Origin: an uncultured Planctomycetaceae bacterium
Lineage (GTDB): Bacteria > Planctomycetota > Planctomycetia > Planctomycetales > Planctomycetaceae
Assembly (NCBI GenBank): GCA_963976765.1
Contig: CAXBME010000001.1
Span: 248,001-312,000 of the forward strand
DNA: 64,000 nt
Direction: 5' to 3'
A program made the translations under genes and the position numbers. The stretch's first letter is position 1, and every line of letters starts with the position of its first letter. The notes below the pieces were generated by a model. That model was given only the letters and a program-made list of their open reading frames with translations, had not been told where the DNA came from and made no database searches. Of this stretch, positions 1 through 64,000 are shown in pieces.

Positions 1-625
1 TCCCAAATCGTCGATCAATGGCGTAATCTTCGGCTTTGGAGATCTCGGTCCGTCTTGATCGAAGCATTCTTAGCAACTCACCGGCGGAGTCAAGTTCAGG
101 GTGCATCGTGGATACCAAATAGACGATGAGTTCGCACATGCCATTGGCCAATTCTTCGTCAAGACGGCCATTCGGCGGTGGACCGGCGATTAATTCGTGC
201 GGAAACACCAATTCACTTGGGACGCGATCACGATCTTGCGGCGAGATCGCCGCACGAAGCAGATCTGCGGTCTCAATCGTACGACTGGTTCCGGAAATTT
301 CGTGCCAAAACGTCGACGATTCTTCAAAGAGTGAATCAAACGGATTCAACTCTTCGAATCGCAATGGCGACCCAACGCTCTCCCTTGCCAGTCGCCTAAG
401 CTCCTTTGGATGACGTGATGATTTCTCAAGAACATCAACCGTATACGAGCCAGAATAAAGAAGCCCGATTAGGAGTGAGTCGGTATCACCGACGATGTCT
501 GACGGAGAACGTGCGATTGATTCAGTCAGAGACGACAATGCCTGCGGAGTGGCGGTAAGCCCGTGGAGGCCAAGTTCCACTGATAGCTTCTTGCTCAAGG
601 TGTGTTTTGTCAGTTGGTTTTCCAT
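1..625 (-). CDS. Hypothetical protein with Clp N-terminal (Clp_N)-like repeats; runs off the left edge
   Basis: Not in the ORF track because it has no stop in the window. Hand translation from ATG 625 is open to base 1 (MENQLTKHTLSKKL...). Motifs GDTDSLLIGLL and IETADLLRAAI resemble the Clp_N IxTEHLLLAL consensus. Confidence 0.55.
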   Translation of the reverse strand, partial: MENQLTKHTLSKKLSVELGLHGLTATPQALSSLTESIARSPSDIVGDTDSLLIGLLYSGSYTVDVLEKSSRHPKELRRLARESVGSPLRFEELNPFDSLFEESSTFWHEISGTSRTIETADLLRAAISPQDRDRVPSELVFPHELIAGPPPNGRLDEELANGMCELIVYLVSTMHPELDSAGELLRMLRSRRTEISKAEDYAIDRRFG

Positions 626-695
626 TCTCTGTCGCTCAGTTCTGCGTAGGTTCTGCGAATGTATGAATTGTGAATTATGCGAAGGGCAACTCAGG

Positions 696-1064
696 TCAGT
701 CGAATTTGAATTCCGACGGATGAGTCGTCTTGTTTTTCAGTACGTCGTCGAGCCTGAGTGGAATGAATCGTCGGTTGTGGTTGAGTGGATCTTTGAAGCG
801 GAAGGTGTGGCTCTCCAACTGCGGCCAGTCGGCCGCGAGCGCCTCAGCGGACAGGCAGAGCACCAGCACGCGGGAGTGCTCCAGTCCGTCCTCGATCTTC
901 GCCGGGATGCTGTCGCCCGGCTGGATCTCCCACTCATCAAACCACACCCGCACCCCGTCCGACTTCAGCCGGTTCGCGATGTCTCGGACAGTGTCTTTGT
1001 CTTTCGAGCTATGACTGAGGAAGACGTCCCACTGGAATTCGGAATCGGCAGAAGCATTGCTCAT
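696..1064 (-). CDS. TIR domain protein, apparently C-terminally truncated
   Basis: WDVFLSHSSKDK, VWFDEWEIQPGDSI, VLVLCLS and WPQLE TIR motifs; similarity ends after RRFIPLRLDD. ATG at 1064. Confidence 0.85.
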   Translation of the reverse strand: MSNASADSEFQWDVFLSHSSKDKDTVRDIANRLKSDGVRVWFDEWEIQPGDSIPAKIEDGLEHSRVLVLCLSAEALAADWPQLESHTFRFKDPLNHNRRFIPLRLDDVLKNKTTHPSEFKFD

Positions 1065-1068
1065 AAGC

Positions 1069-1171
1069 GGGCCACGAAAAAGCACGAAGAGGCACACAAA
1101 AAGAAGGGGACCGACGGACAGTGTAGAGACTCGTCCCTGACTATTGCGACTTCTCGTGCCTTCTTGTGGCC
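1069..1171. repeat. Imperfect inverted-repeat doublet with ~10-nt internal periodicity
   Basis: gggccacgaaaaagcacgaagaggcacacaa (from 1069) is inverse to ttgcgacttctcgtgccttcttgtggcc (1144-1171). Confidence 0.6.
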
Positions 1172-1282
1172 ATTCTTTGTTCGACTGGCGAGATTCGCAG
1201 AGTCCGGGTGGGCGAGGTTGAACGCCATCTCGAAGTTGAGTAAACCAACGGCTTGGCGCAGGTTGACGCAGTCAATCTGTCA

Positions 1283-2572
1283 TCAGCCATTGAGGCCAAA
1301 GGCGTCGCGGAGTTCGGCGATGACGTTTTCGGGCATTGCGGAGACGTCTCCGATGGCTCGTGCGTTGATGACAGCTTCGGCGGTGGACTCAAGAACTTCC
1401 AGGCGATCGAACGCGTCAAGCACGCTGGAGCCGGTCACCAGCACTCCGTCGTTTTCAAGAATTGCTGCAGGCGACGCGGCGGAAATTGAGTCGGCGATGC
1501 TGCCGCCGTTCCGGTACTGAACTCCGTAAGGCACGCGTTCGACGTCGCGCAGAAAGACGTAGCTTTCGGGAATGGTCCGAGCGTCAAACGCAGTATCAGT
1601 CACACTGAACGCCGTCGCGTTGACCGGATGAGCAAATGCGATTGCTTGAACGTGCGGGTGCTTTCGGTAGATCGCCTGGTGAGCGAAGACGGCTCGGCTG
1701 GCCTTTTTACCGGCCTCGCGGCGGTCGCCGTCGACCAGAACCAGATCATCAACACTGAGTCGTTCGCGATCCTGCTGCGTCGGAGTGATCACAAACGAGT
1801 CGTCACTCAGTCGCGCGGAGAAACTGCCTTCCGTGCTGATCAGCAATCGCTGCCGGCATCCCCGTCGAATGAATTCGCAAAGTTGCCGCCGCAGTTCCAT
1901 TTCTTCTGCCGTCGCATCTTTCGGTTTGTGTGATTTCAGAGCGACGCTGCGGCCGAGAGCCTGTTCAAGCTGTTGATCGGTCAGGTACCGAACCGCTCCG
2001 AGCTGACGGCCTTTGATGATTGTTTTGGCCGCGAACTCGAAAGCTTCGAACCGCTGAAACGCGTGAGGCAATGATTCTCCGCCGACGACGACTCCGTGAT
2101 TTTCCAGAATGACGCTGTCGCAGCCGGTCGCAAAACTTTCGGCAATCTTACTTCCCAGCTGCTCGCTGCCTGGCAACGCGTAAGGTGCGAATCCAATCTG
2201 CCCGCAAACAGAATGAGCCTGGTGAAACAGCCGAGTGTCCGGCGTCGTTCCGCAAATGCTGAAAGCAACCAGCGCGACCGGATGGGCATGCACGATCGCC
2301 TGCAGGTCGGGGCGAGCCTTGTAGATTGCTTTGTGAAACGGAAACTCGGACGACGGTCGATGAGGGCCTTCGACCGAGCCGTCCGGCTTCACGCAGACAA
2401 TGTCGTTGCGCGTGAGATTTCCTTTGTCGACTCGCGCGGGGGAAATCCAGATGTCTCCAGACTCTTCCCGAATCGAAAGATTGCCGCCGGAAGTTGTCGT
2501 CATGCGGTACCGGTAAATTCGGTCCATCGTCTGCATGATCTGGTCGCGCGGATGAGTCAATTGTCGGGTCAT
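1283..2572 (-). CDS. Class II aldolase/adducin family protein, tandem two-domain
   Basis: Domain 1 has GGNLS, SSEFPFH, VHAHP and ILENHG; domain 2 is the duplicate with EGSFS, FAHP and ILENDG. Confidence 0.9.
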
Positions 2573-2614
2573 GTGATTGTTCCAGAGTGGGGTACAAAGT
2601 CTGACTCGGTCGCG

Positions 2615-3640
2615 TTATGCCGTCTCGTCAGCCTTCAGCACAAACCGTTCAAAGTCCGCCAGTTCGACCCGGCTTCCGACGACAAGCGGTGTGCGCTGAT
2701 GAATACTCGTTGGCTGGATGTCCAGAATTCGTCGCTCACCGTCGATGGCCATGCCTCCCGCCTGTTCGGCGAGAAAAGCGATCGGGTTGGCTTCATAGAG
2801 CAGTCGTAGCTTGCCGTCGGGATTGGAATCGGTTGGCGGGTAAAGAAAGACTCCGCCTTTCAACAAGGTACGATGAAAGTCAGCGACCATCGATCCGATG
2901 TATCGCGACGCGTATTTGTGTCCGAGGATGCCGCTGCGCAGCCGATCGATGTACTCACCGTAGCGAGGCGGAAATGTGTCCCGGTAAGCCTCGTTGACTG
3001 AGTAGTACGGTCCCTGCGCAGGCATCCGCATGTTGGGATGGCTCAGAATATAGGCACCGAGCGACGGGTCGAGTGTGAATCCGTGAACTCCATTGCCAAC
3101 GCTGTAAACCAGGATCGTCGACGATCCGTAGACAACATAGCCGGCAGCAACCTGTTTGTTTCCGGGTTGCAATACCCACTGGTCGGAATTGTCCAGCGAC
3201 ACACCGGTTGGTCGCCGCAGGATTGAAAACGTTGTTCCAACGCTCACGTTCACATCGATATTTGAGGAACCGTCCAGTGGGTCGAACACGACCGCGTAGT
3301 TCGCGTCGTTCGATCCCTTGTGAACGATCATCGGATTCTCATTTTCTTCCGATGCCAGAATGCCAACGCTGTCCCGCAGGCCGAGAAAATGAATCAGTAC
3401 CTCGTTGGAGTAAACATCCAGCTTCTGCTGCCGCTCACCCTGCACGTTGATCTCGCCGTGCTCGCCGAGAATGTCAGAAAGTCCAGCGCGGCGAACTTTG
3501 TCCTGAATCATCTTCGTGGCCATCGTGATGCCCGACAGCAGCGACGAGAACACACCGGACGAGCCAGGAAAACGCTTCTGCTCTTCGAGAATGTGTTGCT
3601 GAGCAGTGAGGAAGGGGACGGCTGCGGGAGTGTCCGACAT
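2615..3640 (-). CDS. fbp: Fructose-1,6-bisphosphatase class I
   Basis: NVQGERQQKLDV, ASEE, FDPLDGSSNIDVNVSVGT, RYIGSMVADFHR and GKLRLLYEANP motifs. Confidence 0.97.
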   Translation of the reverse strand: MSDTPAAVPFLTAQQHILEEQKRFPGSSGVFSSLLSGITMATKMIQDKVRRAGLSDILGEHGEINVQGERQQKLDVYSNEVLIHFLGLRDSVGILASEENENPMIVHKGSNDANYAVVFDPLDGSSNIDVNVSVGTTFSILRRPTGVSLDNSDQWVLQPGNKQVAAGYVVYGSSTILVYSVGNGVHGFTLDPSLGAYILSHPNMRMPAQGPYYSVNEAYRDTFPPRYGEYIDRLRSGILGHKYASRYIGSMVADFHRTLLKGGVFLYPPTDSNPDGKLRLLYEANPIAFLAEQAGGMAIDGERRILDIQPTSIHQRTPLVVGSRVELADFERFVLKADETA

Positions 3641-3994
3641 CGTTTTCCGGCTTTCAATTCTAAATGCTGGCTGAATTTCTTAACGCTGGCTGGACTTTTC
3701 CTGAAAGCTGGCAATCAGGCAGCCGCAAGATGATTTCTAACAGAAGCCGACGAACCGCCGAAAGGAGTCAGAGCGACTCTTTCGCCATTAATTCTCAGTC
3801 TTGTTCAAGGCTCACAATCCCGAAGCTGCGGAGTCATCAGCGTGGCTGCTACGATTCCCTGCCGCGAAGCTCACGTTCCGACCCGGCAGAATTACAGTCA
3901 CTACTGCGCAAATTGTTGTCTTGAAGCGTCCAGCGTTTCGTTATTTCAAAACTGAACCGCATGAACGCTATTCTGAAAAACAAGTATTCTGTGA

Positions 3995-5824
3995 ATGCCC
4001 CTCATGACCGAACCTGGATTTCTCCTGCGACTCTTGCTGCTGCTTCTCGTTATGGTTGGTCGAGTCAGTCAGGCTGACGACCGACCGAACATCGTTGTGT
4101 TCTACACCGACGACCACGGCTACGCGGACCTGTCCTGCCAGGACGTCTTCGACGATGTTCGTACCCCGAATGTTGACGCTCTGGCTGCCAGCGGCGTCAG
4201 AGCGCTGCATGGTTACAGCACGGCTCCACAGTGCGTCCCGTCGCGAGCCGGGCTGATGATCGGCAAGTTTCAGGCGAGGTTTGGCGTTGAGGCCAACGGT
4301 CGATCGCTCGACGGATTCGACAAGGAAACGACGATCGCTCAACGGCTTCAGACTGCCGGTTATGTGACCGCTCAGTTTGGGAAATGGCACCTCGGCCCTT
4401 CGCCAGAAATTACGAAACATGGCTTCCGGCATGTGTACGCTCAGAATTCTCAGGCGTTGTTTTCGGCCAACATCACGGCGGACGGCAAAGATCGACCAAT
4501 GAGCCCTCTGAAACCGGAGATGTACCACGTCGATGGTTGCAGCCAGGCCGCAGCGTCATTGATCGACCGATACAAAGATCAGCCGTTGTTTCTGTACGTC
4601 GCTTATCGAGCCCCCCACGTTCCACTGGATGCGCCGCCGAAATATCTCAAACGATTTCCTGGAGAAATGCCCGAACGACGTCGGCAGGCACTGGCGATGT
4701 TGTCTGCTGTTGACGATGGCGTCGGGCTGGTCATGAAGACGCTGGAGGAAAATGGCCTCGCCGACAAAACCCTGATCTTCTACATCGGCGATAACGGAGC
4801 ACCGCTGAAAATTCACAAAGAAGATGCTCCCGGCGGTGGACCAGGCTGGGACGGTTCGCTCAACGATCCATTGAACGGTGAGAAGGGAATGCTGACCGAA
4901 GGCGGCATGCACACTCCATTCGTTGTCTCATGGCCGGGGACGATTCCCGGCGGGCAGGAATATCCTCACCCGATCAGTGCGCTGGATGTTGCGGCGACGG
5001 CAACGGCGATCACCGGAATTGAAACCGGGCCAGGCGACCTGGACGGCGTCAACCTGATTCCGTTTCTTACTGGTCAGAACAAAGCCGCTCCGCATGATGC
5101 ACTGATGTGGCGATGGGTGTCGCAGTCCGCCATCCGCGAAGGCAACTGGAAATTGCTCCTCGGTGGCGACCGGGAGTACCTCTTTGACCTGGATGCAGAC
5201 CTCGAAGAAAAACACAACCTGCTGACAAAGCACCCCGAGATCGCCAGTCGTCTGCGGAAACGGCTGAGTGACTGGGCCGAGGAGTTGTCTCCACCGGGAC
5301 TTGCGAAAGTTTTGCCAAATGGTGGAGCCTGGGGCTCGTACTTTGATTTCTACCTGGATGGCAAAAAAACACCACCGCTGCGTGACAGAATTACGCAGAA
5401 AACAGAAACAGCATCACCCGACGAAATGCCGAATGTTCCGTGGCTGCTCCGCTCCGGAAAAATGAAACTGACCGATGACGGCCTGCAGATCACTGCCGAC
5501 CGAGCGGCAAAACGCCAAACTCCGTTTCTGGCCAGGAACGGAGTGAAACTTGAAGGCCCGGTCGAAGTCGAAACGACCGTCAAAGTTTCTGACAAAGGAG
5601 TCATTGTTTTCTCATGGCGAACTTCCGGGGACAAAGATTTTATTCAGGACAAACGCATTCAGGTTTCGGTCGATGCCTCGTCCGAATGGCAGACGGTCAG
5701 TGCGTCGCTGCTCGGCAGTGGCGCTATCATCCACATCCGGGTTCAGGTTCCGACCGGTGTGACAACATTCAAAAGCCTCCAACTCACTCCGGCAAACGGC
5801 AAAATGATCACTCTGTTGAAGTAG
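3995..5824 (+). CDS. Formylglycine-dependent sulfatase with C-terminal extension
   Basis: Signal peptide, RPNIVVFYTDD, CVPSRAGL (CxPxR), GKWHLG, GDNG and GEKG motifs. Confidence 0.93.
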   Translation: MPLMTEPGFLLRLLLLLLVMVGRVSQADDRPNIVVFYTDDHGYADLSCQDVFDDVRTPNVDALAASGVRALHGYSTAPQCVPSRAGLMIGKFQARFGVEANGRSLDGFDKETTIAQRLQTAGYVTAQFGKWHLGPSPEITKHGFRHVYAQNSQALFSANITADGKDRPMSPLKPEMYHVDGCSQAAASLIDRYKDQPLFLYVAYRAPHVPLDAPPKYLKRFPGEMPERRRQALAMLSAVDDGVGLVMKTLEENGLADKTLIFYIGDNGAPLKIHKEDAPGGGPGWDGSLNDPLNGEKGMLTEGGMHTPFVVSWPGTIPGGQEYPHPISALDVAATATAITGIETGPGDLDGVNLIPFLTGQNKAAPHDALMWRWVSQSAIREGNWKLLLGGDREYLFDLDADLEEKHNLLTKHPEIASRLRKRLSDWAEELSPPGLAKVLPNGGAWGSYFDFYLDGKKTPPLRDRITQKTETASPDEMPNVPWLLRSGKMKLTDDGLQITADRAAKRQTPFLARNGVKLEGPVEVETTVKVSDKGVIVFSWRTSGDKDFIQDKRIQVSVDASSEWQTVSASLLGSGAIIHIRVQVPTGVTTFKSLQLTPANGKMITLLK

Positions 5825-5972
5825 CATTTTCTGATGACTCTGTTTTCAAACGGTCGACCAGTCATGCTCAACGGAACGAGCGGTCGCGTGTCCGCTTGAC
5901 GGACTCGTTCACGTCGCGACACTTTCGGAACAACCCCTGATTGAAACCCCAGTTCTCAGATCGAGGATATTA

Positions 5973-7214
5973 ATGATGCGACTGCTTCTCATGACCGTAG
6001 CACTTGGCCTGCCTGCTTCTTCGGGGCTCTCGGCTGCTGACTGGACTCAGTGGCGAGGCCCCAATCACAACAATGTCGCTGACAAGGGACAAGTCGTTCC
6101 GACTTCCTGGAGTGACACTCAGAATGTCGCCTGGAAAGCCAGCGTGCCGGGGCGAGGTCATTCTTCGCCGATTGTCGTGGAGAATCTGGTCGTTCTGACC
6201 AGCGCCGACGAACAGGGGCAACAGCAGGGGGTCTTCGCGTTTGATCGAGCAAACGGAACGTTGAAGTGGGGTACTGCCATCAGCAAAGGCGGCTTCCCGA
6301 AACTTCATGCCAAGAATACGCATGCGTCCCCAACGGCATGCAGCGATGGGCAGCAGATCTACGCCACGTTTAATCACCACAATAAAGTAGAAGCCGTTGC
6401 GCTTGATATGGCCGGCAAGATCGTGTGGAAACAGGACGTCGGCAATTTCGTTCCGAATCAATATCAGTACGGCTACGCTGCGGCTCCGACACTTTATCAG
6501 GGAAAACTGATTATCTCGGGAGACAGTGATACCGTTGCGTGGGTCAAGGCGCTGGACGCGAAATCCGGACGCATCGTCTGGCAGCAGAATCGTCCTAAGA
6601 AACTGAACTGGTCATCGCCGATCGTCGCTAATGTTGCCGGCAAAGAGCAACTCCTGATCAGTGGCTGTGAGATGATCGCCTCGTACGATCCCACCACCGG
6701 CAAGCCACTCTGGAGTCAGGCGTGTCTGACAATGGCCACTTGCGGAACAGTCGTATGGGACGACGACACGGTTTACGCCAGCGGCGGATACCCGGACAAA
6801 CAGACTGTCGCCGTGAAAGCTGACGGCTCGGGAAAAATTCGCTGGTCCAATGGCGTTAAGTGTTACGAGCAGTCGATGCTTTATCATGATGGGCACCTTT
6901 ACGCGATCGACGACGGCGGTATCGCTTACTGCTGGCATGCCAAAACCGGTCGCGAGATGTGGAAGACTCGTCTGCGAGGGCCGATCTCCGCTTCGCCCGT
7001 TCTGGCAGGAGATACCATCTTTGCATTGAACGAACGAGGCACGACGTTCGTCTTCAAAGCCAACCCTCAACGTTTTGAACCGATTGCTCAAAATCAGCTC
7101 GGCGAAGAATCATTTGCGACACCAACCGTCGTTGATAATCGCATACTGCTGAGAGTTGCCACCGGAAGCGGTGCTGGCCGAAAGGAAATGCTGTACGCGA
7201 TCGGCGCGAAGTGA
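5973..7214 (+). CDS. PQQ-like beta-propeller (BamB-like) secreted protein
   Basis: Signal peptide, DWTQWRGP, repeated AxDxxTGxxxW blades, SSPIV and ASPV motifs. Confidence 0.88.
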   Translation: MMRLLLMTVALGLPASSGLSAADWTQWRGPNHNNVADKGQVVPTSWSDTQNVAWKASVPGRGHSSPIVVENLVVLTSADEQGQQQGVFAFDRANGTLKWGTAISKGGFPKLHAKNTHASPTACSDGQQIYATFNHHNKVEAVALDMAGKIVWKQDVGNFVPNQYQYGYAAAPTLYQGKLIISGDSDTVAWVKALDAKSGRIVWQQNRPKKLNWSSPIVANVAGKEQLLISGCEMIASYDPTTGKPLWSQACLTMATCGTVVWDDDTVYASGGYPDKQTVAVKADGSGKIRWSNGVKCYEQSMLYHDGHLYAIDDGGIAYCWHAKTGREMWKTRLRGPISASPVLAGDTIFALNERGTTFVFKANPQRFEPIAQNQLGEESFATPTVVDNRILLRVATGSGAGRKEMLYAIGAK

Positions 7215-7490
7215 GAGGGCGTCAGATGCAGTGCTGAAATCAGGTTGCCGCTACCAGCACGAAACGCCGGAGCATTTGTCGATTGGCATGAAGGCAGGTT
7301 GGAACGATTGAGGATTCCTCGTGTTGATATTTGATGTGAAATCTGGACGGTATGTCTGGACTCCTGGCTCTTCCGTAGCAGCGTCTTCGTAGTGAGTAAC
7401 CGCTCTTTCATGATTTGGTATCGAATGTCCATGTCAGCTTCGCGTTACAGTTAACCGTTCTTCGAAAATCGAGCAATCATTGATTTGGAT

Positions 7491-7518
7491 TTGACAATTC
7501 AACGAACATTGATGTAAT
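7491..7518 (+). promoter_or_regulatory. Putative sigma70-type promoter for the DUF1549 operon
   Basis: TTGACA (7491-7496), 16-nt spacer and TGTAAT (7513-7518) in an AT-rich intergenic region. Confidence 0.4.
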
Positions 7519-7636
7519 CAGCTGGGTTGGAAAGCGTGTGTTGCGAATTGTGGCGTCTCAGGGCGGTCCAATTGCGGTTCAAAACACAACATGTTGTGAG
7601 CGAGAAACAAATTAGTCTTCACCAGCCAGGGAGTTT

Positions 7637-9805
7637 TTGACCGTGGCACGAACATGGACAGTCGTTTGTCTTGCGGTTTTGACCGCTGTAAACACGAGCG
7701 TTTCCCTGGCAGAGTCGGCTTCTGATGGGAGCCGGTTAAGCAAAGTGCTCAATCATGAAAACGCCGAACTCGGGGTTACGGCGAAGCCGGTCTCGCTGGT
7801 TGATGACACGGCTTACCTCCGCAGGGTGTCGGTGGACCTGATCGGTCGAATCCCCAACCACGGAGAAATAGAAGAGTACCTCGCCTGGCCTGCCGCCGAG
7901 CGTCGCTCAAAATTGATCGACCGGCTCATGGCAGATCCGCGATTTGTGGATCGCTGGACGACGTTTTTCGCGGATATGCTGCGGCTTCGGTCGAACTCAC
8001 CAGGTGGTGCGGCAGCGCTGGCGTTTGTCCACAAGTCTGTTGAAGACGACATGCCATACGACGAACTCGCCCGGCGGTTTATCTCGGCCAATGGCAAAGC
8101 AGGAGCCGTTCCTGAAGTCGCCTATGTGCTTGGTGATGATGCTGACCCGATGGCGCTTGCCGGAGTGACCTCGCAGGTCTTTATGGGGATCCGGATTTCG
8201 TGTGCTCAGTGCCACGATCATCCGTTTGATAAATGGACCCGCGAAGACTTTTACGGATTTGCTGCGTTCTTCGGAAAAACCCGCCGCTACGAAAACCAGT
8301 TCACCAATACGGTCTACACTCAGGAGATGAAAACTTCGTCGGTCCTCTGGCCACCTGAAGGTGATGCCGAGGAGTCGGCCCGCAAGCCAGTACTGCCGAA
8401 GTTCCTGGTGGATTTGATCGACTCGAAGGCTCGACCGGATTTCATCGCTCGACTTGAATCAACCCGCAAGTCGGAGCAGGATTTGATCGAAGCCTCGCTG
8501 GCAGCTTCTTCGAAAGAGTCGTCGATTGACGATCTGCTGCTGGGCGCTGCCGACAAGGCGCTCGACCGGGCCAGGGGTAAGAAAAAGTCGTCATTCGACG
8601 TGGCTTCGGAAGCTCGCCGTGAGCGAGAGAGTATCGATCTGAAGGCTGACATGCGGTCGGAGAGTGAACTTCGATCGGACCTCGCCGAACTGATTGCCAA
8701 TCCGCGAAATCGATTCTTCGCATGGAATTTCGTGAATCGAGTCTGGGCGGACCTGGTCGGACGAGGCATCGTCGAGCCGGTGGATGACTTCAGCGATGCG
8801 AATACGCCCAGTCATCCACAGACGCTCGACTTCCTGGCCGACGAGTTTGTTGCTGGCGGTTTTCAGTTCAAGCCACTCGTCAAGATGATCGTCACCAGCG
8901 AGCCTTACCAGCGCGGTCAGGCTGTCGGACTGGACGAAGCGGAACAGGAAGAATTGCGAGCCGCCTTCATGGCTGCACCCGCTCGACGCATGCTGGGCGA
9001 AGTGCTTTACGATTCAATTCTCACCGCCGGGCACCTGTTCGAATACAAGCATCCCAAGGGGGCCAACATGAAGACCGTCGCTGAGCGGATTCGTGTCGCC
9101 ATGCCCCGTGAAGGAGAAGAGATTACTCCGCAGTCACTGGCTTCGGCTGGAAGTGGCACTGCCATGCAGGGGCAGATGAACGGAGCTATGGCGGCCAGAG
9201 GTGCTGGCTACAACCTTGAGTCCGGTATCGAAATCGATTTCGACAACATTCTGAAACAGGCAAAAGAGAAAGCGAACGAAGCGGTCGTTGTGGAGAAGAT
9301 GGAAGTAATGTCTGCCGAGCAACTCGAGGCCGAGCGGATGCAGATGGAAGGCGGAAATCGGCGCCGTTTCCGCTACGTTTACAAGACGGTTGAGCGAACT
9401 TACGACGACAATCCTGTTTTCGGCTCAGCTTTCCGAATGGCGTCTCCAGCGGCTCCTCAGCACTTCGTCAGAATTTTCGGCCAGACCGACAGAACTCAGG
9501 TCGGCGTGCCACGAGATCACTCGCCAAGCATGCGTCAGGCATTGATGATGCTCAACGGGAAAATGACTCACGAAGCATCGCGGGTCGGGCCGTTCGAGCC
9601 GATGCACAAGTTGCTTGTTGGCAAGGCTCCCGATGTCGATCAGGCCGTGCGAATTGCCTACCTCGAAATCCTGACCCGCGAACCTGCCGCTGAAGAGGTC
9701 GAACTCGCAAAGTCGATCATTGATGAAGGTGGGACGACGCTCGAAGGAATGGCAGATCTGCGTTGGGTGTTGCTGAATTCGAACGAGTTCCGATACCTGC
9801 CGTAA
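7637..9805 (+). CDS. DUF1549/DUF1553 (PSCyt2/PSD1) planctomycete protein
   Basis: YLRRVSVDLIGRIP, CAQCHDHPFDKWTREDFY, VNRVWADLVGRGIVEPVDDF, SHPQTLDFLA and WVLLNSNEF motifs. Confidence 0.92.
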   Translation: MTVARTWTVVCLAVLTAVNTSVSLAESASDGSRLSKVLNHENAELGVTAKPVSLVDDTAYLRRVSVDLIGRIPNHGEIEEYLAWPAAERRSKLIDRLMADPRFVDRWTTFFADMLRLRSNSPGGAAALAFVHKSVEDDMPYDELARRFISANGKAGAVPEVAYVLGDDADPMALAGVTSQVFMGIRISCAQCHDHPFDKWTREDFYGFAAFFGKTRRYENQFTNTVYTQEMKTSSVLWPPEGDAEESARKPVLPKFLVDLIDSKARPDFIARLESTRKSEQDLIEASLAASSKESSIDDLLLGAADKALDRARGKKKSSFDVASEARRERESIDLKADMRSESELRSDLAELIANPRNRFFAWNFVNRVWADLVGRGIVEPVDDFSDANTPSHPQTLDFLADEFVAGGFQFKPLVKMIVTSEPYQRGQAVGLDEAEQEELRAAFMAAPARRMLGEVLYDSILTAGHLFEYKHPKGANMKTVAERIRVAMPREGEEITPQSLASAGSGTAMQGQMNGAMAARGAGYNLESGIEIDFDNILKQAKEKANEAVVVEKMEVMSAEQLEAERMQMEGGNRRRFRYVYKTVERTYDDNPVFGSAFRMASPAAPQHFVRIFGQTDRTQVGVPRDHSPSMRQALMMLNGKMTHEASRVGPFEPMHKLLVGKAPDVDQAVRIAYLEILTREPAAEEVELAKSIIDEGGTTLEGMADLRWVLLNSNEFRYLP

Positions 9806-9896
9806 TCGTCATGAGTTTCGCTGCGACTTCTCGAAAACCAATTCACCGATCAATTTTCAATCAAACCCGGTTCCCACCGTGCCAAAGGATTCCGCT

Positions 9897-11153
9897 ATGA
9901 ATGGTTGCAAAGATTACCACGTTACCCGTCGAGCGATGATGGGGGCTTCGGCCGCGACGCTGATGGGCTTTTCGATTCGCGATCTGCTGGCAGCCAAAGG
10001 GAGGGATCACACTCCGACGGCAGAAAACGTCATCCTGTTCTGGAACGGTGGCGGAATGACTCATTTGGATACGTGGGATCCAAAACCGGGACGTCCAACT
10101 CAAGGTGAGTTTGAGCCGATCTCGACTTCGGCTGACGGCGTACAGATCAGCGAGATCTTCCCCGAGTTCGCTAAGCAAATGCACAACGTCGCTTTGATTC
10201 GATCTATTGCCGGCACGCAGGGAGCGCATGGCCGAGCGACCTACCAGCTTCAGACCAGCTACAACGAGACTCCAAACGTCATTCACCCTGGATTCGGGTC
10301 AGTGGTTGTTCACGAGAAGGAAACAATTGGCGACCTGCCGGCTTACGTTTCGATCAGCGGTCAGGCACCGCGGTCTTCGTATCTCGGACAATCCTGCTCG
10401 GCCTATTTCGTCGGCAGCCCTGGCGACAAAGACCCGTACCTCGCATTTCCGGAAGGCATCACTCAGACCCGAGGCAACAAACGTCTGGAAACGCTGGCGA
10501 AGTTCAACGGTCGATTCAGCGGCAAGACAACCAGTCGTGAGCTGGATGCGACAAAAACGTCGGTTAACGACGCCGTTCGTCTGATGCGAAGTCCGGCGCT
10601 TAAGGCGTTTGAGCTGGATCACATTCCTCTCAGTCAGTTCGAACGGTATGGCGATACGCCCTTCGGTCGAGGCTGCATGGTGGCCAAACAGCTCGTCGAA
10701 ACCGGCGTTCGATTTGTGCAGGTCAACCGCGGCGGCTTTGACACCCACCGCGACAACTTCGAAGCAATGCGGAATCATGGCGAAGTCATGGACCCGGCTC
10801 TGGCATCGCTGATGCAGGATCTTGACGAGTCGGGTCAGCTCAAAAAGACGCTGGTTGTCATGCTCAGTGAATTCGGTCGAACGCCAAAGATCAACAAAGA
10901 CGGTGGACGTGATCACTACCCTGGCGTCTTCAGTTGCTTCATGGCCGGTGGCGGAATCAAGGGTGGTCAGGTCATCGGATCGTCGGATGAAGATGGATAC
11001 AAGCCGAAAGATCGACCAGTCCAGGTTCCGGACCTGCACGCAACGCTGTGTCATGCGTTGGGAATTAATCCGGAGAAGGAAGTGATGACTCCGCTGCAGC
11101 GGCCAATGAAACTGGTCGATGGCGGCAAGCCGGTTATGGAACTCTTCGGCTAA
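9897..11153 (+). CDS. DUF1501 family protein with twin-arginine-like N-terminus
   Basis: TRRAMMG, GGMTHLDTWDPKP, GFDTH and SEFGRTPKINKDGGRDHY motifs; follows the DUF1549 gene. Confidence 0.92.
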   Translation: MNGCKDYHVTRRAMMGASAATLMGFSIRDLLAAKGRDHTPTAENVILFWNGGGMTHLDTWDPKPGRPTQGEFEPISTSADGVQISEIFPEFAKQMHNVALIRSIAGTQGAHGRATYQLQTSYNETPNVIHPGFGSVVVHEKETIGDLPAYVSISGQAPRSSYLGQSCSAYFVGSPGDKDPYLAFPEGITQTRGNKRLETLAKFNGRFSGKTTSRELDATKTSVNDAVRLMRSPALKAFELDHIPLSQFERYGDTPFGRGCMVAKQLVETGVRFVQVNRGGFDTHRDNFEAMRNHGEVMDPALASLMQDLDESGQLKKTLVVMLSEFGRTPKINKDGGRDHYPGVFSCFMAGGGIKGGQVIGSSDEDGYKPKDRPVQVPDLHATLCHALGINPEKEVMTPLQRPMKLVDGGKPVMELFG

Positions 11154-11176
11154 CTCAATTCCTCGGTTGAATTCAG

Positions 11177-11209
11177 AGCCCGGTCTCCGCTGGAGCCCGG
11201 GCTTCTTTT
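11177..11209 (+). terminator. Intrinsic terminator after DUF1501
   Basis: Hairpin agcccgg-t-ctcc/gct/ggag-c-ccgggct followed by tctttt. Confidence 0.7.
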
Positions 11210-11276
11210 ACGAAACAGTTTGCGATTTTCCGTTATTTCAGAATCCTGGCAGCTATCGCCGAACCATTATTTTCTT

Positions 11277-11344
11277 GCCACAGAAGCATGGAGGCACAGA
11301 ACTTTCAAGCGGAATGCTTCCACGTGCTTCCGTGCCTGTGTGGT
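11277..11344. repeat. Degenerate inverted doublet (ccacagaggcac-type periodic repeat)
   Basis: gccacagaagcatggaggcacaga is inverse to cacgtgcttccgtgcctgtgtggt. Confidence 0.5.
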
Positions 11345-11530
11345 TAGTTTTATGAGCTCATCGAAGTTGAGTATGCCCGCGCTTTGCTGGTTATCCTCCT
11401 GGATATTCATGACGGCGTAACGGTCGGCGTTCGTGTAAATTGACGAAGCTGACTGCCGGTCGTACCGTGGACGTTTCCCCGCGATTCTCCTTCCTGACTT
11501 TCCTGCCTCTATTCGGTCTGGTTTTGATTT

Positions 11531-13879
11531 ATGAGTCGGATCAAGTTCTTCGCCCGTGGTTTATGTGTCACTCTGCTACTGGTCAGTTTTCAGCCGGTGA
11601 TCGCTCAGGGCCCGCTTCGTGGCTCTATCATCGAAGACCGTGCTGCCCGGAAACTTGTTGAAGCCGGTGATGCCAGGCTCGAAGCAGACGAAGCCAGCAA
11701 GGCTGTTGAAATCTGGCAATCGGTCATCGAGCGTTATCCGACCAGTCGCGTTCGATTCGAAGCTCATATCCGGCTCGGCAATCACTACCTCGAAAGAGAA
11801 CGCGCTTATGACAAAGCTCGCGTCCAGTTTGAGGAAGTCGCTTCTGAAGAAAACCGCGATCAGGATCAGCGTGCGGAAGCGACGTTGAAGATGGGCATGT
11901 GCTTTTACGAAGCTCGCAACTTTGGCAAGTGCTTTTCAGTGATGCGGGATGTGATCGAGCACTTTCCTGTCAGCAGGCAGGTCAATCAGGCTTACTACTA
12001 CATCGGGCTCGGACACTTTCAACTCGGACACTACAGCCGAGCGATCGACGCACTTGAGAAAGTTGGCACGTCGATGGGCGAAAACGACAGCCAGCTTGAG
12101 AAGGTCGAAGCGGGTAAGCGGCTGTTCGTCAAAATTGAGGATGCGGACCTCGCTGCTCTGGAGTCGGGCGAACCGGTCATTGTTCAGTGTGAAGCCAGCA
12201 GTGGAGACGTTGAGCGGGTCAAGTGTTTTCCTGTGGGACGCAACGTTCGCATTGTTCTGGGCAGTGTCGTCACGGCCCTGGGCGTTCCTCAGAAAAACAA
12301 TGGCCGTCTGGAAGTAAAGGGCGACGACACCGTCAAGGTCATTTACGTCGATGAACACACCGCTGATAAGCAGTTCAATCGCCAGGTCATTCATGAGGCA
12401 AAAGTTGTCGGCGACGGAGTTGTTTCCATTACCGACGGTGCCTTCGCCGAAACGTTACAGGGAGTCGTGCTGGGCAAGGCTGTCAACATTCAAACGAACG
12501 ATCCCGATCGTGATCTGACCGACGGTTCTGATCAGATTGAAGTGACTGTCGAAGTTCATCGCGCAAAAACCGAAGACGAGATGGAGCAGGAAGCGGTGGC
12601 TTTGCTCGCGGCGGACTCCGACGTTGAACTCGACGAAAACGGACAACCAAAAATCGCTCGCTACCGGAAGGTCGACGAAGTCTCCGTCACGTTATCCGAA
12701 GTCGTGGTTAAGACCATTCGCCCTGTTGACGACGTTGCCCCGGCTGGGGATGGCGACGCGTCTGAAATCGTCGGCGCGTCTGAAAATGGCAATGTCGCCG
12801 CTCAGACGGCCGGTGGTGAGAACGGGGGCAGCGGCGATGTTCAGCCGACGGACGACGCGATTCACTCAGGGGTCTTTCGCTCGTCAGTTCCTCTGGTTCG
12901 AGCGGAAGAAGTGGTTGCAGGCGACGCGATTCTTCAAGCGATGCCCGGCGACCTGCTTCGAGTGAACTATCGTGACGAGAAGAACACCAGCGAAGATCTG
13001 ATTCTTGTTAAGGGCGAAGCTCGCTGTATTGAGGGAAATCTGGGCGGTGTTCGCGTCACCAGAACGGAGATTTCTGATCGTGAACTTCGCGTCAGAACAC
13101 GGCTCAAGACCGCTCACGCACTGACAAACATTGCGACCCGTTACAAAGAGTTTGGCCTGAAGCGAAACGCCGATGCCAAGTACGAATCGGCACTTGTCCT
13201 TTGCGAAGAGATCATGACCGAAGCCCGGCAACTGGGCGGCCGGTTACTGGAAGAAACCTACGTCCAACTGTGGAAAATCTACTTCGAAATGGATCGGCTG
13301 GAACTTGCCGCGGCAATGGCTCAGCGGTTGCAACGCGAGTTTCCCAACAGCGGATTTGTCGACGACGCGCTGCTGCAGCTGGCAGACGTTGCGGTATCGC
13401 AGGGAAATCTGAACCGGGCGATTGGTCTCTACAATCGCCTGGTGAATATGCAGACGAGCCAGCTCCGCGGTGAAGCCCAGTTTGGCGTGGCCGAGTGTTA
13501 TGAAAAGATGGCGGAAGCCTCGACGGATGCGCGGGCTCAGCAGCTTTACGATCGATCTTTTCAAGAGTTCAAAAAGGTCTTCGACCAGTTTCCGGACAGC
13601 GGTCGAGTCGGAGAGGCAGTTGCCAGAATGGCAAATTATTATTATCGGCAGAAGGACTACGCTCGGGCGATTGACACGTTTGAAACGGTTCTGGCCAACC
13701 ATCCCGACGCCAAATTTCTTGACGTGATTCTGTTCAACTATGGCCGCTGCCTTTATCGCATGGATCGTCGAGCTGACGCCAGACGCCGCTTCGACCAGCT
13801 GATCGGCGACTATCCGGAGAGTGCTCTGGCCGAGGACGCTCGCAAGATTTCAGAGGCTCTTGCTCGTGCGGGCTCTTGA
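11531..13879 (+). CDS. Secreted TPR protein with two internal beta-sandwich modules
   Basis: Signal peptide; BamD/YbgF-like TPRs at both ends (AYYYIGLGHFQLGHY, AQFGVAECYE, ILFNYGRCLY); central modules with DPDRDLTD...HSGVF...GDLLRVNYRDE. Confidence 0.85.
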   Translation: MSRIKFFARGLCVTLLLVSFQPVIAQGPLRGSIIEDRAARKLVEAGDARLEADEASKAVEIWQSVIERYPTSRVRFEAHIRLGNHYLERERAYDKARVQFEEVASEENRDQDQRAEATLKMGMCFYEARNFGKCFSVMRDVIEHFPVSRQVNQAYYYIGLGHFQLGHYSRAIDALEKVGTSMGENDSQLEKVEAGKRLFVKIEDADLAALESGEPVIVQCEASSGDVERVKCFPVGRNVRIVLGSVVTALGVPQKNNGRLEVKGDDTVKVIYVDEHTADKQFNRQVIHEAKVVGDGVVSITDGAFAETLQGVVLGKAVNIQTNDPDRDLTDGSDQIEVTVEVHRAKTEDEMEQEAVALLAADSDVELDENGQPKIARYRKVDEVSVTLSEVVVKTIRPVDDVAPAGDGDASEIVGASENGNVAAQTAGGENGGSGDVQPTDDAIHSGVFRSSVPLVRAEEVVAGDAILQAMPGDLLRVNYRDEKNTSEDLILVKGEARCIEGNLGGVRVTRTEISDRELRVRTRLKTAHALTNIATRYKEFGLKRNADAKYESALVLCEEIMTEARQLGGRLLEETYVQLWKIYFEMDRLELAAAMAQRLQREFPNSGFVDDALLQLADVAVSQGNLNRAIGLYNRLVNMQTSQLRGEAQFGVAECYEKMAEASTDARAQQLYDRSFQEFKKVFDQFPDSGRVGEAVARMANYYYRQKDYARAIDTFETVLANHPDAKFLDVILFNYGRCLYRMDRRADARRRFDQLIGDYPESALAEDARKISEALARAGS

Positions 13880-13948
13880 CGCCGCGTCTCTTCGCTCCGC
13901 AGTTACCTGCTCACCCCACACGTTCGAGTTGAATTCAGGACGATCGTC

Positions 13949-16900
13949 ATGAAACTCTCACTGTTTGCTGCCTCGCTCGGTTTCTTTTTCGCCCTATCGG
14001 GGGCAGCGTTTGCTCAGAAGGCAGAACCGATTGACGATGTCAGTGTCGAGGCCAGCCGCCTGGAAGGCGAAGTTGGCAAGTACCGTGACATCTCGCCGGA
14101 AGCTGGTGAAGCTCTGCATAAGTTGACCTCGCTCTATTACCAGCACGGGCGAGTGTTTGGTCTGGTGCGAGCAGCCCACCGGTTTGTTGCGGCTCATTCG
14201 ACGGACCCTCGGCATCCCGACGTCATGCTCAAGTTGATGGACGGTCTGGAAGCGCTGTCCCGTTACCAGGAATTTACCGTCATTGCCCGACAGTTTCTGA
14301 CACGGTATCCGTCACGCCCTGAGTGTGCGAACGTCGAAGAACGGTTGGCATACTCATTGGAGAAGCTCGACGAAAAGCTGCCGGCGGCCCAGGCGTATCG
14401 GCTGCGCTGGCAGCGCGAGATGAAGCCGACGGGTCGCGAATTCGGTGTCAAAGCCTGTCTTCTGTTTTCCCAGACTGGAACTCCAGGCATCACTCAGGAA
14501 GCAGAACTTGCTGAGGAAATGTTCGACAAATTGCCGAAAGACGAATTCGCTCGACACATCGGCCAGCGATCTTACGACCAGTGGCGACGGATCAGGGAAT
14601 GGGCGAAGGCAAACGTCGTTGGTAACAAGCTGCTGAAGTCGGGACTGTTGAAAGACGATGAAGAACGCCGTGAAGTTCTGCGGACGATGGCGGAGAACTA
14701 CCGCTATCTTGGGCAGCACTCCAACGCCATTGATGTTCTCGCGCAGGCCCGAACGATTCGCGACGATCAGCACGCTTTGTACTACCACATTCAGGCCATG
14801 TACGACTCCGCAGCGCCTGCGGCTCAAATGGAACCGCTCGTCAAGGAGTATCTCAATGAGTACCCGGATCGCGAAGATCGTTACGAACGGATCGCGCTGC
14901 TCGGTCTGGCCTGGAATCGCGAAAAGAATTCCGAGAAGGCGTTAAAACTCTTCAAAGGTCTGTTGGCGGTTTCGCCGGCAACGCATTCCGGGGCGTCCCA
15001 CTTCGTTCAGCTTAATGGTTCCGAACCGGATAATTTGAAAGAGTCAGAAGCGGCTCTGAGGTCTGCCATCGCCGCCTGCGAAAAAAACAGCCCGCAGCAG
15101 GTCTGGCGGCTTCGTTACGACCTCGGGTTTACGCTTTATCGAGATCGCATGAAGGATGTTCCGAAAGCAAAAGCCATCCTGCGCGAGATGCTGGCGAAGT
15201 CGCCGACGAACGACGGTCACACAACGAATGTGATCACCTGGTTGTTTACCACGGTTGAGTCCGAAGACGAGTTTCATTCCGATGTCGATCTGGTCCTGAA
15301 AACGCGACGCGATTATCCACTCTGGTCGAATCTGCGAAGCTACCCCGACGCGTGGATTAAGAGCTATCGGAAACACAAAATGCTGGCAGATCGAGCCAGT
15401 TATCTGGCAGCAAAGCTGGACCAGGCGGACGCTGATCCCGTCATGCAACTGGTGTCAAGTATTCGAAACAGAGCTTCCGATGCCCGCGAAGCACGTATTC
15501 GCGAACAGCTTGCGAAGCCTGAGTTCTTCAACTCGTTCAATGAAGAAACAAAACGCTCGGTGCTGTACGACCTCGGCTACTACTACCAGCATTATGCTCC
15601 GGGCACCGAACGTTCGACGGCGGCGAATTACTGGGCTCGTTTGTCGCAAATGTTTCCGGACGAGTTTGATTTCCGGTTCCGCTATCTACAGGTGGCTACA
15701 GATTACGGGCAGCCGGAAGTTGCCAAAGAAGCGGCGAAGCTGATGCTGTCGTTTGAGCCTGACCGCAGTTACCCGGATGTCTGGCGGCGAATCGCGATCG
15801 CGGCTGACAAGAATGAAGACGCTGATCTGGCACGCAAAGCTGTTGAGTATGCGAAGAAAACGCACGCAAAGTTTCTACCAGACTATCAATACTGGACGAC
15901 GTTGGGGGACTCGCTACAGCGGCGAGCACTCGAAGACGAGGCGGTTGCCGTCTGGCGAACTGTCGTCGATGCCGGAGCCAGCCATTACGAAGCTCGCGAG
16001 TCTGCTTCACGACTTCTTCAGCGGATGGAAACTCCCGAAGAAAAAAGCGTTCTGGCGAAGAAGCTTTTCTCGCTGGATACGGACTACCACGGTCGATACG
16101 CCGGCTGGCTGGCGGACGCTCAACTTCGATCCGGTGATCTGGCGGGTTTTGCGAAAACGCTTCAGGAAACACACGCGCGTCGGCTGAATCGTCCGTTCCG
16201 AAACTGGGACATGGACATCTACAGCCTGCACTACATGCTCAACAACTTCAGAACTCATCAACAGGATTATCGTCTGAATAAAGATGAAGAGAATCCTCTG
16301 GATGCAATTCTGAAAGTCGCTACGGTCATTCGAGACGTTGATTACGACTGGCCGTCCTCGCAGGGGCAGCTGGTTCTGCTGGAAGCCGAATCGCCAGACG
16401 CACGGGCACCAATGGATCGGCATCTGGCGTGGCAGCGAGTGACTCGCACGGTGCATCCAGACTCGACCCGCTGGGACCATCTGATGCCATTTGCTCAGCA
16501 GGCCGTGCTGCGTAACGACTATGCCGTCGGAGCGACGTTGCTGACCGGGATGCTCGAAAACATCACCAGGGCGACGGACTCGCGAAAAGAAGCGGGGCGA
16601 GCCATGGTCGGGCAATGTTACACCCGGCTGGGGACGGTCGGATTAACGATCGACGAGAACTCGCCGATCGCGCCGCTGTTGCAGGCTGCGTTGTACTTGC
16701 GACTCGGCGATGAGCGGTTGGCAATGGAGACGTATCTCGCGAATTCGGCGCTGTTCGACAAGCACCGCGACGAAGTGCCGGTTGATCTGACAACCTTTGT
16801 CTGTGACAGCCTGATGACGGCCAGCGGCGATGAGAATCACAACAAAGTTGAAGACATTGTCCGCAGCTGGATTATCAAGAACAGCGAATCCAAAACCGTT

Positions 16901-19900
16901 GAAGAAGACCTCAAAGCGCAGATGCAGTTTCTCCTGGCGAAGAACTATTTCGGCAGCAAACGGTACGACGTCGCCCGCAGCGAGTATCAGACGGTCATCA
17001 ATAGGTACTCCAATACTTCGTTCGCCGTCGAGGCAGAGTTCGGCATCGGCGAAACGTTTATGGCGCAGAAAGTTTACGACCAGGCAGAGAAGGTCTTTGA
17101 GAAGCTGGCTGGTAGTCAGGACGCCGAGATTATTGTGCGTGCCGAGTTTCTGCGGGGTATGCTCGCGCACCGCCGTGGCGACAACGACGAAGCTCGCGAC
17201 ATCTTCCGAACAGTGCTCGAACGAGTGCCAAATATCGAACTTGCCAACAAAGCGCTGTTCAATCTGTCGGAAGTCTACGGCGACGAAGAGCGTTACATGG
17301 ATCAGCTTCAGTTGCTGATGACGGTCGGGCGGCTTGGTCGAGTCAGCAAGCGGCTGCATGCTCCCGGTATGCCGTTGTCGATCGTCGTCCAGGACAGCGA
17401 TCTGGGGATCAGTCGTGGGCACAACCGAATTCCAGTGATCGTCAGAACAATTCCCGGTGGCGACGAAGAACTGGTTTATCTGACCAGCGGCGGCGCCGGC
17501 AAAGGATTGTTCCGGGCCGACATCGATACCGAACTTGGTCCTGTCAACAAGGGTGACAAAGTTCTGCAGCTAACGGGTAACGATGTGATTCGGTCGGACT
17601 ATCCGGACGAATTCAAGTCGGAATTCAAAAGCGTTCCGCTGTCGGATGTGGAGATTCAGATTGCCTCGGATGCCCGGTTCGAAGTCGCATCGAGCAAAAT
17701 TATCGACGAAGCCGAGGAGTCGTTCAGCGATCGTCTGGAGCGCGAAGCCCGGGAACGAGAACTCGGCGAAACCCGACAGTCGCAGCAGCGTCCGGCGAAT
17801 CAGATTAAACCTGGAAATCCAATCTATCTTCGAGTCAAAGATGGAGACCGGGATCTTTCGGACGTGCAGGATACTGTCGTCGCCAAACTGGTTGCAGATT
17901 CCGGCGACCAGGTTCAGGTGACGTTGACGGAAACGGAACCGCACTCCGGCATTTTTGAAGGGGCGGCGAAAACGGGCGAACTGCCTGCGGGAGCGCTCGC
18001 TTCGGACACGGCCATCGACCACAGCCCGCTGATGGCCATTGACAAATCGCAGGAAACGTTCTGGCTGAGTGAGCCAGATGGTGCGACTCCGAAGCTGCTG
18101 ACAGTCGACATGAAGAATCTGCAGACTGTGTCCAGGGTCAGAATTCACACTCCAAGTGCCGACGAAAACAAACCGGTGCGAGGGGAACTTCAGGCCAGCT
18201 ACGATGGGGAATTCTGGTACCGAGTGGCGGCTCACCCATCGATTCCCGCAGCTCCGCGAATTGGTGATGCAGAGTATGGGCCGATGCAGTATCGCGTTTA
18301 CCACGAGAACGGCACCAGGTTTACTTCCTGGCAACAGATTTTAAATCTTGCACAGGGCGAGCCACAGTCGCAGGGCGCCGTCACCGATGGGCAATTGATC
18401 TGGCAACGTCCCGATGACGAAGAGGGACGCTCAAAATACTACAGTGTTGTCTGGTTCGGGAAATTCGTGCAGCCGCGCGCGGGGGCCGTTCGATTTGCTG
18501 TTCGAGGTTACCGCACCGCAATTGCTGTCAATGGTCGTCTGGAGATGGAGCCTGGGGAAGGCAACCGAACAGCCGACGTCTGGCTCGACGCAGGGGTGCA
18601 TGATCTGACAATCTTCGCTGCATCGTTCAGTAACACGACTGAAATGTCAGCCGTTCGGGTGCGAGCGGACCTTAACCGACAGCGGGTTGTGCTCAGTCCG
18701 TTCCTGACGGGTGACTTTGATCTTTCCGGGGCGAATGAGTCGCTGACGAATACTGCAGCTGATGCTGCTGGCGAGAAGGAGATAACTTCGAAGGATCAGG
18801 AATCGGAAGTAGTCCTTTCTGACAAGGTCTGGGAGTTTCGTTTCGCTCCGATCAACGTTCGATTCACCCGCTTTGTCATCAACGAATACCTCGGCGAAGC
18901 TGTCGCGGTGAACCATGTCGAAATTTCCGGCAGCGACGATTCGAAACCTTACATTCCGACTGAAACGGACGTGCTTGCTCTTTCCGACAATGACCAACTG
19001 GAAATTGCTGGTGGAGACGTCGTCAAAGCAACATACACCGACGAAGTGACTCAGGCGAATTCTGGCGGCAGTCGGTTAATTGCCGGGCAGCTTCAGGCAA
19101 CTTACTTTAACGGAACCGTTGCTCCGATCGCCTACGACTTTGTCCGAGATCGAAACGGGGCGGTTACAGAAGTCAGTAAGCAACTCAAGCGTGTTGACCC
19201 CGGCGATCGGTTGATTGTGGAAATTACCGACTACGACCGGGACCAGAGCGTGACGCGCGACAAGTTGCAGTTTGAGGTTTCTGTCAATGATGGAGAGCCC
19301 GTCACGTTGACCGCCACGGAAACTGAAGAAAACTCGGGAGTATTTACGAAAGAAGTTGACACCGCCGCGAGAGCAGAGGGGGATCGGTTAGTCGTGGCCA
19401 CTGGTGACCGGATCAACATCCGATACCTCGATGAACAGAATACGTTTCCGGGGCATTCAGTCCCTCGCGAGTCTGTTGTTTATGTCAGCCATCCAACGGA
19501 GTCCCGTGTTCGCATTCTCGAGTCTCGAGTGATTCCCGCTCCACAAGGTTCGGCAAGGCCGCCTCGGTATGTTTATCAGGTGCCAGATGGCGAATCTGAA
19601 GTGACGAATGTGGCATTCGAGGCGCCGCTGACGATCGAAGTCATTGATCCCGATGCCGCACGCGATAGTCGTAGCGAAGTCATTGCCAACGTCACAACAA
19701 GCGATGGGGCAACGGTTGATGTGCGGTGCGTTGTTTCTTCGGCCTTCCTGAATATCCCACGTGAAGAGGCTGAGGAGTACGCCCTGGAGGAAGGTCGATT
19801 TATTGGGCAGATCGCTTTGCAGCTTGGATCGAAGAGCAGTCCCGTGGTCGTTCCCGTAACCGCAGAGATGCCTCGAGGTTTGATCGGCGGAGGCAAAATC

Positions 19901-21289
19901 GAAGGTGATGATGAAGAAAGCGAGTCGTCTGCGTTCGACGATGGACTGGTGGTTGCCGTGCTTAATCTGTCTGGAAAAGACAGGATCACCGCCACGTATC
20001 ACGATGAACGAACGCCGAAGGGAGCCATTGCCAGTCCGTCGGTGTTGGGGCGGCTTATCTCAAACGGCGAGTTGGCGTCGCTCGATCGTGACTATGACGA
20101 ACCGGTCGAACGGCTGCATGTCGGAGAAAAGTTGTTTCTGATGGTGACGGACGCGGATCAGGATTCATCGGATGCACGGGACACTGTCAGGGTTCAGGTG
20201 ACAACTGAATTCGGTGAGAAAGAGGAATTCGAGCTGATTGAAACACTCGCCCACAGTGGCGTTTTCAATGGATCGTTGATGCTTAAGTCGAACGAAGCTC
20301 CGAAGCCCGGCAACATCAATCTGGCGGAGCCAGCGATCGAGTGCTACTTCGGTGACACGATCACGGTGACCTATCTCGATCCAACGGCAAGTACCCCGGA
20401 AGGTCGACTGGAACGGAACACTCAGCTGCCGGTTGTCATTGGTACGGACGGTTTGATCTCAGCTTTCAGCAAGACTTTCAATAACGAAACGCTGGCCGTT
20501 GAAACGAAGTTTCACGTGGCGGAGAGCTACTTTGAGCTTTTCAAAAGTCACAAGAATCTTGGCCGCAAAGAAGAGGAAACGATCGATCTTGACGCTGGCC
20601 GTCGAGTACTTCGCGAAGTCATTGAGGACTTCCCGGATCCGAAGTATCAGCCGAGGATTCTGTACCTGCTTGGTCAGTTCGCGCAGGAACTCGGAGACAC
20701 GGACGAAGCGACATCCGCATACGAGCAGATTGTTTCGCAGTTTCCGGAGCATCCGCTGGCTGCTGATGCTCAGTACAAGCTCGCCCAGACGTATGAAGAG
20801 TCCGGAGATTTTGACGAGGCTTTGGAAGCGTACGTGACTCTCGCCGCGACTTATCCCAGAAGTCCGTTGATCGCCAACGTCATGATTCGAATCAGTGACC
20901 ATTTTTATAAAAACGAGGAATACCCGATCGCTGCTGAGGTGGGGAAGAAGTTTCTTGAGAAGTTCGAAGGTCACCAGTTCGCGTCTCGAATGGCATTTCG
21001 AGTTGGGCAGTGTTTTTACAAGGCGGAGAAATTCGGAACGGCGGGTGAGTCGTTTGACCTGTTCGCCAAAACGTTTCCTGACGACGAACTCGCAGCCGAC
21101 AGCCTGTTCTGGTCGGGGGAGAGTTTCCGCATGGCCAACAACGATCGTGAAGCATTCCGTCGGTACAATCGCTGCCGCTGGGATTTTCCGGCGAGCGACG
21201 CCGCCAAATATGCACGCGGTCGCCTGGCGTTGCCTGAGATGCTGCGGCAGTTTGAAGCAGAAGCCAACTCTGTCGAGAACGACAACTGA
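13949..21289 (+). CDS. Giant (2446 aa) secreted TPR protein with repeated beta-sandwich, discoidin-like and PA14-like modules
   Basis: Signal peptide; ~1130-aa helical/TPR N-terminus; five DxD...(ET..)SGxF...GDxIxxxYxD-type modules; C-terminal TPRs (ADAQYKLAQTYE, FRVGQCFY, SLFWSGESF). Confidence 0.85.
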   Translation: MKLSLFAASLGFFFALSGAAFAQKAEPIDDVSVEASRLEGEVGKYRDISPEAGEALHKLTSLYYQHGRVFGLVRAAHRFVAAHSTDPRHPDVMLKLMDGLEALSRYQEFTVIARQFLTRYPSRPECANVEERLAYSLEKLDEKLPAAQAYRLRWQREMKPTGREFGVKACLLFSQTGTPGITQEAELAEEMFDKLPKDEFARHIGQRSYDQWRRIREWAKANVVGNKLLKSGLLKDDEERREVLRTMAENYRYLGQHSNAIDVLAQARTIRDDQHALYYHIQAMYDSAAPAAQMEPLVKEYLNEYPDREDRYERIALLGLAWNREKNSEKALKLFKGLLAVSPATHSGASHFVQLNGSEPDNLKESEAALRSAIAACEKNSPQQVWRLRYDLGFTLYRDRMKDVPKAKAILREMLAKSPTNDGHTTNVITWLFTTVESEDEFHSDVDLVLKTRRDYPLWSNLRSYPDAWIKSYRKHKMLADRASYLAAKLDQADADPVMQLVSSIRNRASDAREARIREQLAKPEFFNSFNEETKRSVLYDLGYYYQHYAPGTERSTAANYWARLSQMFPDEFDFRFRYLQVATDYGQPEVAKEAAKLMLSFEPDRSYPDVWRRIAIAADKNEDADLARKAVEYAKKTHAKFLPDYQYWTTLGDSLQRRALEDEAVAVWRTVVDAGASHYEARESASRLLQRMETPEEKSVLAKKLFSLDTDYHGRYAGWLADAQLRSGDLAGFAKTLQETHARRLNRPFRNWDMDIYSLHYMLNNFRTHQQDYRLNKDEENPLDAILKVATVIRDVDYDWPSSQGQLVLLEAESPDARAPMDRHLAWQRVTRTVHPDSTRWDHLMPFAQQAVLRNDYAVGATLLTGMLENITRATDSRKEAGRAMVGQCYTRLGTVGLTIDENSPIAPLLQAALYLRLGDERLAMETYLANSALFDKHRDEVPVDLTTFVCDSLMTASGDENHNKVEDIVRSWIIKNSESKTVEEDLKAQMQFLLAKNYFGSKRYDVARSEYQTVINRYSNTSFAVEAEFGIGETFMAQKVYDQAEKVFEKLAGSQDAEIIVRAEFLRGMLAHRRGDNDEARDIFRTVLERVPNIELANKALFNLSEVYGDEERYMDQLQLLMTVGRLGRVSKRLHAPGMPLSIVVQDSDLGISRGHNRIPVIVRTIPGGDEELVYLTSGGAGKGLFRADIDTELGPVNKGDKVLQLTGNDVIRSDYPDEFKSEFKSVPLSDVEIQIASDARFEVASSKIIDEAEESFSDRLEREARERELGETRQSQQRPANQIKPGNPIYLRVKDGDRDLSDVQDTVVAKLVADSGDQVQVTLTETEPHSGIFEGAAKTGELPAGALASDTAIDHSPLMAIDKSQETFWLSEPDGATPKLLTVDMKNLQTVSRVRIHTPSADENKPVRGELQASYDGEFWYRVAAHPSIPAAPRIGDAEYGPMQYRVYHENGTRFTSWQQILNLAQGEPQSQGAVTDGQLIWQRPDDEEGRSKYYSVVWFGKFVQPRAGAVRFAVRGYRTAIAVNGRLEMEPGEGNRTADVWLDAGVHDLTIFAASFSNTTEMSAVRVRADLNRQRVVLSPFLTGDFDLSGANESLTNTAADAAGEKEITSKDQESEVVLSDKVWEFRFAPINVRFTRFVINEYLGEAVAVNHVEISGSDDSKPYIPTETDVLALSDNDQLEIAGGDVVKATYTDEVTQANSGGSRLIAGQLQATYFNGTVAPIAYDFVRDRNGAVTEVSKQLKRVDPGDRLIVEITDYDRDQSVTRDKLQFEVSVNDGEPVTLTATETEENSGVFTKEVDTAARAEGDRLVVATGDRINIRYLDEQNTFPGHSVPRESVVYVSHPTESRVRILESRVIPAPQGSARPPRYVYQVPDGESEVTNVAFEAPLTIEVIDPDAARDSRSEVIANVTTSDGATVDVRCVVSSAFLNIPREEAEEYALEEGRFIGQIALQLGSKSSPVVVPVTAEMPRGLIGGGKIEGDDEESESSAFDDGLVVAVLNLSGKDRITATYHDERTPKGAIASPSVLGRLISNGELASLDRDYDEPVERLHVGEKLFLMVTDADQDSSDARDTVRVQVTTEFGEKEEFELIETLAHSGVFNGSLMLKSNEAPKPGNINLAEPAIECYFGDTITVTYLDPTASTPEGRLERNTQLPVVIGTDGLISAFSKTFNNETLAVETKFHVAESYFELFKSHKNLGRKEEETIDLDAGRRVLREVIEDFPDPKYQPRILYLLGQFAQELGDTDEATSAYEQIVSQFPEHPLAADAQYKLAQTYEESGDFDEALEAYVTLAATYPRSPLIANVMIRISDHFYKNEEYPIAAEVGKKFLEKFEGHQFASRMAFRVGQCFYKAEKFGTAGESFDLFAKTFPDDELAADSLFWSGESFRMANNDREAFRRYNRCRWDFPASDAAKYARGRLALPEMLRQFEAEANSVENDN

Positions 21290-21366
21290 ATTCAGTTTTT
21301 TCGGTTGATTCTGCCTGCTTTAGTTTGCTTTTACACAACCCTGATTCGCCTGTTTTTGAGTTGCTC

Positions 21367-22281
21367 ATGTCTACGATCGTTTATCTTACGCTACTGCTTG
21401 GTCAGGCACCCGATGCTGCTCTTTCGGAACCAGCATCAGAAGTCGTATCCGCAACTGACGAAGCGAGCGATGAATTGCCCGCCGTTAAAGATGCTGAATC
21501 AACGCCCGACAATGACACCATGAATGGTGACAGCGATAGCTCGACAGAGATTGAAGAGGGTTCTGGATTGATCGCCAGGCTTGATGAGATCTCTCAGTCC
21601 GGAGCGATTGGTTTTCTCAGAAAAGGTGGTCTGTTCATGTGGCCGATCCTGTTTCTTGGAATCCTGGCTGCCGGTGTAATGATCGAACGTTACCGCAGCC
21701 TGAAAATGCTGACATCGGATTCCGGTTCGATCCGTGCCGACGTGCAACAGCTTCTTCGTGAAGATCGCATCGAAGAAGCGATGCAACTTTGCGACAGCTC
21801 ACAGGGACCAGTTCCAGCAATCCTGTCTGCTGGACTTCGCAAATTTCTGGTGCTGCGTCGTCTCAATTATGATCCCGCAAAGATCGAGGAGCAGGTCGTC
21901 AAAGCGATGGATGATTACGGAGTCCACGTTGTTGCTGCTCTCGAAAAACACCTTCCAGTTCTCGCAACAGTATCCAGCGTCGCTCCGATGCTGGGGTTCC
22001 TCGGGACGGTCGCCGGAATGGTTACTTCGTTCGAAGAGATCGTGGCGAGGATGGGCGAGACAAATATTGTCGAAGCCGCAGCAGGAGGGATCAGTGTGGC
22101 GTTGCTGACGACCGCTTTCGGATTGATCATCGGCATTCCCGCATTCATGGCCTTCAACTATTTCTCAAGCGTGATCAATCGATTTGTGCTGGAGATTGAA
22201 GAGTCAGCGACAGATTTGATTGAGTCGGTGACTCTGCAACTTGCTTTGCAGAGGAGCACCGAGCAGCCGGCATCGATGTAG
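21367..22281 (+). CDS. MotA/TolQ/ExbB proton channel family protein
   Basis: GGLFMWPI, APMLGFLGTVAGMV and GGISVALLTTAFGLIIGIPA motifs; acidic N-terminal extension. Confidence 0.93.
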   Translation: MSTIVYLTLLLGQAPDAALSEPASEVVSATDEASDELPAVKDAESTPDNDTMNGDSDSSTEIEEGSGLIARLDEISQSGAIGFLRKGGLFMWPILFLGILAAGVMIERYRSLKMLTSDSGSIRADVQQLLREDRIEEAMQLCDSSQGPVPAILSAGLRKFLVLRRLNYDPAKIEEQVVKAMDDYGVHVVAALEKHLPVLATVSSVAPMLGFLGTVAGMVTSFEEIVARMGETNIVEAAAGGISVALLTTAFGLIIGIPAFMAFNYFSSVINRFVLEIEESATDLIESVTLQLALQRSTEQPASM

Positions 22282-22348
22282 TTGAAGCAGCGACAACTCG
22301 AACGGTTTATCCCCTTTCTTTTGGCAGAGTCTTTCGGAGCGTCTCGGT

Positions 22349-23365
22349 ATGCCTGTTCTTCAATCGTTGATCGCGTTGGCAATTCTGATTTTCTCGCAGG
22401 CTGCATCCGCTGAGGCTGAGCCTGCCAGAGCGCTGCCGGACCTGACAAAAGTCGACGTCAGGAGTTCGCTCGACGATGAGCAGCAGCCGGTCCTGTACTG
22501 GGCTCCTGAGAAAGCTCGTCAGGAAGCGACTCCGTTGTTCGTCTTCCTTCATTCGTGGAGCGGTGATTATCGGCAGGACAATTCCAAGTGGCAGGCGGAA
22601 GCCGTAAAGCGAGGGTGGATCTATCTGCATCCAAACTTTCGAGGCGTGAACGAAACGCCCAGAGCCTGCGGTTCCCGATGGGCTCGTCAGGACATTCTGG
22701 ATGCCATCGACTTTGCGACGAACGAATTCAATGTCGACCCGGTGAGAATCTATCTCGCAGGCACTTCGGGCGGTGGTCACATGGCGATGCTGATGGCCGG
22801 GCACCATCCGGATCGGTTTTCAGCTGTGTCGGCCTGGGTGGGAATCAGCGATCTCTCGGCGTGGTACGACTTTCACGTCAAAGACGGCAAGCCGCAAAAG
22901 TATGCACGAATGATTCTGTCGTCGCTTGGTGGTGCTCCGGGCAGCACGAATCTGATCGATGCGGATTACAAAGATCGATCGCCGATTCATCATCTGCATC
23001 GTGCCGTCGACGTTCCCATTCAGATTTGCGCCGGAATCAATGACGGGCATTCCGGCTCGGTGCCTGTTACGCATTCACTCAACGCGTTTAACGAGATTGC
23101 TCGCGCTCAGAATGCAGAAGTGATTCCGGGCTCGGTGGTGTCAGACCTCAGACATCGAAAAGCCATCGCAGAGTTCGCGCCGCTGGATGCCAGCATCGCG
23201 GCAGCGTTTGGACGCAAAATTGTTTTTCACCAATCGACACAGACTGCGACCGTGGTCATCTTTGATGGCGGGCACGAGGGGCTGACGTTACCGGCCTGTG
23301 ACTGGCTGAGTCGACAGACACGAGCAGCCCGAGTGAGTCTGATCCAGGTCAGAGGTGATCGGTAA
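22349..23365 (+). CDS. Secreted alpha/beta hydrolase (prolyl oligopeptidase-like)
   Basis: Signal peptide, LHSWS, GTSGGG nucleophile elbow and FDGGHE. Confidence 0.85.
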   Translation: MPVLQSLIALAILIFSQAASAEAEPARALPDLTKVDVRSSLDDEQQPVLYWAPEKARQEATPLFVFLHSWSGDYRQDNSKWQAEAVKRGWIYLHPNFRGVNETPRACGSRWARQDILDAIDFATNEFNVDPVRIYLAGTSGGGHMAMLMAGHHPDRFSAVSAWVGISDLSAWYDFHVKDGKPQKYARMILSSLGGAPGSTNLIDADYKDRSPIHHLHRAVDVPIQICAGINDGHSGSVPVTHSLNAFNEIARAQNAEVIPGSVVSDLRHRKAIAEFAPLDASIAAAFGRKIVFHQSTQTATVVIFDGGHEGLTLPACDWLSRQTRAARVSLIQVRGDR

Positions 23366-23645
23366 GATCCCTGTTCGACTGGCAATTTCCGTCGCGTACG
23401 AGTCAATCGTAATGTGCACGTAAGTGCCAACGACGAGCCGGTTTCGCTCAATGGGAATTGCATTGACACTTGCTCCAACGCATGAAGTTCTGTACCGTTC
23501 GCTTCTTCTCGTGGTGTCTGGGGGCCGGCATTTTTCGAGCGCTGAATTCCGCTTGTGTAGAGCGGCAACCGTAGGGCAGTTGATTTTCAGCGCGCGTCGT
23601 GGGTAATTCCAGGCACTCAACAACTTCTACAGCGAGGGCATCGCA

Positions 23646-24257
23646 ATGAGTAGTGAGAGTACGAAGCTGGCGACATTGACTCCCCGGCAGAGGGACATTT
23701 TCGAGTTCCTCAAGGACAAGATTCTTAATCGAGGATATGGTCCGACGGTTCGAGAAATCGGAAATGAGTTTGGAATTCGCTCTCCAAATGGCGTGATGTG
23801 TCACTTGAAGGCACTGGAAAAGAAGGGACTGATTTCTCGCGAGTCTCACATGTCACGGGCGATTCAGCTTTCCGACAAACCGACACGGGCGACCAGTATT
23901 GCCATGCTCGGGCAGATTTCGTCTGGCAACCCACTGAAGTCTGCGAAGGAAGGCGAAGTTGTCGACTTCATGGATGTCTTTGGAACCGGCGATCATGCCT
24001 GCGTAAAGATCAGCGACGACTCCTTCTCGAAAGACGGCATCGAAAACGGCGATTTTGTCGTTGTTCGCAAGCAGGAAACGTGCCGTGATGGCGACAGTGT
24101 TCTGGCGCTGGTTAACGGTCGTGACGCCGTGATCCGCCGATACTTTTCCGATGCCAAAGGCGTTCGCCTTGAGCCTCTGACGTCCAGCCGAAAGGCTGTC
24201 CATTCGGCGAATGTGACGGTGCTGGGAATTGTCGTTGGAGTGGTTCGAAAGCTCTAG
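23646..24257 (+). CDS. lexA: LexA-family repressor with degenerate autoprotease motifs
   Basis: LTPRQRDIFEFL, GYGPTVREIG and HLKALEKKGLI winged HTH; S24-like C-terminal domain (GIENGDFVVV, VLGIVVGVVR). Confidence 0.88.
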   Translation: MSSESTKLATLTPRQRDIFEFLKDKILNRGYGPTVREIGNEFGIRSPNGVMCHLKALEKKGLISRESHMSRAIQLSDKPTRATSIAMLGQISSGNPLKSAKEGEVVDFMDVFGTGDHACVKISDDSFSKDGIENGDFVVVRKQETCRDGDSVLALVNGRDAVIRRYFSDAKGVRLEPLTSSRKAVHSANVTVLGIVVGVVRKL

Positions 24258-24874
24258 AGCATCTACTGGCTTCTGTGCAGGAGCAGTTCGGGAATTGGAC
24301 TTCGATCGCAAAGGTGCCGTTCCCGTAGAACTCTGTAAGCCGATTCTGAAAATGTTCCAGTTAATCTGAGAGCAAATCTCGACCTGCAAGTACCGAGCAA
24401 TGTCAGACTTCCGACACGAGTCTGACACTCTCGGTCTGTGGGGTGGGGACTTCGAATCGCGGTGCTGCCTGATCTGGTCGTCAAAAGAGCAGATTCAAAA
24501 CGACAGAAGATGGCTGCTTCGTAACTGTTGCCGGGACGCAGTTCGGCACATGGCGTCAACCTGAAAATTCGCCTCTTGCGAGTCTTGATTTCAGTCGTGA
24601 AATGCCGCGTGATGGCTCGTGACGAGTCTCCGCGAGACGTTGATTACCACCGCCGCCCTAACATCCAGCAATAGGTCGTGAAGTTTAAGGCGGACGCTGC
24701 TACAAATCGCTCAGAAGATGTCGTCCCGAATGCCAACTCTCACATTTCGGACGGTTGAGTCCTGGCAGGATCGCCGCGGGGCAGAAGCGCGACAACACTA
24801 GAGCATCGTTACGGACCGTTGTCGCGCCCGGATTCTGTCACGATCGATGCAGTACGGTAAGGAAAGACCGAGCG

Positions 24875-26389
24875 ATGAATACGAATCTACAAGCCGCTGG
24901 AGTTGAGTTGGATTTTTCGCGACTGGAATTGCCAGCCGACCTGGCTGATCGATACCAGGATGCCGTCGACAAAGCTGTCTCAGAAATGGTGGCAGTTGAG
25001 GCTGGCGAGAACGTCAACACCGACGAAGGGCGAATGGTCGGGCATTACTGGTTGAGGAATCCGGAACTGGCTCCGGGGGAACTCGGCGCCACGATTACAG
25101 CGACGCAGGACAGCATCAACGATTTCGCTCGTGATGTCTTCACAGGTCGATTCACCAGTATTCTGTGGATCGGGATTGGAGGCTCAGGTCTCGGCCCACA
25201 ATTACTTTACGATTCGCTGCGCGTGCCTGGCGTCACTCCGAATATGTTTTTCTTCGACAACACGGATCCGTTCGGTTTTCAGCGAACGCTTGGTGATATC
25301 GAACAGGCTGGCGGCCTGGACCGAACGTTGACGGTTATTGTTTCGAAGTCAGGAGGCACCAAGGAAACGGCGAACGGCATGAAGTTTGCCAAAGCCGCCT
25401 ATGAGAAAGCCGGACTGTCCTTTGAGGATCATGCGGCTGCTGTTACTCAGCCGGACAGCGCACTGGACAAACTGGCGGGGCCGGAAGCGGCCGGAGATCT
25501 AAAGACGGCCGGACCGCAGTGGCTCAAACGGTTCGCGATCTGGGACTGGGTCGGCGGTCGAACGTCTCTGTTTTCCGCCGTTGGACTGCTTCCAGCGGCG
25601 CTGCTTGGATTTGACTCGAAGGCGTTCCTGGCCGGCGCTCGCGAGATGGACGAAGCGACTCGTGTCGCGTCTCTGCAATCGAATCCGGCTTTGAAGCTGG
25701 CGACTGCCTGGTTTCACGTGGTCGAGCACCAATCACTTCGCAACATGGTCGTGCTTCCGTATTGTGACCGAATCTGCCTGATGTCGAAGTATCTTCAGCA
25801 GCTGGTGATGGAGTCTGTCGGCAAAAACGGTAAAGGGATTTCAGTCTTCGGCAACAAAGGTTCGACTGACCAGCACTCCTACGTTCAACAATTGCGGGAC
25901 GGCTACAAAGACTTCTTTGCGATGTTTCTGCGAGTGCTGGATCCGGAAGTCGATGAAATGGAAGTCGAACCAGGAGTGACAGCTGGTGATTATCTGATGG
26001 CTTTTCAGGAAGGCACGGCGAAGGCACTTACTGAAACCGGTCGACCATCAATGAGGATCACCGTCGAGCGGTTCAACGAGCATACCCTCGGAGCGCTGAT
26101 CGGTCTCTTCGAGCGGGCTGTCGGTTATTACGGTGCCATGCTGGGCATCAATTCGTACCATCAGCCGGGAGTCGAGGCTGGTAAGACTGCCGCAGGCGAA
26201 TTGCTGGTCGCTCAACAGGCTGTGATGAAACATCTTCCGGTTGAGGCTGCTGAGCTTGTTCAGGATGACCAGCGAATGCGCGAGTTCGCTGGTCAGGTCA
26301 GAATGGAAGAAGGGCTCGACGCATTAACTGACGACTTTGTTGCCGATTTGCTCAAGCGTTTTGCCGCCTGCGGGCGACTCGCCAGGTAA
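24875..26389 (+). CDS. pgi: Glucose-6-phosphate isomerase
   Basis: EGRMVGHYWLR, IGIGGSGLGP, SKSGGTKET, WVGGRTS, QQLVMES, GSTDQH and QPGVEAGK motifs; ATG 24875. Confidence 0.96.
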   Translation: MNTNLQAAGVELDFSRLELPADLADRYQDAVDKAVSEMVAVEAGENVNTDEGRMVGHYWLRNPELAPGELGATITATQDSINDFARDVFTGRFTSILWIGIGGSGLGPQLLYDSLRVPGVTPNMFFFDNTDPFGFQRTLGDIEQAGGLDRTLTVIVSKSGGTKETANGMKFAKAAYEKAGLSFEDHAAAVTQPDSALDKLAGPEAAGDLKTAGPQWLKRFAIWDWVGGRTSLFSAVGLLPAALLGFDSKAFLAGAREMDEATRVASLQSNPALKLATAWFHVVEHQSLRNMVVLPYCDRICLMSKYLQQLVMESVGKNGKGISVFGNKGSTDQHSYVQQLRDGYKDFFAMFLRVLDPEVDEMEVEPGVTAGDYLMAFQEGTAKALTETGRPSMRITVERFNEHTLGALIGLFERAVGYYGAMLGINSYHQPGVEAGKTAAGELLVAQQAVMKHLPVEAAELVQDDQRMREFAGQVRMEEGLDALTDDFVADLLKRFAACGRLAR

Positions 26390-26503
26390 GGTCAGGACCG
26401 ACAAATCGTACTCGGGGCATCCTGGCAGGATTGATAATTTTGCCGAAGTGATTTCCGGGATTTCACTACAGCTCTACTCTGTTTGGTCAATTGAGAAACT
26501 CAC

Positions 26504-29020
26504 ATGACAGCAAGCGTCGATACACAGTCATCACCTGGTCAGGATGCCGTACCTGCAACCGAGGGCATCTCCCCGGAGGCTGCTCAGGCAGTTCTCGGAA
26601 GCCTGGATCGTGAAGTCGCGAGACATCTCGCGTTGACTCTTGGGCACGACGATTCGAAATTCGCCCCGGAATACCTGTATCGCGCACTGGCGACGGCGGT
26701 GCGAGATCGTCTGATTCGAGACTGGCGCGTAACGCACACACGCTTCGCAGCGAGTGATCAGAAAAAAGTTTACTACCTGTCGCTCGAATTTCTGATCGGT
26801 CGATCGTTGACGAACGCCGTCGCCAACCTTGACCTCGATCAGGATACTCAAGCCGCGTTGCATGATTACGGCGTTACACTCGAAGAACTCGCCGAACAGG
26901 AACACGACGCCGGCCTGGGCAACGGCGGGCTGGGACGGCTGGCCGCTTGCTTTCTGGATAGCTGCGCGAATCTGCAACTGCCTGTGGTTGGCTACGGCTT
27001 GCGGTATGAATACGGAATGTTTCACCAGCAGATCGAAAACGGCCAGCAGGTTGAAAATCCCGATCATTGGTTGAGAAACGGAAATCCGTGGGAGCTGGAA
27101 CGCTCAGAAGACGCTCGGCGAGTCCACTTTTACGGACACACGGAACACTATCGTGATCAGGATGGCTTGCCGCGAGTGCGATGGGCGAATGGCAATGACG
27201 TCCTGGCAATTCCGTTTGACATGCCGGTTCCTGGTTACAGAAACGGTACGGTTAACTCACTGCGTCTGTGGAAAGCCTGCGCGACGGACGAGTTCGATCT
27301 GGAAGAGTTTAACGCAGGAAGTTATCCGGAAGCGGTGGCGGCCAAGAATCAGGCCGAACAGATCACGATGGTTCTCTACCCGAACGATGCCAGTGAAAAT
27401 GGAAAAGAGCTTCGGTTGAAGCAGCAGTATTTTCTCGTCTCGGCGAGTTTGCAGGATGTCATCGCTCAATGGGTCGCAAAGCACGGCGAGGACTTTACCG
27501 GTTTCGGTAAAAGCAACTGCTTTCAGCTGAACGACACGCATCCTGCATGTGCCGTCCCGGAACTGATGCGTCTGCTGATGGATGAGCACGGATTGTCCTG
27601 GGGTGACAGCTGGAGCATTACAACTCAGTGCATGGCCTACACGAATCACACACTGTTGCCTGAAGCGCTGGAACGCTGGTCGGTTGGACTGTTCAGTCGC
27701 CTGTTGCCGCGATTGCTGGAGATCATTTATGAGATCAACTCGCGGTTCCTGGCTCATATTGCCGAACACTTTCCAAATGATCCAGGGATTCTTTCACGCA
27801 TGTCGCTGATTGAAGACGGCGAGCACCCTCACATCCGCATGGCTTACCTGGCAATCGTTGGCAGTTTCTCGGTAAACGGAGTGGCGGGCCTGCACACCGA
27901 ACTGCTCAAGCAGGGACTGTTCGGTGATTTCAACTCGCTGTGGCCAGAGAAGTTCAACAATAAAACAAACGGCGTCACGCAGCGGCGCTGGCTGGCTCAC
28001 TGCAATCCGGGATTGCGGAATCTGCTCAATGAAACGATTGGCGATGGCTGGCAGAAAGACCTCAGTCGGATTTCTGAACTTGCTCCGTACGCCGAACAAA
28101 GTGCGTTCCGGGATAAGTGGCGAGAGGTAAAACAGTCTAACAAACGCCGATTGATTCAACTGGTTGACCGGGAAACCGGAGTGCAGTTCAGCGAGTCGGC
28201 AATGTTTGACGTTCAGGTAAAGCGAATTCACGAGTACAAGCGACAGCTCCTTAACGTGTTGCACGCGATTCATCTCTACGATCGCATTCTGGAAGGGAAG
28301 ACCGAAGGCATGGTGCCTCGGTGTATCCTGATTGGTGGAAAAGCCGCACCAGGTTATCACGTCGCGAAGTTGATCGTTCATTTGATCAACAACGTATCGC
28401 AGGTCATCAACAAGGATGCGCGAGCAGACGAACTTCTCAAAGTCGTGTTCATCCCGAACTACCGGGTCTCGGCGATGGAAGTTATCTGTCCTGCCGCTGA
28501 GTTGTCCGAGCAGATTTCCACAGCCGGAAAAGAAGCGTCCGGCACGGGCAATATGAAATTCATGATGAACGGCGCTTTGACGATTGGGACACTCGACGGC
28601 GCCAATATCGAAATTCGCGAGCAGGCCGGTGATGAGAATTTCTTCCTGTTTGGATTAGATGCGGCCGAAGTCGCGGAGACTCGCAAGACCTATCAGCCGA
28701 ACGAGATCATCGCGAACGATCCTGAGATCACACGAGTTATGCAGTTGCTGGAAGGTGGGATGTTTAACGAATCGCAGCCTGGCGTTTTCAGTATGCTGAC
28801 TGCTGGACTGCGCAATCCGCATGATCCCTGGCTGACGATCGCTGATTTCCGCAGCTTCATCGACGCTCAGAAACAAGTGAACGACGTTTACCAGGATCAG
28901 GATCGCTGGAACACGATGAGCATCCTGAATACCGCAGCCAGCGGCTGGTTCTCCAGTGACCGTACGATTAGCCAGTACGCAGATGAGATCTGGAATGTGA
29001 AACCGCTCGGGCAGGCATGA
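26504..29020 (+). CDS. glgP: Glycogen/starch phosphorylase
   Basis: YLSLEFLIGR, LGNGGLGRLAACF, QLNDTHP, VKRIHEYKRQ and EASGTGNMKF (PLP lysine) motifs. Confidence 0.98.
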   Translation: MTASVDTQSSPGQDAVPATEGISPEAAQAVLGSLDREVARHLALTLGHDDSKFAPEYLYRALATAVRDRLIRDWRVTHTRFAASDQKKVYYLSLEFLIGRSLTNAVANLDLDQDTQAALHDYGVTLEELAEQEHDAGLGNGGLGRLAACFLDSCANLQLPVVGYGLRYEYGMFHQQIENGQQVENPDHWLRNGNPWELERSEDARRVHFYGHTEHYRDQDGLPRVRWANGNDVLAIPFDMPVPGYRNGTVNSLRLWKACATDEFDLEEFNAGSYPEAVAAKNQAEQITMVLYPNDASENGKELRLKQQYFLVSASLQDVIAQWVAKHGEDFTGFGKSNCFQLNDTHPACAVPELMRLLMDEHGLSWGDSWSITTQCMAYTNHTLLPEALERWSVGLFSRLLPRLLEIIYEINSRFLAHIAEHFPNDPGILSRMSLIEDGEHPHIRMAYLAIVGSFSVNGVAGLHTELLKQGLFGDFNSLWPEKFNNKTNGVTQRRWLAHCNPGLRNLLNETIGDGWQKDLSRISELAPYAEQSAFRDKWREVKQSNKRRLIQLVDRETGVQFSESAMFDVQVKRIHEYKRQLLNVLHAIHLYDRILEGKTEGMVPRCILIGGKAAPGYHVAKLIVHLINNVSQVINKDARADELLKVVFIPNYRVSAMEVICPAAELSEQISTAGKEASGTGNMKFMMNGALTIGTLDGANIEIREQAGDENFFLFGLDAAEVAETRKTYQPNEIIANDPEITRVMQLLEGGMFNESQPGVFSMLTAGLRNPHDPWLTIADFRSFIDAQKQVNDVYQDQDRWNTMSILNTAASGWFSSDRTISQYADEIWNVKPLGQA

Positions 29021-29132
29021 TTGGTCACGTACGGCACGTACCAGAAAACGGCGAGTTCAGCCAGGCGTCGGACAGGTTGAAATTTATCTGCCTGCTACTT
29101 TGAGGCGGCCAAATCCTCATCTGCTGCAGGTC

Positions 29133-32100
29133 TTAGTTTGCCAATGGGTGCAGCGTCAGCAGGTTGTGGCCTTCGCCGTATTGCCCGAGCTTGAAGATGT
29201 GTTCTCGATAGTGGAGCACGTCGAGTACGGTCAGCGTTTCGATCATTCGCAGCGTCAGCAACTGTTCGGTGATCCGGCCCGGATGTTGCAGGAGTTCGCC
29301 AAGTCTTCGTTCGCCTTCCTCTTCGACATTATCGCCGAACCTGTCCCATGCCATCAGTGCCGCTGCCGCGCCGGATTCGTTGTTAAGTATGGCTTTCCAT
29401 GCGCTGCGTTTTGCGGCAGAGTCGGTTCCGTTCGTCGTCTGCCAGTAGCGGCGAAACGCTGCTCGCAGTGCAAACCGAGGGCTGAGCCGATCTCGCATTG
29501 ACGGTCTGGCAGGTGTCGTGTGGAGGATTTCGGCCAGCATCGGCCTGGCAAACAAGTGCGTGCGGACTCCGTTCAGGTCGGCGTGAACAGCAATTGAGGC
29601 TGCTCGTAAGTGTTGTCGGGTGTTGAGTGCGTCTTTCGCAAGCCCGCGCTGCTCAGCGATGCGTTCCAGCAGGCCGTCTTCGAGAGCATGCTCAAGCCAT
29701 CGCATCCCTGACAGGCATCGCCGCTTTTCAAACTCAATCTTTCGTTGAGTTGCCGGACCAAGTCGCAGAAAAGCGATGTCCGTGTCGGCGTCTGCTGTTC
29801 CGAGGAGCGATGAATCTTCACCGGGTAGTGCGATGCCCAACCATGCCGGGTCGAAAATCGCACGCAGCCGCACGCAACGCTCGGCAACCGGGCCACGTAC
29901 GCGATTCACTTTTCGGACCGCGACGCGGAAGTCGGCCTGAGCAGCGTCGATGGGAGTCTTGCGCCGTTCCGGGTGCCGAATTTCCTGCACGGACAGGTAG
30001 ATCCAGCCGATCAATTTTGTCAGCCAGCGGCCAAGGGCAATGAACAGAAACCACGGTGTAAGAAACATTCGCCCGCCAGCAATCCACGCTTCGTAGGCGG
30101 CGTAAAGATTGACAACCCGTTCACTGCGAGGTCTCAAATGCAGAGGCAGTGTCCCGAAAGTTCGTCGGATCAGCAGGCTGCGGTCACCGCGGATTCGGGC
30201 GACGACTTCTGGTCCGAAGTGCTCTTCAACCGTCTGGTCACGTTGTGGGTCGGGGTCGAGAAAATGCAGTGCGGTAAATGACGTCGTCACATAACCCGTA
30301 TTCGCAATGGTTGGTTCGGCAATCGTACTGGCGTCAACCTGAAAATCAGGATCTGTGTTCAACCATTGTGTGAACAGGTTCTTCTGGGCATCGGAGCAGT
30401 ATGGCAGTTCGTGGCTCGGAATCGCGCGACGGTTATAGTCAACCAGAAGTCGAGCAACGGAGTGGCTGACTGACTGAGCGATAAAATGGAACCAGAGGTA
30501 AGGACCGTTCAGCAGCGACTTCTGATTTTCGAGGTCGACCTGGGAGAGCTGCCGCGCGTCTTTTCTCGAAATGCGATCGGATGTCAGTATCAACTGGCTG
30601 AGCGCCGTGTTGCCGAGCAGCTGGTTGGTCGCGCGAGTGTCACTTTGAGTAAACATCGCGCCGTCGAGCCAGTCGTGGTAAAGCAGTTCCAGTCGGTTGA
30701 TGAATGGCATTTGTGCGATGAACCGGTCGTCGTTGTCGACATCTTTCTGTGTGCGAAACATGGCATGACGAAGCCGGTCGCACAGAACTTCGATACGTTC
30801 AGCGTCGGTGCGATGGTCTTCCGTTGGCCAGTCCGCAGCCAGAACTCGTTCGTACAAAGCTGCGGCGTCGCGCTTGAGATACTTCGGACGGACCGAATCC
30901 ATCAGGTGCAGAAACTGAGCCTGTACCGACTTGTCGTAAAACTCCGTGGCTTCCCTGGCAACTCGCTGCAGCCACCAGCCCAACCCAAGTACGAACAGAC
31001 ACACGCCTCCGAGAACCAGCACGGTGGTTCCCAGGAAGCGTTTCAGAAAAGCTCGAAGTGGCTCCAGTGCATCGATATCAACGATCGACAGCGTCGCTTC
31101 CGTCAGGATCAGAAACCCGCCGAACAGGAGCAGTCGGTAGGCTGGACGCGATGAGCTCTTAACGAGGATACCACCGACTCGATCAATGAATTGTGATGGG
31201 GTCACAGTGCCGTAGAGGTCAGCCAGCCAGAACCAGCCATCGTGAAATCTACGCAAGAATCGAGCGACATGACGCGACGTCGTTGAAACGACGTCGGCTT
31301 CGCTCATCTGACTCGCCTGAGCCGGGACGCATTGACTGATGATCGGAAGCCAGCGGAGCGGCGCGACTGAGAGGATGCGGATGATCCGAGCGAGCTGCAT
31401 CATCATGGGCTCGCCGAGTGCCGGTTCGACCAGAGACGGTTCGAGCGATTCCATGCGGTCGAGTAGAGCTTCTGCCGGAATGTCCCTCGTACCTGATGTC
31501 GCGCGGCTGCTTTCTTCGAACTGGATTGAGCGGCGATTCAGAGTCTCCTGAAGTCCTGCGATGCGCGTACTGGCGACTGCGAGGCGGTCTTCAGCACTGG
31601 CTTCAGCAAACATTCTCGACCAGGCATCGCGCAGCATTTGTCGAAGTTCCTGGATATTACGAGCCGCTTCCCGTCGTTCCTGCTCGAAGATTTCCTGTTC
31701 ACGCTGTGTCGGATGCAGAATGACATTGCAGTTCAAAACGTGACCATAACGACGAACAAGTCGATCGATGCCCCGCGCGATTAGCCCGAGTGCTCGAACA
31801 ACTCGGACGACCGGTCGCAGAATTCGGACGTAACGAACGAACCTCGGCAGACGAGCGAATCGCACGACACGACCGGCGCGAACGACGTCTCCGGGATTTC
31901 CCAGGCCAGCGGTCAACAGACCGAATGGAATCGACGGAACAAAATCAACGAAGAAGTGCCGCATGAACCAGCGGCTGCGGCCTTTGACCAGTGACAGCTT
32001 CAGGCCAAACTCCAGTAGAAACACGACACACGCTGTGGCATCAACAATGGTGAACCAGAAGAGTGTTTCTGCAGACAGCGGGACCGTGAATTCGACCGCC

Positions 32101-33026
32101 ATCAGGCCCAGGACCAGGCAGATGAGTACCAGCACCAGTCGTTCGAGCCGCCCCGTCCACAGACGCCCGAACTTTGTTTCCATCGCCCCCTGGAGCTGGC
32201 GTTCCTGTTCTTCCGCACGAAGTCGGCGGTGTCTCCATTTCAGGTGGCGTGTGGCGTCGTTGCGTCGCCGATCGACTTTTCTGAGATACCAGCCAGACAG
32301 CATGAGCATTGATCGAATCTGCTCAGCCGCAACGGCAGGAGCGAGGTCGTCGACCGTTGTGAGGATGTGATCGCACTGGTCGGCGATCAGTCGGGTCCAG
32401 CGGTCGAGCGTGCGGCTGTCTGGCTTTTCAGTTTCAAGGTGGGAAGCCAGTTCATCCCGCAGGTTGTCGCGAAGCTCTCTCAAAGGAGTCAGCGATGCGG
32501 GCTCCAGCAGTCCTCGGTTACGAATGTCGGCTTCAAGCTGTGCGGTACCCAGCAGGTCGTCGAACAGCGCATTCGGGTCTGCATTGCTTTTCCGCCGTTC
32601 GACGGTCGCTTTCCAGTCGGCAGCTGCTTCGGTAAATGCAGAACGCGCGAGTTCGCGACACTGCTCGACCTGTTCATCAAGGCCGTGCCGTTCACAGAGT
32701 CGTTGCCATTGAGAAACCGAAGCGAGGTAGCCGCCCAGGCTGAGCGTCTCGATATTGCCGTCTTCGGATTTCGCCGCGATGTCGATCGCTTCATTTTTCA
32801 GCCGATTGAGTTCTTCGCAGCGGGTGACCAGGTCTTCATCACCGAACCGATCAGCTTCAATCAGACGACGTTTCAGGTCAGCAATCGCGACTCGATCCTG
32901 CATCGACTGATGGGTATCAGCCTTCTCACGGTTCGGGGGTGATGGTGATCCTGATTCGTCGCCTTGAGCCATCTCAATGTCTGTCCCATCCTGCGGTTCG
33001 CGATCCGTGCGGCCTGTCGGAGTCAA
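29133..33026 (-). CDS. Large membrane protein with a voltage-sensor-like (S1-S4) domain
   Basis: S1 LERLVLVLICLVLGLMAVE, S2 VDATACVVFLLEFGLK, S3 VDFVPSIPF and S4 RAGRVVRFARLPRFVRYVRILR; the remainder is unrecognised. Confidence 0.8.
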   Translation of the reverse strand: MTPTGRTDREPQDGTDIEMAQGDESGSPSPPNREKADTHQSMQDRVAIADLKRRLIEADRFGDEDLVTRCEELNRLKNEAIDIAAKSEDGNIETLSLGGYLASVSQWQRLCERHGLDEQVEQCRELARSAFTEAAADWKATVERRKSNADPNALFDDLLGTAQLEADIRNRGLLEPASLTPLRELRDNLRDELASHLETEKPDSRTLDRWTRLIADQCDHILTTVDDLAPAVAAEQIRSMLMLSGWYLRKVDRRRNDATRHLKWRHRRLRAEEQERQLQGAMETKFGRLWTGRLERLVLVLICLVLGLMAVEFTVPLSAETLFWFTIVDATACVVFLLEFGLKLSLVKGRSRWFMRHFFVDFVPSIPFGLLTAGLGNPGDVVRAGRVVRFARLPRFVRYVRILRPVVRVVRALGLIARGIDRLVRRYGHVLNCNVILHPTQREQEIFEQERREAARNIQELRQMLRDAWSRMFAEASAEDRLAVASTRIAGLQETLNRRSIQFEESSRATSGTRDIPAEALLDRMESLEPSLVEPALGEPMMMQLARIIRILSVAPLRWLPIISQCVPAQASQMSEADVVSTTSRHVARFLRRFHDGWFWLADLYGTVTPSQFIDRVGGILVKSSSRPAYRLLLFGGFLILTEATLSIVDIDALEPLRAFLKRFLGTTVLVLGGVCLFVLGLGWWLQRVAREATEFYDKSVQAQFLHLMDSVRPKYLKRDAAALYERVLAADWPTEDHRTDAERIEVLCDRLRHAMFRTQKDVDNDDRFIAQMPFINRLELLYHDWLDGAMFTQSDTRATNQLLGNTALSQLILTSDRISRKDARQLSQVDLENQKSLLNGPYLWFHFIAQSVSHSVARLLVDYNRRAIPSHELPYCSDAQKNLFTQWLNTDPDFQVDASTIAEPTIANTGYVTTSFTALHFLDPDPQRDQTVEEHFGPEVVARIRGDRSLLIRRTFGTLPLHLRPRSERVVNLYAAYEAWIAGGRMFLTPWFLFIALGRWLTKLIGWIYLSVQEIRHPERRKTPIDAAQADFRVAVRKVNRVRGPVAERCVRLRAIFDPAWLGIALPGEDSSLLGTADADTDIAFLRLGPATQRKIEFEKRRCLSGMRWLEHALEDGLLERIAEQRGLAKDALNTRQHLRAASIAVHADLNGVRTHLFARPMLAEILHTTPARPSMRDRLSPRFALRAAFRRYWQTTNGTDSAAKRSAWKAILNNESGAAAALMAWDRFGDNVEEEGERRLGELLQHPGRITEQLLTLRMIETLTVLDVLHYREHIFKLGQYGEGHNLLTLHPLAN

Positions 33027-33161
33027 TGATAGGCGGACCCGGCTTGATCAACCACAGATCGTGACGAGGAGTCTGGATCGGGAGTGCGATCAGCGATACC
33101 GAACTTCGTCAGGCGAAGCCTGACCTGGGGAGACATGATCAGTTCGAAAAGTTGAACAGGA

Positions 33162-34331
33162 TCAGAAGAGTGTCGGTTGGTTGCGCTGCACAAGGACGGC
33201 GAGTTTTCGGCCCGTCGTTGATAGCGGATAGTCGTCCAGCTGCGCTGCGGGCACCCACTGAAGGTTCTCATTCGGGATTGGAAAAGCACGTTCGGTTGAG
33301 GCGAGGAAGCACAGCAGACTGATCCGATAACGCGTGACGCTGTGCCGTAATTCCTTGAGGAATCGGTCAAGCTGGATGCTGGCTCCGGTTGTTTCGCTGA
33401 CGGATGATTCAACTTGCGAAATCAGCCGCCGCGGAACGGTGCTGGTTGTTTTCAGGCCGGATGCTGGCACCAGTGATTCGGCATCACCGAGCGGGAATCG
33501 AACAAAATCCCAAAGTCCGGCCCAGCGTTGGCCTTCCGGGTAACGTCTCAAGAGGAATCGGTCTTCGTGCTGAATCGCGACGGAGACTTCAATGACCGGC
33601 GTGATTTCTGGTTTTTGTGCCGCCATCGGGATCGCGTGCTGGCGACCGGCGTTGGCCGCTCGGCAGTGCGGCAGCAAAGGGCACTCGGGGCAGTCCGGTT
33701 CGCTCGGTGTGCAGACTGTGGCTCCGAGATCCATTAACGACTGGTTGAACGGGCCGATGTTTTTTCGAGGAAGAAGGTGTTCAGCAAATGCCCATAGAAC
33801 TTTCTGACCGTGAGTCGCTCGTGGGTTTTCTTCGAAACTCAACAGGCGGCTGTAAAGACGCAGGGTATTGGCCTCAACGATCGCGCCGGGGAGATCAAAC
33901 GCGAACGACATGATCGCGCCGGCGGTGTAACGACCGATGCCGGGCAGAGCTGTCAGCTCGTCGGTTGTCTGAGGAAACACGCCGTCGCGCTGTTCGACCA
34001 GCAGCTTTGACGTTTTGTGAATATTGCGGGCGCGGCTGTAATAACCGAGCCCTTCCCAGTGCCGCAGCACCTCATCCTGTTCAGCCGCCGCGAGATCGTG
34101 AATTGTGGGAAAGCGGTTGATGAATCTTTCAAAGTAGGGGACGACGGTTGCGACCGTCGTCTGCTGGAGCATGATTTCGCTGATCCAGACTTTGTAAGGT
34201 TCACCAATATTCCGCCACGGAAGATCGCGAGCACGTTTTGCGTACCACGACTTCAGGCTGCGGCGAAACTGCGTAAGTTCCGCCGAGTCGTAAGGTTCGA
34301 ATAGAGGCCTGCTGCTGTCTCGACGGTTCAT
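33162..34331 (-). CDS. mutY: A/G-specific adenine DNA glycosylase
   Basis: RDLPWR, WISEIMLQQT, WEGLGYYSRARN, LPGIGRYTAGAI, Fe-S motif CTPSEPDCPECPLLPHC and NUDIX-like C-terminus; ATG 34331. Confidence 0.95.
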   Translation of the reverse strand: MNRRDSSRPLFEPYDSAELTQFRRSLKSWYAKRARDLPWRNIGEPYKVWISEIMLQQTTVATVVPYFERFINRFPTIHDLAAAEQDEVLRHWEGLGYYSRARNIHKTSKLLVEQRDGVFPQTTDELTALPGIGRYTAGAIMSFAFDLPGAIVEANTLRLYSRLLSFEENPRATHGQKVLWAFAEHLLPRKNIGPFNQSLMDLGATVCTPSEPDCPECPLLPHCRAANAGRQHAIPMAAQKPEITPVIEVSVAIQHEDRFLLRRYPEGQRWAGLWDFVRFPLGDAESLVPASGLKTTSTVPRRLISQVESSVSETTGASIQLDRFLKELRHSVTRYRISLLCFLASTERAFPIPNENLQWVPAAQLDDYPLSTTGRKLAVLVQRNQPTLF

Positions 34332-34399
34332 CGTCGCCTTTGTCTCTTCGTGCAAGTTATGAAATTTATATGAGGGGGAGTCATGCTGATCTTGTGACG

Positions 34400-35614
34400 T
34401 CAACCGGCCTGTTCGATGTCTGCAAAAGCGACGCCAGCCAGACATTGTTGAATGGCCTTTATGGCCTGAGTGACCTTGCCGTCCGTCGCTGCCTGAAGCG
34501 CCTTGTCGAGCCAGCTGACCTGTCGCTGTGATATCGGAATAGCTGTTTGTGATTCTGGAACTTCCGGGATCAATGTCCTGACGATCTGAGCGATCAATTC
34601 CTCGACCCCGATTCGGGTTGTCGATGAAACCGGCAATGCGTCGTCCGGCAGCGACGTCGACCATTGCCCAGGTAGATCAGCTTTATGCGCGACGATAATC
34701 GTTGGCGGTTTGTTTTGCGGGTCGGGTGGCGACGTGAATTCAGTCAGCAGTTCGTGATCTTCGAAGGTCGGCGGTCGAGACATGTCGAGGAGCAGGCACA
34801 CCAGGCTTGCCGACTCGACGGTCCGGCGGGCGCGTTGAATTCCGGCGTGTTCGAGTTCATCGTCCGTGGTGCGGATACCTGCCGTGTCAGCGAGTTGAAA
34901 CGGCCAGCCCTCGAACGCCGTTCCGCCTGTAACGACGTCGCGAGTGGTGCCTGGTTGATCGAAAACGATTGACCGAGTGTAACCGAGCAGTTCGTTGATG
35001 AGCGTGCTTTTGCCAACGTTGGGACGACCGGCCAGAACGACTCGCCACGGCTGAGTCAGGTGGATCCCAAAGCTGGACCAGCTCAGCAGTTCGGTCAGTT
35101 GCCTGATCAGGGCCGTCTGATCGAGCGTAAGCAACTGCTCGAGCGTGGTACGTAACGTGCCTGACGACTGCTCGAGAAGAATCGCGGCTGTGCGAGCGGT
35201 GGTTGCCTTCGCCACTGCGTCAGCGAGTTCGCGGTCGAACGGCGATGTCAGCGCAGCCTGCTGAGTCTGCCAGTCAACAGTCGATGCTCCGGCGGAAGCC
35301 AACGATTCAAGAATTCGATTGACTGCGGCGCGACCTCCGTGGCACGACACTTCCACCGTTGACTCGTCGACTCGACAGACGACAACGTCTTCACTCGACT
35401 GGTCAGTGACCCAGTGCCCGTAGCAAAGTCGTCCGATCGGTTGTTGCGAAAGAAGTTTTCCGCTGACCGCAACGAAGCCGGCTTCAACGACCGATGCTGC
35501 TCGGCTCGACTCTGCTGGTGGGGAACTGTGAACGCGGACAACGGCAACGGCACCTCGCCCGTGCGGCGTCAGCAACGATGCTGTCAGTGGGGAGGCAATT
35601 GAGGAGCGGTGCAT
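34400..35614 (-). CDS. mnmE: MnmE/TrmE-like GTPase (shortened, no C-terminal FCIGK)
   Basis: TPHGRGAVAVVRV, EVSCHGG, G1 GRPNVGKST, G2 PGTTRD, G3 DTAG and G4 HKAD. Confidence 0.8.
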   Translation of the reverse strand: MHRSSIASPLTASLLTPHGRGAVAVVRVHSSPPAESSRAASVVEAGFVAVSGKLLSQQPIGRLCYGHWVTDQSSEDVVVCRVDESTVEVSCHGGRAAVNRILESLASAGASTVDWQTQQAALTSPFDRELADAVAKATTARTAAILLEQSSGTLRTTLEQLLTLDQTALIRQLTELLSWSSFGIHLTQPWRVVLAGRPNVGKSTLINELLGYTRSIVFDQPGTTRDVVTGGTAFEGWPFQLADTAGIRTTDDELEHAGIQRARRTVESASLVCLLLDMSRPPTFEDHELLTEFTSPPDPQNKPPTIIVAHKADLPGQWSTSLPDDALPVSSTTRIGVEELIAQIVRTLIPEVPESQTAIPISQRQVSWLDKALQAATDGKVTQAIKAIQQCLAGVAFADIEQAG

Positions 35615-35699
35615 GTTATGGTTGAGTCGTAAGTGGCGATTGCCGAGACTGGAATTGGAGAATCGGAAGCTGCCGACAATGGCAGCGGCCAGGATTCTT

Positions 35700-36530
35700 T
35701 CAGGAACTCAGTTCGCTGGCCAGTACGGACGTCACAACGCGACCGATCGCTGGCGCCACACCGGCCACGGTTGCGAGTACATCGTCGCTGGACACGCTCT
35801 CCAAATCGCCGTCCGTCGCCACGTTGGAAACGACGGAAAATCCCAGCACTCGAATGCCGGCGTGCCGAGCGGCGATAACTTCCGGAACGGTCGACATCCC
35901 TACGACGTCGGCTCCGAGTGTCCGGACCATGCGGTACTCAGCTGGCGTTTCGTAAGTTGGACCGGACAGTGCCAGGTAGATTCCGCGGTGTGTCCGTAGA
36001 CCTTCTCGATCTGCTGCTGTTTTCGCTTGGTGAGCAAGCTGTGGATCATAAGGGCAGCTCATGTCTGGAAAACGAGTCCCCAGACGTTCGTCGTTAGGGC
36101 CTCGTAGCGGGTTGCCCCACATCATGTTGATATGGTCGTCCAGGATCACGATGTCGCCGCAACTGAATTGCTGGTTTACCGCGCCGGCAGCGTTCGAGAC
36201 AACCAGTGTCTGAATACCCAGTGCGATCATCAGTCGAACAGGATAAACAATCGTGTCAAAGTCGTGGCCCTCGTACCGGTGAAACCGGCCATCGACCAGA
36301 CAAACCGGCAGGCCCGCCAGTTTTCCGAAGAGTAGGCGGCCTCGGTGTCCGGGGGCGGTCGTCCGAGGGTAATGGGGGATCACGTCTCCATCGAAAGCGA
36401 CAACTTCATCCAGCGAATTACTCAGCGATGAGAGTCCTGACCCCAGAACGATGCCGGCGATCGGCGTGCCTGAGTAGAAATCGCGAATGTAGTCAACACT
36501 TTCGTCAAGGCTGGCGTGGATGTTGGTCAT
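35700..36530 (-). CDS. punA: Purine nucleoside phosphorylase (trimeric type)
   Basis: VLGSGL, GHRGRL, GRFHRYEG, SNAAG, GPTYETPAE and VGMSTVPEV motifs; ATG 36530. Confidence 0.95.
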   Translation of the reverse strand: MTNIHASLDESVDYIRDFYSGTPIAGIVLGSGLSSLSNSLDEVVAFDGDVIPHYPRTTAPGHRGRLLFGKLAGLPVCLVDGRFHRYEGHDFDTIVYPVRLMIALGIQTLVVSNAAGAVNQQFSCGDIVILDDHINMMWGNPLRGPNDERLGTRFPDMSCPYDPQLAHQAKTAADREGLRTHRGIYLALSGPTYETPAEYRMVRTLGADVVGMSTVPEVIAARHAGIRVLGFSVVSNVATDGDLESVSSDDVLATVAGVAPAIGRVVTSVLASELSS

Positions 36531-36911
36531 GCGTTGTCCGGACAGGGAAAGCTGGGGCACCACCACGAGCAGTCACTTTTTTACGGAATCAAACCGCGAC
36601 GTAACTGTGGGCAGCCACTTCCATCAATTCGCGAATGGCGATGATTTGCAGTCACGTCCAATACCAGAAGAATCACTGATCGACAACCAGTCCCGCATGT
36701 GGAAAGTCACAGGCTCTGCTGGAGCGTTTTTTGAAGTGTTCGTTTTCGGCAGCTTCTGGTTTGATTGATTGACGGTAACTGATGATCGAAATCAGCAATG
36801 TGCGAAGAACATCGAGCCGCTGCGGAAGGGAATCGATTCGCCAACTGTTCTGACGTCCGTTCTTGATGCCGCGAGTGCTGAGTGTCGGGATGCTGGCCGA
36901 CGGCTGCTCAG

Positions 36912-37793
36912 CTAGCTGGAAGGCCGTTGTCGCAGTTCCGAAAACTTCAGTTGCGATCGCTTTGCTGGCTGGTCGCCTGTCTTCTGCGTTCGTAACAGAG
37001 CGTCGGAAACTTTGTCGGAGTCGTTCTGAGGTCTTTCAATTCGCACTCGTCGAACTGACTTGAATGTGCCGGTGCCGTCAAAGCTGTCAGCCGGAAAACT
37101 TCCGAGGACCGACCGAACAACGCCTCGATTCCACACATCGGAAGGGGCCACCACCGTATCGACCGATGAAAATGCCAGTCGTACGCCAGCAAGAACGAAT
37201 TCCCAGACGGGTTCGTCGGTCGCCGCGATGATCTCTCGCATCTGCGACTGCCCGAATTCGACCGATCGGTCGCTTTCAAAGGCGAACTCGTCGAGTTGAT
37301 AGTTCAGGACGAGATGACCGATGAGCAGGTCGGACCATCGCTCGGATTTGCGCCGCAACCGGTCAACCTGCGACATCTTTGCAACGGGTACCTGCAGGGT
37401 GTTAGCCAGCAACGTGAGCGATCGGTTGCGAGCTTCGGTGTGACCCTTCAGCGTGTGTAGCGCGATTGGGCCTCCGATGGCCTCCTTTCGATGGAAATCA
37501 GCGGCCGTTAGAATTGCCGCCCAGACTCGTGTCAGGATTTCCGTAACGAAGACTTCCGTAATGATCGGTTCAGCAGATGCCCAGAGCTGAATATGTGCCT
37601 CTGGATGAGTCACGCTGGCTTCGCTGATGACTCGATCCAGACTTCTCAGCCAGTCCATCGTGCGACCACGGCAACATTTCCAGTAGTCATGCAGATGCTG
37701 GTCAGGGATCGCCGCCGTGCTTTCGATCAGGAACGCTGATCTTGCTGAAGCAAAGGCTGCGGTTTCGGCGATCTGTCGAAGGGTCAGTGACAT
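36912..37793 (-). CDS. Hypothetical protein (helical)
   Basis: 293-aa ORF with protein-like composition, a GGAG upstream and the same strand as its neighbours. Confidence 0.7.
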   Translation of the reverse strand: MSLTLRQIAETAAFASARSAFLIESTAAIPDQHLHDYWKCCRGRTMDWLRSLDRVISEASVTHPEAHIQLWASAEPIITEVFVTEILTRVWAAILTAADFHRKEAIGGPIALHTLKGHTEARNRSLTLLANTLQVPVAKMSQVDRLRRKSERWSDLLIGHLVLNYQLDEFAFESDRSVEFGQSQMREIIAATDEPVWEFVLAGVRLAFSSVDTVVAPSDVWNRGVVRSVLGSFPADSFDGTGTFKSVRRVRIERPQNDSDKVSDALLRTQKTGDQPAKRSQLKFSELRQRPSS

Positions 37794-38588
37794 CTCGGCT
37801 CCGTGGGGCGATTCTCTGACGATTGGCAGTCTGGATGATTGAGCGGTGAAACCAGCGATCGTGTCGGAGATCGTGGTCGGACAAAATCACCGCTTCGGCG
37901 GCCTGTCTGAGAATTTCGGTCTACAGATTCAGCAAAGCGGCAGAGAGTCTGCACGCACGACGCAAGTGGATGCAGAGTTAAGCAAACCCGGTGCCGAAAC
38001 CTTCAACCGGTTAGCCTGTAACGATCTGGCAGGAACACCATTCGCTTAAGGACCCACGAGCGTTGATGAGTGTTGCGCTATCCGTTTCGCGATTGCATCG
38101 CGTTGCCGCCGGGCATCATTCGGCTGACCAGAGGGCTGGAAAACGTAAACCCTGAAATGTTAAGCACGGTGAGCACTCCAGCGTCGAGAGCGGCGTTTGC
38201 TTCTGGAGTTTCGGTCACACGATGGCGGGTAGAAATCGGACGCCCTTACTGAGTGGCTGACATCATCGAAATCTCATTCCCAAAATGTGACACCTGGCCT
38301 TCGGCTCCGGCTTCTTTTCCAAGGGCGGAAGACCGCAGAGACTTCGGGGCCGGAGTTCCAAAGCGAAGGTGGTCGATTAGCGTCAGGAATCGACCGACAG
38401 TCCAGATCGCTCAACGGTATCTTCTCAGCCGACCAGCGTGCACGGTTTCAGTGCTGGAATACAACGCCGGAAGGAACGAATTACCAGAGCATTTTTTAGA
38501 ATTCGTTTTCAGCGTTCTGCAGGAGGCCGCGAAGGAAGCAATAGCTATTCCGGGGGGCCAGCTCCTGCGCAGAAACCATGAAAACGGT

Positions 38589-39350
38589 CTAATCAGAAAG
38601 TTGAGCCGAGATAAATACTGAGGCCATCATCGTGGCGGCCGTTTCGACTCGAAGAAGTCGTGGCCCAAGGCTCACAAGGCGGGCACCTTCTGACACTGCC
38701 TGCGTGATCTCTTCAACTGTGAATCCACCTTCGGGGCCGATAACGGCGATCATTTCCGGGGTTGAAGCGGCTTTCTTCGTCTTTGCACTGGAAACAGCTT
38801 CGGCGAGGCTTTCTTTAACGAGAGCCTCTGTAAACGACGCTCCGCCGGGGTGTGCGACCACCATGCTCTTACCGGCGCATTCCTTTTTGAGAAGACTCGG
38901 CCATTCGACGACTGGCGAGATTGTCATCAGCCTCGACCGCCCGCACTGTTTGCTCGCGGCAATAATGTTCTGCCTCAATGTGTCGAGTTTCGTCGATCGC
39001 GGGTCGACAACGGATCGTGCCGTTTTAATGGGGATAATACTCGCGACGCCGAGTTCGACTGCCTTCTCAATCAGCCAGCCAGCTCGCGAAACTTTTGGCA
39101 GCGGGATTGCGATGGAAATCCTGGGGCCGGATTCTTCAGGGACAGTTTCGATCTTGCTGACGTTAAGCGTCGCCGCATGTCGTGTGACAAAAGTCAGCTC
39201 GGCGTCTGCTTCTTTACCGGTTCCGTCAAAAAGGCGGACAGTGTCGCCCACCTGGTGTCGCGTCACGCGGATCATGTGGTGAAATTCAGGACCGCTGAAA
39301 GAGACCGTCCCGGAACGAAAATCATTCTCAACAAAAAAACGCGAAGTCAT
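38589..39350 (-). CDS. rsmE: 16S rRNA m3U1498 methyltransferase
   Basis: HHMIRVTR, EKAVELGV, ASKQCGR, IGPEGGF and LGPRLLRVETA motifs. Confidence 0.95.
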   Translation of the reverse strand: MTSRFFVENDFRSGTVSFSGPEFHHMIRVTRHQVGDTVRLFDGTGKEADAELTFVTRHAATLNVSKIETVPEESGPRISIAIPLPKVSRAGWLIEKAVELGVASIIPIKTARSVVDPRSTKLDTLRQNIIAASKQCGRSRLMTISPVVEWPSLLKKECAGKSMVVAHPGGASFTEALVKESLAEAVSSAKTKKAASTPEMIAVIGPEGGFTVEEITQAVSEGARLVSLGPRLLRVETAATMMASVFISAQLSD

Positions 39351-40086
39351 TACCAGGTACTCTTTATGATCAAATAATCAGGTTCGGGAATTCCTAGGAA
39401 ATCTGCTGGTCGAACAACGCAACTGCGCGAATCGTTTCGACACTTTGTAGCGGACGCCTGTAAAGATAAAGCTGATCGTCAGGTGAACGACGCGCTCAAC
39501 AGCTGGCCGGCCATGAGGATGGGGCGGGTGGTCGTTTTACTAATACACTGACCACGAAGAAATCGAATGGTAGAACCACACCCTCTGAGCCAGTCGCGAC
39601 TGCCAGGCGACGACTGCAAGTATTTCATACGGCCCGAATTCACGAAGTTCTAGCATCACAGGCGCCAGTGGAAAAGGAAGATTCCAGGGGAATCACTGCT
39701 GAGTTGCGTCAGGAACCTCCGTCTGAAGCGTAAATGAAAATTCCGTTTACCAGCCAGGAGCAATCAGTCGACCCCTTGAATTTCATCGACCGATTGAATG
39801 TTTGAGAACGAAGCATTCGGTAATCTACATCCGCTGACTGCTGCTGCATGAATCGCCCGCTGGTCGTGTGCACCGGTGACGTTCTTCTCGCCACTTTTCG
39901 ATCCTGCTGCAGTTCCAGGTGGTGTGACTGCTCAAATGTCATTTGAAATTTTCCGGAATCAGCTTTGGCGACCAGGATACTCCCGGGATTGCCTGGCACT
40001 TCGACCTCCAAATACCCAGGATGCCGCCCTTGATAGCGAGTTTCCGCTCGCGCATCTGGCGCTGAGAATGGGTGCGATCCCGGACG

Positions 40087-40122
40087 ATTGAAACTGGATT
40101 GAAAATTGAAACTGGATTGAAA
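40087..40122 (+). repeat. Perfect 18-bp tandem duplication
   Basis: ATTGAAACTGGATTGAAA x2, ending 60 bp upstream of the ATG at 40183. Confidence 0.9.
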
Positions 40123-40182
40123 TCAGAAGTTGTAGCCGGCTGAATTGCTCTGCAGCAGCGACTGAAAATTGGATATCGGAAC

Positions 40183-41109
40183 ATGGCTGCTGCTAATCAG
40201 TTTGCTGTTGAACATGGCTTTGCGGATGAATACCCGTTTGAGTCTCATTTCGCCGAGGTCAATGGTGAGAAGCTCCATTACATCGACGAAGGATCTGGCG
40301 AAACAATCCTTTGCGTTCATGGAAATCCAACGTGGTCCTTCGCGTGGAGAAACGTCGTTCGAAAACTGAGCGACCGGTACCGAGTCATCGCCATCGATCA
40401 TCTCGGGTGCGGGTTGTCCAGCAGGCCGCCGGGACATCGTTACTCGCTGGCAGGACATATCGCCAATCTCCAGGCCCTGGTAACACAGCTTGATCTGAAT
40501 CAGATCACTTTGTTCGCTCACGACTGGGGTGGTGCCATCGGGATGGGGGCAGCCGGCAGGATGCCGGAGCGGTTTTCGAGATTCGCACTTTTCAATACGG
40601 CAGCATTTCGTTCGAAACGGATTCCGCTTCGGATTGCCGTCTGCCGGATTCCGCTGTTCGGGACGTTTGCGTTACGAGGGCTCAATGCGTTCAGCAGAGC
40701 CGCGATCACGATGGCCGTCGAGAAGCATGATCGGATGACACCCGCCGTCAAACGAGGTTACCTCGCTCCGTACAATTCGTGGGCGAATCGTGCGGCAGTT
40801 AATGCCTTTGTGAAAGACATTCCGTTGCGTGCGTCGCATCCGTCGTGGTCGACGCTGGTCGACGTGGAAAACGGGCTGGAGCAGTTCAAAGAGCACCCCA
40901 TGCTGCTGGTGTGGGGCGAGCGTGACTGGTGCTTTACGACGAAGTTTCTCGACGAGTTTGAAGAGCGATTCCCCAGAGCGGAAACGTTCCGAATTCCAGA
41001 CGGAGGTCATTACATCTTTGAGGATTCGTACGAGATCTTCCTCCCTCGTGTGCAAGAGTTCCTCGGCCAGTCACCATTGCAGAGTAGCCACGATCTTGAG
41101 GTTTATTGA
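40183..41109 (+). CDS. Haloalkane dehalogenase-family hydrolase, OleB-like
   Basis: HGNPTWSF, DHLGCGLS, HDWGGAIG (Asp nucleophile), FVKDIPL, WGERDWCF and GHY motifs. Confidence 0.85.
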   Translation: MAAANQFAVEHGFADEYPFESHFAEVNGEKLHYIDEGSGETILCVHGNPTWSFAWRNVVRKLSDRYRVIAIDHLGCGLSSRPPGHRYSLAGHIANLQALVTQLDLNQITLFAHDWGGAIGMGAAGRMPERFSRFALFNTAAFRSKRIPLRIAVCRIPLFGTFALRGLNAFSRAAITMAVEKHDRMTPAVKRGYLAPYNSWANRAAVNAFVKDIPLRASHPSWSTLVDVENGLEQFKEHPMLLVWGERDWCFTTKFLDEFEERFPRAETFRIPDGGHYIFEDSYEIFLPRVQEFLGQSPLQSSHDLEVY

Positions 41110-41160
41110 CAAGTAGCCGTTTCATTCAGCGATATCAGCAGACGTCACCGGGAACGACGG

Positions 41161-42483
41161 ATGCAGAATCGGAATGTGACCTCAATTATGAACAAGGGCC
41201 ACGTTATGAATTATGTCTCCTGGACGATCTGTTGGCTGAGCGTCGTATTGACGTCGGTAGAAAACGCTGGCGCCGAATCGCACGTGGGTCGAGCGAACAA
41301 TGGTGACGATCGCCAGGTTCCCGTGCAGATCCTGAACATCCCCGGTTCCGGCACTGACGAAGAAGCGATCGACTACGCCGCGCTGCCGGTTCTTCGCGGG
41401 CAGCACGCCATCGTCAATGTCGTCAAGCCGGGACCTGATGCCGAATCGCCAGACAAAATTGACATGCATCACCTGAGGCTCAACCTGCACAACTACCTGG
41501 TGCATCATGATGGGAAATTCTGGTGCATCTGGAGCGACGGTCCGAAGGTTGAAGACTGGCCAACTCAGGAAGTCAAATTCGCCACCAGCGATGACGGGCT
41601 GACGTGGAGCCCTGCTCAAAGTGTTACTGGCACGCCGAAAGAACCGCACGCATTTATTGCAAGAGGCCTGTGGATTCGAGACGGGCAACTGCTGGCTCTG
41701 GCCGCTCACTATCAGGGCAAAGGGGCGTTCGGTGCGCAGGAACAGAAGCAGCTTGAGCTTGTCGCTTACCGATTCGGCGATGCTGCACAGAAGTGGTCAA
41801 AGCTCGGTCGAGTTTACGACAACGCGATCAATAACTTTCCGCCTCAGAAATTGGAGACTGGCGACTGGATCGTCACTCGCCGGGATTCCCGGTTCAACGT
41901 CACCGTGCTGATTGGCGGCCAGAAATCGATTGACGACTGGCAGGCGTTTTCCGTCGTTGGCATCGGAGAGGTTAAGGGCTTTCGTCCTGACGAACCAATC
42001 TTCTGGCCACTGACGGGTGGGAAGCTGTTTGCATTGTTTCGTGACAACGGCGGATCGCAGCGGTTGTTTCACTCGGTGTCTTGTGACCAGGGGCGATCCT
42101 GGGATCAGCCCGTCCTGACAAACTTTCCAAATTCAAGCAGCAAACTGTTTTCGATGAAGACAAGCCGAGGCTACCGAGTCATCGTTCTGAACGCGAACCC
42201 GAAAGTCGGTCGCCGCGAAATCCACCTGGCAGTCAGTTCGGACGGCGAATCGTTTACTCGTCTCGCACGGCTTGGTGTTCCATCGCCACTTTCGATTCCG
42301 TCGTCTGTGTCACGAATCACGAAGAAGTTTGAGTCAGGCATCGCGAGCCTTCAGTACCCGCACGTCATCGAGCACGACGGACATCTCTTCATCGCAATGT
42401 CTCGTGGAAAAGTTCAGACGGAAATTTTTCGTGTCGACCTTGACGATGTCGACACCTTACTTGACGAGCCGCGTGCTGATTAG
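41161..42483 (+). CDS. BNR/Asp-box repeat (sialidase-like) protein; start may be at 41206
   Basis: Asp-boxes TSDDGLTW, SCDQGRSW and SSDGESF; DEP and QYPH motifs. Confidence 0.8.
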   Translation: MQNRNVTSIMNKGHVMNYVSWTICWLSVVLTSVENAGAESHVGRANNGDDRQVPVQILNIPGSGTDEEAIDYAALPVLRGQHAIVNVVKPGPDAESPDKIDMHHLRLNLHNYLVHHDGKFWCIWSDGPKVEDWPTQEVKFATSDDGLTWSPAQSVTGTPKEPHAFIARGLWIRDGQLLALAAHYQGKGAFGAQEQKQLELVAYRFGDAAQKWSKLGRVYDNAINNFPPQKLETGDWIVTRRDSRFNVTVLIGGQKSIDDWQAFSVVGIGEVKGFRPDEPIFWPLTGGKLFALFRDNGGSQRLFHSVSCDQGRSWDQPVLTNFPNSSSKLFSMKTSRGYRVIVLNANPKVGRREIHLAVSSDGESFTRLARLGVPSPLSIPSSVSRITKKFESGIASLQYPHVIEHDGHLFIAMSRGKVQTEIFRVDLDDVDTLLDEPRAD

Positions 42484-43292
42484 AGTGCACACGGTTGCTT
42501 CGGTGATGTCGCGATTTGCCAGCGAATCACTGACGCAACGGCTGATCTGCGAGTTTGTCCCGGAAGATTCTCAGTGCGAAGGCCGTTGAGATTCCGTCGT
42601 CGAATCGCTGCTTCCGGTTTACCCAGGGGGCAGAAAAATGGTCGACAGACGATTTCTGTCGTCATGGTCGGTGGCGCTTTCAGCAGATACGGCATCGCGT
42701 TCTGCACGGCCAGATCGGACTCGTCACCACATTCGGAGAGCGACATCGTTTTCAGTGTTGCCAGTCCTGTGGCACTACCGGGATCATTGGCCGTGCCTGT
42801 CCATGAATCATCCGCCTGTTGTTGTATTAAGAAAAAATTGATGGCTCGACTTCGAGTCGCTTCGACCGTCTTTTTCTCTGCGTGATCTTCTCATCACGAA
42901 GGCTGATTTTTCGTACGCGTTTTTCACCAGGAGCAAGTGTCAGTTACTCCTCGTGGAGCGTTGTACGCTCGCTGTCGTTGACAACGCTGCCAGTCAGAAC
43001 GATCGGCTCATTAGGCAACTCCGTTGCCTGATGAACAGGTTGGCCAGGCTACACGGATCCGGTCAGGCCGATGCTTTACCGGTCACCAGAACCGCAAACG
43101 CAACGGTTACCCCGACTGGCCCGACCTCTGGCGAGACTGGGAAAACTCCAACCCATACTCGACGGTTACGACGCCGAAACGCGAATAAAATGCGGAAAAA
43201 TCCAAGGATGCGACGCAGCGATCCCGGCAGGTCCAATGGTGCGTTAAGGCCTGCCCTGTGTCACTGAAGTTTGGCGTCGGCAGGTGTCCACG

Positions 43293-43327
43293 AAAAACGG
43301 GAGCAGCATATGCCGCCCCCGTTTTTT
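43293..43327 (-). terminator. Intrinsic terminator after the CxxCH protein gene
   Basis: The minus strand reads cgggggcggcatatgctgctcccg-ttttt, an 11-bp stem (two G-U pairs) followed by a U-run. Confidence 0.75.
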
Positions 43328-43363
43328 GTCGCGAATCAGTGTCTCACACATTTGCAGTCGCTG

Positions 43364-44800
43364 TCAGTCGTTCGCCGGTCCTCGACGAATTTTGATCACG
43401 TTCCGCAGTGTTGCGCTGCCTTCTGCTGCGTCAGTGGTCACGGCAGGCGCTCGTCCAGAACTCTTCATTCGAGGACCTGGCGCTGAAACAACAGCCGGAT
43501 TAAAGTAGCCCTTCTGAGTTCTCGATTTCCAGTCGTAGAAGTTCTGCAGCGAGATTGCCAGTTGCAGCGAGTAATCCGTGCTGTAGGCCTTGCCGTCCGT
43601 AAATGGAACGCCGCATGGCAGATTGCGAAACCAGCGCATCCAGGCCTTCGATCCGGGTTTGATGTTCGACGTTGCCGACGAGAACTGCGGATTCATCTGT
43701 GCCAGCGCCGGGTACTCGGCCGTCGAATGGCAGGACATGCACGACGAGTTGTAGTAGTCCAGCGGGCCGTTCAATCGAGCTCCGAAGCCCAGGTGCTGAG
43801 GCGGCAGTTCGTCACTCGGATTGATGATGACTTCCTTGAGCTGATCGTTGAATGTCGTTTGTGGTGGAAAGGGCTGGCCGTCGGCGTTCATTTTGCGAGG
43901 CTCGTTCGTGACTGTCGGATCGTCGCCCCAGGCCAGGCCCACCGGTACCAGATTTTCCCACGGATTCTTGTGATTCAACGCTCCGTTATAACAGAAGTTG
44001 CCGAACAGCCAGCCAGTTGGTGCCCGGTCATCGCGAATCATCACGTCCATCTGAATCAGATTAACGTCCTGTACGGAGCGTTTGGTGTCATTGTCCGACT
44101 GTTCGGCGTACGCCTTCCATGTGATCGGATTCTGCAGGTAAGGCACAGCAGTCGGCGGAGCCTGTGTAAACAGAATCTTGAAAACGATGGTGCCCGGCGG
44201 GAATTTCGCAACCGTCGGGTCCGGTTGCATCTCGTTCTTCCAGACAGCTCCAATCGTGTAGGCCCCAACGGAGTTGTAAACGCCGACCGCGTAGGACTGG
44301 TATGAGTCCGTTTGCTGAGCAGCAAGCTGCAGTGGTTTGGCCGTTGCCTCTTTCGTCAGGCCGTGAATGGCTTCCCGACCGTTCTCTCCCCAGTGCTGCC
44401 ACGGAACGTGGTACCACTTGCGAATAGGATTGTCCTGCCCCTGAAACTCGACTTCGATATTGCCCTCGAAGCAGTAGTCACGAACTGTCAGCAGGTACTT
44501 TTTCCAGGCGTCATTTTCCGGGCCGTAGGGCATCTTCATGATCTTTTTCAGACCGGCATCCCAAGGCTGCGGCTGAGCCGGAAAGTCCTGGCTCAGCCGA
44601 AACAGTGGCCCCTCGTACTCGTCCGGCGACGGAACGTAATCGCCGTTCGCGTCCGGAAATCGGTGACTGTACTGGTCTCGGGAATTTGCTGAAGGCTGCG
44701 GTTGCTGTGCAACGGCAATCTGGCTGTCAGGCTGGCTCGACAGTAAATATGCCGCAGTCCACATTAAGAGCATCGTCGTCGAAATTGTGACTCGTTTCAT
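43364..44800 (-). CDS. Secreted hypothetical protein with a single CxxCH
   Basis: Signal peptide from ATG 44800; LVPVGLAWGDDP and RLNGPLDYYNSSCMSCH. Confidence 0.75.
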   Translation of the reverse strand: MKRVTISTTMLLMWTAAYLLSSQPDSQIAVAQQPQPSANSRDQYSHRFPDANGDYVPSPDEYEGPLFRLSQDFPAQPQPWDAGLKKIMKMPYGPENDAWKKYLLTVRDYCFEGNIEVEFQGQDNPIRKWYHVPWQHWGENGREAIHGLTKEATAKPLQLAAQQTDSYQSYAVGVYNSVGAYTIGAVWKNEMQPDPTVAKFPPGTIVFKILFTQAPPTAVPYLQNPITWKAYAEQSDNDTKRSVQDVNLIQMDVMIRDDRAPTGWLFGNFCYNGALNHKNPWENLVPVGLAWGDDPTVTNEPRKMNADGQPFPPQTTFNDQLKEVIINPSDELPPQHLGFGARLNGPLDYYNSSCMSCHSTAEYPALAQMNPQFSSATSNIKPGSKAWMRWFRNLPCGVPFTDGKAYSTDYSLQLAISLQNFYDWKSRTQKGYFNPAVVSAPGPRMKSSGRAPAVTTDAAEGSATLRNVIKIRRGPAND

Positions 44801-45389
44801 TGTCGTTCTCCTTCTGGACGTGACTCGAATCTGGTCGATCGGTGACTTCAGAGAGCTGCCGCACAGGTAGTTCCCAGGCACGTCGGCTCGTCCTTAACAG
44901 GGCGCAGGACGCCGTGTAATTTCGGGGCCGCCCTTCTGGCCTGCCGCATCGTGAGCGAAGTCAGGAATCGGAACAGAATATGCAACAGTTGATCTGTATA
45001 GTGAGGAAGGGTTCGGTGGTCAACTGTTCGCGTTGCGGCGCTGGCGGTTGCCCGGCTTCCAGACCACCTGGTTCTTCAGACTCTCGACGTACAACGCCCG
45101 GAGAATTGAGGGAAGTCCCAGGTTTACGCCGCCTCTTTGCAGTGGACGGCTGACTCAGGACGTGTTGCCGTCGCCGTCACAGTCTCCGCGGATGCGGCAA
45201 CCACTCGCGGGTGGGGCGATCATGGGCACAGTTCGAAGTGCTTCATGTCGTGTTGACGAGCGACGTCGGTCACCAGGAACGCGTCCAGTTTTTCAACCCG
45301 GCACCCAACGCTTCTATCCACTTTTTCATCCAGGCAGCTGCTCCGTCAGCAAGTGAATACTCACCGATACTGGTGGGATCGGCGTTGGA

Positions 45390-46220
45390 CTACTGATAGA
45401 CCCGGACGTAGTCGATGAGGAATTGTTGCGGGAATTTTGTGGTTTCGTTGGGTGGTCCGACGAAATGACCACCGACCGACAGGTTCAGGAGAAGATGAAA
45501 TTTCTGATCAAACGGAGCGGGGAACTCGCCGTTTTCACTGTGCCATTTGGTCTGCGTTTGCCAGGGAGTACCGTCGATTGACCAGACGATTTTCCCTTCT
45601 GTCCAGTCAACGGCAAAGGTGTGGAAGTCGTCGCTGAATGAGCCCGTTTTCAGTTTGAATGTGTCGCCGGAGTAAACATTCTTTGGCCAGCCCGCTCCGT
45701 AATGCAGTGTGCCGAGCACTTCGTTCGGAGTCTGCCCGCGGTATTCCATGATGTCGATCTCACCGCTGGAGGCCCACCCTCCGTATTTTTCATCGGTTGG
45801 CAGCATCCAGATGGCAGGCCAGATGCCCTGTCCGATGGGCATTTTTGCTCGGACCTCGACGCGACCGTACTTCCAGTCTCCTCGATGCTTCGTTCTGACT
45901 CGGCCTGACGAATACTCACGCACGGTTCCGCTGATACCTGCGTGATCGCGATGAGCCTCGATCACCAGATGACCATTCTCGACCCGGACATTCTTTGGTC
46001 GGTCCGTGAAAATCTGCAATTCCTGATTTCCGCCACCGAATGCGTTTTCCTGCACACCCCATCGGGAATAGTCCAGTGACTTACCGTCAAATTCATCGCT
46101 CCAGACAAGCTTCATCTTCTCTGGTGGGGCGACTGGTTTTTCCTGGGCCATCGTGACGATGGAACTTGTCAGGCACCACAAAGTGCAAATGGCCGAACAG
46201 CAAACTGAATTCAACGACAT
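45390..46220 (-). CDS. Glycoside hydrolase family 16 (beta-glucanase/laminarinase-like)
   Basis: WSDEFDG, YGRVEVRAKMP, WPAIWML, catalytic GEIDIME and IDYVRVYQ motifs. Confidence 0.95.
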   Translation of the reverse strand: MSLNSVCCSAICTLWCLTSSIVTMAQEKPVAPPEKMKLVWSDEFDGKSLDYSRWGVQENAFGGGNQELQIFTDRPKNVRVENGHLVIEAHRDHAGISGTVREYSSGRVRTKHRGDWKYGRVEVRAKMPIGQGIWPAIWMLPTDEKYGGWASSGEIDIMEYRGQTPNEVLGTLHYGAGWPKNVYSGDTFKLKTGSFSDDFHTFAVDWTEGKIVWSIDGTPWQTQTKWHSENGEFPAPFDQKFHLLLNLSVGGHFVGPPNETTKFPQQFLIDYVRVYQ

Positions 46221-46292
46221 GTTGGTTTCCGGATGATTGGGTCGATCAGTAAGTCCAGGTCAGCCCGTCGTCGATGCGTGATTCCCCGCGCA

Positions 46293-47741
46293 TCAGACGA
46301 GAGTCGGAACTTCATAGCCGGCGCGGTACTGGCGTTTCAGGAACTCGTTGGCCGCTGCCGAGTGCTCGCCGACGAAGACTTCTTTTTCGACGTCGACATG
46401 CAGCATCGGACTGAGTTTGATTTCCGAACTGGCGATGTCGATTCCGTGTGCTCCGAGATGTTTTTCGGTCTCACTCAGCAGGCTGCTCCAGATGCCGCGG
46501 TCGCCGTCGACTTCCTTTGCGGCTTCATGTGTGAACGTGCTGCCGGCTCGGAACGCGATGTTGGCGAGGTTGCACCACCCTGTCGAAAGGTGACCGACTT
46601 CGACGTCCGTATTCAGCGTGGACGAATCACGTGACCGCACGGCGTTGATGAAGTTTGCCTGGTGTAGATCGTTTCCGCCCTGGCCCTTGAAGGATCTGAT
46701 TTTCCTGCCGTCTTTGTCAAAGGCTGCTCCGCTGCCCCGTTGACCTTCGAACCGACCGCCTTCGCAGTAGGCGATGTACCCGCTGCCGGGGCCAGGATGT
46801 TGGGCCGCACCTCTTTTGCCAGGAGCTTCGGTCAGATTACTCAGCCCGATGACGACCGGAATCGAGCCGGTATCGAAGTAGACGAAATGGACGTTCGGAG
46901 TATCGCCGGCATCGTTCCAGGCAACTCGTCCACCGCCGCCGCAGATGCGTTCTGGCAGCGAAACCTTGTCCTGAAAAACGTTGTTGCGGAGGTCGTCCAG
47001 AACGTGGACGCCCCAGTTGCCCATCTCGCCCGAGCCGGTGTTCCAGTCCCAGTGCCAGTCGTACTGAAGTTTGTTGCGGAAGATCGGCTTGTCCTGAGCG
47101 GGGCCGAGCCACAGATCGTAATTCACTTCGGATGCAATCTTCAGAGGTGTTGAGGTCTTGCCGATCGATCCTCGCACACCGTAGCGGTTGACTCGTGCTG
47201 AAATGATTTCGCCGAGACCTTTTTCCTCGTGCAGAAACTTTTTGATTTCAGCCTGCATCGGGTCAGAACGCTGCTGCGTACCGACCTGGCAGATCCGTTT
47301 GTGCTTCCGAGCGGCGGCGACCGTCTGCTGGCCTTCCCACTGGCTGTGCGACAGCGGCTTTTCGACATAGACATCTTTGCCGGCTTCCATAGCCCAGATC
47401 GCGGCCAGGCAGTGCCAATGGTTACATGTCGCGACGACGACGGCGTCAACTCCATCGTCGTCGATGAGATCGCGCAGGTCAGCGTAGCCCTTCGCGTTCG
47501 GGTATCGCTTTTTGGTCGCGGCGACACGGCCAGCATCGGGGTCGCACAGAGCGGTAATTTTCACCCCGTCGATTTTGTCGAACATCCTCATCAATTCGTT
47601 GGCTCGTCCGCCGCAACTGATGAATCCGAGATTGATTTCGTCGTTCGCGCTGGCGGCGAAGGAGCGGTGCGATGCGGTTGCGAGGAAAGCTCCGGCGGCG
47701 ATCCCGGACTGAATGAACTGGCGGCGAGTTGATTGCGTCAT
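46293..47741 (-). CDS. Tat-exported Gfo/Idh/MocA oxidoreductase
   Basis: STRRQFI, DVYVEKP, QVGTQQRS, YDLWLGPA and NWGVHVLD motifs. Confidence 0.93.
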   Translation of the reverse strand: MTQSTRRQFIQSGIAAGAFLATASHRSFAASANDEINLGFISCGGRANELMRMFDKIDGVKITALCDPDAGRVAATKKRYPNAKGYADLRDLIDDDGVDAVVVATCNHWHCLAAIWAMEAGKDVYVEKPLSHSQWEGQQTVAAARKHKRICQVGTQQRSDPMQAEIKKFLHEEKGLGEIISARVNRYGVRGSIGKTSTPLKIASEVNYDLWLGPAQDKPIFRNKLQYDWHWDWNTGSGEMGNWGVHVLDDLRNNVFQDKVSLPERICGGGGRVAWNDAGDTPNVHFVYFDTGSIPVVIGLSNLTEAPGKRGAAQHPGPGSGYIAYCEGGRFEGQRGSGAAFDKDGRKIRSFKGQGGNDLHQANFINAVRSRDSSTLNTDVEVGHLSTGWCNLANIAFRAGSTFTHEAAKEVDGDRGIWSSLLSETEKHLGAHGIDIASSEIKLSPMLHVDVEKEVFVGEHSAAANEFLKRQYRAGYEVPTLV

Positions 47742-48032
47742 GGAGCTATGTCCTGTTGAAAGTGAGTGACGTTTTCAAAGGGGCGAATTTCGAGTCGTGC
47801 ATACTATCAGGATTTTTCTGAAATCGGCATCGTTCACGGAATCGATTGGCGACTTACTGTGAAAGCCGTTCTGGTGAAGTCTGCACGTGCAGCCAATGCG
47901 GAAGTACGGCCAATCCAGAAGCAGCATTGGCGAGACTCGACACACGCCAGCGCCAGTCTTCGCAGGCTGATGCAACAGGCATCGCGCTCCAGGTTCGGTG
48001 CGTTGGTGAAGCCAGGAACTGGTCGCGGAGCC

Positions 48033-48665
48033 TTAATCGGGTGACGAGAGTTGAGGGAGTCTCCAGTCCCAACGAACTGCAGCCAGTCGCATCGTCACAA
48101 TGAAGGCGATGGTGGAGGGAACCGAGTACGACTGAGGCACCGATAGGGCGTTCAACAGGAAGAGGCACCAGCAACCGAGGAACGAACAGGTTGCGAAGAG
48201 CGGAGCCGTTCCAAACAGACTGGGCACGCGGTTGCAGACGACGTCGCCGATGACACCTCCGAAGGTGCCGGTCACGACTCCCAGAATCGAGCCGATGAAC
48301 AGAGACGTTCCGGCGTCGACAGAGGCCGTCGCTCCCACGACCGAGAAGAGTCCCAGCCCAAGAGCGTCCGGCACGTGAAGGACTCGTTCAGCGGCGGCCG
48401 GAAGTTTCGGGACGACAGAGACTACGATTGCTACCAGAAAGACAATCACCGGGTAGTGATCTTCCTGAATCCAGAACAGCGGGTGCCTGTCCAGAAACAG
48501 ATCCCGCAGAGTGCCGCCGCCAAACGCTACGATTAACGCCACGCTGGCGACACCGACAAAGTCCATATTGTGCCGACGAGCCAGTAACGCTCCGTACGTG
48601 CCGCCGGAAATGACGGCTAACAACTCAATGATCGAATACATCGGTACGAACCGTTCCCGAAACAT
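48033..48665 (-). CDS. Trimeric intracellular cation channel / UPF0126 membrane protein
   Basis: MDFVGV, GGGTLRDL, DALGLGLF and GTFGGVIGDVV motifs. Confidence 0.9.
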   Translation of the reverse strand: MFRERFVPMYSIIELLAVISGGTYGALLARRHNMDFVGVASVALIVAFGGGTLRDLFLDRHPLFWIQEDHYPVIVFLVAIVVSVVPKLPAAAERVLHVPDALGLGLFSVVGATASVDAGTSLFIGSILGVVTGTFGGVIGDVVCNRVPSLFGTAPLFATCSFLGCWCLFLLNALSVPQSYSVPSTIAFIVTMRLAAVRWDWRLPQLSSPD

Positions 48666-48701
48666 CGCCCAGCACGACTGATTGCAGTGGTGACTTCAAT
48701 C

Positions 48702-51700
48702 CTACGGGACAAAGGCACCATTCACCGGGAAGCCACCGGTTGTCGAATTATTCGGGATCTGGTGCGTTGTCGTCGCTCCATTGATCACGTTGTTGATGCT
48801 GCCTGACAGCGAGACTGTTCCACCGGTTTCGACAGCCTGGAAAATGATACCGCGGTCCATTGCCAGGCTCGGACTGTTAAACAGGAACTGGTTGTTTTCG
48901 ATGGTGACTCGTGATTGATCGGCGATCGTTGGGAACAGCACGGCAGTGGCTGCTCCGCCATCGTCGGTAAGAAGGTTCGAGAAGATGCCGACGTCGCCTG
49001 CTTCCAGCAGAGTCAATGACATACCGACTCCCGTCTGACCGTTGAAGTCGAGCGTGTTCGACGCGATCGTCAGCAGAGACTGTCCGGCAGCCACAATGTT
49101 CGCGCCCGTTCCGCCTGCGCCGTCGAAGCGGAAGTCGTTGTTCTGCACGGCGACTGTCGACAGCGCCGTTGTTGATGCGCCGTTGAATCGAAGTCCGGTC
49201 GTTGATGAAGCAACACCGGTGAGTGTGTTGCTGTTAATCGCCACGGCGCTTGGTCCGTTCCAGTTGATGTCAAACGCGTCCGTGCCCGCGCTGTTAAGAG
49301 TCATCAGGTTACCGGACGCCACAACGGTGAGACTGGCTCCTTCGCCACCTGCTTGAGTCGAGAGGTTGAACAGGTCGCCCGCATCAGAAACCAGAGAGTT
49401 ATTGGCAAAGGCATAACTGTAACTGTCAACCGTGTTGACTGTTCCGTTCAGCAGACCGATCGTGTTTCCGGTGTTGATGTTTGAACCGGAAATTTCCAGG
49501 CCCTTCGTGTTCTGAGTCACGAACATGGTGTTCGGCGACAGGGCACCGCCGGTCGTATTCGAGATATTGGCGGCGGCGACGGTAATGCTGGAACTGCCCA
49601 CGTCAGACAGCACATGCTGGTTCTGGTCGAAGTCGACAAACTGCAGGAACACGGTTCCGGCATTTGACAACGTAACACCAGTTGTTGTGTTCTGAATCAG
49701 GCCGCCTGAACCAGCGGTTCGCGATCCGTCACCGAGTGCCGCGAACGTTCCTGCTGTGTCTGCAATGTTGACGGCGAACGGGCCGCCATCGGCGAAGATG
49801 CTTCTCAGTCGAACGTCGATCAGCGAGTCAGAAATGTTCGCAACTGCGCCCGAGTTTGTGGCTGCAATTGTTCCGTTGATAATCTGCAATGAAGACGCGT
49901 TGCTGGCGAGAAGTCCCGTCTGGCCATTTGCGGCGATGTTCACTTCGTTGAAGAAGACCTGACCTTCGACGACGTCGGTCGTGCCCGCATCGTCGACGGT
50001 GTCGTGAACGTGAATGCCCGGCCCCGCATTTCCGGAAACCGAAGTCAGCCCGTTGAAGATCACGGTTCCGGTGTTACCCGTGACTTCGATGCCGGTGCCC
50101 GTTCCGCCGGTCACGGTGACATCTTTAAGCTGGACATCGCCAGCGACGGTGGAAATCAGAACGCCCGATCCACTGTCCTGAACCGTCGCGTTTCTCAGAT
50201 CGACGGTCGTGTCTGCCGACGTGTTTTCAATCAGCAGCGACCGGCCCATCGTGTTGGAAATCGCCCCGGCCAGCGTGACATCCGCCGTCGAGCCATCAAG
50301 ATGGAACGACGCGCCAGTGGCATCACCGAGCGTCAGGCCGGTCAGCGTGGTTGGTCCAGCGACATTTTCCAGGAACAGGTTGTCCAGTCCGGAGCCACTG
50401 ACTGTCAGGTCGGAGAGAGTCACATTGCTCATGCCCGATCCGATGATGCCATGTCCGGTTGCATTGGTGATGGACAGTCCAGCGACTCGCGAATTCGATG
50501 CCAGCGTGACCGCGTTACCCGCAACGGAGTCGATAATTGGTGTCCCCGTGCCGGCTGAGAAGTCTGGCACATCGATCAGCCCGAAGCCGTCGGCGACAAT
50601 CTGCTGACCGGTTTTCTCGCCCAGCAGAAACTGTCCGTCGGCCAGAGTGATTGCCGAAGTCAGAGTCGTACCGGCCTGAACAAGCAGAATGTCGCTGGTC
50701 GAAGGCAGGTCTCCATCCGCAGAGATCTGAGCGACCGAATACCCGGCGGCAGTCGACGGGTTGACGGCCGTGATGCCGGTTTGAGTCTGGATGCGGCGCG
50801 AGACGATCACGTTGTAATTACGCTGCGAGAATCGACCGAGGTGCCGTTCACGGCGTCGAGCTGAAGGACGTTCGGCGGACAGGCTGCCAGGCAGAACCAG
50901 CGAGCCACCGAAGATCACGTTCGTTCCGAATTCATCGTCTTCCGTAAATTCGACCTGTGCCGTCATGACCTGGTTGATGTCGCCCTGCAACCGGACTTTG
51001 ACTCCGTTGATGTCGTCAGTTTCGTCGCCCGAAAAGAAGTACCAGCCAGCGTAAGCCCGCACTTCGTGCTCGTGGGCAAAGTCGGTCGGAATCAGAAAGC
51101 CGAATTCAAAGTCAACACCCGGCATTGCTTCGCCGCGGTCCTTCACCTGGTCGAACAGAATTGAGGTGCCGCCCGCTCCGAATCGTGAATTCGTGTTGCG
51201 GACCGAAAAGTTTTTCGTGTCATCGCCGACGGGGATGTAGACGTTGCCGAAGACGTCCCAGTCGTCGCCCATCATCTCCAGACTGACACCGACCTGATTG
51301 AAATATTCCGTGCTGGTGTTGTCGCCGTCGTACCAGATGCTGGCTCCCACGACGTGGTCAAGTTCTTCGATCCACTGCCGATAGCCGAGTCCCAGGTTCG
51401 CTCCGATTTCTCCGTGGTTGTCGATGAACAGTCGCCAGTCTGAGTACAGAGCGGCGTTGTCCAGCGGGATCATCGGCATCAGCTCGACGTGAGTGATCGA
51501 TGAATCACGACCAAACGTTTCAAACGCCAGGTGCCCGACACGAGCACGCCAGTTTGTGGCTCCGTTGTCAATCCGTTGCAGCGGCGGAGCGTCGTCAGAA
51601 TCAAAGCCTCGCGTCCGATTTTCGTTCGCGTTGAACTCGTCGAACAGGTCCGAGCCGAACTGCCCGTAGGTGACGCTCGACATGCCGGACAGCACGCTCG

Positions 51701-51818
51701 CCAGCAACAGTGCTCGCAGCAGAACAAAGCTCAAGCGGCTTTGGTGGCTGGGAATCTGGCGGTGTCTGGTGTCTGAAACAGAGGCTGCCGCAGTCGCGCT
51801 GGAGAATTGGCGGAGCAT
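48702..51818 (-). CDS. Inverse autotransporter-like beta-barrel with beta-helix passenger
   Basis: Barrel strands GANLGLGYRQW, FNQVGVSLE, GNVYIPVG and EAMPGVDFEFG, followed by ~650 aa of G/T/N/S-rich parallel beta-helix-like repeats. Confidence 0.75.
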   Translation of the reverse strand: MLRQFSSATAAASVSDTRHRQIPSHQSRLSFVLLRALLLASVLSGMSSVTYGQFGSDLFDEFNANENRTRGFDSDDAPPLQRIDNGATNWRARVGHLAFETFGRDSSITHVELMPMIPLDNAALYSDWRLFIDNHGEIGANLGLGYRQWIEELDHVVGASIWYDGDNTSTEYFNQVGVSLEMMGDDWDVFGNVYIPVGDDTKNFSVRNTNSRFGAGGTSILFDQVKDRGEAMPGVDFEFGFLIPTDFAHEHEVRAYAGWYFFSGDETDDINGVKVRLQGDINQVMTAQVEFTEDDEFGTNVIFGGSLVLPGSLSAERPSARRRERHLGRFSQRNYNVIVSRRIQTQTGITAVNPSTAAGYSVAQISADGDLPSTSDILLVQAGTTLTSAITLADGQFLLGEKTGQQIVADGFGLIDVPDFSAGTGTPIIDSVAGNAVTLASNSRVAGLSITNATGHGIIGSGMSNVTLSDLTVSGSGLDNLFLENVAGPTTLTGLTLGDATGASFHLDGSTADVTLAGAISNTMGRSLLIENTSADTTVDLRNATVQDSGSGVLISTVAGDVQLKDVTVTGGTGTGIEVTGNTGTVIFNGLTSVSGNAGPGIHVHDTVDDAGTTDVVEGQVFFNEVNIAANGQTGLLASNASSLQIINGTIAATNSGAVANISDSLIDVRLRSIFADGGPFAVNIADTAGTFAALGDGSRTAGSGGLIQNTTTGVTLSNAGTVFLQFVDFDQNQHVLSDVGSSSITVAAANISNTTGGALSPNTMFVTQNTKGLEISGSNINTGNTIGLLNGTVNTVDSYSYAFANNSLVSDAGDLFNLSTQAGGEGASLTVVASGNLMTLNSAGTDAFDINWNGPSAVAINSNTLTGVASSTTGLRFNGASTTALSTVAVQNNDFRFDGAGGTGANIVAAGQSLLTIASNTLDFNGQTGVGMSLTLLEAGDVGIFSNLLTDDGGAATAVLFPTIADQSRVTIENNQFLFNSPSLAMDRGIIFQAVETGGTVSLSGSINNVINGATTTHQIPNNSTTGGFPVNGAFVP

Positions 51819-52114
51819 CAGGACGGATCCTTCCGGCCTCAAAATTCAACGCGCACGAGCAAAGATTTCGCGCTGGTCGAATTGAGAGTACGAAGATGTG
51901 AAGTGGGATTAGCTGGTCGCGAAATGAGTTCTGGAGGGGGCTTCAATTCACAGGAACAAGGGCAGGGAATGCCCGGACGGGGTGTTGAGGAATCTCAAAA
52001 TCGTCCCTGAGAACTGCAGCGCCGCGAAAGATAGCACAAAACCACCGACCACCGGCAAGTTCAGTTCAAGTCGCAGCCCGCCGCTGCCGACAGCCTGGCT
52101 TTCGGAAATTAAGT

Positions 52115-52891
52115 TTGCCGCAGATACACGCGGATAAACGCAGATATTGCTGGTGAAGAGACGCGGAATCTGAGTGATTCTTTGTCGAGCCTGATTGTGC
52201 AGAAACAAAAACAGGAAAAGAAGAAGCTTGAAAATACGAAAGCCTCAAAACTTCCTCCCCCGCAGTCTTTCGTCATCTTGAACATATGCGTCCATCTGCG
52301 AAAGTATGCGGCCAACTCACCGCCTGTACTCACCGCTGAGTCAAAGCAACCCGTTTCACCTGAACACGCGGCGTTCCGAAGTTGATCAGCAGGCACAGCG
52401 GCAGGCCGGTGGCTTTCAGGTAGTTCAGACATTGGGCCAGGTGGGCGTCGTCCAGGTTTTTTACGGCTTTCAACTCAATGATGACCTGCTCGTTGACCAG
52501 CAGGTCGACGAAAAATTCTCCAACGACCGTGCCGTCGTACAGGACGTTGATCGGGTACTGCTGGCGGAAATCGAGTTTGGCTTTGCGCAGTTCGTGAGCC
52601 ATCGCGTTTTCGTAGACTTTTTCCAGGAAGCCCGGCCCCAGCGTGTTGGACATTTTGAATGCACAGCCGATGATCTTTTCAGTCAGAGGGTTCAGGTGGT
52701 CAAGGTCCATGATTTTTCCTCTGTTTTAATTGGCCGCAGATTTACGCGGATGGACGCAGATGTTTCTGATAGGGTGAACTGGAGATGGCGATTGAAAATT
52801 TTTGTGTCAACTTAAGGGACGTCTGAAAACCGGTCGCATCGAATTCCGTCTCGCCCTGAATATCTGCGTTTATCCGCGTAAATCTGCGGCC
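52115..52891. repeat. Four ~33-bp repeats (+,-,+,-) flanking the GxxExxY gene
   Basis: R1 52117-52148(+), R2 52281-52315(-), R3 52730-52764(+), R4 52859-52891(-); consensus GGCCGCAGATTTACGCGGATRRACGCAGATRTT. Confidence 0.9.
52330..52710 (-). CDS. GxxExxY protein (PD-(D/E)xK-like family)
   Basis: LGPGFLEKVYENA, DLLV, IIELKAV, AQCLNYLK and LLINFG motifs; RBS AGAGGA upstream. Confidence 0.95.
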   Translation of the reverse strand: MDLDHLNPLTEKIIGCAFKMSNTLGPGFLEKVYENAMAHELRKAKLDFRQQYPINVLYDGTVVGEFFVDLLVNEQVIIELKAVKNLDDAHLAQCLNYLKATGLPLCLLINFGTPRVQVKRVALTQR

Positions 52892-53507
52892 TGTTCCTCC
52901 TGACCTGTTGGCCGGCAGAAAACGACCCTACATCAGGAACCTGCGGATGTCGGCGAGTTCTTCGTCGCGGCGATGGTAGCCGGTGATTTCGATCAGGTGG
53001 GCGGCTTCGGCGAGGTCCATTTGAGGAGTGCGGCCCGGCCACGGGTATTCCGGGTTGGGGTTGGTCGGGAAAGGTGAGTCGAGATGGGTGGGGAGGCCGA
53101 AGAGGCGGACTCGGTAGAGGAGCGTGTCGATCAGGTGCAGACGCATGCCGCCTTCGTAGTTCTTTGCCGGATCGTTGCCGCCGCGAGTTGCCACGGCGAA
53201 GGCTTCGTTCAGCCGCTGCACGCTCATGCCCCACTCGCCAGCCAACGCGTGCAGCCAGGCACTCGGCAGCAAAGCACGTGGCATGTCGTCGCTGTTGTTG
53301 GACTGGCGGAGCGTGGTCAGTGCGGTGTCCAGGGCGGTGCGGGCCTGCGGCAGATGCTGGTCGGGCGAGTCCAGCACGGCTCGCAACAGCGACACGCGGC
53401 CCAGCGTCAGATGGTTCAACGACACGTCGAGCAGATTGCGTGACCCGCGCATCACGATATCGAGGGAGGTCTGGGCGCGGTGCTCGACGGCGGCGAGGTC
53501 TTCTGAA

Positions 53508-53586
53508 ATCAGCCGCAACGCGCTAGCGTCCGGTTGCTGCGCCGGCGGATGTACGGAAAACCGTGGGCTAGCGCCCTGCGGCTGAT
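53508..53586. repeat. REP-like palindromic doublet inside the STAND gene, frame intact
   Basis: atcagccgcaacgcgctagcgtccggtt ... aaccgtgggctagcgccctgcggctgat. Confidence 0.85.
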
Positions 53587-54336
53587 GGGGCACGGCGCGC
53601 CACGCGGCACGCTCGGCGGGGGCGAGCGACAGGTCACAATACTTGTAGCCTGGCGTCGAGTAGAGCAGCGGGTAGCCGGGCTGCCTCTCGGCCTGCAGAG
53701 TCTCGGCCTCGGCGAACAGCGTGCGGCTGTCGTCCAGTTTACCCGCGTGGTGCAGCGCGTCGCCGTGCGTGGTGCGTTTGCTCATTCGCCCGAAGGCGTC
53801 TTTGCTGCGGTCGGCGTACGTGACGGACTGCGCCGCCGTCGACTCGGCGGCGGGAACGTCGCCGAGCGTGAGTTCCAGTTCGCTGAGGTTGCCGGCGGTG
53901 ATCGATGCATACTCCCAGTTCTCATCTCGCTCATAGAGATCGATCGTGGCTCGCATTGGCTCGCGGGCCTCGGCGAGGCGGTTCAGCGCGCGGAGGCTGA
54001 AGGCGGCTTCGCTCAGCAGCCAGGCCTGGGCGGCGGGTGTCAGCTCGGACGCGAGTCGCGACCACGGCTCGACGAAGAAACAGGCCACCGCTGTGAGGTC
54101 CAGCCCCAGCAGCCCGAGTTTGTGTGTGCTGTAGCTGGCGTGCGATCCGGCGGTGCCGCGCAGGATGCGGTTGCAATACACATCCTCGCAGACTTCCTGG
54201 AAGCGTCCGGCCTGGCAGCCGTGGGCGACGGCCTGGTACAGCGGGAGCAGGCCGTCGCGACCCTCGGGCCAGTACGGCACGCTCGCGCACAGATGCTCGT
54301 ACAGCCGCCGCTGCGCTGCCTGGAACGCGTTTCCTG

Positions 54337-54415
54337 ATGAGCGCGTAGGCGCTAGCCTCGGGCATTGCCGCTCCGGAATCGACGTTCAGGCCCGCGCCTG
54401 GCGCCGTCGGCTCAC
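54337..54415. repeat. Second REP-like doublet inside the STAND gene, at the frameshift
   Basis: atgagcgcgtaggcgctagcctcgggc ... ggcccgcgcctggcgccgtcggctcac. Confidence 0.75.
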
Positions 54416-56371
54416 TTAGCCTCCACGCGAAGTATTCGCGCAGCAGCGGGTGAGCGTCGAGGGAATGGTTGAGGGGCAAGGGCTGAGAGACGAGGGCAAA
54501 GGGCTGCGGCGGGCCGAGGTCGTGTCGGTACTCGCCTTCGTTCCAGACGGCTTTCGCGTCTTCTTCGCTGTAGCCGGTGACTTCGACCGGGTGCCACTCA
54601 GAGGTTTCGATCAGATTCAGGCCGCGCAGCCGGTTCACCGCGGCGGTCCACTGGCGTTTGCCGAGTCCCGCCAGCGGCTCGCTCAGACCGGGCAGCGGTT
54701 GTTCGCACAGAGCGGCCAGACAATCGGGCGTGGCCGGGCGGTCGAACAGGCCCAGCAGGCGCAGGATGGCGACTTCCACCTCGCGGTTTTCCTTCAGCAG
54801 CCAGTCTTCGTACGCGGCGAACACTCGGAACGCGTGGCCGCGGCCTTCTCGCACTTCGCTGGTTTCATGATCGGCTGCCTCAAACCTGAAACAGTCGCGC
54901 TGGGCAATGTCCGGCGGGTCGAACGCCAGCTTCAGAAATCGACCCGCCAGCGACAGCGTCAGAGCGTGGCCTTTCACCTCGCGGCTGGCCTGTTCGAGTT
55001 CGGAGTCTGGCCCTGTCACGCCGTGAGCCTTCAGCACGGCGGCTCCGGCTGCGTCGGTGAGATGGTCGAGCGGTCGGCGCGGCGTGGTCGAATCTTCGGT
55101 CGCGGCCAGGTCGGCGACCGGCTCCCGAGTCGTAACTACGCACAGCCCGCGACCGGACGTCTTCAGCCCGTCGAACAACGCGAGCAGGCCATCGTCCTGG
55201 AGTTCTCCCGTCTGAGGCCCGGGCGGATGCTGCAGCGGCTCCAGCCCGTCCAGAATCAGCAGCGTGCGGTGTTGCGAGGCCAGAGCCGCCAGTCTCGCCC
55301 CCTTGTCCCACGCCGGAGCCGGACTGTCAGCCAGTTCTGAGTCGCCGAAGAATTTAAGAGCTTCCGCCAGGAACGACGTGGCATCGCCCACGGAACGCGC
55401 AGCCGCACCGTCCGCCGAGTCCCGCGTGCCCTGACTGTAGAACGACCAGTCAAAATACCGCTCGACCCCGCCGTGCCCTTCGCGAGCCAGAAGCAAGTTC
55501 TTCCACCGCGACGCCACCGTCGTCTTTCCAGCCCCGCCAACCGCCACCAGAGACACAACTCTCGCCCGCTGCTGTTTCTCAGCCAGAGCGTCGTCCCACA
55601 TCAGGTCCAGCTCCGCCAGCACGTCGTCGCGACCTTCAAACACGCCCGTATCATGCGACTTCGGCAGCCGGGAAGCCGCAGCAATCAACGGTTCGGGCAG
55701 GAGAGACTGTCCTTCCAGATAGAAGTCGCGAGGTTTGTCCTCGTTACGAGCCAGCCGCTGGAGAATGTACGTCACGGCCTGTTCAGGCGTGACATCATCA
55801 ATGGGGATGAAACCTTCGAGATCGTGCAGACCAGGGATCTCGGCATCATCGGCCCGGAACAGCATGACCTGCTTCGAATTCCCTTCCTTGATGTGCGAGT
55901 AAATCGCCCGCCACTCCAGGCCGCACCACTCACGTTCGACGTACTCCCCGCACAGAACGACGACAATCAGGTCAGACTCCTTGCGGTACAGGTCTGGCAG
56001 ATCGAACGTGAGATTTGCATCGGCGAACTCGGCCGTGTGATACCGGTCGTAGAGCACCGCATCCTGGTCAAATCTCTCTGCAAGCGCGTCGGCAACCTGT
56101 TTGACGTACTCACGCTGCCCGCGCGGGAAGGACAGCGCAACTCGAAATCGTCGGGGAGAATTCATAGCTGCAGGCTCATCACTGGTCCGACAATGCTTCA
56201 GCATCCACTGCGGCACAGCAGACGTTCAGACTGGAATTGAACATCTGTTGCGCCGTTTATCAAGCGCAGGATGGTCAGAACGTTCTGTCTCTACAACCTG
56301 CCGAAAACAACGGGCTCAAGGAGTCAGCTTTTGCCGGCTGCTTTGTACAACTTACCGGCGTGAAGGGAGTG

Positions 56372-59300
56372 TCACTCGGAGACTTTCGCCCATTGTTTTT
56401 CGAGGCGTACATCGGAGATGGGGATTGCGGTGCGGAGTTCCTGGGCGAACAGCGAGACCCGGTATTCTTCGAGCATCCAGCGGTAGTGCTCGAGTTCCGG
56501 GTCGTAGATGTCGCGTTCGCGATGTTCTTCCGCGCGGTACTCGTACAGGCCGACCAGGTCTTCGATCGCCTGTTGGGCACGGCTGTCTTTCTGGACGCCG
56601 CTTTTCGGCAGCTTCTGAAGTCGGACGGTCGCGGCTTCGAAGTAGCGAGGGTACTGCCTCACCCATCCCCAGGCGGCGTTCGTCAGGAAGCCGGGCTGAG
56701 TTAACGCGGCGATCTGTTTTTTGACATCGTCCGCCGCGTACTTCCAGTGCGGAGAACTTGTGGCGTTGATCGTCTTTCTGAGCGTCGCGTATCCGGACAT
56801 GATCGCTCCAGCCAGCGCGATGACATCCTGAGTCGCGACGGGAATCAGGCTCTTCGCTTTTTTGAGTCGCTGCTGGAAGTCGGCTTCGGTTCGCGGGTAC
56901 GGGCCTTTCTCGGGAAAGAGTGCTCGGTCGACGATGAGGTCGCCGAGGTTCTGCTGAAACGCCACGGCTCCACCCATCGCCGCACTCAGCATGACCCACT
57001 CGTTCATGCGCGGGATGTTGTCGACCTGATCTTTGACGAACCGCGCCAGAGCGATCGCGGCCAGACGCCGGATCCCCGCGCGAGTTTCCAGAGCCGATCG
57101 CGCCGGCAGGTCTCGCAGTCTCAACGAAACCGTTTCGCCGTCGTCAATCAGCGTTGGGTAACCCTTCAACGAAATCGAACCTCGCTGCACGGTGACCTGA
57201 GCGGGAAGTTCGCCGAAGTCCCACGCCTTCAGACCGTCGCGTTGCCAGCGGTCGTCGTCGATTTTTGAGAAGCTTGTCGATGCCTGGCTTCCGATCTGCT
57301 GCCGAATTGATTTCAAGTCGCGACCGGTGGCGAGTGACTCGCCATCCTCGTTCACAATCCGCACGTTCATCCGCAGGTGATTCGGAAGCCGCTCTTCCTG
57401 AAAGTCTGAAACGGCGACCGGTTCGCGAGCGATCTCAGTCAGCAGCCCCGCGACCGTCTGTTCAAAGTTGCCCTGTCCGAAGTCCAGTTTCGAAGCGACT
57501 TGTTTCGCGGTGTCGGCCGCCGGGACGAACTGACGACGCAGCGACTTCGGCAACGATTTAATCAGTGCCGCGACTTTCTCTTCGACAAGTCCGGGGACCA
57601 GCCAGCCGAGACGATTCTGATCAATCTGGTTGAACGCTTCCTGCGGCAGTTCGAGCGTGACGCCGTCTTCGGGCGAGCCTGGTTCCAGGTGATAGTCGAT
57701 TGGTAACTGAAGCTGGCCGATTTTGACCGCGTCGGGAAATTCCTGTCCGGTGACTTCTTCCGTGCCCGTTCGTCGAAGATCGACCTTCTGCATGTTGAGC
57801 AGCCCGCGGCGATTCTTCTCCGCCTTGCGCAGCCAGCGTTTCAAGTGGTGCAGGTCGGCGACTTCTTTCGGAATTCGCTTGTCGTAAAACTCGAAACGTT
57901 CGTCGTCGTCAACGACCAGGTCGAAGCGTCGCGTCCGAGTCTGCAAGCCTTCCAGCTCTTCCATCAGTCGAGCGTTGTGTCGCAGAAACGGAAGATCGAT
58001 TTCGAGATGGCCTTCGACGAGACCCTCGCGAATCATCATCTCGCGAGACAGCTCCGGATCGACTTTCGCGTACCGCGTGCGGCGGCGAGGAACGACTGGA
58101 ATACCGAACAGTGTTACCTTTTCGAAGGCCATGGCCGAACCGGCCTGACTGTCCCATTCCGGATCGCTGTAAGTTTTCTTCATCAGGTGCCCGGCGATCG
58201 GCTCGATCCAGTCCGGGTTGATGCGGGCGACAGTGCGGACGTACCGCCTGGTCGTTTCAACCAGCTCCGCTGCGACGATCCACTTGGGTTTTTCCTTGAA
58301 CAGTCCCGAGCCCGGCCAGATTGAGACCTTCTGGTTACCCGCTGCGGTGTATTCCCGCGGGTCGGTCAGCAGAGCGATGCTCGCCAGAAATCCGGTCAGC
58401 AACGCCCGATGGATGGCGTCGAAGTTGTCCTGTCGTTTCGTTGGTTTGAGTCCGACTTCGGCGACCAGTTCACTGAGCTGATGATGAATGTCGACCCACT
58501 CGCGCATCCGGTTATACGAAAGAAAATTCTGCTGACACGCTTTGCGAAGCTGGCCGCGGGACGCTCCACTGCGGACCTTGTGGTAGAAGTCCCACAATTT
58601 CAGATAACTCATGAAGTCAGAATTCGTGTCCTGAAACTTCGCGTGAGCTTCGTCGGCTGCCTGCTGCTTATCGATCGGTCGGTCGCGAGGATCCTGCAAC
58701 TCCAGCGCGGCGGCGATAATCAGAACTTCGTGCAGACAGTTCTCTTCGTGGCCGCCCAGGATTAACCGCCCGACTCGCGGATCGACCGGCAATCGACTGA
58801 GCTGCCGGCCGACTTCGGTGATCTGATTCTTCTCGTCGATCGCTCCGAGTTCGTACAGGCTGCGATACCCGTCGGTGATCGTCCCGGTGCGAGGCGGTTC
58901 GAGAAACGGGAAATTTTCCAGCGGCCCCATTCGCAGCGCGGTCGTTTGAAGAATGACCGCCGCCAGATTCGTGCGTTGAATTTCGGGAGCCGTGTACGCG
59001 TCCCGGCCTTTGTAGTCGTCTTCCGAGTAAAGCCGAACGCAGATGCCCGGCCCGATTCGTCCGCAGCGACCGGCTCGCTGATTGGCTGACGCCTGTGAAA
59101 TCGGCTCGACCGGCAACCGTTGCATGCGCGACCGCGCCGAGTAGCGACTGATTCTGGCTGTGCCCGAATCGATGACGTAATGAATGCCCGGCACGGTAAG
59201 CGATGATTCCGCGACGTTCGTGGCAATCACGATGCGCCGGTGCGGCTGCGTTTGAAAGATGCGGCTTTGTTCCTTCGTCGAAAGTCGGGCGTACAGCGGC

Positions 59301-60370
59301 AGGATGTCTGTCTTCTGGCCATTGGAGATTTTGCCGAGCAGCCGGCCTCGCAGCGACTTTGCTGTTTCGTGGATGTCCCGTTCGGTCGGCATGAAAATCA
59401 GAATGTCGCCAGGTCCGTCGAGCATGACTTCGTCGACGGCGTCCAGCACGGCTGTCTGCATGTCGGCTTCGGAGCGACGACGATTGTTTGGTGGACTGCC
59501 CTTTTTAGGCGTCTGTTCTTCGTCTTTGGCATCGGGGTCAAACGGCGGGCGGTAACGGATCTCGACCGGGTAAGTTCGTCCCGAAACTTCGATCACCGGT
59601 GCAGGCTGGTCGCCTCGTCCAAAATGTTCGGCAAACCGTTTTGCGTCGATCGTCGCCGACGTGATGATCACTTTCAGATCCGGACGTCGCGGCAGAATCT
59701 GCTTCAGTCGACCGAGCAGGAAGTCGATGTTGAGCGACCGCTCGTGAGCTTCGTCGATGATGATCGTGTCGTACTGCTCGAAGAATCGATCACCCTGTGA
59801 TTCGGCCAGCAGAATTCCGTCGGTCATCAGTTTGACGTAAGTGTTCGGGCTGGTTGTGTCGGTGAATCGAATTTTAAATCCGACCGCGTTGCCGATGGGC
59901 GAGCCGAGTTCCTCAGAGACTCGTGCCGCGACCGAGCGGGCAGCGATCCGTCGCGGCTGAGTGTGCCCGATCGTTCCCGCGACACCTCGGCCCATTCCCA
60001 GGCAGATCAGCGGAAGCTGCGTCGACTTCCCCGAACCGGTTTCACCGCACAGAATGACGACCTGATTTTTTTCGATCGCGTTCGCAATTTCGTCCCGGCG
60101 AGCGCTGACGGGAAGGTCAGCGTTCAGTGTTACGGCTGGTAAATCGGCAGCGCGCGTTTCGCGCAGTTCAACCGACTTTGCCAGCGAGTCGGTGAGCCGT
60201 TTCAGGCTCCGATCGAACGGCTGTTTGCCTTTCGCCGCTCGCTGTACGGAGTCGAGTGACCGGCGCAGCCGAAACTGATCAGCCAGCATGGCTTGACCAA
60301 TCTGACGACGAATCTCGGAAAATGGCGGCGGAGACTGAGGCACGTGGATTCTGTGGCGAGAGCTGATCAA
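56372..60370 (-). CDS. hrpA: ATP-dependent RNA helicase HrpA (start codon uncertain)
   Basis: GETGSGKSTQLP, TQPRRIAA, DEAHERS, SATID and QRAGRCGR motifs; C-terminal DUF3418-like WMLEEYRVSLFAQEL. Confidence 0.96.
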   Translation of the reverse strand: MISSRHRIHVPQSPPPFSEIRRQIGQAMLADQFRLRRSLDSVQRAAKGKQPFDRSLKRLTDSLAKSVELRETRAADLPAVTLNADLPVSARRDEIANAIEKNQVVILCGETGSGKSTQLPLICLGMGRGVAGTIGHTQPRRIAARSVAARVSEELGSPIGNAVGFKIRFTDTTSPNTYVKLMTDGILLAESQGDRFFEQYDTIIIDEAHERSLNIDFLLGRLKQILPRRPDLKVIITSATIDAKRFAEHFGRGDQPAPVIEVSGRTYPVEIRYRPPFDPDAKDEEQTPKKGSPPNNRRRSEADMQTAVLDAVDEVMLDGPGDILIFMPTERDIHETAKSLRGRLLGKISNGQKTDILPLYARLSTKEQSRIFQTQPHRRIVIATNVAESSLTVPGIHYVIDSGTARISRYSARSRMQRLPVEPISQASANQRAGRCGRIGPGICVRLYSEDDYKGRDAYTAPEIQRTNLAAVILQTTALRMGPLENFPFLEPPRTGTITDGYRSLYELGAIDEKNQITEVGRQLSRLPVDPRVGRLILGGHEENCLHEVLIIAAALELQDPRDRPIDKQQAADEAHAKFQDTNSDFMSYLKLWDFYHKVRSGASRGQLRKACQQNFLSYNRMREWVDIHHQLSELVAEVGLKPTKRQDNFDAIHRALLTGFLASIALLTDPREYTAAGNQKVSIWPGSGLFKEKPKWIVAAELVETTRRYVRTVARINPDWIEPIAGHLMKKTYSDPEWDSQAGSAMAFEKVTLFGIPVVPRRRTRYAKVDPELSREMMIREGLVEGHLEIDLPFLRHNARLMEELEGLQTRTRRFDLVVDDDERFEFYDKRIPKEVADLHHLKRWLRKAEKNRRGLLNMQKVDLRRTGTEEVTGQEFPDAVKIGQLQLPIDYHLEPGSPEDGVTLELPQEAFNQIDQNRLGWLVPGLVEEKVAALIKSLPKSLRRQFVPAADTAKQVASKLDFGQGNFEQTVAGLLTEIAREPVAVSDFQEERLPNHLRMNVRIVNEDGESLATGRDLKSIRQQIGSQASTSFSKIDDDRWQRDGLKAWDFGELPAQVTVQRGSISLKGYPTLIDDGETVSLRLRDLPARSALETRAGIRRLAAIALARFVKDQVDNIPRMNEWVMLSAAMGGAVAFQQNLGDLIVDRALFPEKGPYPRTEADFQQRLKKAKSLIPVATQDVIALAGAIMSGYATLRKTINATSSPHWKYAADDVKKQIAALTQPGFLTNAAWGWVRQYPRYFEAATVRLQKLPKSGVQKDSRAQQAIEDLVGLYEYRAEEHRERDIYDPELEHYRWMLEEYRVSLFAQELRTAIPISDVRLEKQWAKVSE

Positions 60371-60424
60371 AGGGAGAAGGCGAGTTTTAACGGCAACTCA
60401 GAAGTCGGAACATGGAACGAAAAC

Positions 60425-60459
60425 GGCAGAAGGCAGAAAATTGTTTTCAGCCTTCAGCC
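60425..60459. repeat. Heptamer-based imperfect hairpin between divergent genes
   Basis: ggcagaaggcagaaaa-ttg-ttttcagccttcagcc (14 of 16 positions complementary). Confidence 0.6.
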
Positions 60460-60560
60460 TTTTGACTTCCACCTTTGAAAGGTTGTGATCGACAGGGGGA
60501 ACCGTTACCAAGCTCGCCTCAAAGGTAAACGGAATCTCAACAGCCGAGGTGGAGAGAGCG

Positions 60561-61343
60561 ATGACGGAAGTGGTCGAGGGAGACCTTTATGACTATCCGG
60601 TTTATTACGACCTGATTTTCGGATCCGACTGGCGTGCAGAGTTTGACTTTCTGACAGCGTGCTTCGACCGCTTTGCAGGACGTCCGGTTCGCCGAATCTT
60701 CGAGCCGGCGTGCGGCACCGGTCGGCTGCTTTATCGGATGGCCCAGGCGGGTTACGAAGTTTCCGGCAACGATCTGAACTCCAACGCGATCGACTTCTGC
60801 AACAAGCGTTTCAAAAAGAAGGGCTTTCCAGAGACCGCCGTCGTCGAGGACATGTCCAACTTCAAGCTGAAACGAAAAGTTGATGCGGCGTTCAACACGA
60901 TCAACACGTTCCGGCACCTCGCTACGGAAAAGCAGGCGCTGGCTCATCTTCAGTGTATAGCCGATTCTTTGGTGAAAGGCGGGCTGTACATTCTCGGCCT
61001 GCATCTGATTCCGTCCAAAGGTGAGCGTCTTGAAGACGAAGCCTGGCACGCTCGACGCGGTAACCTCGCCGTCAACACTTACATGTGGAGCAAAGGGATC
61101 GACACGAAAAAACGGATGGAATACCTCGGCCTGAAAATCAACGTCTACACGCCGACGAAGCAGATGGTGATTGAGGATGAGATGCTTTACCGCACCTATT
61201 CCGCAAAACAAATGTCGTCTCTGCTGAAAAAAGTACCCGCTTTCGAGTGCGTTGGTGTTTATGATTTTGCCTACGACCTGGATCAGCCGGTGACCATCGG
61301 CCCCGACACTGAAGACGTCGTTTACATTCTGAAGAAGAAGTAG
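60561..61343 (+). CDS. Class I SAM-dependent methyltransferase
   Basis: IFEPACGTGR motif I; EDMSNF and GGLYILG motifs. Confidence 0.9.
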   Translation: MTEVVEGDLYDYPVYYDLIFGSDWRAEFDFLTACFDRFAGRPVRRIFEPACGTGRLLYRMAQAGYEVSGNDLNSNAIDFCNKRFKKKGFPETAVVEDMSNFKLKRKVDAAFNTINTFRHLATEKQALAHLQCIADSLVKGGLYILGLHLIPSKGERLEDEAWHARRGNLAVNTYMWSKGIDTKKRMEYLGLKINVYTPTKQMVIEDEMLYRTYSAKQMSSLLKKVPAFECVGVYDFAYDLDQPVTIGPDTEDVVYILKKK

Positions 61344-61356
61344 GGCGGGAACGCAC

Positions 61357-61434
61357 GGGGGCACTGCCCACCAGGTATTTGACTGGCGGTTTGTAGTGCC
61401 TCTGAAATTTGGGATTGGTGGGCGGTGCTCACCC
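61357..61434. repeat. Degenerate REP-like doublet (GGTGGGCAGTGCCCACC type)
   Basis: gggggcactgcccacca (61357-61373) is inverse to tggtgggcggtgctcaccc (61416-61434). Confidence 0.65.
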
Positions 61435-61459
61435 AGCAGCAACCTGCATCGGCAGAACT

Positions 61460-61714
61460 ATGAACGACAACCCCGAATCGACGACTCCTGAATCGAACGA
61501 TGTCCCCGACGCCAATGCGTCTAAAGACCCCTCCGTCAGTTTTGTGCAGGCTGCCGAAGAAGAGCAGCCGGGATTGCTGCGTGAGTTCGCCGAGTTTCTC
61601 GTCGAGAGCAAAGCCTGGTGGCTGACGCCGATCATTATCGTGCTGCTGCTCGTTGGGTTGCTGGTCGTTCTGAGCGGTTCGGTCGTTGCCCCGTTTATCT
61701 ACCCGATCTTCTGA
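61460..61714 (+). CDS. DUF5989 family small membrane protein
   Basis: EFAEFLVESKAWWLTPIIIVLLL...APFIYPIF. Confidence 0.85.
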   Translation: MNDNPESTTPESNDVPDANASKDPSVSFVQAAEEEQPGLLREFAEFLVESKAWWLTPIIIVLLLVGLLVVLSGSVVAPFIYPIF

Positions 61715-61819
61715 GTCATCTCGGGTGTAGAGAAACGACCGCCGAACCGGTATCGTCGATAAAAGCGTCATATGAAACGCCATCCCTGACGAAGCGTTGC
61801 GACTTGCTCGGTCGGCAGT

Positions 61820-64000
61820 CTACTGGGCAATCGGCGGCGCGATGACTCGCAGAGTGACCGAACGGCTCGGAAGCGAGACCAGCGTGTTGGGGCGGTCTTT
61901 GGCTTCAGCGTCTTTATTGAACGGAACCTGTCCCTGCCCCTGCACGGTCAGCGTGTAGTCGCCGGGCCGGGTGTTATTCTGCACGGTGATCGGAATCGTC
62001 AACTCGGTCTGGCCACCTTTGAAGCTGGTGTTCGACATCTTGAAGTTACCGGGAAACGACAACGGCTGCACGGTGACGTCCGCCTTGAAGTCGTTCCAGC
62101 GGCGAGTCAAACGCAAGGTCAGCGTGGCTTCTTTGCCGGCCTCAGCTTCAACCTGCTCGGCGGACCAGTCAAGTCGATAAGGGGCACCGTCGCGGATGGC
62201 GACGACCAGCTCGCGAGATGGGCGACTGGAATTCATCCCGGAGTTATTCCACACGCGGGAATAGGGTCGGACTTCTCGTCGGAGTGTTTCTTCTCCGCGT
62301 TGGCCGGTGGCAATGAGCTTGATCGGGCCGACGAAGTCAGCAGCGTTGTCGTCGGCGGTGATGACCAGCGTGCCTCGCGAGTTGTTATTGATCACGGTCG
62401 ATGCGACGTGCAGACCTGGTGGCAGGTTCTCGGCCGTGATCGTGATTGGTTCGTTATAGCCCTGCTGCTGATGGATGATCACGTCCATGTAAATCGAGCC
62501 GCCGCGCCAGATGGTTGTTCCGCCGGGGCCCGGGTTCTGGCTGTGAATCACGGCGGCGTAAAAGTCCGGCTGTTGTTTCTGAATGACCAGCACATACTGG
62601 TAGCGTGCTCCGCCGCGTCGATAGCGATCCTGCACGAGCACTCGGTACTTCCGCTTCTCGGAAAGATTCACCATGCCCGACGGATCACGAAGGTGTCCGT
62701 CAAAAGCGTTGATGCGATGCCCGAAGTCGTCCAGCTCGTTGATTCGGTTTCCCTTGTCATCAACGACAACGAGGTACGGATCGGCGCGGCCATTGATTCT
62801 TTCGCAGTAGACGTCAAAACCGTACTGCCCGCTTTCCGGTATTTCGAATTCGAACCAGTCGGCGTCCCGAGGCTGATCGAAACGTCCGCTGACAACCAAC
62901 GGCAGCGTCACCGGTTGAGACTGATCTTCGACGTCGTTTGGTTCAACTTCCCGAGTCACCGGCGAGTCTGTGACGAGCAGTGTCTGCGAGTTAGCCAGTC
63001 CGTCGGTCGCGGCCGCAAACTGTGTTCCTGTCAACGTACAGGTCGCAGCTGTCGGCAGCACGCTGTGGTCAGTTGGGTGCACGTCGAATCTATAGAAACC
63101 GCCGGTGGCAGTTTCATCCGGAACAGTGAAAGGAAACTTACGCTCCGAGTATGCAGTTCCGGATTCGTTCCATGAAGATTCCGTCGAGCCGTCGCCAAGG
63201 TTCCGGCCAATCGCCAACAGTTCGACGTTCTGCCCGGTCTGTACGGCGCGTGGAAAGACGTCTTCGATGTGAGGTTTGTTGGTAATCAGCAGCCGGTACG
63301 GAAAGCCGCCTCGGTACGAAAGATCGTAGACTCGCACCAGGTATTCGCCGTCAGCCGGAGCGACGAAATCGATCATCGGATCACGGCCGTTGTGATCGCT
63401 GCTGCTCGCCAGAAGTTTTCCTTCCGCAGTCGACAGCGACATCGTCGCATCCATCATGGAATCGAGTTTGCCGGCCTGGCAGTCGATCACGATCCGCTGC
63501 TCTTTCGAAGCGGCAAAGCGGAACATGTCAACATTGTTTCCGTCCGACATTCCAGCAACTGCACTATTTACGGCGACGTTCTGCGCTGTTTCGGGTTCGT
63601 TGTTTGGCTCTGTGTCGACGACGTCTGTGAGGCCTCCATCGACAGAAAAGAGTCGAGGGTTGCTGACTCCCCAGCGACCGACCAGCCGCACGTCGTAGGT
63701 CCCCGATGGGACATCCGCAGCGACTTTGATTCGAAAGTGACGATCTTTGCCGTCGACTGGTTCGGCAGTCAGTCCCGGATGGTCGAACAGCAATGAACTT
63801 ACTTCTTCAATATCACCGCCAGCGATTTCAGCATCGACGGTCGCTCCGGGCGACGCCCCCAGCGGTGTCAGTCGGTCAAAGCGGATGGATGGCAACTCGG
63901 CACGAGCATCGATTGTTGTCAGCAATGCAAAACAAGTTACAGCGAGCACGACATTTCGCCGGTTCAATTTGAAACACAAATACATTGAAATCCCTGACAT
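61820..64000 (-). CDS. Planctomycete PPC-domain repeat secreted protein (start 63985 or 64000)
   Basis: Signal peptide; repeats of EPNN/EPND...DxD(W/M)F.F...DP; WGVSNPRLF and VYDLSYRGG. Confidence 0.85.
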   Translation of the reverse strand: MSGISMYLCFKLNRRNVVLAVTCFALLTTIDARAELPSIRFDRLTPLGASPGATVDAEIAGGDIEEVSSLLFDHPGLTAEPVDGKDRHFRIKVAADVPSGTYDVRLVGRWGVSNPRLFSVDGGLTDVVDTEPNNEPETAQNVAVNSAVAGMSDGNNVDMFRFAASKEQRIVIDCQAGKLDSMMDATMSLSTAEGKLLASSSDHNGRDPMIDFVAPADGEYLVRVYDLSYRGGFPYRLLITNKPHIEDVFPRAVQTGQNVELLAIGRNLGDGSTESSWNESGTAYSERKFPFTVPDETATGGFYRFDVHPTDHSVLPTAATCTLTGTQFAAATDGLANSQTLLVTDSPVTREVEPNDVEDQSQPVTLPLVVSGRFDQPRDADWFEFEIPESGQYGFDVYCERINGRADPYLVVVDDKGNRINELDDFGHRINAFDGHLRDPSGMVNLSEKRKYRVLVQDRYRRGGARYQYVLVIQKQQPDFYAAVIHSQNPGPGGTTIWRGGSIYMDVIIHQQQGYNEPITITAENLPPGLHVASTVINNNSRGTLVITADDNAADFVGPIKLIATGQRGEETLRREVRPYSRVWNNSGMNSSRPSRELVVAIRDGAPYRLDWSAEQVEAEAGKEATLTLRLTRRWNDFKADVTVQPLSFPGNFKMSNTSFKGGQTELTIPITVQNNTRPGDYTLTVQGQGQVPFNKDAEAKDRPNTLVSLPSRSVTLRVIAPPIAQ

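Follow-up and report, generated by a model that had tools for sequence, protein, structure and literature searches.

A Kv-type voltage sensor joined to a membrane-anchored helical module, with no channel pore after S4, in Planctomycetota

The window analysed here is a stretch of 64,000 nucleotides from an uncultured Planctomycetaceae bacterium (GCA_963976765.1, contig CAXBME010000001.1, positions 248,001 to 312,000). It contains a long gene whose features are listed in Table 1. The likelier start of this gene is the ATG of residue 19 (nucleotide 32972), which gives a protein of 1279 amino acids; it is also where the ESM Atlas record for the protein and the majority of its 20 closest homologues start. 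The 118 homologues share 28-93% identity with the query, most of them covering nearly the whole query region, and the family is present in 52 of 401 Planctomycetota genomes. Its members carry the database label 'ion transporter'. The family has a constant layout of sensor, linker, two-helix membrane hairpin and helical cytoplasmic body: among the 143 proteins examined, sensor, hairpin and body are all kept in the 119 that are long enough to include the N-terminal half. Since the hairpin adds two helices to S1-S4, the whole protein has six membrane helices, as judged by family hydropathy. The N-terminal helical bundle, which is the least conserved part of the protein, enters S1 via a conserved ExQERxLxxRLExxFG helix and, by standard sensor topology, would lie on the cytoplasmic side.

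Table 1. Features of the gene and its product (residues numbered from the TTG; nucleotide positions are those of the window)
Feature	Residues	Nucleotides	Strand	Remarks
Whole ORF		29133..33026	(-)	1297 codons open from TTG; one unbroken frame
N-terminal helical bundle	19-286	32169..32972	(-)	AF2 secondary structure, conservation by bin, consensus
S1	288-314	32085..32165	(-)	Outer acidic E312 at end; mid-helix acidic residue absent
S2	319-346	31989..32072	(-)	Outer countercharge D329, C333, charge-transfer F336, inner E339
S3	350-372	31911..31979	(-)	D361 and PSIP kink
S4 Arg ladder	R383-R404	31815..31880	(-)	Eight Arg at i+3
S4 extension helix	404-426	31749..31817	(-)	Helix in AF2 model; proposed coupling rod
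Cytoplasmic helical linker	432-602	31221..31733	(-)	AF2 model; sensor-fused form only
Long helical hairpin	610-703	30918..31199	(-)	Membrane helices 632-650, 664-682
C-terminal all-helical cytoplasmic body	704-1285	29172..30917	(-)	Model pLDDT 89.6, pTM 0.90
Acidic motif	D785-x-x-D788-G789-...-D796...Q802	30609..30680	(-)	Common to sensor-fused and sensor-less families
Amphipathic helix	983-1017	29976..30080	(-)	Within insert ~960-1035, sensor-fused form only

The Kv-type S1-S4 sensor occupies residues 288-404. The Pfam Ion_trans match (PF00520, residues 295-415) covers only the sensor half of the model (positions 5-128 of 241), and it is the only PF00520 match in the genome, which is 100% complete. 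Adoption of a voltage-sensor fold by S1-S4 had been set beforehand as a test, and the predicted structure aligns with Kv4.2 (7e7z; Z 11.9, rmsd 4.5, 127 residues aligned), the isolated sensor of KvAP (1ors; Z 10.7, rmsd 4.0, 123 aligned) and that of Ci-VSP (4g7v; Z 10.0, rmsd 5.5, 124 aligned). The closest relatives of the sensor are ordinary bacterial Kv channels of 250-300 amino acids, to which its profile matches with a probability of 98.8% over 117 columns (hhalign). The charge-transfer centre is defined in the available text of PMC13661669 by a Phe in S2, a Glu one turn below it and an Asp in S3; F336, E339 and D361 form such a centre. The earlier note had read an F-x-x-E pattern in S2 (VVFLLEF, residues 334-340, with F336 and E339), an Asp in S3 (VDFVPSIP, residues 360-367, with D361) and an S4 with eight Arg at exact i+3 spacing plus two more, all of which were borne out. 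The Arg residues are at positions 383, 386, 389, 392, 395, 398, 401 and 404, followed by 408 and 411. Shuffling the protein 5000 times never gave a run longer than six, and among 4430 six-frame ORFs of at least 300 amino acids in the genome this is the sole run of eight, the next best being six. The description of S4 as unusually long holds insofar as few S4 helices reach eight charges, the upper end of the range. The number is not unique, since S4 of NaV1.4 domain IV also has eight (PMC13661669, available text), and the length of the uninterrupted run within the family itself ranges from one to eight. S4 is also the least confident part of the AF2 model (pLDDT 55-64 over 370-409). The countercharges are well kept, with D/E329 and E/D339 in 119/119 members, D/E361 in 110/119 and E/D312 in 102/119; P367 is invariant. 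The S4 extension is similarly conserved (R411 in 116/119, D421 in 118/119, R418 in 110/119 and R422 in 102/119) and may couple S4 to the rest of the protein.

No set of S5, pore helix, filter and S6 was found after S4, and the later helices do not form one. The bacterial Kv model is matched by 118 of the 119 members, none of which passes position 130 of 251 (the filter is at 178), and the hhalign alignment of the query with Kv ends at residue 410. Region 540-720 gives hhalign probabilities of 0.7% against Kv and 3.5% against the genome's own pore domains. As the earlier note had it, GYG is absent from the query, and the sole T-x-[ED]-x-W match, at 206, lies before S1 in a soluble helix. No selectivity-filter signature (TVGYG, TxExW) follows S4, while in four of six control channels it stands 54-59 residues after the sensor, the other two having variants. 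The string DLYGTVTP (603-610) resembles by eye the end of a K+ filter; this reading was rejected on the two hhalign values given above, on a PDB profile search that returned no K+ channel to E 10, and because Y605 is kept in only 36% of the family. What follows S4 is, as had also been claimed, a soluble helical stretch of about 200 residues; 216-236 residues separate R411 from the next membrane helix in 93 sequences.

The later hydrophobic segments, previously taken as isolated, are present, but they turn out to be a conserved two-helix hairpin and the amphipathic helix 983-1017. In the AF2 model the two hairpin helices are joined by a 3-residue turn with no re-entrant pore loop, and the short turn, together with the Kv model and hhalign results, upholds the view that the later helices are not an ordinary pore. 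The span from G636 to G673 is 31-43 residues in 112/119 members, the inner flank is basic (+3.3), and G673, C676, G683 and A690 are each conserved at 90% or above. Complex prediction with four copies of residues 540-720 scored 0.00, which speaks for neither side. In the body, F917, R1038, R1042, R1055, D1059 and R1260 are invariant. The acidic motif, in which D785, D788, G789, D796 and Q802 are each at 70% or above in both family alignments, is a candidate ligand, metal or substrate site. The insert at ~960-1035 appears as a gap against the sensor-less profile; in this region R970, N973, Y978, G985, P991 and P1019 are at 90% or above, and the hydrophobic moment of residues 995-1012 is 1.28.

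The hairpin and body together (~595-1285) form a module that also occurs as a sensor-less family of proteins of about 540 amino acids, which is new here. This family comprises 32 proteins (366-629 amino acids), is found in 9 of 401 Planctomycetota genomes and has two membrane helices against the six of the fused form. The two profiles are collinear over 501 columns (probability 99.4%, E 2.3e-21, hhalign), and most of the module residues common to both families are polar positions in the cytoplasmic body; the linker and the insert are specific to the fused form. No sensor was found in any of the 32 sensor-less proteins, nor in any frame at 18 such loci, and in the 10 genomes tested that carry this form neither the N-terminal half nor the linker turned up as a gene of its own. 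In an unrooted FastTree of 40 fused and 11 sensor-less rows the two forms separate with support of 100. Since the module exists without a sensor, the sensor, whether gained by one form or lost by the other, would be a regulatory addition to an autonomous module. The earlier proposal of a sensor coupled to large cytoplasmic domains is supported, but it has to be widened to a membrane-anchored module that occurs on its own.

The protein belongs to an unassigned family. Foldseek found no match in the PDB at E 0.001 for either model, and VIA-align of the C-terminal model (700-1290) against 48,161 chains gave none with Z of at least 5 (best 4.9), a blank that is no proof of a new fold, the model exceeding the advised size of 400 residues. 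Matches of the full-model hairpin to coiled coils (SMC, prefoldin, moesin; Z 8.7-9.6) were rejected as generic, as were those of the N-terminal bundle to helical bundles (rmsd 13-14), a common arrangement. Pfam has no family in the query's C-terminal body and gave nothing recurrent in 50 C-terminal halves, 29 sensor-less proteins and five partner proteins. Neither the sensor-less nor the partner profile had a significant sequence match in the PDB, the ESM Atlas gave no usable match for residues 700-1290 or a sensor-less homologue, NCBIfam gave none for the query, and PADLOC matched none of eight proteins. One sensor-less protein has a weak MFS match in NCBIfam, far below the cut-off. Searches of the largely open-access literature listed no paper on the family.

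A four-helix membrane protein of about 250 amino acids co-occurs with the module, in 58/61 module genomes against 90/340 others, although these counts include kin that are not independent. This partner is present in 51/52 fused and 7/9 sensor-less genomes. Its gene adjoins either form in 7/58 genomes, in divergent, tandem and convergent layouts, is adjacent in four loci of another locus set, and overlaps the module gene in one genome; in the query genome it lies 165 kb from the fused gene. It is far commoner than the module, being present in all of 40 other Planctomycetaceae genomes, none of which has the module. Among five further genomes with the fused gene, no partner match was found in three, one of them complete.

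The protein resembles several known systems in part. With Kv channels (KvAP, 1ors/2kyh; Kv4.2, 7e7z) it shares the S1-S4 fold, the charge-transfer centre and the S4 ladder, but it lacks the S4-S5 linker, S5, pore helix, filter and S6 and instead continues as cytoplasmic helix for about 220 residues, followed by a hairpin without a loop and a body of 580 residues. Like the voltage-sensing phosphatases (VSPs; Ci-VSP, TPTE), it has a pore-less sensor N-terminal to a cytoplasmic effector, and by analogy it most likely works as they do. In contrast to that of VSPs, the part attached to the sensor is all-helical and includes two further membrane helices, and it lacks phosphatase and C2 domains; the query is also bacterial and its effector has a sensor-less family of its own. 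PTEN and C2 folds contain sheets. No PTEN-like phosphatase or C2 domain was found after S4, both models being helical with no beta-sheet, and a Pfam search of 50 members at a threshold of E 0.1 matched no phosphatase family. The acidic selectivity residue of Hv1 is an Asp in mid-S1. As in Hv1 and TMEM266, S1-S4 stands without a pore domain and a helix continues S4, but the query lacks that residue and the S4 Trp, and has some 900 further conserved residues. The Trp and the RxWRxxR signature of Hv1 are given in the available text of PMC10377628, and there and in the corresponding part of PMC13095418 both families are described from eukaryotes only. The sperm Na+/H+ exchanger SLC9C1 likewise joins a sensor to a non-channel membrane module, which the sensor controls via a long S4 helix within intracellular helices (PMC13095418, available text), but the query has neither the 13-helix exchanger nor the cyclic-nucleotide-binding domains (no Pfam match), only two extra membrane helices.

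The best explanation, to which we assign a probability of about one half, is that S4 movement switches a non-channel, membrane-anchored effector by a VSP-like logic with an unrelated output. Since the sensor is joined to a non-channel membrane module, the bacterium may switch a non-channel protein by membrane voltage. The voltage dependence and the output of the protein are inferred, and in vivo it would sense the membrane potential. The negative resting potential would pull S4 inward, and depolarisation, through loss of the proton-motive force, would send it outward. The S4 extension, the linker and the amphipathic helix of the fused form could relay this motion to the body and toggle what may be a single conserved acidic/basic site, made up of D785, D788, G789 and D796 with R949, R1055, D1059 and R1260. 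As its output the protein would most likely bind or turn over some phosphorylated or anionic compound at the membrane surface, or it would control a partner, for which the co-occurring four-helix membrane protein is the best candidate. The sensor-less form might carry out this function all the time or in response to a different input. Slightly more tentatively, this could be the first family from prokaryotes whose voltage sensor controls something other than a channel. In that modular system an autonomous two-helix-anchored effector, with or without a sensor, would act together with a dedicated four-helix partner to convert membrane potential into enzymatic activity or binding.

Non-channel users of voltage sensors are few (VSP, Hv1, TMEM266, SLC9C1) and, to our knowledge, all eukaryotic. 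A 2023 review states, in the part available, that all prokaryotic voltage sensors come with a pore, and the family is a large natural counter-example to this rule. What is new is the part attached to the sensor, the sensor half itself being textbook material. The sensor-less homologues make the question testable: an activity could first be sought in these small, soluble-rich proteins, and the fused form would then reveal how S4 controls it. If the preferred reading is true, Planctomycetota would have a direct link between membrane potential and an enzymatic or binding output, a fourth type of electromechanical coupling would be added to those known, and voltage-controlled tools might gain a new component.

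The main alternative, though an unlikely one, is a voltage-gated channel or transporter of a non-canonical kind. Several hairpins, with or without the four-helix partner, would then line a P-loop-free pathway, the body would serve as gate or ligand site, and the sensor-less form would be the 2TM version. K+ channels show a 2TM/6TM split, which the two-helix and six-helix forms would parallel in favour of this alternative, and CorA, MscL and MCU are precedents for P-loop-free 2TM channels whose cytoplasmic bodies are large. The small conserved hairpin residues would suit close helix packing and the query is the genome's only PF00520 match, but the outer loop is short, non-conserved and without a conserved motif, filter-like strings occur in the hairpin of only 2/119 members, the membrane helices average less than one charged residue per 19, and between the two families conservation is weak in the hairpin and strong in the cytoplasmic motif.

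It is improbable that the domain has lost its voltage-reading role and now acts as a structural anchor, a lipid or ligand sensor or an assembly module, as in TRP channels. Members that share 24-65% identity retain every countercharge, and at least four charges at i+3 occur in 80/119 members and at least seven in 49/119, with the full set in the query. On the other side, the module works without a sensor in other genomes, position 336 is Phe in 85/119 but Leu in 33 and Ile in one, and the uninterrupted S4 run is three or fewer in 39/119, scattered over the tree, so part of the family may not sense voltage strongly.

The chances are slimmer still that the protein is an accessory subunit whose sensor serves, in trans, a pore-only K+ channel encoded by another gene. 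A sensor engineered to co-assemble with Kir2.1 is reported in the available part of PMC13755035, and the genome has four PF07885 pore-type genes with no PF00520 match of their own. However, no pore gene was found among recurrent neighbour clusters or scanned neighbours, and 900 conserved residues and the sensor-less family would be left unexplained. Very little likelihood attaches to an Hv1-like proton channel that conducts through the sensor itself: an Arg ladder without gaps would be expected to close off the gating pore, and a mid-S1 acidic residue is present in 1/119 members and RxWRxx[RK] in 2/119, the query having neither, although a helical extension does follow a pore-less S1-S4 in Hv1 too (PMC13095418, available text). 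A Kv/Nav channel, whether ordinary or broken, or a chimera produced by assembly, which the kinship of the sensor to bacterial Kv channels and the 'ion transporter' label might suggest, is refuted by the uninterrupted ORF, the architecture common to all 119 long representatives and the endpoints of the Kv-model and hhalign matches short of the pore half.

A promoter scan gave no sites. No shared operon surrounds the fused genes, and apart from the partner their neighbours suggest no function; these neighbourhoods follow lineage, with mutY and glycogen phosphorylase in some and other housekeeping sets elsewhere.

The open reading frame is 1297 residues long, as the earlier note had it, and probably starts at the ATG at 32972, which gives 1279 residues. 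The hallmarks listed there are all present: the S2 F-x-x-E pattern (F336-x-x-E339), the S3 Asp (D361) and an S4 with eight Arg at exact i+3 spacing (383–404), plus two more at 408 and 411. An Arg run longer than six arises in 0 of 5000 shuffles, and across the genome's 4430 long six-frame ORFs no other run of eight occurs. The Pfam Ion_trans match is limited to model positions 5–128 of 241, and the query is the sole PF00520 match in its 100% complete genome. Its named homologues belong to the Planctomycetota.

Model and profiles together indicate that the sensor is genuine. In the AlphaFold2 model of residues 100–1297 (111 sequences in the alignment; pLDDT 84.5, pTM 0.79), the predicted S1–S4 bundle has the voltage-sensor fold that the earlier note expected: residues 272–399 align with the sensors of Kv4.2 (Z 11.9, rmsd 4.5, 127 residues), isolated KvAP (Z 10.7) and Ci-VSP (Z 10.0). 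These Z values (10.0–11.9) are moderate by helical-bundle standards, but sequence profiles agree: the family profile finds Kv4 S2–S4 in the PDB at E 9e-6 and matches bacterial Kv channels at 98.8% probability. Among 119 diverse members, 24–65% identical to the query, D/E329 and E/D339 occur in all and D/E361 in 110, while position 336 is Phe in 85 and Leu in 33. The S2 Phe and Glu and the S3 Asp are hallmarks named in the accessible text of PMC13661669, where NaV1.4 domain IV also has eight S4 charges, so that this number is not unique.

To judge from profiles and model, a canonical pore is absent from the family. Six ordinary bacterial Kv channels were combined into a Kv profile (251 positions, filter at 178), which matches 118 of the 119 members, none beyond position 130, and three control channels through to positions 221–244. 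The filter lies 54–59 residues past the sensor in control channels (strict match in 4/6); in the family, 216–236 residues separate R411 from the next membrane helix (93 sequences). The later membrane helices, 632–650 and 664–682, are modelled as portions of two long helices with a short turn between them, and in 112 of the 119 members the variable hairpin loop leaves no room for a pore helix and filter. Profile comparison of the hairpin region with K+ pores gives 0.7% and 3.5%. Profile limit, spacing and hairpin geometry thus bear out the claim that S5-P-S6 is missing after S4, and neither the Kv profile, the model nor the K+-pore comparisons reveal an ordinary pore in the later helices.

When the last 857 residues were used as a profile (cut-off E 0.001), 590 cluster representatives matched, of which the best 150 were taken. 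Among 143 proteins examined, all 119 of sufficient length retain sensor, hairpin and body, seven shorter ones retain the sensor in part, and 17 short ones lack the N-terminal half; most of these 17 look like contig fragments, which is not provable one by one. Occurrence is patchy: 55 of 401 Planctomycetota genomes, each at least 90% complete, matched (52 strongly, usually in single copy, and three weakly), with none among the 40 other genomes of the query's family, and the fused gene occurs in 2/251 genomes of a second phylum, that of a genome labelled Verrucomicrobia. The fused gene is broken across several frames in MAG loci L017, L018, L023, L042, L046 and L068, probably by assembly indels.

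The three weak matches are full proteins in their own right, about 565 residues long, and lack the sensor. A search seeded with one of them found 32 relatives (366–629 aa), whose profile is collinear with the query from around residue 595 through to its C-terminus (501 columns, 99.4%, E 2.3e-21). No sensor was detected in the 32 proteins (best E 0.55) or in any frame of 18 short-form loci, with two fused controls positive. The short form occurs in nine of the 401 genomes, never with the fused form; the second phylum adds two short-form genomes, one also with a fused copy. Genome G413, outside the query's phylum, has both forms (L188, L195). A separate gene for the N-terminal half was sought in 10 short-form genomes without success; the three sensor matches there are ordinary K+ channels with filters. 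Since the short form has neither a sensor nor a separate N-terminal half, hairpin and body are, by homology, an autonomous module. Relative to it, the N-terminal bundle, sensor and linker form an add-on, unless the short form has lost them; the tree, being unrooted, fits either.

Residues at least 70% conserved in both families include G606, T609, G618, R627, A703, K713, D785, D788, G789, D796, Q802, W845, F846, F917, F922, R949, R1055, D1059, Y1062, R1141, R1260 and Y1273. Modelled alone, the body is all helical (pLDDT 89.6, pTM 0.90). The stretch at about 960–1035, with an amphipathic helix (983–1017) and several near-invariant residues, is exclusive to the fused form, as would be expected of a coupling element.

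We favour, with a probability of about 0.5, a voltage-switched non-channel effector. Architecture and conservation are observed; motion, coupling and output we infer as follows. S4 would move with voltage, the S4 extension helix (R411, R418, D421 and R422 conserved) and the fused-only elements would pass the motion on, and a site in the body where acidic and basic residues are conserved would then change state. The chief rival, a P-loop-free pore of hairpin oligomers, perhaps with the partner, is considerably less probable. That the sensor domain is structural and non-sensing seems unlikely. S4 is the weakest stretch of the model (pLDDT 55–64) and its unbroken run, at least four in 80/119 and at least seven in 49/119, is three or fewer in 39/119, and both the weak stretch and these short runs count against a genuine sensor. 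The genome encodes four pore-only K+ channel genes, on one of which the query might act in trans, an improbable arrangement, and an Hv-like leak is very improbable.

By membership tests the query is not a Kv/Nav channel, Hv1, VSP or SLC9C1; the family is real, conserved and outside those tested. As background, the P-loop-free 2TM channels CorA, MscL and MCU and the 2TM/6TM parallel bear on the pore rival, TRP channels on the structural one, and PTEN/C2 folds on the comparison with VSP. The query most plausibly works in the manner of Ci-VSP or SLC9C1. In the accessible text of PMC10377628 every known prokaryotic voltage sensor comes with a pore, and the pore-less exceptions in that of PMC13095418 are eukaryotic only. 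Searches in a library with few subscription journals gave no account of the family.

A protein of 240–290 aa that has roughly four hydrophobic stretches and a soluble C-terminal part, without Pfam or NCBIfam assignment, is a lead as partner. Its gene is found repeatedly beside both forms, and is present in 148 of the 401 genomes: 51/52 with the fused gene, 7/9 with the short gene and 90/340 others. It adjoins the module gene in 7/58 shared genomes (divergent in G262 and G359, tandem in G097, G126, G166 and G341, convergent in G234), and in genome family f13 both occur in the same 4/7 genomes. Against this, the partner is much commoner than the module (40/40 other genomes of the query's family), the counts include related, non-independent genomes, the query genome's copy lies 165 kb from the fused gene, and no match was found in 3/5 further fused-gene genomes, one of them complete. 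At loci L141 and L142, module and partner genes overlap stop to start; together with an AMP-binding enzyme gene (PF00501) they look like a unit of three genes, in two genomes that belong to a single genus.

Only the closest relatives share the gene order around the fused gene, from the MutY-like gene to glycogen phosphorylase.

Coordinates of the genes discussed (window positions unless a locus is named)
Feature	Position	Strand	Remark
Large secreted-looking protein	13949-21289	+	2446 aa; TPR stretches; YbgF/CpoB-like matches near C-terminus
Next gene	21325-22281	+	presumably MotA/TolQ/ExbB proton channel subunit
Glycogen phosphorylase	26504-29020	+	downstream, convergent with fused gene
Query	29133-33026	-	fused gene
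MutY-like glycosylase, MnmE/TrmE-like GTPase	33162-36566	-	upstream, same strand; presumably purine nucleoside phosphorylase as well
293-aa ORF	36912-37793	-	no match in Pfam or NCBIfam
Partner, query genome	L156:6195-7055 (G000:C1 about 446194-447054)		286 aa
PF07885 channel, query genome	L073:985-1698		237 aa; several hydrophobic helices before pore; no PF00520 match
Sensor-less, partner and PF00501 genes	L141:2638-6543; L142:605-4513
Sensor-less family (P0269-P0300)	L097:1139-2836; L098:605-2305; L099:1672-3390; L195:4427-6130; L196:4609-6249		about 540 aa; homologous to query 595-1285; no assignment in Pfam, NCBIfam or PADLOC
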